64,000 nucleotides of DNA, taken from assembly GCA_963675595.2 (NCBI GenBank), contig CAXXLZ010000002.1, positions 3,776,001 through 3,840,000 of the forward strand, read 5' to 3'. Every line of letters starts with the position of its first letter. Position 1 is the first letter of the stretch. This stretch comes from Thermodesulfobacteriota bacterium. Its GTDB lineage: Bacteria; Desulfobacterota; Desulfarculia; JACQYL01. Position numbers and translations under genes: made by a program. The notes beneath the pieces were generated by a model. That model saw nothing but the letters and a program-made list of their open reading frames with translations, was not told where the DNA came from and did no database searches. Positions 1-64,000 of the stretch are shown here, in pieces.

Positions 1-1
1 A

Positions 2-166
2 GAAGAGTTCCCAAAACTCAGGGACTTCAGAGAAGACCTTGAACGCAGATACCTTCGCGATTTGGTGGACCATTGCCGGGGCAACAAAATGGAGGCCTGC
101 CGCGTATCGGGGCTCTCCAGAGCCCGGCTGTACGACTTACTGAAGAAGTACGATATCCAAGACTGA
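2..166 (+). CDS. C-terminal Fis-type HTH of a sigma54-dependent transcriptional activator (5' truncated by window)
   Basis: Manual translation EEFPKLRDFREDLERRYLRDLVDHCRGNKMEACRVSGLSRARLYDLLKKYDIQD* resembles the NtrC/Fis HTH (GN..EA.R..GLSR..LY..LKKY). Confidence 0.85.
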   Translation, partial: EEFPKLRDFREDLERRYLRDLVDHCRGNKMEACRVSGLSRARLYDLLKKYDIQD

Positions 167-449
167 ATCGTCCTACCTGTACCGCAATTCAGACATGTCC
201 GGTTTCCAAGACATCAGACGCGCGACTTCGGGCACCACGTAATTCTCCTTGATTTTCAATGACATACCCGGAAATGAAGACGTGAAATCCGGAGTCCGCC
301 GGCTCTTCTTCCGGGGCGGATTGCGCTCTCTCTTCCCTCGTGTATGAGGGATTCATCCTAATAAAACAAATGGTTATGCCGGTCGATTCGCGTGTGAATC
401 GGCCGGCATGCTTCTTGATCTTCTTGCGTACGACGGGCATCGGGAATGA

Positions 450-1037
450 GTGACGCATCGGGCGCCACCGGGTTTATCCCGATCCCCCTTAGGGCTTGTG
501 CGCGGAGAGGGCCGGAAAGGATGTGCGGCTTTGAGACTGCTGATTTATGCGAGAGAGGGCGGCGGAGCGGCCCGGCGGCTGGAGACGGAGGTCCGCGGAT
601 TGGACTCATGCGGTCTCGTGGACTGGTCCCATGACCTGGAGCATCTGTGCCGTCTGTTGAGGACCACCCGGCACGCGGATACCATCGGCCTCATTCTTGC
701 CTTCGACTCCTCGGAACTGGCCGCCCTGTTACAAATGAAGGAGCTTTTTCGAGACATACCGTTGGTGGTGATCCTTCCCGATCGGGATGCCGAGACTGTT
801 TCCAAGGGATACGGTCTGGCGCCGCGCTATCTTGATTTTCTGGACGGCGACTTGGGGGACGTGGCTGAGATAGTCCGCAGAATGATGGGGAAGAAAAGCA
901 CTTCCAGGTGGAATGTGGACACGAAAGCGCGCATCACTCGGAGCGGTCCTGCATGCAGCTCCGATTCCGGTAGGGAAGCCCCGGTCCGAACGCCGAAGCC
1001 CGATTCTTCGGACCTGATCAAAAAGACGGTGAATTGA
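450..1037 (+). CDS. Hypothetical protein, possibly a degenerate receiver (CheY-like) fold; real start may be TTG at 531
   Basis: 195-aa ORF with DIPLVVILPD and KGYGLAPRYL resembling receiver beta4/alpha4; lies between a sigma54 activator and chemotaxis genes. Confidence 0.55.
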   Translation: MTHRAPPGLSRSPLGLVRGEGRKGCAALRLLIYAREGGGAARRLETEVRGLDSCGLVDWSHDLEHLCRLLRTTRHADTIGLILAFDSSELAALLQMKELFRDIPLVVILPDRDAETVSKGYGLAPRYLDFLDGDLGDVAEIVRRMMGKKSTSRWNVDTKARITRSGPACSSDSGREAPVRTPKPDSSDLIKKTVN

Positions 1038-1071
1038 GCAATCCGTAAATCAATTGAGTGAAGGGGGGATT

Positions 1072-1379
1072 ATGGCACAAGGCAAGGAAGCTCTGGGGAA
1101 CGGCGGAGGAGTTCGGTGCCGGAAGGAGAGGGCCCGGCCTTCTCGCCGGAATAAGATCGTTGCAGGCGCATTCTCAAGATTAAGGAATTCTTCGGCATGA
1201 TGCCTACCGTCCGGGTTCGCCAAACCCCCGTCCTTGTAAGAGAGGTCGTCAAACTTCACGGCAAATTGATTCCCGTGCTCGACCCGGAACGGGGTCTTCC
1301 TCCAAGGACGGATGAGAACCGCACGCTTGGGGCTTGGTCCCCATCTTATACATTGCGAAAGAATTTATGGATATATTGA
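1072..1379 (+). pseudogene. cheW: Degenerate cheW remnant
   Basis: Frame of 1197 reads [40 protein letters not shown], like CheW ILKIKEIIGMMPITxVPQTPxFVKGVINLRGKVIPVIDL; in-frame TAA at 1152; upstream ATG 1072 with a G-rich RBS is in another frame; C-terminal half missing. Confidence 0.7.
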
Positions 1380-1398
1380 AGATTTAAGGAGAAAGCCA

Positions 1399-3378
1399 GT
1401 GAAGAACCTCAGGTTGGGACTAAAGATATCCGGAGGGTTTGCGGTGTTGATCCTCATCGCCATGGCGGTGAGCGGGGTCGGAGTATTCAACATGGCGGGC
1501 GTCAAGGGGAAAGCCGTCGAACTCGACGAGGCGTATGTTAATGAAGTGGAACTGGTGAGCCGCCTGCAGCAGAACGTTCAGGCCACCATGTACAATATTC
1601 GTGGGTACGCCATGAGTGAGGACCGGAAGTACCTGGAGCCGGGGCTTAAGTTTCTGGACGCTGTGGGCAAGGACCTCCAAGAGTGCCGATCGCTGGCCGA
1701 ACGGTTCCCTCAGCTTACGGCTTTGCGAGAAAACGTGACCAAGGCCCAAGAAGCCGAGGAACACTACCGGACGTTGTTGAACGCCACCGTGGAACTCAAT
1801 GATGCCCTCCAAGCCGCCCGAAAAACCATGGACGAGACCGCCGGCCGCTTCATGGAGAACGCGTATGCTTTCCTGCACAGCCAGAAAGAAGCCCTGCGTC
1901 GGGAGCTGGCCAATGCCGCCGGTGCGGACACGGTTGAGGAACGGTTCTTCAAGGTCGGCCTCATCAACGATATCATAGATTTGGGAAACAGTCTGCGGGT
2001 GGCGAACTTCAAATCGCAAGCTACCTGGAATCCCGCCCTGATCGAGGAGGGGATAAAGGCTTTTCAAGCCGTCTCAGGAAAGTACGAAGAACTCGAGAAC
2101 ATTGTTCGAAAGCAGGAAAACAAGAAGCAACTTGCTGCCATTCAAGAGTCCGGCAACCTGTACATGAAAACGATGAGCAAATTTCTCACAGACTGGAAGG
2201 AACTCCGGAAGCGAGGTGAAGAACGAACCCAAGCCGGCGAAACACTCCTCCAACTTGCGGGCGGCACGTCCGATGTGGGGCTCCGGGGCATGAATCGAAT
2301 CGCCGAGGAAACCGTGTCTTCCTTGAATGCGGCCTCCACGGTTCTGGTGACCGGAGCACTGGTCATGCTCATACTAGGTGTGGGGGTGTCCCTGGTCATC
2401 ACTCGATCCATTACTCGTCCGGTAAACCGGATTATACAAGGCCTAAACGACGCTTCGGATCAGGTAGCTTCGGCCGCCGGCCAAGTTTCCTCCGCGAGCC
2501 AATCTTTGGCGGAGGGATCGTCGGAACAGGCGGCGTCTTTGGAGGAAACCTCCTCTTCTTTGGAAGAGATGGCGTCCATGACCAAACAGAACGCCGAAAA
2601 CGCCTCGCATGCCGACGGCTTGGTGAGACAGACGAACGATGTGGTTCTACACGCTTCGGATTCCATGAAGGAGCTTACCGCTTCCATGGAAGCCATTTCC
2701 GCAGCCAGTACGGAAACGTCCAAAATCATCAAGACCATTGATGAGATCGCTTTTCAAACCAATCTCCTGGCCTTGAATGCCGCCGTGGAGGCGGCTCGAG
2801 CCGGCGAAGCCGGTGCGGGTTTCGCCGTGGTGGCCGACGAGGTGAGAAATCTCGCCATGAGAGCGGCGGAGGCGGCCAAGAGCACGGCCGGCCTTATCGA
2901 AGAAACCGTTAAAAAGGTCAAAGACGGGTCGGGGCTGGTGGAAAAGACCGGAACCGCTTTCTCGGAAGTGGCGTCGGGATCATCCAAGGTGGCCGATTTG
3001 GTGGCGGAGATCGCATCGGCTTCCAAGGAACAGGCCATGGGGATCGAACAGGTCAACACGGCAGTCTCCGAAATGGACCGAGTGACCCAACAGAATGCGG
3101 CGAACGCGGAAGAGTCCGCCAGCGCGGCCGAGGAACTCAGCGCCCAGGCGGAACACATGAAATCCTTTGTGGGAGAGCTTGTTGCTTTGGTTACGGGGAA
3201 AGGACTGAACGGCGGTGCGGCCCCCATGCTGTCCGGCGGTGGAAGAACGAAAGCCAAGGCCCCTAAACGGTTGCGAAGAACGACTATGAAGCAGGCCAAG
3301 TCGCAGAAGCACGGTGCCAGGGAAGTGGATCCGGAAGAAGTGATCCCTTTGGATCGGGATTCTTTGGACGAATTCTAA
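1399..3378 (+). CDS. Methyl-accepting chemotaxis protein (2 TM, helical periplasmic sensor)
   Basis: Signalling tip [40 protein letters not shown]; GTG at 1399 preceded by AAGGAG. Confidence 0.95.
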
Positions 3379-4003
3379 ATCGAAATGTAACAAGGAGCAC
3401 CGGGGCATAGGCGAGATTGCCGGTGCTTCTTCACGATGAAGGAAAAACTCGGGCTTCGGTGAAGAGCCGGCTACGATGAGGGGACGGTTTTTCCGCGAGG
3501 CCCGGCAACCACTCTCTGCGAGGCATGGTTGCAGATGATGCAGGACGGGCATCCCATGCCTGTCCGCATCTTCATGATCACCCGTCTCGACACCCGGTCG
3601 GGCGAACCTCATTTCTCCGCCTGCGTTCCGCGAGGCGTCCTTTCCCGAATTCACCTGTTCTTTCCAATGTATGTACCGGTACGCGCGCGTTCACCGGCGC
3701 GGTGAAATGTGGTTCCGCCGGGCCTCTTGCCGTAGGGTCGTGCCGTCGGCCCTTTGGACGGCAAGAATGGGTTCCCATATGATGCCCGACGGGTTGAGTT
3801 CGCGTGCGAAGTGGAATAGTCTGGCAAGAATTGCCGGGATCGAACGACTCATCTTGTGTATTGGAATATTGAAGTTTGTACCCGTTCGAAACGGTGGAGG
3901 TCGTGAGCCTGCGGCGACGGGCGGGAGGGTCGAAGCCTGAATCTCGCTTCGCCCCGGGCCGAACTCAAGGGACGTTGGCCGACGTCATGAGGGAAGGAGC
4001 AGT

Positions 4004-4768
4004 ATGGGAAGGACGCCGGCGCGGAAGTCAACCATGTTGATCGCGGTCTTGATTTGGTTGTCCGCCGCGGGAACGTGGGCCGCTTGGCTCGATCGACCGC
4101 TGAATCCCACGGGAGAGGAATTCGGGGTACTCATCGGAAGCTGCTCCACCCGAATGGACGGCGATCCTGATCGCACCCACAATATCTCGCTTTGCGCGCG
4201 CAAACTGGACCAGCGCGTCATCCCTCCCCATGGTCGGTTTTCCTTTAATAGCTCCGTCGGCAAACGAACCCTGCAACGGGGATTCAGGAAAGCGCCGGTT
4301 CTCTTTCTGGACGAGATGACCGAACAAGTGGGCGGAGGTGTCTGCCAGGTTTCTTCCACTCTGTACAATGCGGCTTTGCTCGCCGACCTCGATCCCGTTG
4401 AAAGATATAAACATTCCAGCCAAGTATATTACGTCCCCGTGGGTCAGGACGCTACCGTATCCTACGGGCATCGTGATCTTGTCCTGCGGAATCCTTTTGA
4501 TTTCCCGGTGAAACTGCGTGCGGCTGCGAGCCGGTCCGCTCTCACCATGTCATTTTTCGCCGCGGAGCCCCTGCCGTATGAGGTTCGACTCGAACGGTCG
4601 ATACGGGATATCGAGGCTCCCTTTGACAGTCCGTCGGCGAGGCCGGGGCAGGAAGTCCGGATCTACCGGATTCATGTTGGTTCGCAAGGTGAGGAAATCC
4701 ACCGGGAACGGGTTTCGGTGGATCGGTATCCCCCCGTGTACGATTGGAGCGAGGGATACGCACAGTAA
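4004..4768 (+). CDS. VanW-domain protein with N-terminal signal/TM
   Basis: FSFNSSVGKRT, GGGVCQVSSTLYNAAL, ERYKHS, GQDATVSYG..DL..RNP motifs; RBS GAAGGAG. Confidence 0.9.
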   Translation: MGRTPARKSTMLIAVLIWLSAAGTWAAWLDRPLNPTGEEFGVLIGSCSTRMDGDPDRTHNISLCARKLDQRVIPPHGRFSFNSSVGKRTLQRGFRKAPVLFLDEMTEQVGGGVCQVSSTLYNAALLADLDPVERYKHSSQVYYVPVGQDATVSYGHRDLVLRNPFDFPVKLRAAASRSALTMSFFAAEPLPYEVRLERSIRDIEAPFDSPSARPGQEVRIYRIHVGSQGEEIHRERVSVDRYPPVYDWSEGYAQ

Positions 4769-4898
4769 ACGGCAACCACCCAATGCGTCGGCGCGTATTC
4801 GAAACCAATGAGATGCATTCAAGTTGGGCATCGAATTCCACGTGTCCGGCGTTTCGAACACCCGATCTGCGATGACGGATCGTCGCCGGGAAGAGACC

Positions 4899-5540
4899 AT
4901 GCTCGATCGACGGGCGAAGTTTTTAATCTTCATTGTGGCGAGTTTATGGCTCCCGGGCATTTTGGGAATTCCATCAACGGCGGACGCCGTCATTCCCCTG
5001 GCCGAATACGAAAAGATCCGCGGCACCAACCTGGAACGGCTGATTCTTCAAGAAGCCCGCACGGCTATTGAGGAAGTCTTGTCCAACGGCGAGCGGCAAA
5101 AGCACGCTCTGCCCTGGCCCGGACCCCGTGTCGGCCTCTTTCTTACCCTCATGAACGGACGTGGGGTCCGGGCCTGCGCGGGCACTTTTTCTTCCATGGC
5201 CGCTTCTCTGGCGGAGGCTTTGCGGGATGCGGCCGTTTCGGCCGTTTCTCTGGATCCACGAGCCGCGCCGGTGGCTGTTTCCGAACTGACGCATTTGCGC
5301 GTCGTGGTGTCGTTCGTGGGGGAACCGGTGTTTTGCCCGAATCCGTTTCTCATCGATTTCAGACGAGAGGGCCTGATGACCCGAATCGGCGGCCTGGAAC
5401 GGCTATTGTTGCCGGGAGAGGCGAAAACGCTCCAATATGGAATCAGTCGATTGCTGGGCATTTCGGAACCCTCCAAACATACCTTCGAGAGGTTTCCGGT
5501 GGTGACCTTGGACGAACGTAAATGGGAGGACTTGAGATGA
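4899..5540 (+). CDS. AMMECR1-domain protein with predicted signal peptide
   Basis: GLFLTL...VRACAG (cf. LRGCIG), A...DPR..PV...EL..L, REGL, LLLPG; hydrophobic N-terminus ending in ADA; stop overlaps the next start (ATGA). Confidence 0.8.
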   Translation: MLDRRAKFLIFIVASLWLPGILGIPSTADAVIPLAEYEKIRGTNLERLILQEARTAIEEVLSNGERQKHALPWPGPRVGLFLTLMNGRGVRACAGTFSSMAASLAEALRDAAVSAVSLDPRAAPVAVSELTHLRVVVSFVGEPVFCPNPFLIDFRREGLMTRIGGLERLLLPGEAKTLQYGISRLLGISEPSKHTFERFPVVTLDERKWEDLR

Positions 5541-8500
5541 TCAGGCGGACTTGGCCGGTGTTGTTTCTTCTGGTGTTCCTGTTGCTGAATTCCCCGGCGT
5601 TCGGGGAACACATGGAACTGGGCGGAGTCGTGGTGGACCGGCAAACGGGCTCCGGCATCCCGGACGCGCTGGTGGAAATCGAGAACGCCTCCGGCGGAGC
5701 GGGTTATTCCCGTATGGAGACCGATGTCGAAGGAGGATTCCGCTTCGAGAACCTGCCCTCCGGCGTGCGATTTCATGTTTCGGTCACGGCGCAGGGTTAC
5801 GCCTCGACCCTGATGTCCTACTGGGAGCCGGGTTCCGGGACTGTCGAGTCCCGTTTGCGCATCGAGATGCATCCGGAAGGGAGACTCGGCGGCAAGATCA
5901 CCACGAGCCAAGGCCTTCCTTTGGAACGAGCGCGCATCGTATTGGACCAGATTTCACCGCAGCCTTTTCTGGTCAATCATTTTGAGCGGGAAACCGACCG
6001 CGGGGGGACCTACCGAATCGACGGCATCCCCCAAGGCGGCTACCGGATGGTCATCCAAAAGGAAGGGTTCCTGAACGAAGAGTTCAGGAACGTGTTCATC
6101 GCTTCGGGCAAAGACGAGGAGATGAACGTGGTCCTATATGCGCCGGCTTCCATTTCCGGCAGGGTACGGCTGGACGACGGTGAAACCCCGCTGTTCAACA
6201 TCGCGGTAACCGCCGTGGGCCCTGTTTCTTCCTTGTCCAACACGAACCCGGACGGTGAATATCTTGTTGAAAACCTCAAGCCCGGCCTCTATAGCGTGAC
6301 CGCCGCGTCGGATGGATTCAGGCCGCAGAAGAAGAGGATCGAAATCCATGTCGGGGAGGGAGAAACGGTGGAGGGCGTCGAGCTTTTGTTGAGCGCCGAG
6401 CCGTCTCAAATTCGCATCGCCATCTACCAGGATGTCTACACGTTGAATGAGCCTGTGAAGTTTGTCGTCCGAGCGTTCAACCTACCGGGGACAAAGATTC
6501 GTATCTATGAAATTCCCGAACAGGCGTGGGCGACCGATCGCAGTCGCTTCGAACGGCTGCTGGCAGGAAAGGATGACTTGAGCGGGTTAAAACAGGTTCA
6601 TGAATCCTCAATGACTTTCAGCCGCTTTCGACCGTTTTCATGGGTGAGCCGCGAGGTCACGGTGGAGTCCCCCCTAACTCCCGGGGCTTATCTTCTTCAG
6701 GTCGCGACCGACGGAGTCGAGGCCCGACACCCCATATTCATCTCCAACTTGGGCATCGCGGTTTTGCGCGGCAAGGACGATCTGTTGATCTATGCTATGA
6801 ACCTCGAAACCAACCGAGCGGAACCGGGAGCGAACGTATTCGTGTTGAATCGGGAGAAAACCGAATCCGTGGCCGTTCCGAACATCAGTCGACGTATTCT
6901 CGACACGCTCTTTCCAGCGCGATCTCTTCGGCAGGGCGTGACCGACGACTCGGGCCTGCTCCGTCTGAAGGGAATCCAGGAACCGTCGGTTCATCTCTTG
7001 GCGCTGAAGCGGGGGGTGGGATTGGCGGTGACCCACGCGTTCCTGACTCCCTATGCGGCGACCGGCGGACGTAAGGTTCTGATCTACACGGATCGGCCTG
7101 TGTATCGACCGGGGCATGAAGCGCATTTTAAGGCCCTGGTCAAGGAGTTCCGAGAAGGTGTGCCCGAACCCGCGCCCCAAGGAAAATCCATTACCGTGAC
7201 CCTGCGGGATCCCGACGGCAAGGGGGTGTTCACCGGCGAATTCGTCACGGATGATTGGGGTTGCGTTTACGGTTCCATTCCTTTGAGCGCCGATGCGCGC
7301 TTGGGAACCTATGAGCTCTTCGTGGACGGCTTCGCTTCGGGCAGGAGTGTCTTTTCCGTTCAGGCCTACCGAAAACCGGATTTTCAGGTTCGAGTGACCA
7401 CCGATCATGCCGCCTACGTTACGGGGGACCGTGTGCAGGCTCGCGTGGAAGCTCGCTATTTTCTGGGACTTCCTTTGAAAAACGCGCCCATTGAATATCG
7501 CGTGTACGAAACCTTACGGAGCCGTCCGGAAACCACCGCTTGGTGGGAGGCGTCCTACTATGATTCAGCGGGTTACCAAACCGTCATAAAACACGGCAGG
7601 GGTACGACCGATGCCCAAGGTTTTTTTGCCTTTGATTTTCTTCCGGGTCCCAAATCCTACGACCGAACGCTCACCATCGAGGCGGACGTAACCGCGCCTT
7701 CGGGGCGTGTGGAGGACGGTAGGGCGGAGACTGCGTACGAAAGGAGTCGGTACCGAGTCAAACTCGGCCTCGGGGGTTCGGTTTTCCGCACCGGCGAATC
7801 TCCTCGATTGACGGTTCGGGTAGCGAATCAGGAAGGCGATCCCGTGGAGCGGGCAAAGGTCCGCGTGTCCCTGGAACAGGAAACATGGGACCCCGTGCGT
7901 CGCCGGTATGAACGCGGGGCCACCCCGGTTTGGTCGCGGATCGTGGAGACGGGAGTCGGAGGCAAGGCGGAACTGCAGGTTCCGCTGGAAGGTCTTGAGA
8001 GTGGAAAAGCCCAACTCACGGCCGCCACCAAAGACTCCTCAGGCAACCCGGCTGCGTCGCGATGCGATTTCTGGACCTTCACCGGTACGTCGTTTAACGC
8101 CTCATATGACTATCCCGCATTGGACCTGTTTCTCGACAAAGATGCCTATCGTCCGGGAGACAAGGCCCGGCTGGTTCTTCATTCCTCCGTTCCTCAAGCG
8201 GAGGTGTTGCTGACCTTTGAAGGCGAAACCCTCCTGTCTTATCAACGCCTTGTCATGAAGGAGCCCACCCGGATTCTTGAAATCCCCGTGGAGGAATCCT
8301 TTGCACCCAATGTGCACATCTCCGCCTTGCTGCACGACGGCAAGAAACTGCACTACCGGCGAATCTCCTTGAATGTTCCCGTGGAAAGCGGTGACTTCAA
8401 CTTGTCCGCGGCCTTTGACCGCGAGGAATATGCTCCCGGGGACCCGGCGGAAGTGGTCATCCGATGCACCGGCGACGACGGGAAACCGGTGAATGCCGAC

Positions 8501-10831
8501 ATGAGTCTTGCCGTGGTGGATGAAGCCGTCTACCGCATCGCCGAAGATCGGACGCCGGACCCTGCGGACTTTTTCTACGCCTTGCGGCCGCCCTGGTTTT
8601 CACTCACGTATTCCTTCCCACTCCGCTTCATCGGGGGAGCCACGAAAGACCGGGGCGATCTGAGGGCGAGAACGAATTTTAAAGACACGGCCCTCTGGAT
8701 TCCCAACCTTCGAACGGGAACATCGGAAACGGTGAGCGCCGCCTTCACCATGCCCGATAATCTCACCACTTGGCGGGCGACCATTTTGGGGCATACCAAG
8801 GAAGGGCGTTTCGCCCTTGAGCGGACCCGCACCTTGAGCAGCAAGCCGCTGGCCGTTTCCCTGAAGCCTCCTCGTTTTCTCGTGGCGGGCGACCGCATGG
8901 AGGTCTCCGCCGTCTTGGTGAATCGGACGGAAGAACCCCTGGAAACCGCGTACGCGATGCTCACTCCCGAAGCAGGGGTCGAACTGTTGACCGAGCCCCG
9001 GCGATCCGTTTCTCTCCCCGCAGGAGGTACCGCGAGAACCTCCTGGGTGTTGTCCGCCGAAGATGCGGCAAGCGCGCGAATGACCGTTCGGGGGGGAGCC
9101 GACGGCATGGAAGATTCGGAACGCCGCGATTTTCCCATCGCCGATCCCGGCATTCCTCTGAGAGTGGGAATTTCCGGGCGAATCGAAGGCGACAGCGGAC
9201 AAGCGAGCCTTCTGATCCCTGAGGACGCCTCTCTTCGGAGGGCCGCTGCGGAAATATCGGTGACGCCGCATCCCGCTTTGGCCGCGTTCTCCGCTGTTCC
9301 TTATCTCACGGCGTTTCCCTATGGTTGTGCCGAACAGACCCTGAATGCCTTCTTGCCCGTGGCGGTCTACCTGAGCACCTTGAACGCGCTCGGTCTGGAA
9401 GTTCAGACGGAAGCGGCGCTCATCAAGAACCTCGAAGAAGGACTGGGCCGCCTGCAACGTTTTATCAACTACGACGGAGAGGTCTCCTGGGGTCCCTATT
9501 CGGACCCGGACCCCTATCTAACGGCTCTTGCCTATTTTTCCTTACTGAGAGCCGTGGATTTATTGGGTTTGGATGGAACAAAGAAGTCTTTGGACCGTGG
9601 GGCCGGGCTTTCGGAGGAAGAGACCCCGCTGCTTTCGGGGCTTCTGCGCGATCACGACGGATTAACCCGAAGAATGGAACATGCCCTGATCCGCTTTCTG
9701 GAAGCGGAGCGACGGAGGTCCATGCAGCTTTTCATCCTGCTGGCCCTGACCGAGGGCGAGTACAGAGACCCCAAGACCGCCGGCGACTTGGCTTTGCAAC
9801 TGGATGCCATGGATCCCATGGAATTGGGCATGGCCATCCCCGTATGGAAGCGGCATGGAATGGAACTCACGGTGCAGTTGGCCCTGAACAAGCTCAAGAG
9901 TTTCGCCGTGGAGACTCCTCACGGAGTGCATTTCGCCCTTTCGGATCAACAAACCCAAGACGTCGATCTGGTGGAGCAGAACGCTTTTTGTCTCATGGCC
10001 TTGACATCGGCATCTCCGGAGGACCCGCTTGTCGATTCTTTGACGAATTGGATACTGGCTCAGAGAAGAGGTCTGCAATGGCATTCCACCAGGGCGTCGG
10101 GATTGTGCTTGTTGGCCTTGTCCCGAGTGTTCGCATCGGACCCGAACCTCAAATCATTTCAAGGCGGCAGCCTGAGGGTCACGGTCAACGGGAAGGAACT
10201 CGGCGAGTTCCAACTGAGTCCCGAAACGCTGAAAGCCGGTGTGGACCCCAACATGTCCATCCCCGTCGAGTTGTTCCACGCAGGCAACAACGAAATTCGG
10301 TTCCAGGGACAAAAACTCTCTCGGGTCTATTATGCGGTGCAGGTCGATGCACATGATCGGCGCATTTTCGGCGATCCTTTCTCCGAGGGTTGCGCCGTGT
10401 ACCTGGACAAGGAACTGCATATCGGCAAGAGGGTTCTGGACAGTCAAAATCGACCGCGGATTCTGCCGGCGGACTTGTCCGAGGGGATTCATCCGGGGGA
10501 CGAAGTACTGGTTCGTGTGTCTTTTACGCCGGATCGGGATTACCGGTATTTCCTTCTGGAGGATTACCTGCCCGCCGGGTTCGAAACCGTGGATTTCGAG
10601 TCCTCGCAGGAGGTTTCTTGGTGGCCGGTCTACGCGTGGAAGGAACGGCACGACCGTCGTGTGGCCTTTTTCTTTCCTCGATTGCGCGAAGGGGAGGAGG
10701 TTTCTCTGGAATATGTGATTCGGGCGGAATCTCCGGGAATGTTTTTGGTGAAACCGGCCGTGCTCTCCGATTTTTACACTCCGGACATTCGGGCGGTGAG
10801 CCGCTCTTCGAAGATCGAGGTGCAACGATAG
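5537..10831 (+). CDS. Bacterial alpha-2-macroglobulin family protein with N-terminal carboxypeptidase-regulatory-like repeats
   Basis: IYTDRPVYRPG, QAYRKPDF, SLAVVDEAV, RTNFKDTALW, PDNLTTWR, thioester PYGCAEQT (CAEQ at 9326-9337), LEDYLPAGFE. Confidence 0.93.
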   Translation: MIRRTWPVLFLLVFLLLNSPAFGEHMELGGVVVDRQTGSGIPDALVEIENASGGAGYSRMETDVEGGFRFENLPSGVRFHVSVTAQGYASTLMSYWEPGSGTVESRLRIEMHPEGRLGGKITTSQGLPLERARIVLDQISPQPFLVNHFERETDRGGTYRIDGIPQGGYRMVIQKEGFLNEEFRNVFIASGKDEEMNVVLYAPASISGRVRLDDGETPLFNIAVTAVGPVSSLSNTNPDGEYLVENLKPGLYSVTAASDGFRPQKKRIEIHVGEGETVEGVELLLSAEPSQIRIAIYQDVYTLNEPVKFVVRAFNLPGTKIRIYEIPEQAWATDRSRFERLLAGKDDLSGLKQVHESSMTFSRFRPFSWVSREVTVESPLTPGAYLLQVATDGVEARHPIFISNLGIAVLRGKDDLLIYAMNLETNRAEPGANVFVLNREKTESVAVPNISRRILDTLFPARSLRQGVTDDSGLLRLKGIQEPSVHLLALKRGVGLAVTHAFLTPYAATGGRKVLIYTDRPVYRPGHEAHFKALVKEFREGVPEPAPQGKSITVTLRDPDGKGVFTGEFVTDDWGCVYGSIPLSADARLGTYELFVDGFASGRSVFSVQAYRKPDFQVRVTTDHAAYVTGDRVQARVEARYFLGLPLKNAPIEYRVYETLRSRPETTAWWEASYYDSAGYQTVIKHGRGTTDAQGFFAFDFLPGPKSYDRTLTIEADVTAPSGRVEDGRAETAYERSRYRVKLGLGGSVFRTGESPRLTVRVANQEGDPVERAKVRVSLEQETWDPVRRRYERGATPVWSRIVETGVGGKAELQVPLEGLESGKAQLTAATKDSSGNPAASRCDFWTFTGTSFNASYDYPALDLFLDKDAYRPGDKARLVLHSSVPQAEVLLTFEGETLLSYQRLVMKEPTRILEIPVEESFAPNVHISALLHDGKKLHYRRISLNVPVESGDFNLSAAFDREEYAPGDPAEVVIRCTGDDGKPVNADMSLAVVDEAVYRIAEDRTPDPADFFYALRPPWFSLTYSFPLRFIGGATKDRGDLRARTNFKDTALWIPNLRTGTSETVSAAFTMPDNLTTWRATILGHTKEGRFALERTRTLSSKPLAVSLKPPRFLVAGDRMEVSAVLVNRTEEPLETAYAMLTPEAGVELLTEPRRSVSLPAGGTARTSWVLSAEDAASARMTVRGGADGMEDSERRDFPIADPGIPLRVGISGRIEGDSGQASLLIPEDASLRRAAAEISVTPHPALAAFSAVPYLTAFPYGCAEQTLNAFLPVAVYLSTLNALGLEVQTEAALIKNLEEGLGRLQRFINYDGEVSWGPYSDPDPYLTALAYFSLLRAVDLLGLDGTKKSLDRGAGLSEEETPLLSGLLRDHDGLTRRMEHALIRFLEAERRRSMQLFILLALTEGEYRDPKTAGDLALQLDAMDPMELGMAIPVWKRHGMELTVQLALNKLKSFAVETPHGVHFALSDQQTQDVDLVEQNAFCLMALTSASPEDPLVDSLTNWILAQRRGLQWHSTRASGLCLLALSRVFASDPNLKSFQGGSLRVTVNGKELGEFQLSPETLKAGVDPNMSIPVELFHAGNNEIRFQGQKLSRVYYAVQVDAHDRRIFGDPFSEGCAVYLDKELHIGKRVLDSQNRPRILPADLSEGIHPGDEVLVRVSFTPDRDYRYFLLEDYLPAGFETVDFESSQEVSWWPVYAWKERHDRRVAFFFPRLREGEEVSLEYVIRAESPGMFLVKPAVLSDFYTPDIRAVSRSSKIEVQR

Positions 10832-10872
10832 GAGAAGCACCTCGCCGGTGCCGGTCGAATAGACACCGGCCA

Positions 10873-10905
10873 CCGTGGGGCGCTTCCGGAAAAAGCGCCC
10901 CACGG
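10873..10905. terminator. Hairpin between convergent genes (likely bidirectional terminator)
   Basis: ccgtggggcgctt / aagcgccccacgg perfect 13-bp stem. Confidence 0.65.
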
Positions 10906-10919
10906 CAAAGCCGGATTAC

Positions 10920-11741
10920 CTATTTGTAGATTTTGCTGGTCTTGGCGCGAAGGCTGTCCTGGGTTTCGCCGTCCATTTCCATCTTCTTGGTGAAGAGCTC
11001 GGAAAGGTCCAGGAACCCGATGACCTTTTCCGGACAGACGTCCATGCACCGCAGGCAGAAGACGCACAGGTCCGCTCGGGCCTCACCCGATGTGGCGTCC
11101 ATGGCCCCGGAAGGGCAAAGCTCCTCGCAGAGCATGCACATCCCGCACTCGGCTCCGTCCCTTCCGGGTCTTCGCGGCAGGAGTTTGGGGACGGACGTCT
11201 CCCTCTGGTCCAGTTCCTCCACACTACAGGGCCCCAACGGCAGGGCCGCCCAATCCAGACGTTCCTCACCGGAAAAACGATCATGGATCAAGTCGGCATA
11301 TTCCCGCGCCACGTCGAAATCCGATGTAGCGGGCCGATCGGCCATGGCCTGCCAACCCACCAGGTTGTAGGTGTGCTTTCCGGGAAATTCAGCCGAGGCG
11401 ACCAGGCTGAAACCGTTTGGAGCGAGAATCCCGGCGGCGGAAAAATGGGCCGGATGGACCCCGAATCCTCCAAAGGTGAAAAACAGGGCACACGGGGTGT
11501 CTTGTCCCTTCAATCGTCCCAGCCAATTGCGAACGATTTTTGGCGCGCGCCTGTAGTAAATGGGGGAACCGATTACCACGGCCTGGTAGTTGTTCATAAC
11601 CGGAGCCGTTTCACGGGCCTCGGGAGTGGTTATGTCCAGCATGTCGACCTCGGCGCCCAGCTCAATCAACCGATCCCGAATGGTCTCGGCGATTCGCGCG
11701 GTATTCTGCGTAGCGCTGAAATAAGCCAATAGAATTTTCAT
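10920..11741 (-). CDS. EFR1-family flavodoxin-ferredoxin fusion
   Basis: YFSATQNTARIA flavodoxin loop; two CxxCxxCxxxCP motifs (CGMCMLCEELCP, CVFCLRCMDVCP). Confidence 0.9.
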   Translation of the reverse strand: MKILLAYFSATQNTARIAETIRDRLIELGAEVDMLDITTPEARETAPVMNNYQAVVIGSPIYYRRAPKIVRNWLGRLKGQDTPCALFFTFGGFGVHPAHFSAAGILAPNGFSLVASAEFPGKHTYNLVGWQAMADRPATSDFDVAREYADLIHDRFSGEERLDWAALPLGPCSVEELDQRETSVPKLLPRRPGRDGAECGMCMLCEELCPSGAMDATSGEARADLCVFCLRCMDVCPEKVIGFLDLSELFTKKMEMDGETQDSLRAKTSKIYK

Positions 11742-12309
11742 TGTTTCCTGCCTTCCTTTTCGGGTTGTCTTTCAGGTTGAACAACCCCCTCGGGTGTAAT
11801 TTTATGCGCATTCAGAGGGTCTAGTTTAGCAGATTCATAGGACAATACAATCCAACCGGGAATTTTGTTAAGAACGGATTTCGCGGGTACGTGCCTTGCC
11901 ATGGACGGGGGAGATCAAGTCCCTTTTTTCTACCGGTCCTTGAGTCAATATGACTTCAATGGTTCAGAGAGGAAACCGGACCGTTTTTCGTCCCGGGAAA
12001 GAAGAAACATGGAAGGGGATTCGGTGAACTTGGATGGTCGAGACGTGCTCGGCCGGGGACGTCTTGTAGTCACCCGACGCCGGCGGCCGAGAGAGCCCGA
12101 AGAGATGATTCAATCGTGAACCCACGCGCGTCACGTTTGGGAACCGCGAGGAAAGCCCTTTGCGGGTCGTCGTTACGGATGGTCATGCCTGTGATGGATT
12201 TCGGATGGGAAAGCGCGTGTTCCGCATCAACCTACGCTCGCGGGGATGAGGCAAGAACTCAACTCTCCGATCAGACCGGCGTTGCGCCGTCGAGGCTTCC
12301 CATCCGAGA

Positions 12310-13269
12310 CTAAAAGCCCGCTTTTTGGTCCCGTTCCTCGTTCCAGCGGACCCAGTCGTTGGTATCCTCTTCCTTGGTGAAGTCTGTGGGTTTGGATGCG
12401 CGCCCTTGTGCGTCGATTCGCACCTGCTGCATGGCCCGGACGATGTAGACCCATTCCATCATGGAGACTTCCCTGGGGCCCGCCACTTCTTTAGGCCCCG
12501 CAGACGTGGCGGAGGGCCCGGACACTTCTCCCGGGCCGGATACTTCCCGAGGCGGTCCGCCCGTTCCGGAGCCCGGGGCGATTCGGGATTCCGTGGGACC
12601 GGGGGCGCCCACGGAGGAGGGACCCGCGGAAGCCGCGGCCTTGGGAGGTGACCATACTTTGATTTCTCCCGAGTAAACCCGGACGAGCGTTCCCTCCTCC
12701 GGGCTTTCATTGACCCGGTAAGTGGTGCCGCGAATGCCCGCCACCGCGTTCCGCGTATATAAGTCGAAGTTGTTCTTTACCCCGGCCAAGGATTTCACCT
12801 TGGCCCAGGTTCTCCCCGCAAACAGGGTGAACCGGATGTCCCGTTCCTTGGTTTGGGCCTGTACGTCGATGCTCGTTACGACGAAGGTGGTGGTTTCGTC
12901 GAATCGCATCAGACTGCTGTCCGGAAGCTTGAGCTCCATACGGGCGTGTTCCAGGGTCTTTACCATGTCCCCGGGTACCAGGAAGTCCCCTTCCTTCAGG
13001 TCTTCCCAATCCTTCCCATCCTTGCGATGAACCTGAGCGAGGCCCTCGAGCAGGTCCACCCGGGCTTTATCGCCCGCGATGTCCAGCTCGAAGGCCTCGT
13101 CTCCCGCCGGCGCGTTGACCGGACAGGTCCAGTCGATAAAGGCACAACAGAGGAAGCAGAGACAAAGCAGGCCGATGACTCGGCTCGGGGTGGTGCGGAC
13201 GGCTTTTGGGTGCATAACCTGTTCTCCGGGAGTAGGGACGCCCTTCTTGCGGAACGATGGGCGGAACAA
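12310..13269 (-). CDS. FecR-domain protein (start uncertain)
   Basis: L..GD.VKT....RMEL.LPD.SLMRFDE.T, T.NAVAGIRGT, VRVYSGEI. Confidence 0.85.
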   Translation of the reverse strand: MFRPSFRKKGVPTPGEQVMHPKAVRTTPSRVIGLLCLCFLCCAFIDWTCPVNAPAGDEAFELDIAGDKARVDLLEGLAQVHRKDGKDWEDLKEGDFLVPGDMVKTLEHARMELKLPDSSLMRFDETTTFVVTSIDVQAQTKERDIRFTLFAGRTWAKVKSLAGVKNNFDLYTRNAVAGIRGTTYRVNESPEEGTLVRVYSGEIKVWSPPKAAASAGPSSVGAPGPTESRIAPGSGTGGPPREVSGPGEVSGPSATSAGPKEVAGPREVSMMEWVYIVRAMQQVRIDAQGRASKPTDFTKEEDTNDWVRWNEERDQKAGF

Positions 13270-13316
13270 GACTTATGGGTACTCCCGGAGGAGCGCCGGG
13301 CTCCTCCGGGCAAGGA

Positions 13317-14486
13317 TTACAGTTTCAGGAGGTTCTTGAGTCGGCGGATCACCAACAGGGCGTCCGCCCCGTCCACCGGACCTTGGGCGTTGAATTCGCC
13401 CGTGGCCAAGCTCTCCGCTTCCATGACTCCTCGGCTCGTGACCACCATGACCGCGTTGAAGTACGGTAGATCGCTTCTGAGGTCCGGGAAGGGAGAGGTG
13501 GTCCCGATGAATTCGGTGGCGAGTTTCTCGTCTCCGGTGAGCTTGATCAGGATGTCTTCAACCATAATGGCATATTCCGCCCGGTTGATGTGTTCGTCGG
13601 GATGAAAGGTGTGGTCCGGGTAAGGTTCCAGCCCCCGTACTCCCAGTTTAATGACTTCGTCGATGTCCGTTTTGAGGGGGTGTTCGCCGATGTCCACCGC
13701 GGGTTCCATTTTGACCAGGGTTTCCGTGACGAATTGTTTCTCCGGTGACTTAAAGCTCGTGTCGAAATCCTTCCGACCTCGTTTGCGATAGAGTTCGTTG
13801 AGCTTGAGTTCCTGAATGAAAAGCGCCGCCACGTCCGCACGACTGATCTTGTCGATCAATGCGATTTTCTTGCCGATGAGCGTTCCCGGCGCGGCACGTT
13901 CGATCTTCTGCACCAGTTTCCATTCTGCGTTGGCCTGGTTTACGTAATCACCGTCGATTTCGATCACTTTGGAGAACATATCGGCCGATTTGCCGAACTC
14001 GTAAGCCGCACGGTAGGCCATGCCCATGAAATAATAGGCCGGGGCGTAACGGTCGTTGAGCTTCACGGCCTTCTTGAAATGGTCTTCAGCATCTTCGACC
14101 CAATCGCCGCCTCTTTGCGCGGCGTAGATTCGGACCATGCCCACATGGTAGTCCAGTTTTTCCTGGGCGGTTTCCATGGTGTCTTCCGCTTTGTCCATGT
14201 TCTTGAATGCGGATTCGAAGTCGCCTCGCAAGGCGGCTACAATACCGAGGCCCGAAAAGGCCCGCGAGTACTCGGGCTCCAATTGGACGGCCAGATTGAA
14301 CTCTCGTTCCGCATCGTCCAAACGCTCTTCTTCCAGGAGCCTGAGGCCGGTGAGAACATGGTGCTCCGGCGTATCCATCGCGCCGGTGGGTTTTCGAATC
14401 TCGGGCTTTTCGGCGCAGGAGGCCACGAGCAGCAAAGCACCTATAGCCATGAACACCGTAAGAAACCTTGCTCGTCTTCTCATCAT
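13317..14486 (-). CDS. TPR and S-layer-homology (SLH) domain lipoprotein
   Basis: Lipobox LVASC; TPR repeats; SLH motifs ISRADVA, YPDHTFHPDEHINRAEYA, FPDL...G.F...PVDGADA. Confidence 0.8.
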   Translation of the reverse strand: MMRRRARFLTVFMAIGALLLVASCAEKPEIRKPTGAMDTPEHHVLTGLRLLEEERLDDAEREFNLAVQLEPEYSRAFSGLGIVAALRGDFESAFKNMDKAEDTMETAQEKLDYHVGMVRIYAAQRGGDWVEDAEDHFKKAVKLNDRYAPAYYFMGMAYRAAYEFGKSADMFSKVIEIDGDYVNQANAEWKLVQKIERAAPGTLIGKKIALIDKISRADVAALFIQELKLNELYRKRGRKDFDTSFKSPEKQFVTETLVKMEPAVDIGEHPLKTDIDEVIKLGVRGLEPYPDHTFHPDEHINRAEYAIMVEDILIKLTGDEKLATEFIGTTSPFPDLRSDLPYFNAVMVVTSRGVMEAESLATGEFNAQGPVDGADALLVIRRLKNLLKL

Positions 14487-14526
14487 CCCATCCTCCCTTC
14501 TCGTAGGGGACACCCGTTTTTTCCGG

Positions 14527-15483
14527 TTAGTCCAGCACAATCATGGCCCGGCATTGGCGCAGGAAGGACAATGTTTCCGACGCGTCGCGCAGTGAGTTCG
14601 CGGCTTCGTTGCTGATCACCACATTGGTCTTGGCGGTGCCGGCCGCGGCTTTGGCATGAATGGTCACGGGATTGTTGGTCACTCGCTGATTGCTTTGAGC
14701 GGCGTTGAGGTCCTTGGCATACCCCACCATGCCGTACTGAACGGCCCATTGGCGGTCCACAAAGGCGGAGCCGTAGACTTCCCGTCCGTCTTCGTCCAGC
14801 ACTCTCGGGCTCATGCAAGGCCTTACACCCATACCGCGGGCGTCGATGACCAGCCCGGTGTAAACCACTCCGGGTTGAGCCACGGGTTCGGCCTTGGCCG
14901 GTTCCGAAGGAGCGGGTTGCGCAGGGGCGGCCTGAGGTTGCACGGGTTGGGGCTGAGCGGGCTGGGGGGCGACGGGTTGAGGAGCGACGGGCTGCGGGTG
15001 CACGGGCTGGGATGCAGGCTTGGAGGGCTCGGCAGCGCCGAGAATCATGTCCGTGAACCGGCCGTACATGTTCATGATCATCTTGATTTCGACCGTCCCG
15101 TCTTCCAGGTAGCGGGTGTTGAGGATCCTGGCGCCTCGAATCATACCGTCCACCTGAGCACGGATCACATCGCTCTGAGTCATGAAGTCCTGCACCGTGG
15201 TGTTGGAATTGACCTGGACGCCTTTGGTGATTTCGAGAAGATTGCGGTACGCGTCCAAGGTGGCGGCCCGGAGCGCCATGGGCCTGGCGGCGGGCTTGCC
15301 CTGCAGGTGTTCCGGGGGCGCGCCGATACCGGTCACGGTGATGTTCCCGTCACCCCAATTGACGCTGCCACCGGCGGTTTGTTCCACATAGCCCCATTGC
15401 CACTGGGCCTCCGCGACCCCCATGAACAGGAAGACGGATAGGAGAATCAACGCCGCGATTCCCATCGGTGATTTCCGTGTCAT
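14527..15483 (-). CDS. LPP20-like exported protein with Pro/Gln-rich linker
   Basis: ARPMALRAATLDAYRNLLE..GVQV.S.TTV.D; YTGLVIDARG; signal peptide AEA. Confidence 0.75.
   Translation of the reverse strand: MTRKSPMGIAALILLSVFLFMGVAEAQWQWGYVEQTAGGSVNWGDGNITVTGIGAPPEHLQGKPAARPMALRAATLDAYRNLLEITKGVQVNSNTTVQDFMTQSDVIRAQVDGMIRGARILNTRYLEDGTVEIKMIMNMYGRFTDMILGAAEPSKPASQPVHPQPVAPQPVAPQPAQPQPVQPQAAPAQPAPSEPAKAEPVAQPGVVYTGLVIDARGMGVRPCMSPRVLDEDGREVYGSAFVDRQWAVQYGMVGYAKDLNAAQSNQRVTNNPVTIHAKAAAGTAKTNVVISNEAANSLRDASETLSFLRQCRAMIVLD
14905..15015 (-). repeat. Coding low-complexity repeat (PQPVA-like units)
   Basis: PVHPQPVAPQPVAPQPAQPQPVQPQAAPAQPAP; approximately 15-bp periodicity. Confidence 0.7.
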
Positions 15484-15571
15484 ATCTGCAACTCCTTTTA
15501 TATTGATAAGTTACGACAATAGTGAGCCGTTCGGAACGTCGAGATGAACCGGTCCGTATCCCCTCCTTTCG

Positions 15572-16465
15572 CTATGAAGTTCGTTGAAGATAATATTTGG
15601 CCGCTTTGTTTCCGGGATGAATGGAAAGCGTCTTCTTCCAATATTTCGCGGCTTCTTCGCGTTTACCGGCCTTGAAGGCTTCGAAGGCCAGAATGTTGTA
15701 CGTTTTCGCCAGGTTGAGGATGGTTTCCTGGTCTTTGGGGTTGATGGAAAGGGCTTGATTCCAGAGTTCCAGAGCTTTGGGCGTGTCCCCATGATTGTAG
15801 TAAATCCACCCCATGGAGTTCAATGCTTTCGTATGCCGGGGGTTCAGTTCCAGCGTCTTTCGGTACTCGAGGAGGGCGTTGTGCACGAGCCCGGCCTGGT
15901 CGAAGGCGCGGGCCAGCCGAAAGCGCGTGTCCGCCTCGTCCGCCGCGGCGTCCCTGGCTTTCTTCAAGTAGTCGATGGCCTGAATCGGATTATGCCGGAA
16001 AGCGTATACGGTCCCCATGTAATGGTAGGCGTCGGCGCGGTTGGGGTCCAATCGGGCCGCTTCTTCCAGAATCTTGAGGGCGTTTTCCAGATCGAAATCC
16101 CAAAGGTCGAGAAGACCCAGCCAAAGTCGGGCTTCGACGTTTTCCGGTTCGGCTTGGACGGCCTTTTTCAGCAAGGTGCGGGCTTCTTGGGTTTTTTCCC
16201 GCTTGACGTTGAGAATCCCCAGGAAGGTCAGAGCCGTGGGATTTTCGGGTTCCACCGCGAGCACCTTTTCAAAAGCCCGGGCGGCGGCTTCCACGTCCCC
16301 CCGATAGTTCAGGTCCATGGCCTGGAACAGGAGTTCCTCGACCCCTTGGGCCGAAGCGGGACCCATGGAGAATGCAAGCGCCAAGAAGACGATTCCGGCG
16401 ACGACCCACGGACGCGGGAAGGCCCTATTTGCCGGACATGCGCAGGATGGATTGGAAGGCCACAT
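15572..16465 (-). CDS. Exported tetratricopeptide repeat protein
   Basis: About 7 TPR units; signal peptide ending in ASA; start uncertain. Confidence 0.85.
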   Translation of the reverse strand: MWPSNPSCACPANRAFPRPWVVAGIVFLALAFSMGPASAQGVEELLFQAMDLNYRGDVEAAARAFEKVLAVEPENPTALTFLGILNVKREKTQEARTLLKKAVQAEPENVEARLWLGLLDLWDFDLENALKILEEAARLDPNRADAYHYMGTVYAFRHNPIQAIDYLKKARDAAADEADTRFRLARAFDQAGLVHNALLEYRKTLELNPRHTKALNSMGWIYYNHGDTPKALELWNQALSINPKDQETILNLAKTYNILAFEAFKAGKREEAAKYWKKTLSIHPGNKAAKYYLQRTS

Positions 16466-17564
16466 TGGAAAGCTCCTCCTGGAAGCGCTCCTGAGTCAAG
16501 AGTTCTTCTTCCGAGGGATTGGAGATAAACCCCGACTCGACGAGAAGCGAAGGCATTCTCGCCTCCCGGAGCACGTAGAAGTTGGCATATTTGACCCCCC
16601 GGTCATGCAGCCCCGTATCCGGCCCGAACTTGCCCTGAAATCGATGGGCGAGATGCTTGCTGTCCTCCCAGTAAAGTTTTCGTTCCACCTGGAAGAGGAT
16701 GGCCTCGACATCCAGGAAGCCGGGCTTGGTTTCCTTGTCTTGATCGAATCGGATCACGGAGTTTTCGTATTCGGCAAGTTTGGCCGCTTCCTTGTCGCTG
16801 GCGGTTTCGGAACAGTAAAAGGTCTCCGACCCTTTGGCCTTGGGGTTCCCGGCGGCGTTCACATGGAAACTGACGAATAGGTCCGCCTTGCGTTGGTTGG
16901 CCGTGGCCGTGCGTTCTCCCAGGGAGACGTAATAGTCGTCCTCCCGGGTCGCGAAAACTCGGAATTTTCCGGATCGATCCAGTTTTTCCTTCAGCCGCCG
17001 TACCAGACTCAAAGTCACGTCCTTTTCCTTCAACCCGGTTTTGCCCACGGCTCCGGGATCGAAGCCTCCATGACCCGGGTCCAGGACGATGCGTTCCACC
17101 TGAAAGTCCAACGTCTTGCCGGCGGATTGAAGCCGTTCCCGGAAAAGCTGCTCCTCTTCAACGGCGCGACGTTCCAGGTCGGGGAACGTCTTGTCGGGCT
17201 TCCTGCGTTCCACCGGTTTCACTCGGATCATGTCGATATGCATGCGAGAGAAAGTGTCTTCGGGATTAAGCCGCACGGCTTCTTTGAATTCCTCGAGTGC
17301 CTCGGAGTACATGCCGGCACCGAAATAAGCTCTCCCCAGCAGGCCGTGGAGCCAATCGCTTTTGGGATCGAGGGGCACCGCGGAACGCAGGATGGGGATG
17401 GCTTCCCGGTACTTCTTCGAATTGATCAGATTCTGAGCCTGGATGCCCATGGAGAAGGGGTCCTCGGCTCGGGCGAACCCCGACATGCCGGGCGGAAGCA
17501 AGGCCGCTCCCAGCCCCAAAGAGGTCAGGCGTCCCAAACGGGCGAGGAACTCGCGCCGTCTCAT
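16425..17564 (-). CDS. N-acetylmuramoyl-L-alanine amidase (Amidase_3) with N-terminal TPR and Tat signal
   Basis: MRRREFL twin-Arg; IVLDPGHGG.DPGA, EKDV, FVSFHVNA, LVESGFISN zinc/catalytic motifs. Confidence 0.92.
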   Translation of the reverse strand: MRRREFLARLGRLTSLGLGAALLPPGMSGFARAEDPFSMGIQAQNLINSKKYREAIPILRSAVPLDPKSDWLHGLLGRAYFGAGMYSEALEEFKEAVRLNPEDTFSRMHIDMIRVKPVERRKPDKTFPDLERRAVEEEQLFRERLQSAGKTLDFQVERIVLDPGHGGFDPGAVGKTGLKEKDVTLSLVRRLKEKLDRSGKFRVFATREDDYYVSLGERTATANQRKADLFVSFHVNAAGNPKAKGSETFYCSETASDKEAAKLAEYENSVIRFDQDKETKPGFLDVEAILFQVERKLYWEDSKHLAHRFQGKFGPDTGLHDRGVKYANFYVLREARMPSLLVESGFISNPSEEELLTQERFQEELSNVAFQSILRMSGK

Positions 17565-17577
17565 CGTTTTCCCATTC

Positions 17578-20394
17578 CTATTGAAACGTATAGGAGAATG
17601 CATTGGGCTCCGGCTCTTTCAAATAGGGGTCGACCTCAAGATTGCCCAAGAAAAGATTCGGGTTGGGAGGGTCGCTTCCCCACCAGTTGGATCGGATGTC
17701 CAAAGTGATTGTGGAAAAACTTTGAATGGCGAAAGGGTTATCCAGAAAGTTGTTGTTCTTGATGCGGGGATTGCACATGCCGAAGCATTCGATGGCCGCG
17801 GTGCCGCTGTTTTTCAGAAAAGTGCTGTTGACGATATTGGGTCGGGAATCATTGCGGCAAATGATTCCGCTCTGCTTATTGAAACCGATGAAGCTGTAAG
17901 TAATGTCCGGCCTGCCGTAGAATACGTCCAAAGGGGTGTCCGCATGGGCGAACACGCAGTAGGCGAAAAAGCTTTCTTCTCGTTTTCCCAAGAAATCCTT
18001 CACTTTTTCGGTGATTTTCTCGGTGAAGCCCATTCCTTTCTTCTTGGACTCCACAAAACGCACGGCGCTGGTGTAATCACCGGGGCCGGGCGAGGAGCTG
18101 CCGGATACGAAAAGAATGGGATCGTCGGGAAGCCCCCGAGCGTGAATGCCTCCGTCCTTCACCGTGATGACGGAATTGCGGGTTCGGTATTTTAAGGTCA
18201 CTCCGGGTTCGACGAACAGGACGGCTCCATCGACAATGGACACTTCTCCCGCGACGGTATAGGGGCTCCTGCTTTTGATCAGGAAAGCATCCTGGTTGAT
18301 TTCTCTCGGGAGCTTTCCGTCCAGGATGTTCAGCGCCAAGGGTTTTCCTTCGGGATAGGGGGCGTCCAGCACGGGGTTGAAATCGACACGCCCCTGGATT
18401 CGATTGGGCAGTTCCTCGACCTTGATCGGGCCCCAATAGTTGTTTGCCGCGGATATCGTTTGTCCGCCTTCCCGGTTCATCAGATCGAACGGGCCGTTGT
18501 CGTGGATCTCGTTTTCCACCACCAACGGATCGGAATCGTGAAAGAAGAGCCCTCCCTGTTTGTTGGACACAATGACGTTCCGGGTCAATTTGGGTGACGC
18601 GGCATAGGAAGCCACTCCTTTCCCAAGGTTGTTGGATATTTGATTTTCAGAAAGAACCGGTTCGGCTCCGGAAACGATTTCCACGGCGTCTCCGGAGTTG
18701 TTGTGGAATTTGCCTCCCTCGACGGCGGGTTGGGAATGGGCTCCTTCCACGCGGAGAGCCACCTGGTTGGACGTAAATTCCACATTTTTCATGGTGACGG
18801 ATGGGGATCGCACCACCGCGCCGACCCGGGCGTTCTTAACGGTGCAGTATTCCAGGCCGGCCGGTTCTCGATTTTCAAATACGATTCCGTCCCAGGCGGC
18901 GGAGGAATCCCCCACAAAAGCGATCACCTTGCCGGCGGTTCCTTTGGCCGTTAGTCCCCCTCGGATCAGCAGGCCCGGACCCTTGCTCAAGACCATGGTG
19001 CCGGGTTCGATGGTAAGGGTCATTTCGTCGGGCACGACTACCGGACTCGAAATGACGTAGGGACCGGCCGCGGAGTACCAGGTAACGTTGTCCGACAAGG
19101 TCCCGCCGGCCGCCGTCGGCCCGGCGGGCACCCCCATTCCCCGGATCCCCCGGCCCGTGGGAGCCGCGGGACTTTCGTTGCCCGCCTTGTCCAGGGCGCT
19201 TACCTTGTAATAGTATGGTTTGTAGTTCTGCAGGCCCTTGTCGGCGGTTTCGGTGGTTTCCGTTTGCAGATGGGAATCGTAACCGGTCAAAGGCGTTTCA
19301 CTTCGATAAATCCGGTAGCCGGCCAGGTCCTCCTCCTTGTTGGGCGCCCAACTCAGGAGTACCGAGCCGTCCCTGCTGCTTTCCGTGATCCGGGTCGGGG
19401 GATCGGGGGGGGTGGTGTCGATGTTCACATATCCCAAGGCGTCGATCCATTCCGCCGTGATCCCGGATTCGCTGGTCAGGTATCCCACCAGAAGAGCGTC
19501 TTTGACGTTGTCCCCCGGACGGATTCGATATTCCCCGACATAGCTCCCCGGACTTACTTCCTTCATGCGGAGGCCTTTCTTGAACTCTCCCACGTCGAAT
19601 GAGGCTCGAAGTCCCTCGTCGCCTTCCATGGCGACCTTGAGGACGTCTCCGGCCTTCTTGGTGGTGAACGCGCCGTCCTGAGCCAATATCCGGATCGTAG
19701 GCGGCGTCTCGACTTCGGCCAGGGAGGGACGAGGAATCGCTTTGACCATGTCGCGGAATAGGTCGTCGCTGGTGCGATAGAGGTTGATGGTGCGCAGGTT
19801 GTAGGCCGTGGAAATGGCCGTCAGAATCAGCCCGACGGGCGTGGTGGCGAAGCCCGCGGTGGGAGTATGCGCCACATGCTCTCCGGACCAAAGAAGTTCC
19901 CCGGTTCGGGAATCCATCATGCGGAGTTTGGCGCCCACCTGGACGTCGGACACCAAGACGGCGTAAATGCGATCGTAGTGGGTAATGGTTCCGTAGATGA
20001 CCGCATCCGTTCCCAAAATGGCGCCCACCTGTTGGGGACTCATTTTGCCTACCGCCGTGGGGTCCACGACACCTTTGGCTCGGAGTCGAGAGTCGACGAT
20101 ATGCAGCTCCGAATCCGTGTAGGGCAGTGAGCTGAAATGATTATAGAAGCAACGGCGCACCACTTCCGGAGCTTCCTCCTTGCCGCTTTCGTTGAGAAAG
20201 GGAAGAATCGCCACGGACCGGGGTTTGGTCTTTTCGTAGGCCTCGGTGGTTTCGTATTGTCCTTTAAAGAGGATGTCGACTTTTTGAGCGACCGAGGTTC
20301 CCGTGGGACCCGTGCTCACCGTGGAACATGAAGTCAGGAACAGCAGAAGCGCCGGCCACAGCCCGGCCTTCAAACGAAGTGCGGCGGTTCTCAT
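17578..20394 (-). CDS. DUF799/GNA1162-like lipoprotein fused to FN3 and right-handed beta-helix domains
   Basis: Lipobox LTSC; PRSVAILPF.NES, LGTDAVIYG, TGELLW; FN3 LSW....EEDLAGYRIYRS, YYYKVSALD.AGNES; LTIEPGT and NNYWG beta-helix motifs. Confidence 0.8.
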   Translation of the reverse strand: MRTAALRLKAGLWPALLLFLTSCSTVSTGPTGTSVAQKVDILFKGQYETTEAYEKTKPRSVAILPFLNESGKEEAPEVVRRCFYNHFSSLPYTDSELHIVDSRLRAKGVVDPTAVGKMSPQQVGAILGTDAVIYGTITHYDRIYAVLVSDVQVGAKLRMMDSRTGELLWSGEHVAHTPTAGFATTPVGLILTAISTAYNLRTINLYRTSDDLFRDMVKAIPRPSLAEVETPPTIRILAQDGAFTTKKAGDVLKVAMEGDEGLRASFDVGEFKKGLRMKEVSPGSYVGEYRIRPGDNVKDALLVGYLTSESGITAEWIDALGYVNIDTTPPDPPTRITESSRDGSVLLSWAPNKEEDLAGYRIYRSETPLTGYDSHLQTETTETADKGLQNYKPYYYKVSALDKAGNESPAAPTGRGIRGMGVPAGPTAAGGTLSDNVTWYSAAGPYVISSPVVVPDEMTLTIEPGTMVLSKGPGLLIRGGLTAKGTAGKVIAFVGDSSAAWDGIVFENREPAGLEYCTVKNARVGAVVRSPSVTMKNVEFTSNQVALRVEGAHSQPAVEGGKFHNNSGDAVEIVSGAEPVLSENQISNNLGKGVASYAASPKLTRNVIVSNKQGGLFFHDSDPLVVENEIHDNGPFDLMNREGGQTISAANNYWGPIKVEELPNRIQGRVDFNPVLDAPYPEGKPLALNILDGKLPREINQDAFLIKSRSPYTVAGEVSIVDGAVLFVEPGVTLKYRTRNSVITVKDGGIHARGLPDDPILFVSGSSSPGPGDYTSAVRFVESKKKGMGFTEKITEKVKDFLGKREESFFAYCVFAHADTPLDVFYGRPDITYSFIGFNKQSGIICRNDSRPNIVNSTFLKNSGTAAIECFGMCNPRIKNNNFLDNPFAIQSFSTITLDIRSNWWGSDPPNPNLFLGNLEVDPYLKEPEPNAFSYTFQ

Positions 20395-20436
20395 CTCAGG
20401 TCCCCTCCCCTTGCTTGTCCGTTGCAGGTCACCGGG

Positions 20437-22146
20437 TCACTTGGCGCGGGAAAGTCTCACCCTTCCATAGTAATGGCGAAGAATGGCGTCGTAGGAATGG
20501 CCCTCAAGGGCCATTTCGTAGGCTCCCCACTGACTCATGCCTACCCCGTGACCATAACCTTTCCCATTCAGAATGATACGGGACTTGTCCCGCTTCATCT
20601 TGAACCAAGTGCTTCTAATCTTGGTGGCGCCGACCTTGATGCGAAACTGGTTGCCGGACAAACGCAGTTCTCCCTTTTCATGAATAATGCGCAATTCCAT
20701 AACCCTGCCGGATTCGTCGAACTCCGTCGCCTCGATTTTCGAGATGCCGCCCAAGTCGTAGCCTTGACCGTTGAGTCGACTCCGAATCCAGTCGAGCTCC
20801 AAACGGTTTTCCCATACGTGATTGGGAGCCTTGACGCTGTATGGATCGTCCACTCCCGTCAGATAGGGCACGTCGGCGAACCAAACGGAGCCTGCATCCG
20901 TGGTTCTTCCCCCGCTGTTGGAGTGGAAGTAGGCCATAATCGGTTTTCCGGAGTAAGTGAGCACCTGCCCCGCAGTCTCGTCCACCGCCGCGTTGGATCG
21001 GGCGTGTTCCACTCCTGCTCCGCCGTACACTTGGCTCATGGTGGTGCTCACCACGTCATAAGGGCGGTCTTCTCCCTTCATGATCATGAAAAGCGCATAG
21101 GTCCGGGCTGCGACCGCTTGTGCCTTTAGAGCCTCCATGGGCCATTCGGGAGCCACTTCCTTGGGCACGACGCCGTAGAGATAGTGTTCGAGAGGAAGCA
21201 CATTAACCACCTGGAGTTGACCGGAAGCGTTCCGGCTGACGACGAGTTCTCCTCGGAATGCTCTCTTCCCGCAATGAATGACTCCGCCCGCTTCGGTGGT
21301 GAGTCGCAGGGAATTTCCCGTGAAACGCGTTCCGCGCACGGACAGAGCCCCGTTTTGAGGTTCGATCACCACTGCTCCGGCCTTCGGTATGGAGTACTTC
21401 TTCTTGGGGTTGAATGCGTCCCATACGGTCAGGGCGCCGGAGGCTCCGACTTTGAGCAGCGGACGGTCGTCGTCGACCAGCACTCGAATGATCGGATTCC
21501 TGGGAAGTTCCAAGCGCGTTACCATGGGACCTTCAGGCGGCGAGGGTACGGAAGGAGCGACTGTGGGAGTTGAGGGCTTGGGCGTGTCGGGGGGGAGCGC
21601 GGCGATTGAGGTGTTCTTGTCCGGCGAGGTCGACGGTTCCGGAGTCATTTCCGAAGGGAGAGGGGCCTGCCGGCACTTCTCCGCCATGAACTGCGCCGTG
21701 TCCCTCCGACTGCCCATGGGAAACCGTTTCAAGTATTCTTCAAAGAAACTCGCAGCCCTGCGAGGTTGGTTCTGCTCGAAAAGAATCATGCCCACGTTGA
21801 AGTACGCGTTGGCCGTTTCCCTGAGCCCGCCGTATTGGTCTATGGCCTGCCGGTAGACCACGAGAGCGCGTGGATGGTCGTCGAGAAAATAACTATAGAT
21901 GTCACCCATATGCACCAGAGCTTGGGCCCGGGTTTCGGGTTGGGCGCCTCGATGGGCCAGTTCCCGGAAAGCTCCGATAGCTTCCAGGTACCCGCCGCCT
22001 CGAAGAAAACGGATGGCGGATTCAAGTCCTTCACGGTCCGTGTTTGCGGACAAGGTGGGGCCGTCCGCGGACACGAGGAAGAAGATCGCCGCGAGAAGAG
22101 AAAGAGTGAGTTTGCGTCGGGTGCGCAAAGTACTAAGGCACGACAA
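20437..22146 (-). CDS. SpoIID/LytB-domain lytic transglycosylase with N-terminal TPR
   Basis: VNVLPLEHYLYGVVPKE, EALKAQAVAARTY, SQVYGG, YFHSNSGG, GYGHGVGMSQWGA. Confidence 0.93.
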   Translation of the reverse strand: MSCLSTLRTRRKLTLSLLAAIFFLVSADGPTLSANTDREGLESAIRFLRGGGYLEAIGAFRELAHRGAQPETRAQALVHMGDIYSYFLDDHPRALVVYRQAIDQYGGLRETANAYFNVGMILFEQNQPRRAASFFEEYLKRFPMGSRRDTAQFMAEKCRQAPLPSEMTPEPSTSPDKNTSIAALPPDTPKPSTPTVAPSVPSPPEGPMVTRLELPRNPIIRVLVDDDRPLLKVGASGALTVWDAFNPKKKYSIPKAGAVVIEPQNGALSVRGTRFTGNSLRLTTEAGGVIHCGKRAFRGELVVSRNASGQLQVVNVLPLEHYLYGVVPKEVAPEWPMEALKAQAVAARTYALFMIMKGEDRPYDVVSTTMSQVYGGAGVEHARSNAAVDETAGQVLTYSGKPIMAYFHSNSGGRTTDAGSVWFADVPYLTGVDDPYSVKAPNHVWENRLELDWIRSRLNGQGYDLGGISKIEATEFDESGRVMELRIIHEKGELRLSGNQFRIKVGATKIRSTWFKMKRDKSRIILNGKGYGHGVGMSQWGAYEMALEGHSYDAILRHYYGRVRLSRAK

Positions 22147-22164
22147 ACCGGATGGCTCCCTGTC

Positions 22165-24462
22165 TCATTTGCTTGTCATGGTGTACACACCATCCCATGA
22201 TTCACCAGGGGGGTGTTCACGATAGTGGCTGCAACGCGTCAAGTATAACTTCGACGGGCGGTCTTCGGGAAGAATTCGAAGGGTTTCCTCGAATCTTTCC
22301 GCCGCTTCGGCGAAACGCCGGGATCGATAGAGTGTCAACCCTTCATGGAAAATCGCCAACCCATGCGGTGGACTTTCGTCCGCGGGCAACCGTCCAATGA
22401 GCTCGTAAATGGTGACGGGTTCCGTTCTGCCTTTCACCCGGATGCGATCCAGCTCCCGACATAGAAATTGTTCCCGGACGCACTCATAGGTGGCTTGGCC
22501 GATGAGAATGCCCGTTCCGTACTCCTTGTTGGCGCCTTCCAGTCTCGAAGCCAGGTTGACGCTGTCCCCCATGACCGTGTAATCGAAACGTTCATCCGAA
22601 CCCATGTTGCCCACTACCATCTCACCCGTGTTGACGCCTACGCCGATCCTCAGTTTTTCGAGTCCCAATTCGGTCAAGAAAGGCACCAATTGGTCCAACG
22701 CCTGCTGCATTTCCACTGCCGTGGCGCAGGCCCTCACGGCATGGTCCTCCTGGGGCAGGGGCGCTCCCCAGATGCCCATAATAGCGTCACCGATGTATTT
22801 GTCCAGGGTTCCCTGGTACTTGAACACGATCCGGGTCATGAGAGTCAAGTAACGATTCAGGAGCAGCACTAATTCTTCCGGGGTGATTCGTTCGCTCAGG
22901 GATGTGAACCCCCTGATGTCCGAAAAGAGCACCGTCAGCTTTTTTCTTTCTCCTCCCAGTTTCAACTTGGACGGGTCTTTCAGTATTTCGTTGACCACTG
23001 CGGAAGACAGATAGTAGCCGAAGGCGTTTCTCACCTTGCGCCGTTCTTTTTCTTCCTGAAAATAGCGGACCACGGTGAGTGTCGAATAGACCAGACCGAG
23101 ATTGATGGAGGGATAGACTACACTGAGGATAATACCTCCGGAGGAGAAAGCGTACAGTGCCGACGCGGTGTATCCCCCCAGGAACGCCGCACCGCAGACG
23201 GCCCCTCCCACCGCGTTGAGACGGCAAAGGAGGAGAGCGAACCCCGGACCGATGAGGAGAATCAGGAACATATCGAACAAGGAAAGCCACTCCGGTCGAA
23301 AGAAAAAATCTTTGCTTAGAATTCCATCGATGACCGAAGCGTGGATTTCGAGCCCGGGTGTTACCGAACTGAAGGGCGTGACGCGAAGATCGTAAAGACC
23401 CGCGGCCGTGGCGCCCACCAGGACGATCTTATCCTTAAGAGAAATGTGGGGCGCGCCCTCCAGCACGTCCACCAGTGAAACGCGAGGAAACTCGCCTTGC
23501 GGTCCCGGGTAGGGGACGATCATTCGCCCGAGTTCATCCACCGGTATCGCAGTGTCTCCCAGTTCGAGACGTTCCACTCCATAAGATGAGATGGTCACTT
23601 TGGATGGGGTCCCTCCGAGATAAGCTTCCACCGTCTTAATGCTTAGAGGAGGAAAAAGCCGATCGGCGCACCTGAGCACCAAAGGCATCCAGCGCACGAC
23701 GCCGTCGGGATCCGGGAACACGTCGAAATAACCCGCGTATGGAGTTGCCTCGTGCAACACGGGTACGTCGGTCTCGGGCAGGTACATGGTGATCAAGGGG
23801 GCTTTTCTCGCCTCGGGTGATCGATATTTGATAAGACGATAGGCGGAACTTCGCACCAATTGCATCCGGTTGTCCCGTTCAGCCTGCTCGAGATGCGATA
23901 CCCACCGGTCAACGGGATGAAAGAAGTACCCAAGAATCACTTTCACTTGGGCGTTCGCAACGGCGAGTGCGAAATCCCGATCGGGGTCTAGGTTCCGGAC
24001 GGTTTCGTCGGCCGCCTCCAGAATTTCGGAGTTCAAGAGCCCTTTCTGTTCCAGCGTCTCCAGGAATCCCACAATGGCGGAGGCTCCGGAAGCGGGGTCC
24101 GGTTCGAAAAAACCCACGTCGAAAGCGGCCACTTTGACCCCTTCCTGATCCAGGCGTTCTACAAAACGCGCAAATACGCTGCGGGGCCACGGCCATGTTC
24201 CAATACGGTCGAGGCTTCGTTCGTCGATGGTGACAAGCACCGTATTGCCGGTGACGGGTTTGGAGCCTCGATAAAGGAATCGGAGGTCCAAGGACTTGGA
24301 TTCAAGTGTTTCCGTAAAAGCGGGCTTGGTCAGATACAATAAGAGTGTAAGGCAGGTAAGCCCCAGGCTGATCAAAAGGAATTGGAGCCATCTTCTGCGT
24401 AACACGAAAGGGTGCATGGAAGTCTCACGAGGTGGGGTCTTTGAATACCGCGTTAACGTCAC
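22165..24462 (-). CDS. CHASE2-domain class III adenylate cyclase with C-terminal TPR-like tail (start may be 24417)
   Basis: IDERSL..G.WPWPRS, PDPDGVVR, GLEIHA; LFSDIRGFT, LDKYIGDAIM, DYTVMGDSVNLASRLE. Confidence 0.95.
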   Translation of the reverse strand: MTLTRYSKTPPRETSMHPFVLRRRWLQFLLISLGLTCLTLLLYLTKPAFTETLESKSLDLRFLYRGSKPVTGNTVLVTIDERSLDRIGTWPWPRSVFARFVERLDQEGVKVAAFDVGFFEPDPASGASAIVGFLETLEQKGLLNSEILEAADETVRNLDPDRDFALAVANAQVKVILGYFFHPVDRWVSHLEQAERDNRMQLVRSSAYRLIKYRSPEARKAPLITMYLPETDVPVLHEATPYAGYFDVFPDPDGVVRWMPLVLRCADRLFPPLSIKTVEAYLGGTPSKVTISSYGVERLELGDTAIPVDELGRMIVPYPGPQGEFPRVSLVDVLEGAPHISLKDKIVLVGATAAGLYDLRVTPFSSVTPGLEIHASVIDGILSKDFFFRPEWLSLFDMFLILLIGPGFALLLCRLNAVGGAVCGAAFLGGYTASALYAFSSGGIILSVVYPSINLGLVYSTLTVVRYFQEEKERRKVRNAFGYYLSSAVVNEILKDPSKLKLGGERKKLTVLFSDIRGFTSLSERITPEELVLLLNRYLTLMTRIVFKYQGTLDKYIGDAIMGIWGAPLPQEDHAVRACATAVEMQQALDQLVPFLTELGLEKLRIGVGVNTGEMVVGNMGSDERFDYTVMGDSVNLASRLEGANKEYGTGILIGQATYECVREQFLCRELDRIRVKGRTEPVTIYELIGRLPADESPPHGLAIFHEGLTLYRSRRFAEAAERFEETLRILPEDRPSKLYLTRCSHYREHPPGESWDGVYTMTSK

Positions 24463-24897
24463 TCTCTAATTCACATTCACAGGAAAGTCAATGCGGGGAG
24501 AGGCGGTTTGGGGCAATTGTCGAAGGAACGGGGGAGGATTTCAGGCCGGGCTTAACGGTCGGGTCCCAGCTACGGTGGAGGCGAGCTTTTGAGAATTACT
24601 AATAACTACTGGAGAACGAACGAAAAATACTCCCCCGTTGCTTTGACACCTTCGGAAAACACTGGTAAGGAACCTTTTTGAGGGGCCTAAGAGGAATGCA
24701 CAAGCCGGTTGCCGGAAGAACTCCGTGTTTTGAAAGCGTCTTGCCTCCCAAGAGGAAGTGCCTATCTTTTCAAAACGGCCGGCCTTGGGCCATACGAACC
24801 GGCGCGGATCGGAAAGGTATTCGCAATGTCTTGTTCGGACCACTATTGAGATTCAGGTTCTGCATCGAATCACCATCTTTCACAAGGAGGGACAACC

Positions 24898-26859
24898 TTG
24901 ACGGATTTGAAAGAGACCTCCGTTTCGTCGGATGCGAGTAAGGAAGGGGAGTCTTTGACGGATGTGGGAGAGATCGGCCCGGTCCTGAGCGAAGAGGAGA
25001 CTCTGATGGAATTCGAACGGCTGTGCAGAACCGTGAACACGCGGATGGACAATCCCTCTTTGGTGCGGTTTCGCCGTCAGGTCCAGGTGATGAGATCGAG
25101 ATTCGAAGGCGACAAACCGATCATGTTGCTGCTTCGGATGATGCTCAGCTTGGCGGAGCATTTAAGAAAACGCCAAGCCGACGCCCATCCTGAAGCGCTT
25201 CCACTGTTCCGCTCGGTCCGAGACGATTTTTTCAGTCTGGTGGAGTCACCGGGCCTTTCTCCCAGGACGCGCAATGCGCTGGTGAAAAGTCAGGTGGATC
25301 GCTTTCAGGATGTCCAAAAAAGCATTCGATCCCTTCAAGAGCCGGCTCTCTCGGAAGAGTTCGCACCACGGGACCGGCTTGTGGACGACGATGTCGCACC
25401 TTTTCCGGTCGGTGAGGAGTCGGGATACGAGGAATCCCCATCCACGGATGAAGTTCCGGTGGGGTTCGAAGCTTTGGATGCCGACGAGGACCTTGAAGAA
25501 GCGTTCACGGATGAAGAGGTTGAAAGGCTGCCATCCCCGGAAGAACTCGCTTTGGGATTGAGATCGTCTCCGGAGGAACCCGGGGAAGGATACTCCGACA
25601 CGGAGAGGGAACAAGCAACGGGTTCTGGGATGGAAGCCGATGAATCGGAGATGGAATCGGCTTCTCCGGAAGAATTGATGCGGGAGCTGGATGCTTTGAG
25701 CGTCCATGAGTCGCAGAGCGTGGAGTCGGATTCCGCTTTCTTTTGGGAAGACGAGTCGTCGGACGAGGAGGGCGAGGCGTCCGATGTTGAACCAGACGTG
25801 CTTTCCATGGATTCGCCCGGCCGTCCCGACACCGCCGTCCCGTTCGAACTTGCCGATCTGCGCGAAGTGCCGGACGTTTCCGGGGAAGGGGCCGCCGGCC
25901 CTTGGTCCAAAGCGGAATCGCTTGAGTTCTCCGAAGAGGGACCTGAACGTCTGCCGGAGAGTGCAGAGGGTCTCGCTCTGTTCAAAGAGATGAGGATTGA
26001 AACCGACCGGAAAATCGATGCGGTTCATGCGGAGCTGTCGGCGATGCGGGAGATTCTTGATCGGATTGAGCGGAGACTGGACCGAGCGGAGGATGCCTCC
26101 TTGCCCGGCGATCCGAAGGCCGCCCGCTTGGAGCAAGAGAGCGTCTTCGTTGCCGAGCTTTCCGGGGGGACTGCGGTGGGGGGATCACAGGCCGTGATGC
26201 CTCTTCGGGAATCGGAGATTGAGGAGGTCTCGCACCCTCTCGAGACCGACCGGGGGGAGCGCGGGTTTGAAGGTGCGCTTGAGGTTGAGGAGGACGCGTC
26301 GGGGCGGACCCATGATGAGACTCCTTCAGAGGAAGGACCCGGGGAGCCGGAACAAGAACCGGATTTTGAATTTCAAGACGGCGATGAACTCAGAGACGAG
26401 TACGAAGCCGATGAAGAGGGAGCCTTTCGGAGATTTCCCGGCGACGGTTTGCAGGCCCCGCCTTGGGTGAAGGTCGTCCTCGATGGGAAGACTTACGCGC
26501 TGCCCGAAGAGAACGTGCTGCGGCTGGGAAGGGTCAACAATAAGACTCGCAAGCGGCTGCTGAAAAAAAGGCCGGTTTCGTTCCATGAAACACTTGGGCT
26601 CTTCGAATCCCCCAAAAAGAATCTCATGCCGGCCCACGCCCATCTGTCCAAGAAAGAGCTGGAATCCCTTTCTTTCGGCTCACTGAACGAAAAGCTTGAT
26701 TCGCAGTCGGTGGAGTCCACGGGAGAGGGAATGCTGTTGTTGATCAACGGACATCTGACGGGAGCACTGATTACGGACAAAGTGCCGGAACGGATTTCTC
26801 CGGAAGAGGGATGGAACTTGGAAAGGTTGGACGTAACGGAGCTGCTTTCCGAAGGCTGA
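24898..26859 (+). CDS. Hypothetical protein with long acidic disordered region
   Basis: 653-aa ORF, TTG start after AAGGAGG; very E/D/S-rich centre between helical N- and C-terminal domains. Confidence 0.8.
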   Translation: MTDLKETSVSSDASKEGESLTDVGEIGPVLSEEETLMEFERLCRTVNTRMDNPSLVRFRRQVQVMRSRFEGDKPIMLLLRMMLSLAEHLRKRQADAHPEALPLFRSVRDDFFSLVESPGLSPRTRNALVKSQVDRFQDVQKSIRSLQEPALSEEFAPRDRLVDDDVAPFPVGEESGYEESPSTDEVPVGFEALDADEDLEEAFTDEEVERLPSPEELALGLRSSPEEPGEGYSDTEREQATGSGMEADESEMESASPEELMRELDALSVHESQSVESDSAFFWEDESSDEEGEASDVEPDVLSMDSPGRPDTAVPFELADLREVPDVSGEGAAGPWSKAESLEFSEEGPERLPESAEGLALFKEMRIETDRKIDAVHAELSAMREILDRIERRLDRAEDASLPGDPKAARLEQESVFVAELSGGTAVGGSQAVMPLRESEIEEVSHPLETDRGERGFEGALEVEEDASGRTHDETPSEEGPGEPEQEPDFEFQDGDELRDEYEADEEGAFRRFPGDGLQAPPWVKVVLDGKTYALPEENVLRLGRVNNKTRKRLLKKRPVSFHETLGLFESPKKNLMPAHAHLSKKELESLSFGSLNEKLDSQSVESTGEGMLLLINGHLTGALITDKVPERISPEEGWNLERLDVTELLSEG

Positions 26860-27017
26860 TCCGGAGTGGAAGCGACGGCGAGGTTTTCCCTGCATAAGTG
26901 CTTTACATCTATTTCTTAGTCTGCAAAGATACTCCGTTTTGAAGGAATCCAATCGCCCCCTGGCTCCGATGCCCGCTTCGCGGGAAATCGGTTCGCTTTG
27001 TATAAGGAGAAGCATTA

Positions 27018-27422
27018 ATGGCCCGAATTACCGTCGAGGATTGTTTGACGCGCGTCGACAACAGATTCTCCCTTGTTCATCTGGCCGCCCGGCGCGTCCG
27101 GCAGTTGAAAAAAGGAGAACACCCCCTCATTAAGTGCAAAAATAGGGAGGTGGTTACCGCCCTGAGGGAAATCGCGGGAGGCGACGTCAACGTGGACACT
27201 CTGCGTGAAATCGAGGAAGCCTACAAGAAGAACCAGGATTTCAAGCTGCCTCCCCCGGGAGAAACTCAGGATCAAAACGCCCTTTCGGACCTGTCGGCAG
27301 CCATCTCGGAAGAAATGGCCGAACTGATTCCGGACGATTCCCTTACTGAGGAGTCTGAAGAAGCCGAGGAAGGCGACGACGAGGACAACGAAGGCGAGGA
27401 CGACTACGAAGAGCAGGAATGA
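27018..27422 (+). CDS. rpoZ: RNA polymerase omega subunit with acidic C-terminal extension
   Basis: [28 protein letters not shown]...VVTALREIA. Confidence 0.95.
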
Positions 27423-27580
27423 TGAGGGGACGGCGAATGTCGTCCCGCTCTATTGCCGTACCCGCTCTCGAGCCGCGCTCATTTGATCATGGATCACCGC
27501 AGGAACCATCGTCGTGTGCGGGACTGGTTCGCCGGCTGACACTCCCTCGCATTATGACGATCTTCAGTGGAGAGGCGAAC

Positions 27581-27976
27581 GTGAAATCCAAAACCGCACT
27601 TCTCACATGCCTGAACAAACGAAGCCTTCTCAACGATCCCGACGCCGGTGAGCGAGAACTCATCACCGCAGGGGATCGATTCATGGCCGAGGGGATGCAG
27701 GCCGACGCCCTCCGATTTTTCTCAAAGGCGCACCATACAGAAGGCATGGAAGAGATTCTAAGCCGGGCGTTGCAGGAAGGCGACCTCTTTCTGTACAGGG
27801 CCGCGGCGGAGGCTCTCGGCCGAAAACCGGAACCCGGGGACTATCGGGAAGTGGGCCGCACCGCTTTGGAAGCGGGTAAGCTTTTCTTCGCTCGTGCCGC
27901 TTATCGAGAAGCTTCGGATGAATCCATGCAGGAGCAGGTCGAACAGCGGATTCGCGAAAACGGGTTTGATATCTAA
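27581..27976 (+). CDS. Hypothetical helical protein upstream of dnaJ
   Basis: GTG after GGAGAGG; TAA overlaps the dnaJ ATG (TAATG). Confidence 0.7.
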
Positions 27977-29082
27977 TGGAAAAAAGAGACTACTACGAAG
28001 TGCTCGGTGTGCAGCGACAGGCATCCGATGAGGAGATCAAACGGGCATATCGCAAATTGGCGCTTCAGTTCCACCCCGACCGAAATCCGGGAGACCTGGA
28101 CGCTGAGGAACGTTTCAAGGAGGCGGCCGAAGCCTATGAAGTGCTTCGCGATTCGGACAAACGGAGAATCTACGACCAATACGGCTTTGAGGGTCTAAGG
28201 GGTACCGGTTTTCAAGGATTTGGCGGTTTTGAGGATATTTTCTCCGCTTTCGGAGATATTTTCTCGGACGTTTTCGGCTTCGGCAGAGGCGGTTTTGGGC
28301 GTCGTTCCCAGAGAGGGGCCGATCTGCGCTACGACCTGGAAATCGGATTCCTGGAATCCGCCTTGGGAACGGAGAAAGAACTCGAAATCGACGTCCACGA
28401 CATCTGTTCCGCTTGCGAAGGATCGGGGGCGAAACCGGGTTCGGGACCCAGTGCGTGCCCCACCTGCGGGGGTAGCGGCCATGTTACCCGAAGCCAGGGC
28501 TTTTTCCGAATCAGTACCACCTGCCCGGCTTGTAAGGGCGCGGGCCAAGTGATTCTCGATCCTTGTGAGGAGTGCCGCGGTACCGGGCGCGTTCCAGTGA
28601 AGAAGAAGGTCCACGTCAAGATTCCCGGAGGTGTGGACACCGGTTCCCGACTGCGATTGCGCGAGGAAGGGGAACCGGGAGAGCATGGAGCGCCCCCGGG
28701 AGACCTTTATGTCGTCCTTCACGTGCAGCCGCACAACTTCTTTCAAAGGGAGGGGGATGACTTGGTATGTCAGGTTCCCGTGAGCTTTGTTCAGGCTGCG
28801 TTGGGTACTCAGGTGGAAGTGCCCACCCTGGACCAGCCCGAGAAGCTGATTATTCCCAAAGGAACTCAGCCATACGAAATATTTCGATTAAAGAGCAAAG
28901 GCTTTCCGAGACTGCGTGGATTCGGTCGGGGAGACCAAGTGATCCAGGTCCAGATCAAGACTCCCACGCATTTGAGTAAACAGCAAGAGGAGCTGTTGAG
29001 GGAATTCGCCGCCCTCTCCGGAGATGAAGTGGAACCCCATCGGGGTTTTTTCGGGCGGTTCGCGAAAAAGGAAAACAAGTGA
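27976..29082 (+). CDS. dnaJ: Chaperone DnaJ
   Basis: [11 protein letters not shown] motif, G/F region, four CxxCxGxG repeats. Confidence 0.98.
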
Positions 29083-29224
29083 CACCAATAGGCGCCGTAT
29101 CTTCCGGAATATCCCATGGCGTTCGTTTTTGGGCTGTCGGTCGCTCTACGGAGGAAGGTCATGACACCGGCCTCCCGCCTGCATGGTGGTCGTATTCAAG
29201 GAACCCCAACACCGGAACTCTACC

Positions 29225-29587
29225 ATGGAACCTGAAAAGATCGAGTTTTTCCGAACCCTGCTCAACAGACGCATGGAGGAACTGATCAAGAGCGCGGAAA
29301 CCACGGTCAACCGAATGACCGGAACCGAAGACAACTTTCCGGACCCCACGGATCGGGCCGCTCTGGAATCCGACCGCAATTTTACTCTGCGTATCCGTGA
29401 TCGGGAAAGAAAGCTGATCTTGAAAATCAAAGAAGCCCTGCAGAGGATCGAGGACGGTACCTTCGGAATCTGCGAAATGTGCGGTGAGCCCATTTCGGAT
29501 AAACGGCTCGAAGCCCGCCCGGTTACCACCTCGTGTATCAAATGCAAGGCGAAAGAAGAGGCCAAGGAAAAAGCGAGAGGCCTCTGA
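29225..29587 (+). CDS. dksA: RNA polymerase-binding protein DksA
   Basis: PDPTDRA..ESDR.FTLRIRDRERKL; CEMC...CIKC zinc finger. Confidence 0.95.
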   Translation: MEPEKIEFFRTLLNRRMEELIKSAETTVNRMTGTEDNFPDPTDRAALESDRNFTLRIRDRERKLILKIKEALQRIEDGTFGICEMCGEPISDKRLEARPVTTSCIKCKAKEEAKEKARGL

Positions 29588-29654
29588 GTAGGTTCTCGGA
29601 AGCCTCGTTCCTCATCTAAGAAAAGGCCGCCCGACCCCGCGGGCAAAGGGCCTC

Positions 29655-30929
29655 TTACGCCGTGATTCGCTCCAACATCCCCATGTAGGGCCTGAGTTTT
29701 TCCGGGATGACCACGCTGCCGTCTTCTTGCTGGAAGTTCTCGAGAACCGCCACTAATGTTCTGCCCACGGCAAGGCCCGAGCCGTTGAGGGTATGGAGCA
29801 GCTCGGTTTTCTTCTTTCCCTCCGGCCGAAAACGAATTCCCGCTCTTCGGGCTTGAAACGACGTGAAATTACTGCAGGAAGAGATTTCCCGGAAAGCCTC
29901 CTGGCCGGGCAGCCAGACTTCGATGTCGTAGGTCTTGGCCGCGGAGAATCCCAGGTCGCCCGTGCATAGGCTCACAACGCGGTAGTGAATGCCCAGCTCT
30001 TGAAGCACACGTTCCGCATGGGATAAGAGCACTTCCAGGTCTTCGAAGGATCGCTCGGGCAGCGTGAAATGGACCAGTTCCACTTTGTTGAACTGGTGTT
30101 GCCGGATCAGCCCCCTGGTGTCCTTTCCATAGGAGCCGGCCTCCGCTCTGAAGCATGCGCTGTAAGCTGCGTAGCGCACGGGAAGCTGCTTTTCCTCCAA
30201 TACCTCGTCGCGATGGATGTTGGTAACCGGAACCTCCGCCGTGGGAATAAGATAAGAATTCAATCCCTCGAGGCGGAACAGGTCTTCTTCGAATTTGGGA
30301 AGCTGGCCCGTACCGTACATGCTTTCCTGATTCACAATATAGGGAGGAAGGAGTTCCGTATATCCGTGTCGGTTCACATGCAGGTCGAGCATGAAGTTGA
30401 TCAGGGCTCTCTCCAGTCGAGCCCCCAAGCCCCTGTAGAGAGCGAAGCGGGCGCCCGATATCTTGGCGGCGCGAGCGAAGTCCAGAATTCCCAAATCTTC
30501 GCCGATATCCCAGTGGGCTTTGGGGGAAAAGGCGAACTCGGGCTTTTCTCCCCATCGGCGAACCTCCGGATTGTCCGCTTCGGATTGTCCGACGGGTACG
30601 CTGTCGTCGGTCAGATTAGGGACCATGGAAAGAAATCGGTCGAACTGCTCCTGGACTTTCCCGAGATCCGAGTCCATTGCTTTGATCCGTTGGGAAATCT
30701 CCTTCATTTCACCGGTCAGTTCAGATGCGTCCTGTCCGGCCTTTTTCATGGCCGCGATCTCTTCCGTAGCCTGATTCTTACGGTGTTTGAGGGATTCCAC
30801 TTCCTGGAGGAGAGTCCTGCGGTCCTCGTCCAAACGCGTGAACTCATCAAAGTCCACCTGCGCACCGCGCTGACGGGTTTTCTCAATGACGAGGTCCAGA
30901 TGATCTCTCACGAACTTGATGTCGAGCAT
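29655..30929 (-). CDS. serS: Serine--tRNA ligase
   Basis: [59 protein letters not shown]. Confidence 0.98.
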
Positions 30930-31058
30930 GTTGACTCCGTGCCGGTTTGACGAAATATGGGGTCCTTGGATTTGTCGGCAGGTAGAAACAAGAATTTGTA
31001 AAAAGCCGCAGCCTATGATAGAAAGCCAAACTCCATCCATCCGGGAGCGCTTGAATTC

Positions 31059-32414
31059 ATGACGAAATTATCCAATTTTCTGTCTTCGGTCAAGCTGACC
31101 GTCGTTCTATTGATTGTGCTTGCCGTGCTTTCCGTAGTGGGCACGGTCATCCCGCAGCAGGAACCCGCCGGCCTGTACGAACGCATGTATGGTGAAGGGA
31201 CGGCCTCTTTATTCCGAAGTCTGGGCTTCACCAACATGTATGCGTCTCCCCTATTCGTTGCTTTGTTGGGCTTCCTGGGCGCCAATCTGGTCGTTTGTTC
31301 CCTCGACCGTCTTCCCAAGACGTGGAAACTCGTCAGGAACCGGCCGTCGTTGAATCCCAGGGAATATAAACAAATGCCCTATCGCAGGGAGCAGTTCGTC
31401 AAGTTGCGGAATCCCGAGTGGCGAAAGAGTCTATCGAATGTTCTCGGGCGCCTGGGAAAAGTCCAAGAAAAGGAATTCGACGGAGGGATCGTCTATTTCG
31501 CGAATCGTACGCCTTGGGTGCGTTTGGGCGTATACGTGGTGCACAGCTCGATCCTCCTCCTGTTTGTCGGAGGCATCATAGGCGCCGTCTGGGGATTCAA
31601 GGGGCACATCAACATCCTGGAAGGGGAGACGGTGGACCACATCGACGTGCGGGGGAGACACGAGCCCAAGCCCTTGGATTTTCAAATACGCTGTGACGAC
31701 TTCAATGTTGAGTTCTATGATACCGGGGCGCCCAAGGAGTTCCGCTCGGACCTTACCTTCCTGGAGGGCGGCAAAGAGGCGCTCAGCAGTCCGTTGCGCG
31801 TAAATCATCCCGTGACCTTCGGGGGCATTACCTTCTATCAGTCGAGTTACGGCTCCACTCTGGGCGGGGAGGTCGTGTTCGAACTGGTGGATAACCAAAC
31901 CGGTGAAACCTATACGGTCAAAGGACCCGCTTCCGATGATTTTAGCCTGCCGGGGGATCAAGGCGGTTTTCGGATCATCGATTTTCAGAACAATCTGGTT
32001 TCCCGGGGAATGTCTTTCGGGCCCGGAGTTTTCGTCCATCTAATGGGGACCGGAGAGCGGACCCCGCCGTTCTGGGTCCTGCAGAAATTTCCACAGTTGG
32101 ATCAAAGACGGGGCGGCAAGTACACGTTTGCCCTCAAGTCTTTCCAGGAGGTTTATTATACCGGCCTTCAAGCGAACAGGGACCCGGGCGTGGCGCTTGT
32201 CTATTTAGGGTTCATCCTGATGCTTATCGGATTTCCCGTCACTTTTTTCATGTCTCACCGCATGATTTGGCTCCAAGTGGGGAGCACGGGCAAGAATCTG
32301 AAAGTGATTCTAGCGGGCACGGCCCATCGAAATCGGCTCGCTTTCTCCAAGTCGATGGACGGGCTTTGGGAGGAAATCTCGACCGCCCTTAATGAAGAGG
32401 AACGACAGCCATGA
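31059..32414 (+). CDS. resB: Cytochrome c biogenesis protein ResB/Ccs1
   Basis: [35 protein letters not shown]. Confidence 0.92.
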
Positions 32415-33256
32415 CGAGTTCTCTTGCTCTGAGCATCGTGACTTTCATCTACCTGGGGTCCTCGGTGCTTTACCTGTTTTACCTGGTGTTCCGCACGCGG
32501 GTTGCGGCCACCATGGGTACGTGGGTCGCCCTGGGCGGATTCCTGTTGAACACCTACGGAATCATCATGCGCTGGATCGAATCCTACGATCTGGGCATCG
32601 GGCATGCCCCGCTGTCGAATCTGTATGAATCCCTGGTCTTTTTCGCCTGGACGATCATCTTGTGCTATTTGATTCTGGAGCGGAAATACGGTCAGAAGAC
32701 CGTGGGCGCGTTCGTGGTTCCTTTCGCCTTTTTCTCCATGGCCTACGCTTCTTTTTCGTCTTCCGTGGACAGCCGCATACAGCCTTTGATCCCGGCGCTC
32801 AAGAGCAACTGGCTGATTGCCCACGTGGTCACCTGTTTTCTGGGGTACGCCGCCTTTGCGGTGGCTTGTGGGTTGAGCGTCATGTACCTGATCAAGAGCA
32901 AAAAGCAGCGTGCCGGTTCGGACGGTCTGAAGTTCCTCCCGGATCCCCCGCTCATTGAGGACGTTTCCTACAAGATGATTCTGATCGGATTCGTGTTGCT
33001 TTCGGCGGGCATCATCACCGGGTCGGTCTGGGCGCATTCGGCTTGGGGCACCTACTGGAGCTGGGACCCCAAGGAGACCTGGTCGCTGATTACCTGGATC
33101 GTGTATGCGGTTCTTCTTCATGCCCGTTACATGAAGGGCTGGTCCGGGAACCGGATCGCGGTGATCTCCATCGTGGGGTTTTGCTGCGTCCTATTTACCT
33201 ATTTCGGGGTCAATTTCCTTCTCAGCGGACTGCACAGCTACGCCGCTTCCAGCTGA
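32411..33256 (+). CDS. ccsA: Cytochrome c biogenesis heme exporter/synthase CcsA (ResC)
   Basis: PLSNLYES, PALKSNWLIAHV, WAHSAWGTYWSWDPKETWS (WWD domain), GLHSY. Confidence 0.95.
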   Translation: MTSSLALSIVTFIYLGSSVLYLFYLVFRTRVAATMGTWVALGGFLLNTYGIIMRWIESYDLGIGHAPLSNLYESLVFFAWTIILCYLILERKYGQKTVGAFVVPFAFFSMAYASFSSSVDSRIQPLIPALKSNWLIAHVVTCFLGYAAFAVACGLSVMYLIKSKKQRAGSDGLKFLPDPPLIEDVSYKMILIGFVLLSAGIITGSVWAHSAWGTYWSWDPKETWSLITWIVYAVLLHARYMKGWSGNRIAVISIVGFCCVLFTYFGVNFLLSGLHSYAASS

Positions 33257-33386
33257 AATACCGTGAGAGTCGTGAACCGGCGCGGGTATCGGGCCTTGAG
33301 CCGCCGCCTCGCCCGTTGCCGGTTCCCCTTCCATGTTGCGACCAGCCGGCAGACACTCCTTCATCCTCCGGCGGCGGACCGCGGTT

Positions 33387-33587
33387 TCACTCCGAAGGTC
33401 TGGAAATCTCCCGCTTTCGAAAATGGCATCTCGCCCGCTGACATACGGGGCAGGTCAAGGCTTCGGGCAGCTCCTCAAACGGGGTGCCCGGCGCGTATCC
33501 CCCACGGTCGTCCCCCCTTTCGGGTTCGTACCGATATCCGCATGGGCAGTCGTAGCACGTAACCTTTCGGTAGTCTGTCTCAGTCAT
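33387..33587 (-). CDS. Rubredoxin-like protein (atypical first Cys knuckle)
   Basis: CPCGYRYEPERGD..GG.APGTPFEELPE.LTCPVC. Confidence 0.8.
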   Translation of the reverse strand: MTETDYRKVTCYDCPCGYRYEPERGDDRGGYAPGTPFEELPEALTCPVCQRARCHFRKREISRPSE

Positions 33588-33641
33588 GTTCGGTTCTCCC
33601 GTTTCCAAACGCGTTCTGTTCGACGGTCAAGAAAGATCGAT

Positions 33642-33688
33642 TCGCGGCATGCTTCAACATCGCGGCATGCTTCAACATCGCGGCATGC
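33642..33688. repeat. 18-bp tandem repeat x2.6 (tcgcggcatgcttcaaca)
   Basis: Exact adjacent copies, no spacers. Confidence 0.9.
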
Positions 33689-33766
33689 CGGCGGCCGAAA
33701 ACCTTCGACGAGTACGTCTCCCGTCATTTCCCATGCGTCCGACGATCTTCAGCGCTTCTTTAAGGA

Positions 33767-34135
33767 TCAGTGAACCGACACGGCAGGTTCGATTTCGCGT
33801 TCCAACCAATTCCTTAGTTCGTCATCAAGGGCGTACACGCCTTTGTTATGTCCCACGGAGCGAAGAAATCGTTCCCTGAGGTGGTAGGGGACCTCGTCGG
33901 AGGCCACCTCAACGGCGCCTTCGGATGATCTACGGATGAGATAGATCATGGGCGGATCGCTCCAGGTATTGACGACGAAATAGTAAGAAACGTCGTCCCT
34001 GGATCGGACCATGCGTCCATGAGACCAGTTGTTGCCCCATTCGAGGTAGAGGGTGACCGCTTCTTCCGGGGTCATTTCCCAATCGACGTCGTTGACGATC
34101 TCGGGTTCCTGTCGTAGTTGGTTTAGGCGAAGCAT
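33767..34135 (-). CDS. DVU0772-family protein
   Basis: VDWEMTPEEAVTLYLEWGNNW, YFVVNTW..PP.IYL.RR.S, GVYAL. Confidence 0.85.
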   Translation of the reverse strand: MLRLNQLRQEPEIVNDVDWEMTPEEAVTLYLEWGNNWSHGRMVRSRDDVSYYFVVNTWSDPPMIYLIRRSSEGAVEVASDEVPYHLRERFLRSVGHNKGVYALDDELRNWLEREIEPAVSVH

Positions 34136-34292
34136 GGCGACTCCTCTCTTAATTGAATTAAAAGGACCTTTTTTATTCTATTTAACCATCTCTGAAAGCA
34201 TGTCAATCAAACGGACGGGGGCTGCGTCGGTTTCCGCAGATCGGGCGCAGCGGCTTCAAGGATGATGAATTCAATCGAAAGGATGGGCAAAA

Positions 34293-34946
34293 ATGGGCAC
34301 GCACAATACGGTCGCAGGGCGGCGTGATCGGCCTCGTCGTAAGTTATATGGTTGGGCTTTGGGGTTGTGGGCGGTGATCTTCGTCGTCTCGGGCTGTGCG
34401 TCCGATAACGGGCGAGTAAACGGCTTGAACGCCGATAGCGAAGTATCGCGCGGCGTGATCGTCGGCACGTTCACCCCTCGGCGGGTGGTGGGAATCCTTG
34501 GTTCCTTGGATGGATTCGGCGGGCATACACTGGAAATCCGAAGCGTCGCCGGGGGGAAAATCTTCGTCGTTCCAGGCGCGGGCTATTTTCAGCTCTCTTT
34601 GGAACCCGGTGCATACGAACTCCTGCGGATTCGTCTGGACGGTAAGGACCTGATTCCTCTTTCGGAACCGTTTCGCTTCCTGGTGACAGGAGGAGAAGTG
34701 AGCTACGTCGGCTCCATCGTGACCGAGCGGGATATCTCATCCGGAACAACGGCCGTGGGCAAGACCTACCTGTTGGTTCCCTCCAGAAGGAACGCCGAAC
34801 TTCGCAGAGACAGGGCACCTCAACGGGTCCGACCCGAGGAAGTGGTATTGTACGTAGTGAACGCTCAATCCGCGGTGGAGGAACTGTTCCGAGAGCGGAA
34901 CCCGGAACGGGCCGGTGTCCGACTGGTCTTTCGGCCGGCGAAATAG
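34293..34946 (+). CDS. Hypothetical lipoprotein
   Basis: Lipobox VSGC; YFQLSLEPGAY and F.V..GEVSYVGSI beta-sandwich-like motifs. Confidence 0.7.
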   Translation: MGTHNTVAGRRDRPRRKLYGWALGLWAVIFVVSGCASDNGRVNGLNADSEVSRGVIVGTFTPRRVVGILGSLDGFGGHTLEIRSVAGGKIFVVPGAGYFQLSLEPGAYELLRIRLDGKDLIPLSEPFRFLVTGGEVSYVGSIVTERDISSGTTAVGKTYLLVPSRRNAELRRDRAPQRVRPEEVVLYVVNAQSAVEELFRERNPERAGVRLVFRPAK

Positions 34947-35028
34947 AAGACGGGGAGGCTTGGTGGTGGGGGCTCGAATTTGCCGGACCACACAGGGCTC
35001 CGCAGAAAACCGGCTCCCCAAAGCCGAG

Positions 35029-35072
35029 AAGACCCCTTAAGCCCGCCGTCGGCGAGGCTTAAGGGGTCTTTT
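35029..35072. terminator. Bidirectional intrinsic terminator
   Basis: aagaccccttaagcc ... ggcttaaggggtctt stem followed by tt, between convergent genes. Confidence 0.8.
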
Positions 35073-35112
35073 GCAGCAGCCGCTGCTTGAAGCGAAAGTG
35101 TGAAACTCGCGC

Positions 35113-36663
35113 CTAGAGCGGCAGGTTGTCGTGCCTCTTTTCGGGCATGCTGTCTTTCTTGGTCTGCAACGCTTGCAGCGCCGCAATCAGCTTCCTTCTG
35201 GTATCTTCCGGGAAAATCACCTCGTCCACGTATCCGAAAGACGCCGCTTGGTAAGGGTTGGCGAACTTGGTTCGGTAGGCTTCGACCATTTCGACTTCCT
35301 TGGCCGCCGGATCCTCGGCGTCTGCGATCTCTTTACGGAACACGATGTTCACCGCTCCGTCCGGTCCCATGACCGCGATCTCAGCCGTGGGATAGGCGAA
35401 ATTGACGTCCGCCCAGAGATGCTTGCTGCTCATGACGATGTAGGCGCCGCCGTAGGCCTTTCGGGTGATCACCGTGATCTTGGGCACGGTGGCTTCGCAG
35501 AAGGCGTAGATCAGCTTGGCTCCGTGCTTGATAATGCCGCCGTATTCCTGGACGGTTCCGGGAAGGAATCCGGGCACGTCGCAGAACGTGACCAAAGGAA
35601 TGTTGAAGGCGTCACAGAAACGCACGAACCGGGCGCCCTTGAGGGACGCGTTGATGTCCAAACAACCGGCCTGAGCGAACGGCTGGTTGGCGACGATGCC
35701 CACGGGGTGACCGTCCAGTCGAGCGAACCCCACCACGATGTTCGGTGCGTAATCTTTGTGTACTTCGAAGAAGTAGTTATTGTCCGCCACGGACTTGATG
35801 ATTTTCTTGATGTTGTAGACCTGTTTGGGACTGTCCGGGATCAGGTTGCGAAGGTCCATGTCGACGCGGTTCGGGTCGTCGGTGGGCTCGAGCCGGGGCG
35901 GCTTTTCGCGGAAGCTCTGGGGCAGGAAAGTGAGCAGTTCACGAACCTGTTCAATCACTGCCTGGTCGTTCTTGCCCTTGAAGTGAGCCACGCCGCTCTT
36001 GCTCGTATGAATCTTGGGACCGCCCAACGTCTCCGTGGAAACTTCCTCGTGGCACACGGTCTTCACCACGTTCGGTCCGGTAATGAACATGTAGGAACTC
36101 TGTTCCACCATGAAGATGAAGTCGGTCAGAGCGGGTGAGTAGACGGCTCCTCCGGCGCAGGGTCCCATGATGACGGATATCTGAGGCACGACGCCGGATG
36201 CCAGCACGTTGTTCATGAAGATGTTTCCATAGCCGCTCAGGCTCGTAACACCTTCCTGGATTCGCGCGCCGCCGGAATCACACAGGCCGATAACGGGGCA
36301 GTTGTTCTTCAGGCCCATTTCCATGACCTTGCAGATCTTTTGGGCGTGGGCGATTCCAAGGCTGCCGCCCAGCACGGTGAAATCCTGGGCGAAGGCGCAA
36401 GCCAAACGACCGTTGATTTTGCCGTACCCTACCACAACGCCGTCGCCGGGGAACCGTTTCTTGTCCATTCCGAAGTCCACGGCCGTGTGGTACACGAACT
36501 TGTCCATTTCCTGGAACGTGCCTTCATCGAACAGCAGAGCGATCCTTTCGCGGGCAGTGAGCTTTCCCTTCTTGTGCTGGTCGTCGATGCGGCCCTGGCC
36601 GCCTCCCATATCCGCTTCCGCAATCTTGTCTTCTAAGAGCTTGAACTTTTCTTCGTTTGCCAT
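35113..36663 (-). CDS. Acyl-CoA carboxylase beta / methylmalonyl-CoA carboxyltransferase subunit
   Basis: [58 protein letters not shown]. Confidence 0.95.
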
Positions 36664-37710
36664 TTTATCCTCCCGATCATTGTTGCGATTTCGAACAGAT
36701 CACTTCAATCTTTTTCATTTTGGAGGCATTTTATCTAAAAACGCCCATTCGGCTTTGGGAAACGCGATTCATGACCCACTTCAAGTGCCTAAAATCATTT
36801 GCCCCTCGGGGCTGGTAACCCCGAGTCGTCAGGTCCAAGATTCAAAGCTTCTTCCAGATGCCGACCTTTTCGGGGATCATCCCGAAGTGAAGGATCATAT
36901 AATGGATAACCCGGGCGTCGGAAAAATGTGAACGGGCGGGGGCGGGCCCCACCCTTCGGCGCTCGGATCCGGCGAAGCGGCGAAACGGCGGCGCTTTGCC
37001 GGACGAAACCGTCCCGGCCGTGACTTCCATCTTGAACGACGAGGGGTGAAATGGGAAGATCACAAGGCTCTGGGGAAAGAAGGCTGAAAAGGACCGGGAG
37101 CACTTCTGGGAACCGGCTGAGTTTGCGGTCCGCGCAAGGGACGAGCACATGGTCACAAATCATGAGTTTCCTGCATAACTTGAACAGTCAGAGTACATGA
37201 GCCTCTTACATGCCGGATTCGAGAAATGTCAAGTCAAAATAGGAAACCGGGAGCCCTCCGGACTCTTCCGCTAAACGGAAGTATCGCGGTAAAACCCGCA
37301 TGGAAGGCGGAAAAGAGTCAATGAGGAGGGAAGGTCGCCCTCACAATTTCTCTAAAAAGACTTGGAGGGTCATTATTGTGTGCGTTAATAAATCAGAGGC
37401 GACGATGAATTTCGTTTAAGAAATCGTATTCCAACTCTTATCGGGAAGCCGTGGACCCTTTCCTGTGATCATGTTGGTCTCCTTGCTGTTTGGGTGATGC
37501 TCTATCATAACGATCGAGCACCTGAGGCCAACATGGTATTTCGTGCTGCTCGGTTTCCGGTCGCACCTCGCGGGTTCGCGTTGCGTCGGCTGAGGGTGTG
37601 GTTAACATGGACTTTATGGGCCGACGGCCTGATAGCCGGCGGCTCACTTGTTCCGGGCAAGGGTCCATTGGACGTCGCCCGGGAAATCGAACTCTATCGT
37701 GGAGGTTTAC

Positions 37711-38667
37711 GTGAAATCATACGTTTTAAGTTTTGGCAGGCGGGGAGCGGAGATATTAAACAGACATCTTAAAGCCGGCGGGGACGTGACCTCGGTCGCT
37801 TTTGCGGACACCGATGCGGAGGATCTGGCCCTGCGGCCCGAATCCATGAGACTTCATCTGGGAGCCGGGATTCCTCCGGAAGACGTCGTGCGCAACGACA
37901 TTTCCTTTGCGGCGAAGGCTGCTCTCGGCGAACGAGAAGAGATCGAAAAGCGGATCGAGAAGGCCGCTGCTGTGATCCTTACGGCTGGATTGGGCGGAGG
38001 AACCGGAGCCGGTGCGGCCGAGGCGACCGCATCCATTTGCAGGGAAAAGGGCGTCTTTACCGCGGCCGTGGTAACCCGCCCCTTCGGTTTGGAAGGAGAA
38101 AAGCGGGTTCACCGGGCTGCGTCGGGTTTGCGTCGACTCGAAAAAGAAGTCGGATTCATGATTCCGCTTTTTCAGGATAGTCTACTGAGTTCGGCGGAGA
38201 AGGTCACCCGCGTGAGGGAACTCATGGGCGTGGCGGACGAATACGCGGCGAACGCGGTGGAAGGCCTTCTCGAGCTTCTGCAGAGTCCGCTCGCCGAGCA
38301 GTTCGCAAAAGACTTCGGTGGGTCTTCCGGTCGTGGGGTGTTCGGTTACGGCATGTCGGACCAAGCCGACGGTTTGATGGACGCGATCACAATCGCCTTG
38401 GAAAGTCCCTTCATTTCGGGGGTTTCACTAAGTCGTACCGAAAATTTGGCTTTGACCGTTCGGGCGCCGCAGCCCGTGGATGATCGGAGTATTGACGCGG
38501 CGGTTTCTCTGCTGCGTGAGAGAACCGGGGCGCAAGTCAACATTCTTGTGGCCCGGACCGTGGCCCAAAACGAATCTTCACTTCGGGTGTGCGTCTTCCC
38601 GCAGGGGGAATTCGGAGAACCCTCGGCATCGGGGGGGCATATCTTCACTCCGGTTTATCAGGGATGA
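37711..38667 (+). CDS. Divergent FtsZ/tubulin-family protein (FtsZ paralog)
   Basis: ADTD...L, AGLGGGTGAG signature, VVTRPFGLEGEKR; GTG after GGAGG. Confidence 0.85.
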   Translation: MKSYVLSFGRRGAEILNRHLKAGGDVTSVAFADTDAEDLALRPESMRLHLGAGIPPEDVVRNDISFAAKAALGEREEIEKRIEKAAAVILTAGLGGGTGAGAAEATASICREKGVFTAAVVTRPFGLEGEKRVHRAASGLRRLEKEVGFMIPLFQDSLLSSAEKVTRVRELMGVADEYAANAVEGLLELLQSPLAEQFAKDFGGSSGRGVFGYGMSDQADGLMDAITIALESPFISGVSLSRTENLALTVRAPQPVDDRSIDAAVSLLRERTGAQVNILVARTVAQNESSLRVCVFPQGEFGEPSASGGHIFTPVYQG

Positions 38668-38874
38668 AGCGGGAGCGAAATTCGGGAGAGCTGTTTTCAT
38701 GAAAAAAACACCCCGCGCTTTCATCGTGTGATGGAAGCGCGGGGTGAGGGGTGAGGGAGGAGATGGCGAAATGGAAACGCGGACATCATTTCGCAACATC
38801 CAGAGGATGCCTCTCCGGAGGAATGGAGTCCGCGTTCCCGAGTCAGGGGACGGGTCAGTACGGCGGAATCGCCA

Positions 38875-39102
38875 CTATCTTCCGCAGCAATGCTTGGGTT
38901 GGCTGCACGGAGTCGCCGAGCCGCAACAGGTGCCGCCGCCGTCTTGGAATCCTCCCGTCATGACGGGTGGTGCGGCGGCGCTCATAACCCGCTCCGCAGA
39001 TGCTCCGCAATGGGGGCAATCCGTTTGTCGCGGCGAGTCCAACGATTCAAGACGCTCAAAAGTCTTTCCGCATGCAGCGCAAGTATATTCGTAAATAGGC
39101 AT
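38875..39102 (-). CDS. FmdB-family zinc-ribbon protein
   Basis: MPIYEYTCAACG..FE.......CPHCG...ERVMS; Cys-rich tail. Confidence 0.9.
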   Translation of the reverse strand: MPIYEYTCAACGKTFERLESLDSPRQTDCPHCGASAERVMSAAAPPVMTGGFQDGGGTCCGSATPCSQPKHCCGR

Positions 39103-39470
39103 ATTACACTCGTAGCAACAACCATGCCGCAATGCCTTGAAACGAGGACGGGCTTGAAAGAGGCGTGGGAGAAAGGTTCATTTCCAACGGGCGGGCTCCA
39201 TCATGGCCGGCGGATTGCGATACGCAAATAGAGGCCTCCGAAAAAGATGCAAAAAGCAATCCGATCCGATGACCATTCGGCTTCGAAATTGTCGCGTTGC
39301 GTCGTGGATGAGTCGCTTGTCTGCAGGAAAACATTTCAGCGGCCCGTCGAGCAGCTACCGCCGCCGGCCGGTGAGGAATCGCGGATACGGGAGCCGGTCG
39401 GGTTTCCGAGAATGGGGCGCACATGGGAAATAGACTGCGGAGCGCGTTGATTACGCACCCGTAAGGGGTG

Positions 39471-39532
39471 AAAAGCGAAACCCCGATCCCTTTGAGTTGG
39501 GGGAGGGTGATGAGACGGGATCGGAGTCTCGC
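39471..39532 (-). terminator. Putative terminator of the beta-oxidation operon
   Basis: Minus strand gcgagactccgatccc ... gggatcggggtttcgc (2 G-U pairs) followed by tttt. Confidence 0.6.
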
Positions 39533-39649
39533 GATTCGACTTTGAAAGGTTGATTCAAGCTCGCCGGTCGCGTGGGAGGATTGCGTCCGACGAGCTCGAA
39601 GGAGAGGCGGGGGAGTCCGTTTTTGGTTCTTCCCCTTGGAGGGTTACGA

Positions 39650-41443
39650 TTACTTGAGTTCGAAAGGATACTTTTCGGTTTCGATAATGCGCTGAGCCAG
39701 CTCTCGTCTCAGGCTCACCGCGTCCACGGGCTCGTAGCGGCAGAGTTTCTTGATGGCCATGAGCTGAGTGCGGAGGGTCTCCGCTTCTTCCACATGGGCC
39801 ATGGCCTTCTTTGCCCAGGTTTCGATCTTCAGCACGGCGTCGTCCACGTAGACTTTGACCGCCGCGATGTACGGTGCGGCCTTTTCCAGTCCGAATTTCT
39901 CGATGGCCCCGGCGGCGCGCAGCAGCCCGCTTTCCATGGCGAAAATCTCGATGATCATGTCGCTGATCAGGGCGATGACTTCCTGCTCTTCCTCGAGCTT
40001 GGCCATGTATTTCTGTGCGGCCACACCGGCGGTCATGAGCGCGGTTTTCTTCAGCATGCGGATCATGTGTTCCTGCATGGCCAGAGGCGTATCGGGCAGT
40101 TCCACGGCCAGCGGGTGGTATTCCATGATGTCGCTCGTCAGCTTCTGGAAGGCGGCCATCAGGGGCAATTCGCCTTTCATGGCCCGACGCATGATGGTGC
40201 CGGTGACCAGCAGCCGATTGATTTCGTTGGTTCCCTCGTAAATCCGATTGATGCGGGCGTCCCGGTAGGCCCTTTCGGCGGGGTATTCACTAACGTAGCC
40301 GTAGCCGCCCAAGGTCTGCACATACTCGTCCACGACGAAGGATAGGACTTCGGAGCAGTACACCTTGTTGATGGAACATTCCACCGCGTACTCACCGATG
40401 GCCTTGGCGTTTTCCTCGCCTTTCTTCTTTTTTTCTTCATCCAGGGTACCCAACTGGTCGTCGAACATGCCCGCCGTGCGGTAGATCATGGATTCGGCCA
40501 TGTAAGTCTTGATGGCCATGTCCGCCAGCTTTCCCCGGATCAGGCCGAAATTGCTGATGGGGGTTTTGAACTGGATGCGACCGTTGGCATACTTGGTGGC
40601 TTCAACGATGCACCTCTTGGCTCCTCCCACGGCGGCGGCGCCGAGTTTCCAGCGGCCGATGTTCAGCACGTTGAAGGCTACCTTGTGGCCTTGTCCGACC
40701 ACGTAAAGCACGTTTTCCACGGGCACCTTCACGTCTTCCAGAATCACGGTACGGGTGGAAGAGCCGTGGATGCCCATCTTCTTTTCTTCGGCGCCGGTGG
40801 ACACCCCGGGAAATTTACGTTCCACGATGAAGGAGGTGAACTGCTCTCCATCCACCTTGGCGTAAACGATAAAGGTGTCCGCCCATCCGGCGTTGGTGAT
40901 GAACATCTTTTCGCCGTTCAGGGTGTAGCAGGTGCCGTCGTCCGACAAGACCGCCTTGGTGCGGGCATTGAGCGCATCGGATCCGGCGCCGGCTTCGGTA
41001 AGGCAATAGGCGCCGCAAAGTTCGCCGGAGGCCAGGCCGGGAAGGTACTTGCTTTTCTGTTCATCGGTCCCGAAATACACGATGGGCAACGTTCCGATAC
41101 CGGTCTGAGCGCCGTGGGCCACCGCAAAGGAGCCTCCTCCTCCGATGGCTTCCGTAACCACCGTGGTGCTGACCTTATCGAGCCCCAGACCGCCGTATTC
41201 TTCCGGAACGTCGGTTCCGTTGAAGCCGAGTTCCCCGGCCTTGAGGAGAATGCCGCGCATGAATTCCGCATCTTTGGATTCGATTCTTTCCGTGTTGGCA
41301 ATGAGTTCGTTCTCCACGAAATCCCGAGCGGTGTCCAGGATCATGCGGTGCTCCTCGGAGAAATCCTCGGGAGTGAACACGTCCTCGGCGGACAGATCGG
41401 CGATTAGAAACTCAGCGCCCTTGAAAATCTTTCTTTCGGCCAT
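39650..41443 (-). CDS. Acyl-CoA dehydrogenase (Bacillus FadE-like)
   Basis: AYCLTEAGAGSDA, LNGEKMFITN, KMGIHGSST, GGYGY..EY..ER.YRDARINRIYEGTNEI. Confidence 0.96.
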   Translation of the reverse strand: MAERKIFKGAEFLIADLSAEDVFTPEDFSEEHRMILDTARDFVENELIANTERIESKDAEFMRGILLKAGELGFNGTDVPEEYGGLGLDKVSTTVVTEAIGGGGSFAVAHGAQTGIGTLPIVYFGTDEQKSKYLPGLASGELCGAYCLTEAGAGSDALNARTKAVLSDDGTCYTLNGEKMFITNAGWADTFIVYAKVDGEQFTSFIVERKFPGVSTGAEEKKMGIHGSSTRTVILEDVKVPVENVLYVVGQGHKVAFNVLNIGRWKLGAAAVGGAKRCIVEATKYANGRIQFKTPISNFGLIRGKLADMAIKTYMAESMIYRTAGMFDDQLGTLDEEKKKKGEENAKAIGEYAVECSINKVYCSEVLSFVVDEYVQTLGGYGYVSEYPAERAYRDARINRIYEGTNEINRLLVTGTIMRRAMKGELPLMAAFQKLTSDIMEYHPLAVELPDTPLAMQEHMIRMLKKTALMTAGVAAQKYMAKLEEEQEVIALISDMIIEIFAMESGLLRAAGAIEKFGLEKAAPYIAAVKVYVDDAVLKIETWAKKAMAHVEEAETLRTQLMAIKKLCRYEPVDAVSLRRELAQRIIETEKYPFELK

Positions 41444-41644
41444 TTCCAGGTCTCCTTTTTGCCTCGGTTCAGAGGAAATAGGTTGTTTCAAAGCTTGATG
41501 GTCCGCCCGGGCTATCCTTGACAGCCTCCTGCGACAGGCTCGTTTCAATGGGCCGCCGACGGAGCGGCCGGTGATTGGATTGCCACAAGAAACTTACGGA
41601 CTTGTTGGAAGCGGCGACAGCCGAAGCGCCGGCCTCCGACACCA

Positions 41645-42826
41645 TTACTGCTCCAGTTCGAAGATGCCGGCGGCCCCCATGCCGAAACCGATGCACATGG
41701 AAACGAGTCCGTATCGGGCTTTTCTGGCCTGCATCTCATAGATGAGTTGGGTGGTGAGTTTGGCTCCGGTACAACCCAACGGGTGGCCCAAAGCAATGGC
41801 GCCACCGTTGACGTTGGTGATTTCCGGGTTGATGCCCAGTTCCCGCATGCAGTAGAGGGCCTGAGCGGCGAACGCCTCGTTGAGCTCGAAAAGATCGATC
41901 TGGTCCAAAGTCAGGCCGGCCAGCTTGAGAGCCTTGGGAATGGCGAACGCAGGTCCCACCCCCATATATTCGGGGGCCACACCCACCGCCGTGTAGGCGC
42001 GGAATACGGCCAGAGGCTTGAGGCCCAGCTCTTTGGCCTTTTCCCGGCTCATGAGCATGACCGCGGCCGCACCGTCGCTCATCTGAGAAGAATTCCCCGC
42101 GGTGACCGTACCCACGGCCTTGAAGGCCGGTTTGAGTTTGCCCAGAGATTGAGCGGTGGTTCCGGGGCGCATGCCTTCGTCAGTATCGAAAATCATCTCG
42201 GAGAACTCGAAATGACCGTTGGGTTTCGGCTTCTGCACGCGCACGGACAACGGTACGATCTGGGACTTGAATCTTCCTTCCTTGATGGCGCGCTCGGCCC
42301 TCTGTTGGCTTTCGGCTCCGAAGGCGTCCTGGTCTTCTCTCGAAATATTGAAACGTTCGGCCACGTTCTCCGCGGTAAGTCCCATGGGTTCGTACGAACC
42401 GGGCCTAACTTCCACCAAGGCCGGATGAGGCGACATGTTGCAGCCTCCCATGGGGATCAGACTCATGCTCTCCACTCCGCCGGCGATGACCACGTCGGCG
42501 AAACCGCACATGATTTTTTCCGCGCCGATGGCAATGGACTGCAGACCGGACGAGCAGAAACGGTTGACCGTCATGCCGGGGACGGAATCCGGAAGTCCCA
42601 ATGCGTTGACCAGCACTCTGCCCATGTTGAGGCCTTGCTGGGCTTCGGGAAAGCTGCACCCGATGATGACGTCTTCAATGTCTTCGGTGTTGAGCCCGGG
42701 GGTCCGTTGAATCAACTCCTTGAGTACGGTGACGCCCATGTGCTCGGGCCGGGTTTTGGACAGGACGCCCCTCGGGGCCTTACCGACCGCGGTTCTGCAC
42801 GCGGCGACGATGACAGCTTCTTTCAT
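41645..42826 (-). CDS. fadA: Acetyl-CoA C-acyltransferase (thiolase)
   Basis: [33 protein letters not shown]. Confidence 0.96.
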
Positions 42827-42928
42827 GGCTTGTTTCCTCCCATGGCTGGATCCAGGAGCGACGCCGTGCGCCTGAAGGGTCCGGATCCATGGCGTTGTGA
42901 TGTTGGCCTTCCGCGACCCTGCGCACCG

Positions 42929-45361
42929 TTAGTTTCTCAAGGGTTTACCCGTGGACAGCATGTGCTGGATTCTTGCCTGCGTCTTGGGATCGCCGCAAAG
43001 ACTCACAAAGGCTTCCCGTTCCAGGTCCAGCAGATATTGTTCTCCGACCAGGGTATCCGGGATGACGTTGCCTCCGCAGAGCACCCAGGCGACTTTCTTG
43101 GACACGGTGAGATCGTGGTCCGTAATGAATCCCGCTTTGTGCATGGTGTAGAGCGCGTAGTCGAAAACCGCGATGCCGTCGGTTCCCATAACTCGTATGG
43201 AATCCTTGCGCCCGGGAGGCGTATACCCCTCCAGGTTCATGGCCAGTACGGTCTGCTTGGCGTCGTAGATCAGATGATCGCGATTGATGGTGACCCGGTC
43301 GGTGGGACGCAGGTAGCCGATCTTTTGCGCTTCGGAACCGCTGGTGGCCACCTTGGCCATGGCGATGGTTTCAAAAGCCCGGGCGACAAAGGGAAGCAGA
43401 TCGATCTGTCGGTTGTAAACGCCTCCTTTGGCCACTTCGAACAGGTTTTCCGTGGCTCGGATGATCATTTCCTTGGAGCCTCCTCCTGCGGGAATGAGGC
43501 CGACGCCCACTTCCACCAAGCCCATGTAGGTTTCCGCCGCTGCGCGGACCCGGTCCGACGCCAGGCAGATTTCACATCCTCCGCCGAGAGTCAATCCCGC
43601 GGGAGCGGTCACCACGGGCTTATCCAGGTATTTGAGCTTCATGAGGGCGTTCTGCAGATAGGATACGCTCCAATGCAGATCGTCCCACTCTTCCTCCTGG
43701 GCGGCGAAGAGCACCATATAAAGGTTGGCTCCCGCCGAGAAATCGGTGCCGTGGTTGGCCACGACCAGACCGTCGAAATCGCGGCTCACAATGTCGGCGG
43801 ACTTATGGATCATGCCGATGATGTCCACGCCCAAGGCGTTCATTTTGGTGTGGAATTCCAGGCAGGCCACGCCGTCGCCGATGTCCACAAGGGAGGCTCC
43901 CTTGTTTCCCGCTACGAGTTTGTTCCGATCCTTGAGGGAGGGAAGCAGGATGATCTGAGGGGACGCTTCCACGGGGTGGTATGTTTTGCCGGCGGGATCG
44001 TAAAAAAGCCGGACGCCGTCTTCCTTTTTATAGAAGGAAGTGAATCCGGCTTCCATCATTTCCAGGATCCATAAGGGGAGCCGGTATCCCGCCTCGGACA
44101 TCTTCTTGCAGGATTTTTCGAGTCCCAGCACGTCCCACGCCTCGAAGGGGCCGAACTCCCGGGCGAAGCCCCATTTCATGGCGTTGTCCACGTTGACGAT
44201 GTCGTCGGCGATTTCAGGCACGCGATTGGCGGCGTAGATCAAGCCTTCGGACATGGTCTTGAAGGTGAATTGCCCGGCTTTGTCTTTGGCGTAGTAAAGC
44301 GCTTTGATCTTTTCCTCGGTGGTGCCGAGATTCTTGGCGGCTTCAAGGGATTCGAAACGGGCCTTTTTCTGCGGGGTGTATTCGAGGGTCTTGGGGTCCA
44401 AGGAAAGGACGACCTTCTTGCCTTTGTCGTCCGTGGACTTTTTGTAGAAACCCGCTCCGGATTTTTCCCCCAGGAGATTCTTGTCGATCATGGACTTGAG
44501 CAGATCGGGGACCTGAAACTCGTCGCGGCGTTCGTCTTGGGCGGCGTTGTCGTATACGTTGGAAGCCACGTGAGCCATGGTGTCCAGACCCACCAGGTCC
44601 GCGGTCCGGAAGGAGGCGCTTTTGGCGTTGCCGATGACGGGACCGGTGATGCCGTCCACGGCTTCGACGGGGAGTTCCATTTCCTGCATGGTCCGGATCA
44701 CGGAGAGCATGGAGAACATGCCGATGCGGTTGGCCACGAAGTTGGGAGTGTCTTTGGCGAACACGATGCCCTTGCCGAGGTTGCGTTCGGCGAAGGCGGC
44801 GATGCGTTGGACGACTTCCGGTTGCGTATCCGGCCCGGAAATGATTTCCAGGAGCTTCATGTATCGGGGCGGATTGAAAAAGTGCGTTCCCAGGAAATGC
44901 TTGCGGAAGTCTTCCGAGCGGCCTTCGCACATGGCGGCCACGGAAATGCCGGAAGTGTTGGAACTGATGATGGAGCCGGGCTTGCGGACGGATTCGATTT
45001 TTTCGAACACGGCCTGTTTGATGTCCAGGCGCTCCACCACCACCTCGATGATCCAGTCGGCGTCTTTGAGCAGTTCCAGGTCGTCTTCCAGGTTTCCGAC
45101 GGTCACGAGCTTGGCGTTTTCCGGAACGTAAAAAGCGGCCGGTTTGGCCTTCAAAGCGGTCTGAAGACCGCTCTCGGCGAATTTATTGCGGAATTTTGGG
45201 GAATCCGGAGTTAGTCCTTTGGCTTGGTCCTGGTCGGAGAATTTGGGCGGCACGATGTCCAGAAGGGTGGTGGGGACGTTCGCATTGGCGAGATGAGCCG
45301 CAATGGCGGCGCCCATCACCCCGGCTCCGATGACCGCGGCTTGGTGGATATTGGGTTTCAT
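42929..45361 (-). CDS. fadN: 3-hydroxyacyl-CoA dehydrogenase / enoyl-CoA hydratase (FadN-type)
   Basis: GAGVMG, HFFNPPRYMKLLE, FSAGANL, LGGGCE, C-terminal TGKPLRN. Confidence 0.95.
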   Translation of the reverse strand: MKPNIHQAAVIGAGVMGAAIAAHLANANVPTTLLDIVPPKFSDQDQAKGLTPDSPKFRNKFAESGLQTALKAKPAAFYVPENAKLVTVGNLEDDLELLKDADWIIEVVVERLDIKQAVFEKIESVRKPGSIISSNTSGISVAAMCEGRSEDFRKHFLGTHFFNPPRYMKLLEIISGPDTQPEVVQRIAAFAERNLGKGIVFAKDTPNFVANRIGMFSMLSVIRTMQEMELPVEAVDGITGPVIGNAKSASFRTADLVGLDTMAHVASNVYDNAAQDERRDEFQVPDLLKSMIDKNLLGEKSGAGFYKKSTDDKGKKVVLSLDPKTLEYTPQKKARFESLEAAKNLGTTEEKIKALYYAKDKAGQFTFKTMSEGLIYAANRVPEIADDIVNVDNAMKWGFAREFGPFEAWDVLGLEKSCKKMSEAGYRLPLWILEMMEAGFTSFYKKEDGVRLFYDPAGKTYHPVEASPQIILLPSLKDRNKLVAGNKGASLVDIGDGVACLEFHTKMNALGVDIIGMIHKSADIVSRDFDGLVVANHGTDFSAGANLYMVLFAAQEEEWDDLHWSVSYLQNALMKLKYLDKPVVTAPAGLTLGGGCEICLASDRVRAAAETYMGLVEVGVGLIPAGGGSKEMIIRATENLFEVAKGGVYNRQIDLLPFVARAFETIAMAKVATSGSEAQKIGYLRPTDRVTINRDHLIYDAKQTVLAMNLEGYTPPGRKDSIRVMGTDGIAVFDYALYTMHKAGFITDHDLTVSKKVAWVLCGGNVIPDTLVGEQYLLDLEREAFVSLCGDPKTQARIQHMLSTGKPLRN

Positions 45362-45377
45362 GCCGTCCTCCTGAAAT

Positions 45378-45395
45378 TGAATGGTTCTTCATTCA
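45378..45395. promoter_or_regulatory. FadR(TetR-type)-like operator 1
   Basis: tgaatggttcttcattca, near-palindrome adjacent to the fadN RBS. Confidence 0.65.
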
Positions 45396-45442
45396 GTATG
45401 GGGTTCAAAAAACGAACTCGAAAGCCTGAGGAAAAATAATTA

Positions 45443-45460
45443 TGAATGAACTCTCATTCA
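45443..45460. promoter_or_regulatory. FadR(TetR-type)-like operator 2
   Basis: tgaatga-actc-tcattca, just downstream of a minus-strand TTGACA (about 45492-45497) promoter candidate. Confidence 0.75.
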
Positions 45461-46191
45461 CTGAGAATTCCTACCATGCCCTTTCCGGCGTTGTCAACCT
45501 TTTTCGTAAGGTGAGCGTTCCGCAGGTAAGCCTGTAATTCTTAGCACGTCGGACGGAGAGGCCGTCGGTGGACGACCAGGGCCGCGTTTCTTCCTAAATT
45601 CACGCCTTCCTCGGAATGCGTTCCCCTTCGCATCCCTGGACACCGCTGTTTGCTCGTCCTGGTAAGACCGGTGCCCAGGACCCCGGGGAACGCCGAGCCC
45701 CGGCTGGCCTCCGGTCCGCGTATCTCCACTTCCTTTACCACCCCAGTTGGGGCTCGAAGCCGAAGCAGGACAGGGCGTTCGGATTCACTCAGCTGTTTCG
45801 CCAGGCGTTTGACAAACCCAATTCCGTGGGATTCGCCATGGAATTGGGTATGCTGTCCGATCCTTCGGCAGATGATGTGATGCAACGCTCCCGCGCATCC
45901 ATGCGCGCTTTGCGCTGCATGACTGCTTGGTATCATGGAAGATGAAACGAAGAAACTCGTGAACTCAACATCGTGCCTCTCTTCTGCTGGAGCGCCTACG
46001 ACGTTTTGTCACGTTAATCAACAACGTGCCTCTACTCTCCCGCTGTCTGTTATCAATTCACGCAACAGGCGAAGGCCATGCAGAAGATTACCATCGAAAA
46101 ATCGGAGACCGACGGTCCCGGCTGATTTGCCCGCCACCGCCTTGGCGACCGGCAAATCAGGTTTCGGGAATGATCCTATTTATGACATTGC

Positions 46192-48204
46192 TCACAGAGG
46201 CGGAAACTTCGCTTGTAACACGCTTATCATTTCAGGACTCAACTGTTTAAATAGTTCGGCATTGTAGGATGCATTGTACGGAACGCTGTTTTCCGGCAGG
46301 TTGGATAGGTCCACGAACCGGATACTCGGGTCGGTAAACGGGTTGTCGTCGGTCGGAGTGCCTTGGGGTCGGGTCGGATCCATACTCGGCACGGGAATAG
46401 CGCCGCCGGCCATGGAAACGTTGGCGTTATTCAGGGTTAATTCGGTTTGGATGATTTGTTGAGTCGCAATCGCATATTTGCGTGATGTGGCCGCAGGCGT
46501 ACCTTCTGCGACCGCCGTATCTACGTTGGTCGTAACGATTGAAATGGTGTAGTCGTTGTTGAGATATATTTCAAACGTACGAAACTGTTGGGGAAAATCC
46601 CTCAACGACGAAGTCTCGACTTGCCAGAATCCTTGTTCGGGATGATTGGAGTCGGGTGAGATAAACGCCTTAACGGTGTTCAGGTGACGATGCCCAGCTA
46701 TCCACATAAGGAGATTGGGAGTGCTCTGCAGCTTCTGAACCAGTTCAGCCAGGGTTACCGCATTCCTGTTCTCCTGCGAGGTCGTGGACTCTCCCAACCA
46801 CCATTCCGTTTCAGAGCCGATGGCTGAAACCGCGATCGGAACATGCGCTGCAATGATCATGAGTTGATTGGCGGCCTGTCCGGCGGCGAGTTCGGCTTGA
46901 AGCCATTCCCATCGTTCAGCGTCAAGATAGCCGTGCCCGTGTATATCGTTGGAGCCGTCGTTTTCCGACTGCGTATCGTCGAGTACGATCACTTTGAGAG
47001 GTATGTCTGATTTGGGCAAAAAGCTGTAGCAGGCAAATCCGCTGGTTTGGTTTGGGTCAACCAGATTAAGACCATGGCCCACGGGATAGGATGACGTGTT
47101 AAAGAATTCCTGTATCCATTCCGTCCTTGAGAGGGAGCGACGGTTTGGGTCCGCTGCAACGGATGGGGCGCCTTCATTGAATTCTTCGTTCGTGACCGCG
47201 CCGGCTTTGATAATAGCCCCGTAAGGAGTTGATCCGTCAATGACGCCCATGTAGTACTTCGGCGTATCCGGAATATTTTGCATGTTGAACAAGACAGGGA
47301 ATGTCGTAAGGTCGGGAACGAGAATATCCGATACGGCCCACACGGTATCGTTGATGTAAGACTCACGGAGACCAAGAGCAGGGTCGGCGTCCACTGGGAA
47401 TGAGCCTATAAGAAAGTGATCATGGTTGCCGAGTGTTTGATACCATGGGATCGATTTATCGAGCCCGGCAGCCTTGAAGGGCCTCTGATAGTCGATATCG
47501 TCGGCTCCGGCATGACTGCCGGAGCTGGGAGTAATGATCCGGCCGTCGATCACATCAATATACCATCTGAGCTCATTGTATGAAGTGCTGTTGCAGGTGT
47601 CTCCCAGTGAAATGGCGAAATCAAACGGATTCTGTTTGTTCAAAGCGTTTGCCGTCTGCATGGCGGCATCGAGGACTTGAGTTGTGTACATCATGACGGG
47701 GGAGTAGATTGAAGTGTTCACTCCGGCGTTGGGGCCGTCGAATTGCTGAAGATAAATCAGCTGGTTCGGCGCTTCCTCGTCCGTAATATGAATATCGCTT
47801 ATCGTAAAAAAATTCAGAAACTTGGCGTTTCTGACCGGCGTTGGGTTGGTATAACCGGCCGGCATCACATCCGTCCGTTGTTTTGAGGGAAGCGGTGCGC
47901 CAAAAGTCCAACCGCCATAGCCCAGTGCGTCGTATTCCGAAACCCGGCAAAGCTCGGTGGGAGCGAGTCCCGGACCGCCGTTGGGGCTATTGGGGGTAGC
48001 TGGGGCCAAACCGGCGGCCTCGGTCGACGTGGGCCATGGAAAAGACAGCATCCGCTCGGCGGTAGTGACAACCGTGGAATCAATCGGGTATCCCCGGACC
48101 GAACCGTTATCGTCTCCGCATCCGGATAGGGAGAGGATGACCAAGCCCGTCAAGAACAACAAGGTAAGTTTCCTGTTTTCAAAGCATCGTTTCATGGAGT
48201 TCAT
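46192..48204 (-). CDS. Exported metallophosphoesterase lipoprotein (TIGR03768-like)
   Basis: Lipobox LSGC; SDIH, LGD, GNHD, AHVP, AGHRH calcineurin-like motifs; FWQVETSSLRDFPQQFR. Confidence 0.85.
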   Translation of the reverse strand: MNSMKRCFENRKLTLLFLTGLVILSLSGCGDDNGSVRGYPIDSTVVTTAERMLSFPWPTSTEAAGLAPATPNSPNGGPGLAPTELCRVSEYDALGYGGWTFGAPLPSKQRTDVMPAGYTNPTPVRNAKFLNFFTISDIHITDEEAPNQLIYLQQFDGPNAGVNTSIYSPVMMYTTQVLDAAMQTANALNKQNPFDFAISLGDTCNSTSYNELRWYIDVIDGRIITPSSGSHAGADDIDYQRPFKAAGLDKSIPWYQTLGNHDHFLIGSFPVDADPALGLRESYINDTVWAVSDILVPDLTTFPVLFNMQNIPDTPKYYMGVIDGSTPYGAIIKAGAVTNEEFNEGAPSVAADPNRRSLSRTEWIQEFFNTSSYPVGHGLNLVDPNQTSGFACYSFLPKSDIPLKVIVLDDTQSENDGSNDIHGHGYLDAERWEWLQAELAAGQAANQLMIIAAHVPIAVSAIGSETEWWLGESTTSQENRNAVTLAELVQKLQSTPNLLMWIAGHRHLNTVKAFISPDSNHPEQGFWQVETSSLRDFPQQFRTFEIYLNNDYTISIVTTNVDTAVAEGTPAATSRKYAIATQQIIQTELTLNNANVSMAGGAIPVPSMDPTRPQGTPTDDNPFTDPSIRFVDLSNLPENSVPYNASYNAELFKQLSPEMISVLQAKFPPL

Positions 48205-48397
48205 TCTCCGTATGCAATTAAATATGGGTGTGGGGTTTGGGGTGAGTTTTTACAAGAGGGGAACCCTTGAATCCCACAGAAGCGGGACCCTCTCCCTGCC
48301 GATGGGACGCCTCGCAATATTTTCATTCACCTCCATGGGCGAAGATGCCCGTCCGCTTCGCATTGCCGCAAAATGCCGCTTCATGCGTAAGCATTGA

Positions 48398-48480
48398 CGG
48401 GGGAGGACTTTCGGGAAAGTCCTCCCCCGCCCCCCTTTTCAAAGCACTTTAAGAGTGCCTCGCCGCCTTCGGCGGAGAGG
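48398..48480. repeat. REP-like palindromic element
   Basis: cgggggaggactttc-gg-gaaagtcctcccccg perfect 15-bp stem, then cccccttttcaaagcacttt and a second hairpin ccgccttcggcgg. Confidence 0.55.
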
Positions 48481-49051
48481 CTGAGGAAGCCATGGGTTTC
48501 CTCGCTGATTTCCAACGTTCCTTACATTTGCTGAATCGGCAAAGACGCCGGCAACTTCTGCTTCGTCCCGAACGGGACGGAGCCCCCCTCCGCTGTACTC
48601 CCCGCGCCGATGTCCCGGTCACCCTGTGAATACGAACCTTCATGCATCGGCACGGTCGGCGCCAAAGCTTAATTCCTCTGAGGGTGAGACCGGTAATGGA
48701 AAAGTCGTTCCTCTAAGGCCACCGTCTTTGCACACATATAGAATTTTTATTATAGCACCGACTCTGCTGAATAACACGTCATGGATTCCGGCCTATTCGT
48801 CCTTTTTCGACTATGTCTTCCGGGTTCAACCACCTTTGGCCGGCATAGCGGCACATTATCTCAACTTCCGGATCAGAAGCTCAATGATTCGTAATGTGGG
48901 AACAACGAGAATATCGTATGGTCGTCGGGCCAACTCGTGAGCAGCCTCTGCATCATCATGAAAAAATCAAACAGGAGTTTCAGAGATTGTTCAGGAAACA
49001 GTTCTGAATCAGCTGAAATCAAGGGATAAATCAGCTTTGGAGTTGTAGAAC

Positions 49052-49945
49052 CTAACCGTCCTTTATTGTATATCCAAGAGCGGTGAGCACCTTGGTCCGG
49101 ATATCGTTGGGTTGCTCGATTTGAACGGAAGGTTGTGTGGCGCCCTTTTGCCAACTGAAGACGGAGTTGAGGCTTGCCATTTCTTCCATATGTGTTTTTG
49201 CGGTTTCGGGCCCGCCGACCTTAAGTTCCAGGAGCCTCAGGCATGAGAGGGCGATGATACAAGTCAAAAGATGACGGCGGATCTTGCTGTCGGTCCAGTG
49301 AAACATCGGGTTGATCCTGACGTGGCGTGGGGCCCTGCTCACCCGAAACTGCTGCTCGATGAGGAATCTGTCAAGGGAAGCCTGGATGATGGCCTCGATA
49401 ACCCAATCGTGATCGTCGGCGACGATGAGATTCTTCCCCATGACGGCCTTCGCCGCCTCGATCTCCGCATCGTCCCTTCGGAAGCTCATGGCCTCTACCG
49501 TGAAAGCCGGGCGATGGAATTTGTGGCTGATTTGAAGCTGTTCACAGACCTTGTGATAACGGGTGGTAATGGTTTTAGGCTTTCGCCATTGAGGTTCCCG
49601 GTCGCTGAACTTTTGCCGGAATAGGAGGAGCTCCGTCTTCAGTTGATCCGGTTTCCGGCTTATATCGTGAAGCTTTTTGCGTTTTGTAACCGGGTTGAAG
49701 GTGACCACCACGGTGCGCTCCAGACCCAAAAGGGTCAGCTTGGTCCGGTAAGCGGTGAGTCCGTCGTCGGGGCGTTTTTCCGCTTCGAGCCGATGGTTTT
49801 TGGGGATATCAAGAATGAGGAAGCGCTCGGGATTCAGGGCGGCCGGATGGTCGGCAAAACAGGTGGGATAGGTCGTAATGAAATAGGTTCGGCTTTGGGC
49901 ATTGATGCGGGCCATGTTTTCTTTTGAATTCATGCCCTTGTCAGA
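49052..49945 (-). pseudogene. IS1634 transposase C-terminal fragment
   Basis: DKGMNS.EN, FITTY, VVVTFNP, GKNLIV, HWTDSKIRRH, homologous to 50003..51733. Confidence 0.85.
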
Positions 49946-51902
49946 CAGGAGTTTAAGAGTTACCTGGGCAGAATAGTCTATAAGGGCTGTAAAAGCAGTA
50001 AGTTACGTTCTGAAAGTTTGTAAGACCCCACCGTCGTTCATCTGGAAACCGAAGGCGTGCAGGATTTGGGCCTGGATGTCGTTCGGTTGTTCGATCATGC
50101 GGAGGGGTTTTCGTTTTGCCGGACTGAAGCAGAGGCAGGAGTGGAGTCTTTGCATCTGCTGCATGACGGTTGAGGCTGTGAGATTCAGTCCGGCGCGCCG
50201 CACTCGGAGTTCAATAATTCGAAGGTAGGTGAGCGCGACAACGCAGGTCAGGATATGGCACCGGATTTTTCCATCCGTCCAATGACGGATCGGAAAGAGG
50301 GAAACCAGGTCGTGGTCCTTGGTTTGCCGAAATGCTTTTTCTACTATGTATCGATCCAGGCAGGCCCGTACAATTTCATCCGTACTCCAATCCCCGTTAT
50401 CCGTTACGATGATGTTCTTTCCGAATCGGTTAATGTATCTTCCGATCCGATAGAAGTTCTTGCGGAAACCCATGCGGGTCCGCCCTTGATCCATTTCGAA
50501 AGTCAAATCGTAGAGGTCGTCGGGGAGATGCAATTCCTTGCAGCGATCCATGTAGCGTTCCCGGACTTGCTTGGGATTTTTCCAGTGGGGCGCCTGCTCC
50601 CTGACCTTAACCCGCATGAGATAGAGTTCCTCTTGGATCTGGAGCATCTTTCTTTCGAAGGAGTACCTATGCTTGGCGGCGGTTCTCGGATTATGAGTCA
50701 CCACGACGGTTCGCAGTCGTCCCCAAAGTTCTCCCGTAGTTCGCCAGGCCGTCAGAATATCTTCCTCCCGGCCCAGTTTCTTCAGCTCTTGATTCTTAGC
50801 GGTCTCCACCGGTTCAAACCGGGACCGATCAACCTGGGCAAGGTCCTCTGCGAAGTAGGTGGAATAGGTGGTAATGAAATGGAGGTTCTCATGGGCGTCG
50901 ATGCGGGCGATATTGGCTTCGGAGTTCATTCCCTTGTCGAAAACGAGGGTCAGGTGAGCACCGGTCCCTTTTGTACTTTGCATGCAAGCCCGGATTTCCT
51001 CCAGGGTCCGGTGAAACACTTTGGAGTCGTGACGGTTGCCTTCGTACGCTTTGTAGAAAAGCGGCATCTGGGTATCTCTTGACACCAGAAGGGCGATGCC
51101 GACTTGACGTAGCCAGTCGCGGCCGTCCTTGCTTTTTCCTCGCCGGGCCAGTTCGGATGGGGTATCGCTGCTCATGAAGGTGTAGTAGTTGGTGGTATCG
51201 AACAGAAAGCAATCCGAATCCGCGGGCTCGATCTCCTGAACCTTCCGGAAGAACCGGGCCGCGATCTCCTCGATGTGCTCCGGTGTTACCCGATCCCACT
51301 TTTCCCAAAATCGCTGGGAGGTGAGTTCCCCCACGTCCACAGGTCGGATCGCCTGGATGGCCGTGTCTTTAAACCACGATTCCAAAGCCCGCTTGGAGCG
51401 GGAATCGATCATTCGATTGAAAACCGCATACAAGAAATACTCGCCGACGGAAGGTCCGTCCTCTCTTCTTCCTTCGGGAACCACCGAGTCCACGATATCC
51501 GCGAAGCAGGCTTCCCGGTCGATGAGTTCGGCCAACCATAACGCCCCGAATTCCTGAGCTTGAATTTTGCTTAATCCGGCCCCGCCTCCCGCCGCCATTT
51601 CCAGAATCCGCTCAGGGCTACCCAAATAGACTTGGTTGACGACCTTGGGTTTGCCTTCGACCCGAGCCATCTCTCGAATGTAGTAGTAGGGTCGTCCCTT
51701 TTTCATCTTCTTATGCAAATGAGCCATGCACAAATAATAGCAGTAGGGTCGTACGATGTCAAGAAAACAATGTAACTACTGGAATTTTATAGACGATAAT
51801 GGTCGGAGACGAATAGTAGAGGGGTCTTACAGTGGGACTGCTATAATGCACTGAATTTACAATAAAATTCGCAATTATGGCTGGCTATCTCTTAAACTCC
51901 TG
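49946..51902 (-). mobile_element. Intact IS1634-family element (1957 bp)
   Basis: IRs caggagtttaagag / ctcttaaactcctg; 5-bp TSD TCAGA at 49941-49945 and 51903-51907. Confidence 0.92.
50003..51727 (-). CDS. IS1634-family transposase
   Basis: FDTTNYY, RGKSKDGR..LRQV, VFDKGMNS, VEKAFRQTK, HWTDGKIRCH. Confidence 0.95.
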   Translation of the reverse strand: MAHLHKKMKKGRPYYYIREMARVEGKPKVVNQVYLGSPERILEMAAGGGAGLSKIQAQEFGALWLAELIDREACFADIVDSVVPEGRREDGPSVGEYFLYAVFNRMIDSRSKRALESWFKDTAIQAIRPVDVGELTSQRFWEKWDRVTPEHIEEIAARFFRKVQEIEPADSDCFLFDTTNYYTFMSSDTPSELARRGKSKDGRDWLRQVGIALLVSRDTQMPLFYKAYEGNRHDSKVFHRTLEEIRACMQSTKGTGAHLTLVFDKGMNSEANIARIDAHENLHFITTYSTYFAEDLAQVDRSRFEPVETAKNQELKKLGREEDILTAWRTTGELWGRLRTVVVTHNPRTAAKHRYSFERKMLQIQEELYLMRVKVREQAPHWKNPKQVRERYMDRCKELHLPDDLYDLTFEMDQGRTRMGFRKNFYRIGRYINRFGKNIIVTDNGDWSTDEIVRACLDRYIVEKAFRQTKDHDLVSLFPIRHWTDGKIRCHILTCVVALTYLRIIELRVRRAGLNLTASTVMQQMQRLHSCLCFSPAKRKPLRMIEQPNDIQAQILHAFGFQMNDGGVLQTFRT

Positions 51903-52031
51903 TCAGAGAACAAAGTAAGGGTTTTGTTTTTGTCCGCAAAGCCCGGGAGCTTGTCTCTGAAATTCCTGTCAAAGAAATTCTCAGGTTTTGTCGTACTGAA
52001 AGTGGCCCCCAAGGTTGGAGGCTCAGCATTG

Positions 52032-52918
52032 CTAAAACCTGTAAGACAGTTTCAGGATGCCGCCTACGGCATTATCTAAATCGAATTTGTCCTCCTCGTT
52101 GCCGTCGTCATTATAAAGTGTCCACTCCCTGCCTAAGGCATATTCTGCTCCCACAGAGACACTGAAATTCGGGACGGGGTTGAATTCTAAGTAAACGCCC
52201 GGAATGAACTCTTCCATTTCAACATATCCTTCCGCCTGTACGGGATTGTCGTCCGCCAGCCTGTAGGTTCTATGATCGAAATGAATGCCGATTTTTGCAG
52301 CCCAAGCGGATGAGAAACGATAACGAACCGATGTTTCCGGTATTCCGAGAAAAATGCCCAACCCTTTTTGAGGGTCGGGAAGCCAAACCAAACGGACTAA
52401 AGGGAATACGTCGGTTCGGGTGTAATCTCCAAAGAAGGCGGCTCCTACACCCATCTTGAATGAAGTCGAAAACACATATTCAAGGCCCCCGTCCACAGCG
52501 CCGCCCCAGGACTGATCCAATTGCTCTTCGAATGAGGAAAAAAACCGGGCGCCCAGGAAGAAGCGCCACGGTCCTGAGATACTCCGGTCATATCGGGCGC
52601 GCAAACCGATTACGTGAAGATGCTGCCAAGGATCTTCCAAGCCGTTTCCGAACGGCAGCGCGTCGGCCTTTTCCCAAAAAAAGGAACGGTTTTCGTAGAA
52701 TACGGCGAAGTGGGAGAAGTAAACAGAGGCGCCTGACTTGAGGACCGAGACGCGCCCGGGTCCTCCTTCTACGTCGGCATCAGCTTGGTAGTTTCCCTCG
52801 ACTTTAATTTTAAATGGATACGCCTCTTCAGGAGGCTGTGCTTGAACTAAATAAGCTTGGCAGAGCAAAATCAGTATGCAAATGAGGGATAAATAAACAG
52901 GGTTACGATGCCATGTCA
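52032..52918 (-). CDS. Outer-membrane beta-barrel protein (DUF6268-like)
   Basis: Signal peptide, alternating amphipathic strands, FP....W..., G.PET motif, terminal LSYRF. Confidence 0.75.
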
Positions 52919-53155
52919 TGTCTATGACTCCCTTCCAATAATAATTTGGATCACTATTCTGATGAGACGCAATGCATTTCAAAAATAGTATTATTTATGA
53001 AATGCTATACATTGGGGTTCATCCGGCAAAATGCCATAGCATTTTGCCTTAATTGGCGATATATACAAAATATACTTTAATTGTTGGCTTCAAAAGCTTG
53101 ACTAAGTTATTATTATGCAACTTATAAAACGCTATATTAAAAGTGGCTGGGCAGA

Positions 53156-53385
53156 TTAGCGGTAATCCATTATTGAATACCTATTTATAGAATGAAATCG
53201 TATATGACAATTATTCATAAATGTTAGATAGTTATCGGAAATATGTTTCATTCTTCGTCGGTTTACCCCAAAATCGTAGTAACCAGTTCGTGAAGCAGAC
53301 CTGAAATGAACGACCTCATGTTCATCATCAAGGAAAAAGTCCACATCGTCCACGAATCGTCTCTTCAAAAAACGATTATGAAAAT
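53156..53385 (-). pseudogene. DUF1499 C-terminal fragment
   Basis: FVDDVDF.LD....VVHFRSASRTGYYDFGVNRRRM; no N-terminus. Confidence 0.75.
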
Positions 53386-53582
53386 CACCCCGGCCAATCC
53401 ACCAATATGCTTTTCCCAAACACCACATCTTCTGGGATGCAGTCCTTTTGCGTATACTGAAAAAGATGACGATGTTACTCCTCCAAATACGTATGTCGGT
53501 GCTTGCCGGGGACGGTCATGCAGTTGATGTAGCGATCAAGGTAATTGTCAGGGTCACAACGACCGTTTTCATTGAGTAATTC
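53386..53582 (-). pseudogene. ADP-ribosylglycohydrolase, 3' fragment (downstream of the IS stack)
   Basis: Continues LIEL-LNENGRCDPDNYLDRYINCMTVPGKHRHTYLEE*, then frameshifted EKHIGGLAG. Confidence 0.7.
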
Positions 53583-53675
53583 CCTGAATCAGTGAACTAG
53601 TGTCTGTCCATAAAGGCCCAATTCCCGACTTATAATGGGGGTCGGGATCGGTGTTTTCCGGCCACATAGAGTATT

Positions 53676-55342
53676 CCTGAATCAGTGAACTAATTTCGCT
53701 GTGAGCTGTTTGCACAGTTCTGAGCGCATTTTTTCGGATGATTGCCCCGGTCTGATGGGCGCTCAAGAACGTATTGATGCCGTCATCATGCCTTCAGCTG
53801 CCGATTGTGGCCAAACGAGCAGTTTTTCAGCGGGTCAGGACATGGCTATCCTTTCAAGCCCCAGTTTCGGCCACGGAACGGGTCATCAGGACCCGGATTA
53901 TCCGGGAGACAGCCGCGAATGCACATCCACAAACGCCTCATAGGCAGGACAATGGCGACCCAGGCGCAGGATCAGCCGACGTCCCGTCCTGATGAATCGA
54001 CCCGCAATCGTCATGAGCTCCTGAATGACGGTGCGGATGCGGCGGCGTTTGGCCGGATGCCGCACCGGAGAACGGTCGCCGAGCAGTCCAAACTGACCGA
54101 TAATACGCAGGATATTGTAGACCATGCCTGCGCACGTCAACACCAGGGCGTTGGTGGCGAACTTGCCCGACGGCAGCCGTTCCATATCCAGATCGGTCTT
54201 GATTTCGCTGTGAAACTGCTCGCTCGTCCCATGCTTCTCGTACAACCGGATGATCCGTTCCTCGGGCAGAACCAGGTTGGTCCACCATCCTTCCAACGTA
54301 ACCTCCGGCAGCAACAGCCGTTGCCCGTGCCGATCCACGGTGCGCTCCGTCACCCGCATCACCCGCATGAATCGCATCTTCTTCCCTTGGACCTCATACG
54401 TCTCATGCACCGTCATCACGGCCACCTTCTTGCCCGGTCGCGGCACACTCACTTTGCCTTCGGCGAAGATTCGGTCCCGCCAAGCCAGAGGGTCCTCTTT
54501 CCGGGGATTCCACTTGACCACGAAGAAGACCTTCCTGTGTTGACGGAGCGCCGCCAAGGTCTCCAACGCGCAGTGGGCGGCATCGAGGCGCACCAAAAGG
54601 CTTTTTCCCGTCAACTCCCGCGCCCGTCGAATCACCCGAGCCAAGAAGGGAAGAAATCCTTTCTGACTATGTTGGCTGCCTTCACGAAGCTCAAGACCGA
54701 TGCACCAACCTTCTTCGCCAAGGTACGCCGCTATGGGCGCATACCCGTCATAGCCCTGGTAGGTTCGGGAAACCCCTTCTTTCTTGGTCTCCGAGTTGTC
54801 CATGGGAAACACGTCGATATCGAGAGGAACATGTCCCATAGATCCGGCGGTAACCGGCGCCTTCACCGCTTTGAGCATCTCGATGGAACTCCCGTTGACG
54901 AGTTCCTTAAGCACCGCAGCGTTCTTGTCCAAACGCTGCCGCAAGGTCTCTTTGGACGGCACCTTCCGGATATCCAACGCCGTTTTGAACCAATCATTGC
55001 TCCGCATCCCGGCCACCGCCTCGAAATCGCTTTTGCCGATGCAAAGCAATCCCAGGTAGCTCTTCAACACATCCGAATGAGACACGCTCGGCATGCCGGG
55101 TACGGCCAAATCCGCCTTCCGACACAACTCCGTGTGGTGGTTGATCAAGAGTCCAGCCAGGGACAGTCCGGAATGCGCCGTATAGAACTCGGTCTCCGAC
55201 CTTTCGATGGTAATCTTCCGCATAGCCTTCACCTGTTGAGTGAATCGATAACAGGCAACACTATTACAGAAATAACTCATTTTATCAAATAGTTATGTGG
55301 GCAACCATGTTAACCTCATAGTTTCCCATTCACGGATTCAGG
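53676..55342 (-). mobile_element. IS1380-family element, inner copy B (1667 bp)
   Basis: Ends cctgaatc / gattcagg; TSD GTATT at 53671-53675 and 55343-55347. Confidence 0.92.
53898..55223 (-). CDS. IS1380-family transposase (copy B)
   Basis: LDIDVFPMDNS.TKKEGVSRTY.G.DGYAP, VRLDA, HGTSEQFHSEIKTDLD.ERLPSGKF. Confidence 0.93.
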   Translation of the reverse strand: MRKITIERSETEFYTAHSGLSLAGLLINHHTELCRKADLAVPGMPSVSHSDVLKSYLGLLCIGKSDFEAVAGMRSNDWFKTALDIRKVPSKETLRQRLDKNAAVLKELVNGSSIEMLKAVKAPVTAGSMGHVPLDIDVFPMDNSETKKEGVSRTYQGYDGYAPIAAYLGEEGWCIGLELREGSQHSQKGFLPFLARVIRRARELTGKSLLVRLDAAHCALETLAALRQHRKVFFVVKWNPRKEDPLAWRDRIFAEGKVSVPRPGKKVAVMTVHETYEVQGKKMRFMRVMRVTERTVDRHGQRLLLPEVTLEGWWTNLVLPEERIIRLYEKHGTSEQFHSEIKTDLDMERLPSGKFATNALVLTCAGMVYNILRIIGQFGLLGDRSPVRHPAKRRRIRTVIQELMTIAGRFIRTGRRLILRLGRHCPAYEAFVDVHSRLSPG

Positions 55343-55459
55343 GTATTCTATTGGGTGCGCGGATACTTTCCGGCTTTATTTGTCGATATTTGTGATTATG
55401 AAGACACACGCATTCCGGGGACGCTCCTGCATGAGCAATAGCCATGTTTCTCCTGCGGG

Positions 55460-56827
55460 TTATTCCGCGGTACTTGGCCTGGCAAGCGTGAGCAGGTTGG
55501 CCGAAACGATCGACGCCCACACGTAGCTCTGGAAGGAGCGCCACCCTTGCCAATTGCAGCGGTCCAACCCAAAACAGCGTTTGAGGCGGGATATTCCAGA
55601 CTCGATACCCGCTCGAAAATTCCTGAGACGTTGGTGCACATAGAGACTCCGGCACATGTCCGTCACCTTGATTCCGCGTCTTTTGGCAAAGCAGATGTCC
55701 TTGACACCAAGCTCTTTGGCCTTCTTCACATTGTCTTTGGAAGCAAAGCCGCCGTCCAGAGCCGCTTTGAGCGGAGGGCGACCCCAGATGTCTGCCTGGC
55801 GTTCAAGCATGGTTTGCGACAACTCGCTGTCCGCCGGATTGCCCTTGAGCACCACGCAATCGAGGATCAGGTTGGAACCCCCGCCGGTGAGGCAGATTTT
55901 ATGACCGAAATGCGTATCACGCCGATCTTTGATGATGATGTCCGTATGAGGTTCGAAGATGGAAACCAGTTTTTCGGATGCAGGAACGCTTTCCCCGTTG
56001 ATCACCCGCCTTCTTGCCTGGGAGATCACCTGACAGGACAGAGGCAGATAGTGTTGAATGTCATCAAAAATACGCGCCTGTTCCAGCAGTTCCTCCAAAG
56101 AGTCGGGCTTATACGCATCTATACAGGGCAGAGCCCTCTCGGCGTAGCCCGTCACTTTTTCCGCGACTTTGAGCAAATCCGCATAAAGCTTCTTGCGGGC
56201 CTTTTCTCTTTTGGCGTTCAGGATGCCCAGCATTCGGCGTTTGGCGCGGAGACTGTGGTCTTGAAAACACAACCCCTTGACTCCCAGTTCCCCGGCGGCG
56301 ATGAGAAGACGAGTGAGGACGCGGACAACATCCCACAGCAAAGTCGAATCCGTCGGGTGATGGATGTTGCTTTCCACCACGGTACAATCGATCCGGACTT
56401 CTCTTCCCGTCTCGACCTTATCGTCCTTGGCATGGCCTATAATGACCCGATTCACCTGCTCCCACGTCTCAGCGGACAGGGACTTGATGTTCTGCTGCAG
56501 GGCCGACTTCTTGAACCCTTTGCCGAATCCGATGCGGCAAAAGGCTCGCAAGCAATCGGAGTCTACTATATGAAAGGCCAACCGCCGGTACGAATACCCG
56601 AACAGAACCTTGACTATAGCCGCCCTCAAAACCTGCTCCGCGCTCATACCCCCGGCTCCGGTATTTTTCTTGTCAGGGGCACACGGGCAAAGGTCTTGAA
56701 AGACCATGTCATAGATGGCAGGATCCCGGTCAAGAATCCCGCTGATTGCCTCCAACTCCTTGGCTTGATCGAAATCTTTATGGAAAGGCGGCGACAGCGG
56801 CATCTGTTTTTGTCTTTTATCGCGCAT
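55460..56827 (-). CDS. ISNCY (IS5-like DDE) transposase
   Basis: RIDCTVVESNIHHPTD, KLVSIFEPHTDII.K, DGGF, FRAGIESGISRLKR. Confidence 0.9.
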   Translation of the reverse strand: MRDKRQKQMPLSPPFHKDFDQAKELEAISGILDRDPAIYDMVFQDLCPCAPDKKNTGAGGMSAEQVLRAAIVKVLFGYSYRRLAFHIVDSDCLRAFCRIGFGKGFKKSALQQNIKSLSAETWEQVNRVIIGHAKDDKVETGREVRIDCTVVESNIHHPTDSTLLWDVVRVLTRLLIAAGELGVKGLCFQDHSLRAKRRMLGILNAKREKARKKLYADLLKVAEKVTGYAERALPCIDAYKPDSLEELLEQARIFDDIQHYLPLSCQVISQARRRVINGESVPASEKLVSIFEPHTDIIIKDRRDTHFGHKICLTGGGSNLILDCVVLKGNPADSELSQTMLERQADIWGRPPLKAALDGGFASKDNVKKAKELGVKDICFAKRRGIKVTDMCRSLYVHQRLRNFRAGIESGISRLKRCFGLDRCNWQGWRSFQSYVWASIVSANLLTLARPSTAE

Positions 56828-57179
56828 GTTGGGCGTGGCCTCTTTCTTGTTGGTGCAATTATATCAATTGGTTGGCACCTTTTTGATACCATGCGGGGCA
56901 AGAATTTTCCACCCTAATCTGCGCGATTTTCTTTTTATTATAATAACTTAGCTGTCCTGGACAGACACGAACTAATTTCGCTGTGAGCTGTTTGCACAGT
57001 TCTGAGCGCATTTTTTCGGATGATTGCCCCGGTCTGATGGGCGCTCAAGAACGTATTGATGCCGTCATCATGCCTTCAGCTGCCGATTGTGGCCAAACGA
57101 GCAGTTTTTCAGCGGGTCAGGACATGGCTATCCTTTCAAGCCCCAGTTTCGGCCACGGAACGGGTCATCAGGACCCGGA

Positions 57180-58505
57180 TTATCCGGGAGACAGCCGCGA
57201 ATGCACATCCACAAACGCCTCATAGGCAGGACAATGGCGACCCAGGCGCAGGATCAGCCGACGTCCCGTCCTGATGAATCGACCCGCAATCGTCATGAGC
57301 TCCTGAATGACGGTGCGGATGCGGCGGCGTTTGGCCGGATGCCGCACCGGAGAACGGTCGCCGAGCAGTCCAAACTGACCGATAATACGCAGGATATTGT
57401 AGACCATGCCTGCGCACGTCAACACCAGGGCGTTGGTGGCGAACTTGCCCGACGGCAGCCGTTCCATATCCAGATCGGTCTTGATTTCGCTGTGAAACTG
57501 CTCGCTCGTCCCATGCTTCTCGTACAACCGGATGATCCGTTCCTCGGGCAGAACCAGGTTGGTCCACCATCCTTCCAACGTAACCTCCGGCAGCAACAGC
57601 CGTTGCCCGTGCCGATCCACGGTGCGCTCCGTCACCCGCATCACCCGCATGAATCGCATCTTCTTCCCTTGGACCTCATACGTCTCATGCACCGTCATCA
57701 CGGCCACCTTCTTGCCCGGTCGCGGCACACTCACTTTGCCTTCGGCGAAGATTCGGTCCCGCCAAGCCAGAGGGTCCTCTTTCCGGGGATTCCACTTGAC
57801 CACGAAGAAGACCTTCCTGTGTTGACGGAGCGCCGCCAAGGTCTCCAACGCGCAGTGGGCGGCATCGAGGCGCACCAAAAGGCTTTTTCCCGTCAACTCC
57901 CGCGCCCGTCGAATCACCCGAGCCAAGAAGGGAAGAAATCCTTTCTGACTATGTTGGCTGCCTTCACGAAGCTCAAGACCGATGCACCAACCTTCTTCGC
58001 CAAGGTACGCCGCTATGGGCGCATACCCGTCATAGCCCTGGTAGGTTCGGGAAACCCCTTCTTTCTTGGTCTCCGAGTTGTCCATGGGAAACACGTCGAT
58101 ATCGAGAGGAACATGTCCCATAGATCCGGCGGTAACCGGCGCCTTCACCGCTTTGAGCATCTCGATGGAACTCCCGTTGACGAGTTCCTTAAGCACCGCA
58201 GCGTTCTTGTCCAAACGCTGCCGCAAGGTCTCTTTGGACGGCACCTTCCGGATATCCAACGCCGTTTTGAACCAATCATTGCTCCGCATCCCGGCCACCG
58301 CCTCGAAATCGCTTTTGCCGATGCAAAGCAATCCCAGGTAGCTCTTCAACACATCCGAATGAGACACGCTCGGCATGCCGGGTACGGCCAAATCCGCCTT
58401 CCGACACAACTCCGTGTGGTGGTTGATCAAGAGTCCAGCCAGGGACAGTCCGGAATGCGCCGTATAGAACTCGGTCTCCGACCTTTCGATGGTAATCTTC
58501 CGCAT
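57180..58505 (-). CDS. IS1380-family transposase (copy A; translation identical to copy B)
   Basis: Same 460-aa translation in the ORF track. Confidence 0.93.
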   Translation of the reverse strand: MRKITIERSETEFYTAHSGLSLAGLLINHHTELCRKADLAVPGMPSVSHSDVLKSYLGLLCIGKSDFEAVAGMRSNDWFKTALDIRKVPSKETLRQRLDKNAAVLKELVNGSSIEMLKAVKAPVTAGSMGHVPLDIDVFPMDNSETKKEGVSRTYQGYDGYAPIAAYLGEEGWCIGLELREGSQHSQKGFLPFLARVIRRARELTGKSLLVRLDAAHCALETLAALRQHRKVFFVVKWNPRKEDPLAWRDRIFAEGKVSVPRPGKKVAVMTVHETYEVQGKKMRFMRVMRVTERTVDRHGQRLLLPEVTLEGWWTNLVLPEERIIRLYEKHGTSEQFHSEIKTDLDMERLPSGKFATNALVLTCAGMVYNILRIIGQFGLLGDRSPVRHPAKRRRIRTVIQELMTIAGRFIRTGRRLILRLGRHCPAYEAFVDVHSRLSPG

Positions 58506-58624
58506 AGCCTTCACCTGTTGAGTGAATCGATAACAGGCAACACTATTACAGAAATAACTCATTTTATCAAATAGTTATGTGGGCAACCATGTTAACCTCA
58601 TAGTTTCCCATTCACGGATTCAGG

Positions 58625-58951
58625 TAATTCTATCAGCAGAGCGCACAGTTTCAAGTTCGGCGTGTTTTCTCCAGTCTCGAAAAACTGATGGCAATGGACG
58701 CCGCATTGCCCGCAGTATTGCGCTTGTTCGGGGAGGATATCCCCTTTTTCGTTGATCGCCTTGTACGACGATCGCTGAAGAATCCAGTCCGGATGGGGAT
58801 TCCTCGTTGGAAGATAGTCACGTACTTGGCCATAATCTCGCCGTAGCGCGAGCCGATCATAATACCGGTGAACCGGCATGGCAAGGGCGTCGGCAATGGA
58901 AAGGCCATGGATACAACCGCGTTTCCTACCCTCCACCGATCCTTGGGACAT
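58625..58951 (-). pseudogene. ADP-ribosylglycohydrolase, 5' fragment
   Basis: GCIHGLSIADALAMPVH.YYD...RDYG, GENT.NLKL; interrupted at the IS1380 TSD. Confidence 0.75.
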
Positions 58952-59176
58952 GTTTGTATATGGTTCTATGGGCGCACCCCCCGGTATTCCGCTCCGAGAA
59001 GCGCGGGTTGTTGGAACAAGGCCACCTGATTTTGTCAGGTCCAATTTTTCGGTTATCCACATCCAGGCGGAAAGGGGTACCGTGCCCCGGGAGATCAAGC
59101 GCTCCTTAAGGGACAGCGGTGCCAGCTCGGCTTCGATGCTCTTGAGGAACCGTCTCGCCTCAGTTCTACTCTCAGG

Positions 59177-59300
59177 TGTCGCCACCGGAATTAAATGTCA
59201 TGTAAACGCCGGAATGAAATGTCCTCCCAGATGAGCGAAAGGTATTACCTTCAGCGCAACGAGAAAGAGCTGGAGGTGGCCGATGCTCAAGTACCCCTTG
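59177..59300 (+). mobile_element. Possible IS21-like left-end remnant
   Basis: Tandem 24-bp imperfect repeats starting TGT (tgtcgccaccggaattaaatgtca / tgtaaacgccggaatgaaatgtcc), then GGAGG-ATGCTCAAG. Confidence 0.4.
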
Positions 59301-59411
59301 AATCAGGTTTCAAGCACGCGCACGATGGAAGGTCCCAATTATATGATAGGTTCTAAAGGGCGGCCAAAAAAATCGCGGGATACCTGGCAAATCCTGACTT
59401 TGCAGTTTAAA

Positions 59412-59891
59412 ATGAATCCAACCCACTCAGAGGAGAGCGACTTGGCGGAGAGACGTGTGAAGGATGAGATTCGGAGGCTCTTCGATTCTCAAAGTTTGGG
59501 TGTCTTGGCAACGCATTCCGAGGCAGGCCCCTACACGAGCCTGGTGGCTTTTGCAGCCGACGAAGATCTCAAGAATATCTATTTTGTCACAAGCCGTTTT
59601 ACCAGGAAGTACGCGAACATCGAAGCCGATCATAAGGTTGCCATACTGATGGACAATCGTTCGGATGACCGGGGTGACTTTCGGACGGCCACGGCAGTGA
59701 CCGCGGTGGGAGAAGCTTCGGAGATTTCGGACCAAGAGAAGGAGAAGGTGCTGAAGCGCTACCTGATCAGGCACGGACATTTACGTGACTTTGTCGCATC
59801 GCCCACTTGCGCTCTGCTTCGCATGCGGGTGCGGACCTACTTCTGTGTCACACGTTTTCAGGAAGTTGTGGAACTGCATATAACGAAATGA
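59412..59891 (+). CDS. Pyridoxamine 5'-phosphate oxidase-like (split-barrel) protein; start uncertain
   Basis: LGVLAT....PYTSLVAF, FVT.R.TRKYANI..D.KVAIL.DNR. Confidence 0.85.
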   Translation: MNPTHSEESDLAERRVKDEIRRLFDSQSLGVLATHSEAGPYTSLVAFAADEDLKNIYFVTSRFTRKYANIEADHKVAILMDNRSDDRGDFRTATAVTAVGEASEISDQEKEKVLKRYLIRHGHLRDFVASPTCALLRMRVRTYFCVTRFQEVVELHITK

Positions 59892-62065
59892 CCTTTCTAC
59901 TCGAACTCAAAGATATCGGCAAAGCAGACCGAAGAGTCGTTGGCGGCAAGGCTTTTGCATTATCTCGGATGGTGCAGGCAGGCATGCGGGTGCCCCGCGC
60001 CGTATGCATTACCACCAGGGCCTATGACGCTTATATGGCCGCTACCCGCCTGAGCGATCATGTCGCATTTGAACTCTTCCGTAAGTCTCTGGATGAGATG
60101 CGCTGGGAAGAAGTATGGGACACCGCCCTAAGGATTCGTAGCCTTTTTCTCAAAGCGCCGATTCCCGCGGATCTTCGAGATATCCTCCTACCCTACCTCT
60201 CTAACCGTTTCGGCGAAACAGAGGTGTCGGTGAGATCATCGGCACCCGGTGAGGATTCAGCCCGAAAATCCTTCGCCGGCCTTCATGATTCGTTCCTGAA
60301 TGTGCGAGGTGCGTCTGCGATCCTGGAGCATGTACATCTTGTGTGGGCCTCCCTCTGGTCGGATCGGTCCATACTCTATCGCAAGGAACTGGAGTTGGAT
60401 GCCAGGAAGAGCCGCATGGCCGTAGTCATCCAGGAAATGGTTTTCGGTGAGCGAGCCGGAGTGGCTTTCGGTCGAAACCCCATGGATCCGAAAGAGGCAA
60501 TAGTGGAGGCGGTATATGGCTTGAACCAAGGCCTTGTGGATGGAACCGTGGAGCCGGACCGGTGGGTGATCAAAAGGGACACGGAGGAGATCGTTTCACA
60601 CGTCGCTGTCTTGAGGAAGGAGTCGGTCAAGCCGTTAAAGGAAGGTGTAAGTCTCGTCCCCCTTGCTTCTGAACTCAGGGAGCAGCCGCCACTTAGCACG
60701 GACGAAGTCCTGGAAGTCTATGCTCTGACTAAACAGGCGGAATCTCTTTTCAGAACTTCACAAGATGTTGAGTGGACCTACCGGGGAAATGTTTTGTTTG
60801 CACTCCAATCGCGCCCTATCACTACGCTCCGGAATAAGACCGGCGACATACGCCACTGGTACCTGAGTCTTCATCGAAGTCTCGAAAATCTCAAAGCTCT
60901 TAGAGGGAAAATCGAAACGGAACTTCTTCCGGACATGGACCGAAACGCGGTCGAAATGGCGGCTAAAGATCTGACGATGCTTTCTGAGTTGGAACTGGCG
61001 AAAGAGATTGAGCACAGGAAGGATATCTTCGATCATTGGCAACAGATTTACAGGGAATTCTGCATACCCTTTGCACACGGAATGCGTCTTTTCGGTCAGG
61101 TATATAATGATCGAGTCAAACCGGAAGACCCCTACGAATTCATGGCTTTGCTCAAAGGGGCGGACATGGTGAGCGTACATCGCAATAATGCTCTTCGCAA
61201 CTTGGCGGATTGGATCGAAAGATATCCGGATATTGCGTCCAAATTGAGAGAGGGACGCCTGGATGACTGCGACGAGCATTTTGTTCGAGCCTTCCGCCAA
61301 ATGATGCTGCGATTTGGGGGTCTGACCTGGGGCGGGCAGCAATTTGGAGCAAATCAGGCGCAAGTAATTGCTTTGTTACTTGAAATGGTGGGAGGCCATC
61401 GCAAGACTGTTTTTTCGGAGGCGGAAAAGCGTGCCGAACTGGAGCATGTTTATCTTTCGAAGTTCAGCAAAGCAGAGAAAACTTTCGCCCGTGAATTGCT
61501 GGATGTGGCGCGTGCCAGCTATCAACTTCGGGACGATGACAATACCTATATCGGTAAAATCGAGGGAGAATTGCTGGCGGCGGTGCGGGAGGGAGCAAGA
61601 CGTAAGAAAATGCAATTCGGCGATAAGATGGTGATGGAGGATACGGGGCGAGTTACCGCAGCCCTGAAAGGGGTTGCGATGCCGCCATCAAACAAAACGA
61701 ATGTGGGAATGCTTGAAGAAGGAGATTTCCTTCTTCGTCCCAGGCAGTTGATCGGCCAGCCGGCCGGTCCCGGCGTGGCATCCGGCATTGCCAGAGTAAT
61801 CCGGAATCCCTCCGATTTGTTCAATTTCAAATCAGGCGAGATTCTGGTTTGCGATGCCGTGGACCCCAACATGACCTTCGTGATTCCCATGGCTGCGGGA
61901 GTTGTGGAAAGAAGGGGAGGAATGTTGATTCACGGCGCCATCATTGCCCGTGAGTACGGTCTCCCTTGTGTCACTGGTGTAAGGAATGCGGCGAGTCAAA
62001 TCAACACGGGGGACGCCATTACGGTGGACGGATTTCTCGGCATTGTGGTTGTCGGCGAGAGGTAG
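59888..62065 (+). CDS. PEP-utilising/dikinase-type phosphotransferase (ATP-grasp, substrate domain, His-swivel)
   Basis: VGGKA..L, VRSSA.GEDS...SFAG, QDVEW, LQSRPIT, GGMLIHGAIIAREYGLPCV; ATGA overlap with upstream gene. Confidence 0.88.
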   Translation: MTFLLELKDIGKADRRVVGGKAFALSRMVQAGMRVPRAVCITTRAYDAYMAATRLSDHVAFELFRKSLDEMRWEEVWDTALRIRSLFLKAPIPADLRDILLPYLSNRFGETEVSVRSSAPGEDSARKSFAGLHDSFLNVRGASAILEHVHLVWASLWSDRSILYRKELELDARKSRMAVVIQEMVFGERAGVAFGRNPMDPKEAIVEAVYGLNQGLVDGTVEPDRWVIKRDTEEIVSHVAVLRKESVKPLKEGVSLVPLASELREQPPLSTDEVLEVYALTKQAESLFRTSQDVEWTYRGNVLFALQSRPITTLRNKTGDIRHWYLSLHRSLENLKALRGKIETELLPDMDRNAVEMAAKDLTMLSELELAKEIEHRKDIFDHWQQIYREFCIPFAHGMRLFGQVYNDRVKPEDPYEFMALLKGADMVSVHRNNALRNLADWIERYPDIASKLREGRLDDCDEHFVRAFRQMMLRFGGLTWGGQQFGANQAQVIALLLEMVGGHRKTVFSEAEKRAELEHVYLSKFSKAEKTFARELLDVARASYQLRDDDNTYIGKIEGELLAAVREGARRKKMQFGDKMVMEDTGRVTAALKGVAMPPSNKTNVGMLEEGDFLLRPRQLIGQPAGPGVASGIARVIRNPSDLFNFKSGEILVCDAVDPNMTFVIPMAAGVVERRGGMLIHGAIIAREYGLPCVTGVRNAASQINTGDAITVDGFLGIVVVGER

Positions 62066-62098
62066 AAACACTTCCAATGTGTAGAACCGGTCATCTCT

Positions 62099-62620
62099 AT
62101 GATAAAACAGCCGAAAGTCTATTCCATGCGTCCTACTTATAATCTTAAATTTTTCGTAGCCCTTGCTATGGCGGTTCAGATCATCCTCACCTTCCACGGC
62201 TGCTATCCTAAAAAGGTGGGCCCCGTGACTGCGGAGGGGGATCGCTTAGCGTGGATTGAGATGAGCTTCGAACAAAGAAAGGCACACATGAGGAAGGCGG
62301 TTCTTCCGCGTGCGGCCGCCATATTGCAGGCTTGGCGGCCCGAGCGATTCGCTCGGATTAACTGCACCCTCTGTCATGGAGAAGGTTTGAATACAGGAAG
62401 CTTTCAAATGCCCACAGCATATCTTCCGAGGCTCAGCGGATATCTGTTGCTGGGACCTGAGTTCAAGAAGCATCCGGAAACCACTCGATTGAAACTGAAT
62501 CGTCTGGTGCCTGAGATCGCCGACGCCTTAGGACTGAAGACTTTTAGTATCGTGACTCGTAACGGCTTTGGCTGCTACTCCTGCCACCTCGGACCAACCG
62601 GTCCCATGTTCGGAAACTAA
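62099..62620 (+). CDS. Small diheme c-type cytochrome (probable lipoprotein)
   Basis: Two CxxCH motifs (CTLCH, CYSCH); hydrophobic N-terminus ending FHGC. Confidence 0.75.
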   Translation: MIKQPKVYSMRPTYNLKFFVALAMAVQIILTFHGCYPKKVGPVTAEGDRLAWIEMSFEQRKAHMRKAVLPRAAAILQAWRPERFARINCTLCHGEGLNTGSFQMPTAYLPRLSGYLLLGPEFKKHPETTRLKLNRLVPEIADALGLKTFSIVTRNGFGCYSCHLGPTGPMFGN

Positions 62621-62712
62621 AAGGACATCCTTCCTCGATGAGTTTATATGCACTTTTTGCCAATCCATGAAAAAGACCAATTTAGAGCAGTTAGATTGAG
62701 TGAGGATAGGAA

Positions 62713-63351
62713 ATGAACATCAAAAAACTTATGACTCTGTGCTGCTTATTTGTTGCCGCTGTCTTTCCCGAAATGGCGGCAAAGCCTGCCTTCGCACTGG
62801 AGAAAACGCAGTATAACGTGATTGAAAAACAAGAAAACTTCGAATTGCGGGAATATCCTTCTTTTGTTGTTGCAGAAACCTATATGGAAGGCGATTTCGA
62901 GACAGTCGGTAATGGCGGGTTTCGACGTCTGGCCGCATACATCGGCGGTGAAAACGTCAAAAATCAATCCATCTCTATGACCTCGCCGGTTACGCAGGAA
63001 GCCCAGTCCGAGAAAATTGCCATGACCGCTCCGGTAACGCAAGAGAAGAAGGGCAATTTATGGCGGATCACTTTCATGATGCCTTCCAAATACACCATGG
63101 ATGGCTTGCCCCGCCCCAATGACGACCGAGTCAATTTGACGTTGGAACCGCCCAAATTGGTTGCGGCCGTTCGTTATTCCGGAACATGGGCGCGGGAGCG
63201 ATATGAGGAGAACGAGGCAAAACTCTTGAGTTGGATAAATGTCAACGGATGGAAAGTGACAGGCCAAGCAATTTGGGCCCGTTACGATCCACCTTTTATG
63301 CCGTGGTTTCTGAGAAGAAACGAGATAATGCTCCCTGTAGAAATAGAATAG
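62713..63351 (+). CDS. SOUL-family heme-binding protein
   Basis: ELREYP, GFRRLAAYIGGEN, IAMTAPV, FMMPSKY, ARYDPPF.PWFLRRNE. Confidence 0.92.
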   Translation: MNIKKLMTLCCLFVAAVFPEMAAKPAFALEKTQYNVIEKQENFELREYPSFVVAETYMEGDFETVGNGGFRRLAAYIGGENVKNQSISMTSPVTQEAQSEKIAMTAPVTQEKKGNLWRITFMMPSKYTMDGLPRPNDDRVNLTLEPPKLVAAVRYSGTWARERYEENEAKLLSWINVNGWKVTGQAIWARYDPPFMPWFLRRNEIMLPVEIE

Positions 63352-63674
63352 TTTCCACTTCCATCGATCCCCAGGGACAGATAGCTGAATAACATGGATC
63401 CTGCATCAGGACGTATCAATTCGTCATATGGTTGATATCGGATTATCTGATCCGGCTAACTAATTTGAGGCATCCTAAAATGGGCTTTGGCCGGGGGTGT
63501 TTATTTACATCCAGGCATGTACTGCTGGACATCCTGCGGTGGGCTTTTTGTGGGGACCGGACTCGTTTAGACGGTACCGGCGAAGCAATAAAAGCGGGGA
63601 TTCTACAAAAAAGAGAGGACTTATCCTTTTCCGGCACGGCCTCCATATCGAAGATCACGTTCCTGTTAAGACGG

Positions 63675-64000
63675 TTATCCCATGTGTGAATCTCCTGTTT
63701 CACGTTCCACTCTGTCGAACTCCCCCTCCAGTTCAAGAAAGGCGGATACTACTTTGGGATCGAACTGTGTCCCGCTGCCGCGTTCAATAATCTCCCTGCT
63801 TTGTTCACGTGAAAGCGGAGGTTTGTAACAACGTCTGGAACGAAGGGCGTCATACACGTCGGCTACGGCCATAATGCGAGCGGCAAGGGGGATATCCTCT
63901 CCTTTCAGCCCATTAGGATAACCCTCACCGTCCCAGCGTTCGTGGTGACTAAGGGCTATGGCTATCCCCACGTTGATGAAATCATTGTTGGGGTATCTTT
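63675..64000 (-). CDS. HD-GYP c-di-GMP phosphodiesterase domain (5' truncated by window)
   Basis: [34 protein letters not shown]...R.YK, GTQFDP. Confidence 0.92.

Follow-up and report, generated by a model that had tools for sequence, protein, structure and literature searches.

Organization of the locus

Within the window, by which we mean the whole stretch of 64,000 nucleotides of Thermodesulfobacteriota DNA that was analysed, genes for a VanW protein, a secreted AMMECR1-like protein and a thioester alpha-2-macroglobulin (A2M) follow one another on the plus strand (Table 1). An earlier note on this DNA had described the three genes as co-oriented, with the latter two translationally coupled, and both statements are borne out by the open reading frame coordinates and by the ATGA read from the sequence. 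Because of this gene anatomy, the ATGA coupling and the convergent orientation of the gene downstream of A2M, we treat the trio as a three-gene unit. The intergenic region upstream of vanW probably carries its promoter. A weak sigma-70-like match is present there at positions 3755-3783, and such matches are no more frequent in this region than in shuffled sequence. Scans of the locus for promoters and terminators revealed nothing decisive, and an Rfam scan of positions 1-16000 returned zero family matches. The host had been taken to be a diderm, and this is supported by the presence in the genome of genes for LpxC and the FlgI P-ring protein.

Table 1. Coordinates of the features of the vanW-AMMECR1-A2M locus (positions within the window).
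Feature	Position	Strand	Basis and remarks
Upstream intergenic region	3379..4003	+	625-nt gap between chemotaxis receptor gene (1312-3378) and vanW
vanW	4004..4768	+	PF04294; single-domain VanW protein, 254 aa, N-terminal signal or anchor segment
VanW Cys114 codon, in GGGVCQ	4343..4345	+	Sequence; column invariant across alignments; proposed nucleophile
AMMECR1-like gene	4899..5540	+	PF01871; predicted secreted protein, 213 aa
AMMECR1-like Cys93 codon, in VRACAG	5175..5177	+	Equivalent to the Cys of the family motif RGChG
ATGA overlap	5537..5540	+	A2M ATG (5537-5539) overlaps AMMECR1-like stop (5538-5540)
A2M	5537..10831	+	Thioester alpha-2-macroglobulin, 1764 aa; Pfam domains and translation; alternative ORF start at 5522
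CAEQ thioester motif, A2M residues 1264-1267	9326..9337	+	Translation of 9314-9346

The three proteins

The VanW protein matches PF04294 with 150.3 bits (cut-off 27) over profile positions 2-129 of 130, and its gene is the single VanW gene of the genome. The motif stretch, GGGVCQVSSTLY, agrees with the pattern GGG.CQ.SST that had been noted for it. An alignment of 26 VanW proteins shows no variation at Cys114, His137 or Asp158 and very little at Asp149; the proposed catalytic Cys/His/Asp triad is kept, with either Asp158 or Asp149 as its Asp. Judged by its sequence, the protein is a candidate Cys-dependent L,D-transpeptidase. VanW domains have been demonstrated experimentally to be L,D-transpeptidases that require the Cys, and only three of the seven VanW proteins tested from outside C. 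difficile showed such activity (PMC11348318). With the C. difficile enzymes Ldt4 and Ldt5 (PMC11348318), the window's protein shares the VanW domain, the conserved Cys/His/Asp and a location outside the cytoplasm, whereas it differs from them in consisting of a single domain with no PG_binding_4, G5 or other wall-binding domain, in having a diderm host and in being linked to an A2M.

The PG_binding_4 and G5 domains carried by the tested type of enzyme are absent from the trio VanWs. In a VanW tree, the trio proteins cluster with the PG_binding_4-VanW-G5 type and apart from the VanWs of a second phylum (split support 100), a grouping that supports their reading as wall enzymes because the tested enzymes share that domain layout. 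The two trio VanW clades are not resolved relative to the long-form VanWs in this tree. Two YkuD genes are also present in the genome, so VanW is not its sole candidate L,D-transpeptidase.

The open reading frame of the second gene (4824-5540, plus strand) matches PF01871 with 66.2 bits (cut-off 25) over profile positions 2-131 of 168 only, the C-terminal quarter being unmatched by Pfam. Translation may start at TTG 4824, ATG 4872 or ATG 4899. The last of these is preceded by the stretch GGGAAGAG, and a start there yields a predicted signal peptide ending in ADA. An AF2 model of the protein (pLDDT 83) retrieved with Foldseek the AMMECR1 structures 1zq7, 1vaj and 1wsc as its top PDB matches, with E-values of 1.5e-11 to 6e-7 and TM-scores of only 0.37-0.55; as modelled, the protein has the AMMECR1 fold.

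This gene is distinct from a canonical cytoplasmic copy on contig C3. Cys93, Asp119 and Arg121 are invariant in an alignment of seven secreted copies with the canonical paralogue, and the window's copy has in common with the AMMECR1 family (PF01871; 1vaj, 1zq7, 1wsc) both the predicted fold and the Cys, Asp and Arg proposed as active-site residues. It differs from the family in its signal peptide and in its motifs: the family motifs are RGChG and DxRa (PMC2034487), whereas the window's copy carries RACAG, which retains the Arg, the Cys and the final Gly, and DPRA, which retains the Asp and Arg but has lost the aromatic residue. In the AMMECR1-like proteins of a distant family (see below), the Arg preceding the Cys is replaced too. 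A PGE[AS][KR]T motif is common to the secreted copies and absent from the canonical paralogue. The score against TIGR04335 (AmmeMemoRadiSam system protein A) is 45.9 bits, below the cut-off of 99, and unlike that protein the window's copy is secreted and has no Memo or radical SAM gene among the genes neighboring it. The secreted AMMECR1 branch is sizeable: of the top 150 cluster representatives, at least 117 carry an N-terminal hydrophobic segment. Among ten secreted clusters whose members were listed, one had a named organism. A word-based protein search with the window's protein returned just three proteins, its own entry included.

The A2M gene is the single A2M gene of the genome. Its product contains MG2 (74.2 bits), A2M_BRD (58.9 bits), A2M (64.5 bits), TED and bMG10 (69.3 bits) domains preceded by three N-terminal CarboxypepD_reg domains; the TED_complement match is weak (24.9 bits against a cut-off of 22). 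The translation of positions 9314-9346 reads FPYGCAEQTLN, in which GCAEQ corresponds to residues 1263-1267, and the thioester motif is therefore present; it is kept as GC[ATV]EQ in all seven trio A2Ms. A predicted signal peptide begins at ATG 5537, and the N terminus, MIRRTWPVLFLLVFLLLNSPAFGEH, contains no Cys. A pattern search found no lipobox in the seven trio A2Ms, the window's included, six of which share a conserved C terminus, ...EV.R.

Conservation of the gene trio

The same gene order was found in four other genomes and in three metagenome contigs (L042, L043 and L044). One of the genomes, G001, represents a different genus of the window's family; its flanking genes differ, and it shares the 4-base AMMECR1/A2M overlap (genes at 9246-9983 and 4036-9249 on the minus strand of L038). 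The remaining three (G086, G221 and G359) are members of a distant family in the same phylum, in which a 4-nt overlap joins vanW to the AMMECR1 gene. Ahead of A2M, this family carries inserts of unrelated genes, which are either a DUF559 gene or a set with Sel1-repeat and Mrr-type restriction-endonuclease genes among its members, and the neighborhood stays together. Protein identity between the two families is 26% for the A2Ms, 32-35% for the VanWs and 21-22% for the AMMECR1-like proteins. The possibility, raised in the earlier note, that this order is unique to one genome therefore falls away, given these occurrences in a sister genus, in contigs from metagenomes and in the more remote family.

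VanW is rare in the two diderm phyla that were sampled, occurring in 4 of 401 genomes of the window's phylum and in 10 of 401 of the second. All four VanW genes found in the former sample lie in the trio, and the trio is present in five of the six VanW-bearing genomes found in the phylum. The association is not a general property of VanW, because none of 11 VanW loci of the second phylum had an A2M or AMMECR1 gene in the fetched flanks, and because in one relative, G056, the VanW gene is paired with a Peptidase_M15 gene instead of an A2M. A homology scan of genome contigs found no orthologue, only two loci whose matches were weak and short, at 33 and 42 residues; near-identical genomes may be missing from this result. 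Searches for gene fusions detected an A2M domain in none of the best 120 of 911 longer VanW relatives and PF04294 in none of the best 120 of 235 A2M relatives. A literature search for VanW or AMMECR1 together with macroglobulin found nothing on the trio among the papers listed, as judged by title and abstract.

Alternation with pbpC

The absence of pbpC, which the earlier note reported for the window, extends to the whole genome. The best genome-wide score against TIGR02073 (PBP_1c) is 181 bits, compared with a cut-off of 494, and belongs to a match outside the window at C2:2.05 Mb; the sole weak BiPBP_C match is a 721-aa protein that has neither a transglycosylase nor a transpeptidase domain, and hence is not a PBP. 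In a sample of 401 genomes of the phylum with 133 A2M loci, BiPBP_C lies within 8 kb of 78 loci and VanW within 10 kb of four, and both partners occur together at none (0/133). PBP_1c scores above the NCBIfam cut-off are likewise missing from all five trio genomes (0/5), and genomes from a third genus of the same family (G002) and from the same order (G003) carry A2M beside BiPBP_C and have no VanW. The mutual exclusivity with pbpC, for which the earlier note proposed a test, is thus supported, in an alternation drawn from some two independent lineages. Each of G001, G086 and G359 also encodes a class A PBP whose PBP_1c score, 329-385 bits, stays below the cut-off of 494, and a PBP1C-like enzyme without the C-terminal domain may be present in these genomes.

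The phylum also has A2M loci of a third kind, in which a stand-alone PF00905 transpeptidase gene follows A2M. Since PBP1C, a stand-alone PF00905 protein and VanW are each encoded beside A2M, A2M repeatedly pairs with unrelated wall cross-linking enzymes. The pairing with VanW is not, however, a simple replacement of the neighboring gene. In an A2M tree, the VanW-linked A2Ms occupy a different branch from the pbpC-linked A2Ms, sharing a half of the tree with one DUF1175-linked A2M. The earlier proposal of a non-orthologous A2M-plus-wall-repair module therefore stands in part: the conserved gene order, the alternation with pbpC and the VanW Cys/His/Asp are in its favor, whereas the idea that neighbors were swapped beside the same A2M is contradicted by the tree. 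A single origin of the VanW-linked A2Ms is unsupported, in that the quick tree requires two changes for the VanW label.

The locus differs from each of the two described kinds of bacterial A2M. Type I, represented by E. coli ECAM/YfhM with pbpC (Budd et al. 2004, summarised in PMC3735191), is the most frequent arrangement in the window's phylum (78 of the 133 loci, see above) and shares with the trio the secretion of the A2M, its bait-region domain, CxEQ thioester and MG10, and an adjoining gene for a peptidoglycan cross-linking enzyme. The differences are that the type I signal peptide has a lipobox Cys, which the window's A2M lacks; that the type I partner is PBP1C, a class A PBP combining a Ser enzyme with a glycosyltransferase, rather than the Cys enzyme VanW; and that the trio adds a fixed secreted AMMECR1-like partner, three N-terminal CarboxypepD_reg domains and a separate position in the A2M tree. 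Type II (P. aeruginosa magABCDEF and the E. coli yfaS cluster) resembles the trio in its secreted, non-lipoprotein A2M, multi-gene operon and secreted partners. However, MagD lacks both the Cys and the CxEQ (PMC3735191), whereas the window's A2M has CAEQ, and the six-gene operon with Mag/Yfa partners contrasts with a three-gene operon that contains no DUF1175 or Mag-type partner.

Discussion

Starting from the observed genes, motifs, export signals, conserved linkage and alternation with pbpC, we tentatively favor a reading in which the trio is an operon for periplasmic envelope defence that would trap proteases and mend the wall, a proposal that we consider plausible without counting it as probable. 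All of the biochemical activities in this scheme we infer from homology, domains and motifs. A2M would be exported to the periplasm, where an intruding protease would cut its bait region and be captured covalently by the CAEQ thioester. VanW, exported or anchored in the membrane through its N terminus, would rely on its Cys, together with the His and Asp, for making or editing cross-links of the peptidoglycan from tetrapeptide stems, as judged from its homology to the C. difficile enzymes. It would thereby mend the wall, as PBP1C has been proposed to do in the classical A2M-pbpC pair, where wall repair is itself a hypothesis of the literature (PMC3735191). The secreted AMMECR1-like protein, which keeps the candidate catalytic Cys, Asp and Arg of its family, would be an obligatory third component. 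It most likely works with VanW, because its gene always directly follows vanW. Its place in the module is fixed, and wall repair leaves its presence unexplained.

Other arrangements of the same parts deserve consideration. YkuD enzymes link Lpp or outer-membrane proteins to peptidoglycan, and VanW might be a protein tether that attaches A2M, or the complex of A2M with protease, covalently to the sacculus and so fixes the trap in the periplasm. We regard this as unlikely, if still worth weighing. Consistent with it are the close linkage of an acyl-transferase to one very large substrate-like protein, the C terminus conserved in six of seven trio A2Ms and the missing lipobox in all seven, given that type I A2M in its classical form is a lipoprotein (PMC3735191). 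However, several pbpC-linked A2Ms of the phylum, judged from crude start calls, apparently have no lipobox either; the absent lipid anchor is therefore not specific to the trio, which weakens the idea of a tether. Moreover, no VanW acceptor or donor motif for protein substrates is known, and A2M-VanW fusions are absent among the best 120 VanW and the best 120 A2M relatives.

Alternatively, peptidoglycan might not be a substrate at all, and VanW and the AMMECR1-like protein might be maturation or control factors that form, protect or reset the A2M thioester under the oxidising conditions of the periplasm, or process A2M. The conserved reactive Cys or thioester in all three proteins and the translational coupling of the AMMECR1-like gene to A2M, both here and in G001, would fit such a role, as would the dependence of P. 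aeruginosa MagD localisation and cleavage on its operon partners (PMC3735191). We nevertheless find it distinctly improbable: pbpC-linked thioester A2M loci do without such helpers, and a peptidoglycan substrate has been demonstrated for the VanW domain (PMC11348318). In addition, inserts set A2M apart in the distant family where vanW and the AMMECR1 gene still overlap, which suggests that VanW and AMMECR1 form the tighter pair. That the three genes are neighbors with no common function, whether brought together accidentally or carried along on a single transferred fragment, seems barely credible. Few genomes carry the trio (4 of the 401 sampled in the phylum), and its flanking genes vary between lineages in a way compatible with mobility. 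But the linkage persists at 21-35% protein identity and despite insertions within the cluster, and includes 4-nt overlaps; since roughly 1% of genomes have VanW and 31% have A2M, a chance placement of all four VanW genes no more than 10 kb from an A2M would, on a rough estimate, be very unlikely.

Bacterial macroglobulins are described as falling into two types, one of thioester lipoproteins with pbpC as the neighboring gene and one of thioester-less proteins from mag/yfa operons. The locus described here defines a further bacterial A2M arrangement with different, conserved partners. The pairing of A2M with PBP1C, with a stand-alone PBP transpeptidase and with VanW offers independent support for the hypothesised coupling of protease trapping to wall mending. 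VanW enzymes, which are rare in diderms, acquire a defined genetic context, and the secreted AMMECR1 branch is placed in an envelope pathway that can be examined at the bench. To our knowledge, no function has been established for the AMMECR1 family, which extends from archaea to humans. A more far-reaching and highly doubtful extension is that the trio represents a third widespread class of macroglobulin, in which the A2M thioester, the AMMECR1-like Cys and the VanW Cys would act in sequence, so that the captured protease or A2M itself would be passed on and stapled covalently to peptidoglycan, or capture would set off wall repair locally. If such a sequential use of thiols and thioester were true, the AMMECR1 family would be set in a biochemical context for the first time, and VanW enzymes would gain a role in diderms.

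Composition of the vanW-AMMECR1-A2M locus

Annotation of the window places three co-oriented genes, vanW, a secreted AMMECR1-like gene and a thioester alpha-2-macroglobulin (A2M) gene, between a chemotaxis receptor gene and a convergent EFR1-type gene. The product of vanW is a VanW domain alone behind a hydrophobic N terminus, and its sequence reads GGGVCQVSSTLY. The ATG of the AMMECR1-like gene is preceded by GGGAAGAG, and the N terminus that it opens, MLDRRAKFLIFIVASLWLPGILGIPSTADA, is a typical signal peptide. The signal peptide of A2M lacks Cys; the protein carries three CarboxypepD_reg domains followed by MG2, bait-region, A2M, TED and bMG10 domains, with the thioester motif FPYGCAEQTLN. 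By profile search, the genome holds one VanW gene, one A2M gene and two AMMECR1 genes; of the latter, the second lies on another contig and encodes the canonical cytoplasmic form (193.9 bits). The organism is a diderm, as judged from the presence of LpxC and of the flagellar P-ring protein. An earlier note on this DNA had described three co-oriented genes, the last two coupled through an ATGA overlap, and an absence of pbpC from the window, in a diderm, and every one of these observed details was found to be correct by domain searches and inspection of the sequence.

Features of the window and of fetched loci (L-numbers; source genomes, G-numbers, in brackets)
Feature	Location	Strand	Details
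Chemotaxis receptor gene	1312-3378	+	upstream neighbour of trio
vanW	4004-4768	+	254 aa; PF04294, 150.3 bits
AMMECR1-like gene	ATG at 4899	+	PF01871, 66.2 bits, profile positions 2-131 of 168
ATGA overlap	5537-5540	+	AMMECR1-like stop / A2M start; from sequence
A2M gene	5537-10831	+	1764 aa; ATG overlaps stop of AMMECR1-like gene
EFR1-type ferredoxin/flavodoxin gene	10920-11741	-	convergent to trio
Envelope gene run, first half	within 12310-24462	-	FecR-like, TPR+SLH, LPP20 lipoprotein, TPR
Envelope gene run, second half	within 12310-24462	-	TPR-Amidase_3 fusion, GNA1162-like lipoprotein with beta-helix, TPR-SpoIID fusion, CHASE2-adenylate/guanylate cyclase fusion
Two DDE transposase ORFs	53898-55280 and 57180-58562	-	460 aa each; identical Pfam scores
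Third transposase gene	55460-56827		between the DDE pair
Split A2M	L064 (G072) 5726-11528; L066 (G354) 5502-11179		ORFs of ~1066 and 484 aa, split near TED; transpeptidase gene of 342-355 aa follows
A2M beside omptin-family gene	L061 (G076) 4973-11806
vanW beside Peptidase_M15 gene	L039 (G056:C1) 11422-12886
Proteins matching BiPBP_C only	L048 (G000:C2:775574-779247)		479 and 721 aa

A run of envelope genes on the minus strand points towards the A2M operon. Its Amidase_3 domain is that of an N-acetylmuramoyl-L-alanine amidase, so that, with the SpoIID fusion, two TPR-bearing enzymes of wall hydrolase type lie 6-12 kb from the trio. Because other genes flank the trio in the sister genus (L038), this run is unlikely to belong to the module. 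Farther along the window, the transposase genes at 53898-58562 appear to form an insertion-sequence nest.

The trio is a conserved module

The order vanW, AMMECR1-like gene, A2M is a real and conserved three-gene module. Of 61 relatives, only G001, a genome from a sister genus in the same family, has an unambiguous orthologue (45% identity) of the AMMECR1-like protein that is secreted; the remaining AMMECR1 matches, none stronger than E 1e-10, are canonical paralogues. G001 has the same gene order within other flanking genes, its AMMECR1-like and A2M ORF coordinates also overlap by 4 bases, and three G001-type metagenome contigs preserve the order as far as they extend. VanW itself is rare, occurring in 3 of the 61 relatives and in 4 of 401 genomes sampled evenly from the phylum. 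The trio recurs in a distant family of the phylum, where vanW overlaps a secreted AMMECR1 gene by 4 nt in three genomes of two genera (G086, G221 and G359) and a thioester A2M gene then follows. In G221 no gene separates A2M from AMMECR1; in G086 a single DUF559 gene has been inserted between them, and in G359 the insertion is a set of genes, Sel1-repeat and Mrr-type restriction-endonuclease genes among them. The conserved order that the earlier note had proposed as a check is thus found in all of these settings, within one phylum. Identity between the two families is only 26% for A2M, 32-35% for VanW and 21-22% for the AMMECR1-like protein, which implies that the linkage is old or that the trio has moved as a unit by transfer.

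VanW and the secreted AMMECR1-like protein

Across an alignment of 26 VanW proteins, Cys114, His137 and Asp158 (window numbering) are invariant and Asp149 is nearly so, a pattern consistent with the Cys-His-Asp triad that has been put forward for the VanW-type enzymes of Clostridioides difficile, whose Cys-to-Ala mutants lose cross-linking (PMC11348318). A phylogeny of 37 VanW proteins places those of the trio with the long PG_binding_4-VanW-G5 type and separates them from the VanWs found in a second phylum and in genome G056 (support 100).

The AMMECR1-like protein keeps Cys93, Asp119 and Arg121. In the AMMECR1 active site put forward by Balaji and Aravind (PMC2034487), these correspond to Cys in the RGChG motif and to Asp and Arg in DxRa. 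The motif PGE[AS][KR]T is common to the seven secreted copies and absent from the canonical paralogue. With an AlphaFold2 model (mean pLDDT 83.1), the only structural matches below E 0.001 were AMMECR1 structures, at moderate TM-scores of 0.37-0.55. A profile of the seven copies retrieved 884 cluster representatives at E 1e-10 or better, 36 of them at 1e-30 or better. Among the best 150, a hydrophobic N-terminal segment was counted in 117 by a crude custom hydrophobicity test, the PGE-type motif in 91 and the Cys motif in 145, and from these counts the secreted branch appears sizeable. As a lead only, the commonest phyla in the three nearest ESM Atlas clusters are Spirochaetota, Candidatus Eiseniibacteriota and Thermodesulfobacteriota.

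Alternation with pbpC and a separate A2M lineage

No protein of the window's genome exceeded the cut-off of 494 for the PBP1C model PBP_1c (TIGR02073); the best match, at 181 bits, is an 810-aa class A PBP encoded 1.7 Mb from the trio. A single weak match to BiPBP_C, the other domain used to recognise pbpC, was rejected as PBP1C, being a 721-aa protein that adjoins flgI and has no PBP domains. This protein and an adjacent one of 479 aa (L048), just upstream of flgI, have the Ig-like BiPBP_C as their sole Pfam match. [quoted passage not shown] BiPBP_C lies within 8 kb of at least 78 A2M loci, spread over 76 genomes; this count is a minimum, since a locus in G027 scored as "unlinked" proved to have a full PBP1C adjoining. 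VanW lies within 10 kb of four A2M loci, and no locus has both partners. The third genus of the window's family (G002) lacks VanW, and its A2M gene has BiPBP_C at a distance of 4 kb; G003, from the same order, has the A2M and BiPBP_C arrangement of G002.

At two further loci (L064 and L066), where A2M is either a natural two-chain protein or split by misleading start and stop calls, a stand-alone PF00905 transpeptidase gene follows, with DUF1175 upstream in one of them. Three mutually unrelated kinds of enzyme that cross-link the wall, PBP1C, stand-alone PF00905 and VanW, are therefore found as partners of A2M, and of the comparative arguments for an action of VanW on the wall at this locus we consider this the strongest. 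No wall enzyme was found near the other fetched A2M loci, which adjoin MscS/HEAT, omptin or YfbK genes, or no genes of note. At L061, the thioester A2M gene adjoins one for an omptin-family outer-membrane protease, a trap beside a protease.

A quick maximum-likelihood phylogeny was built from 29 A2Ms, of which the long-branch row L049 cannot be relied on. The six VanW-linked A2Ms fall in a half without any pbpC-linked A2M (SH-aLRT 99), together with one DUF1175-linked, two MscS-linked and six of unknown context; they form two groups rather than one. This placement indicates a distinct A2M lineage for the trio, recognisable by N-terminal CarboxypepD_reg domains, and leads us to reject a simple exchange of neighbours beside one A2M. 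The earlier note had interpreted the locus as an A2M-plus-wall-repair module in which a VanW L,D-transpeptidase and AMMECR1 replace PBP1C. The alternation with pbpC stands, although a direct swap of pbpC for vanW does not, and the interpretation is partly supported.

VanW outside the trio

The exception in the phylum is G056, whose A2M is encoded next to pbpC at a different locus and whose vanW adjoins the gene of a VanX/VanY-like Peptidase_M15; this VanW partnership also points to a role with the stem peptides of peptidoglycan. At this locus (L039, same class), vanW overlaps the Peptidase_M15 gene (D-Ala-D-Ala dipeptidase/VanY-like) and a NADase_transloc/F5_F8 type C gene comes next. In a 401-genome sample of a second phylum, reached via locus L040, 11 VanW loci are spread over 10 genomes. 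Custom profiles (E of 1e-5 or better) found no A2M or AMMECR1 gene in their fetched flanks, which extend up to ~10 kb per side, four of them being shortened by contig ends. At four of the 11 (L069, L073, L075 and L076), a class I SAM-methyltransferase gene (~220 aa) lies directly upstream and overlaps vanW. No A2M-VanW fusion was found among the best 120 of 911 VanW relatives and the best 120 of 235 A2M relatives.

Discussion

L,D-transpeptidases are tied to envelope-stress repair in E. coli. The most likely reading of the trio, to which we give somewhat less than even confidence, is a "trap and mend" module: A2M would capture proteases that reach the periplasm, VanW would restore or remodel cross-links using tetrapeptide stems, and the secreted AMMECR1-like protein may assist in a putative Cys-dependent step. 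It is also conceivable, if unlikely, that VanW tethers A2M to peptidoglycan, and less probable again that VanW and the AMMECR1-like protein mature or control A2M. That the three genes have no functional link is very improbable, given the conserved order of the trio.

Two classes of bacterial A2M are described in PMC3735191, one with a lipobox plus CLEQ and encoded beside pbpC, the other without the Cys and encoded in a six-gene operon. Among the papers listed by a search largely outside subscription journals, none, to judge by title and abstract, joins VanW or AMMECR1 with a macroglobulin. The trio is a new arrangement among bacterial macroglobulin systems.
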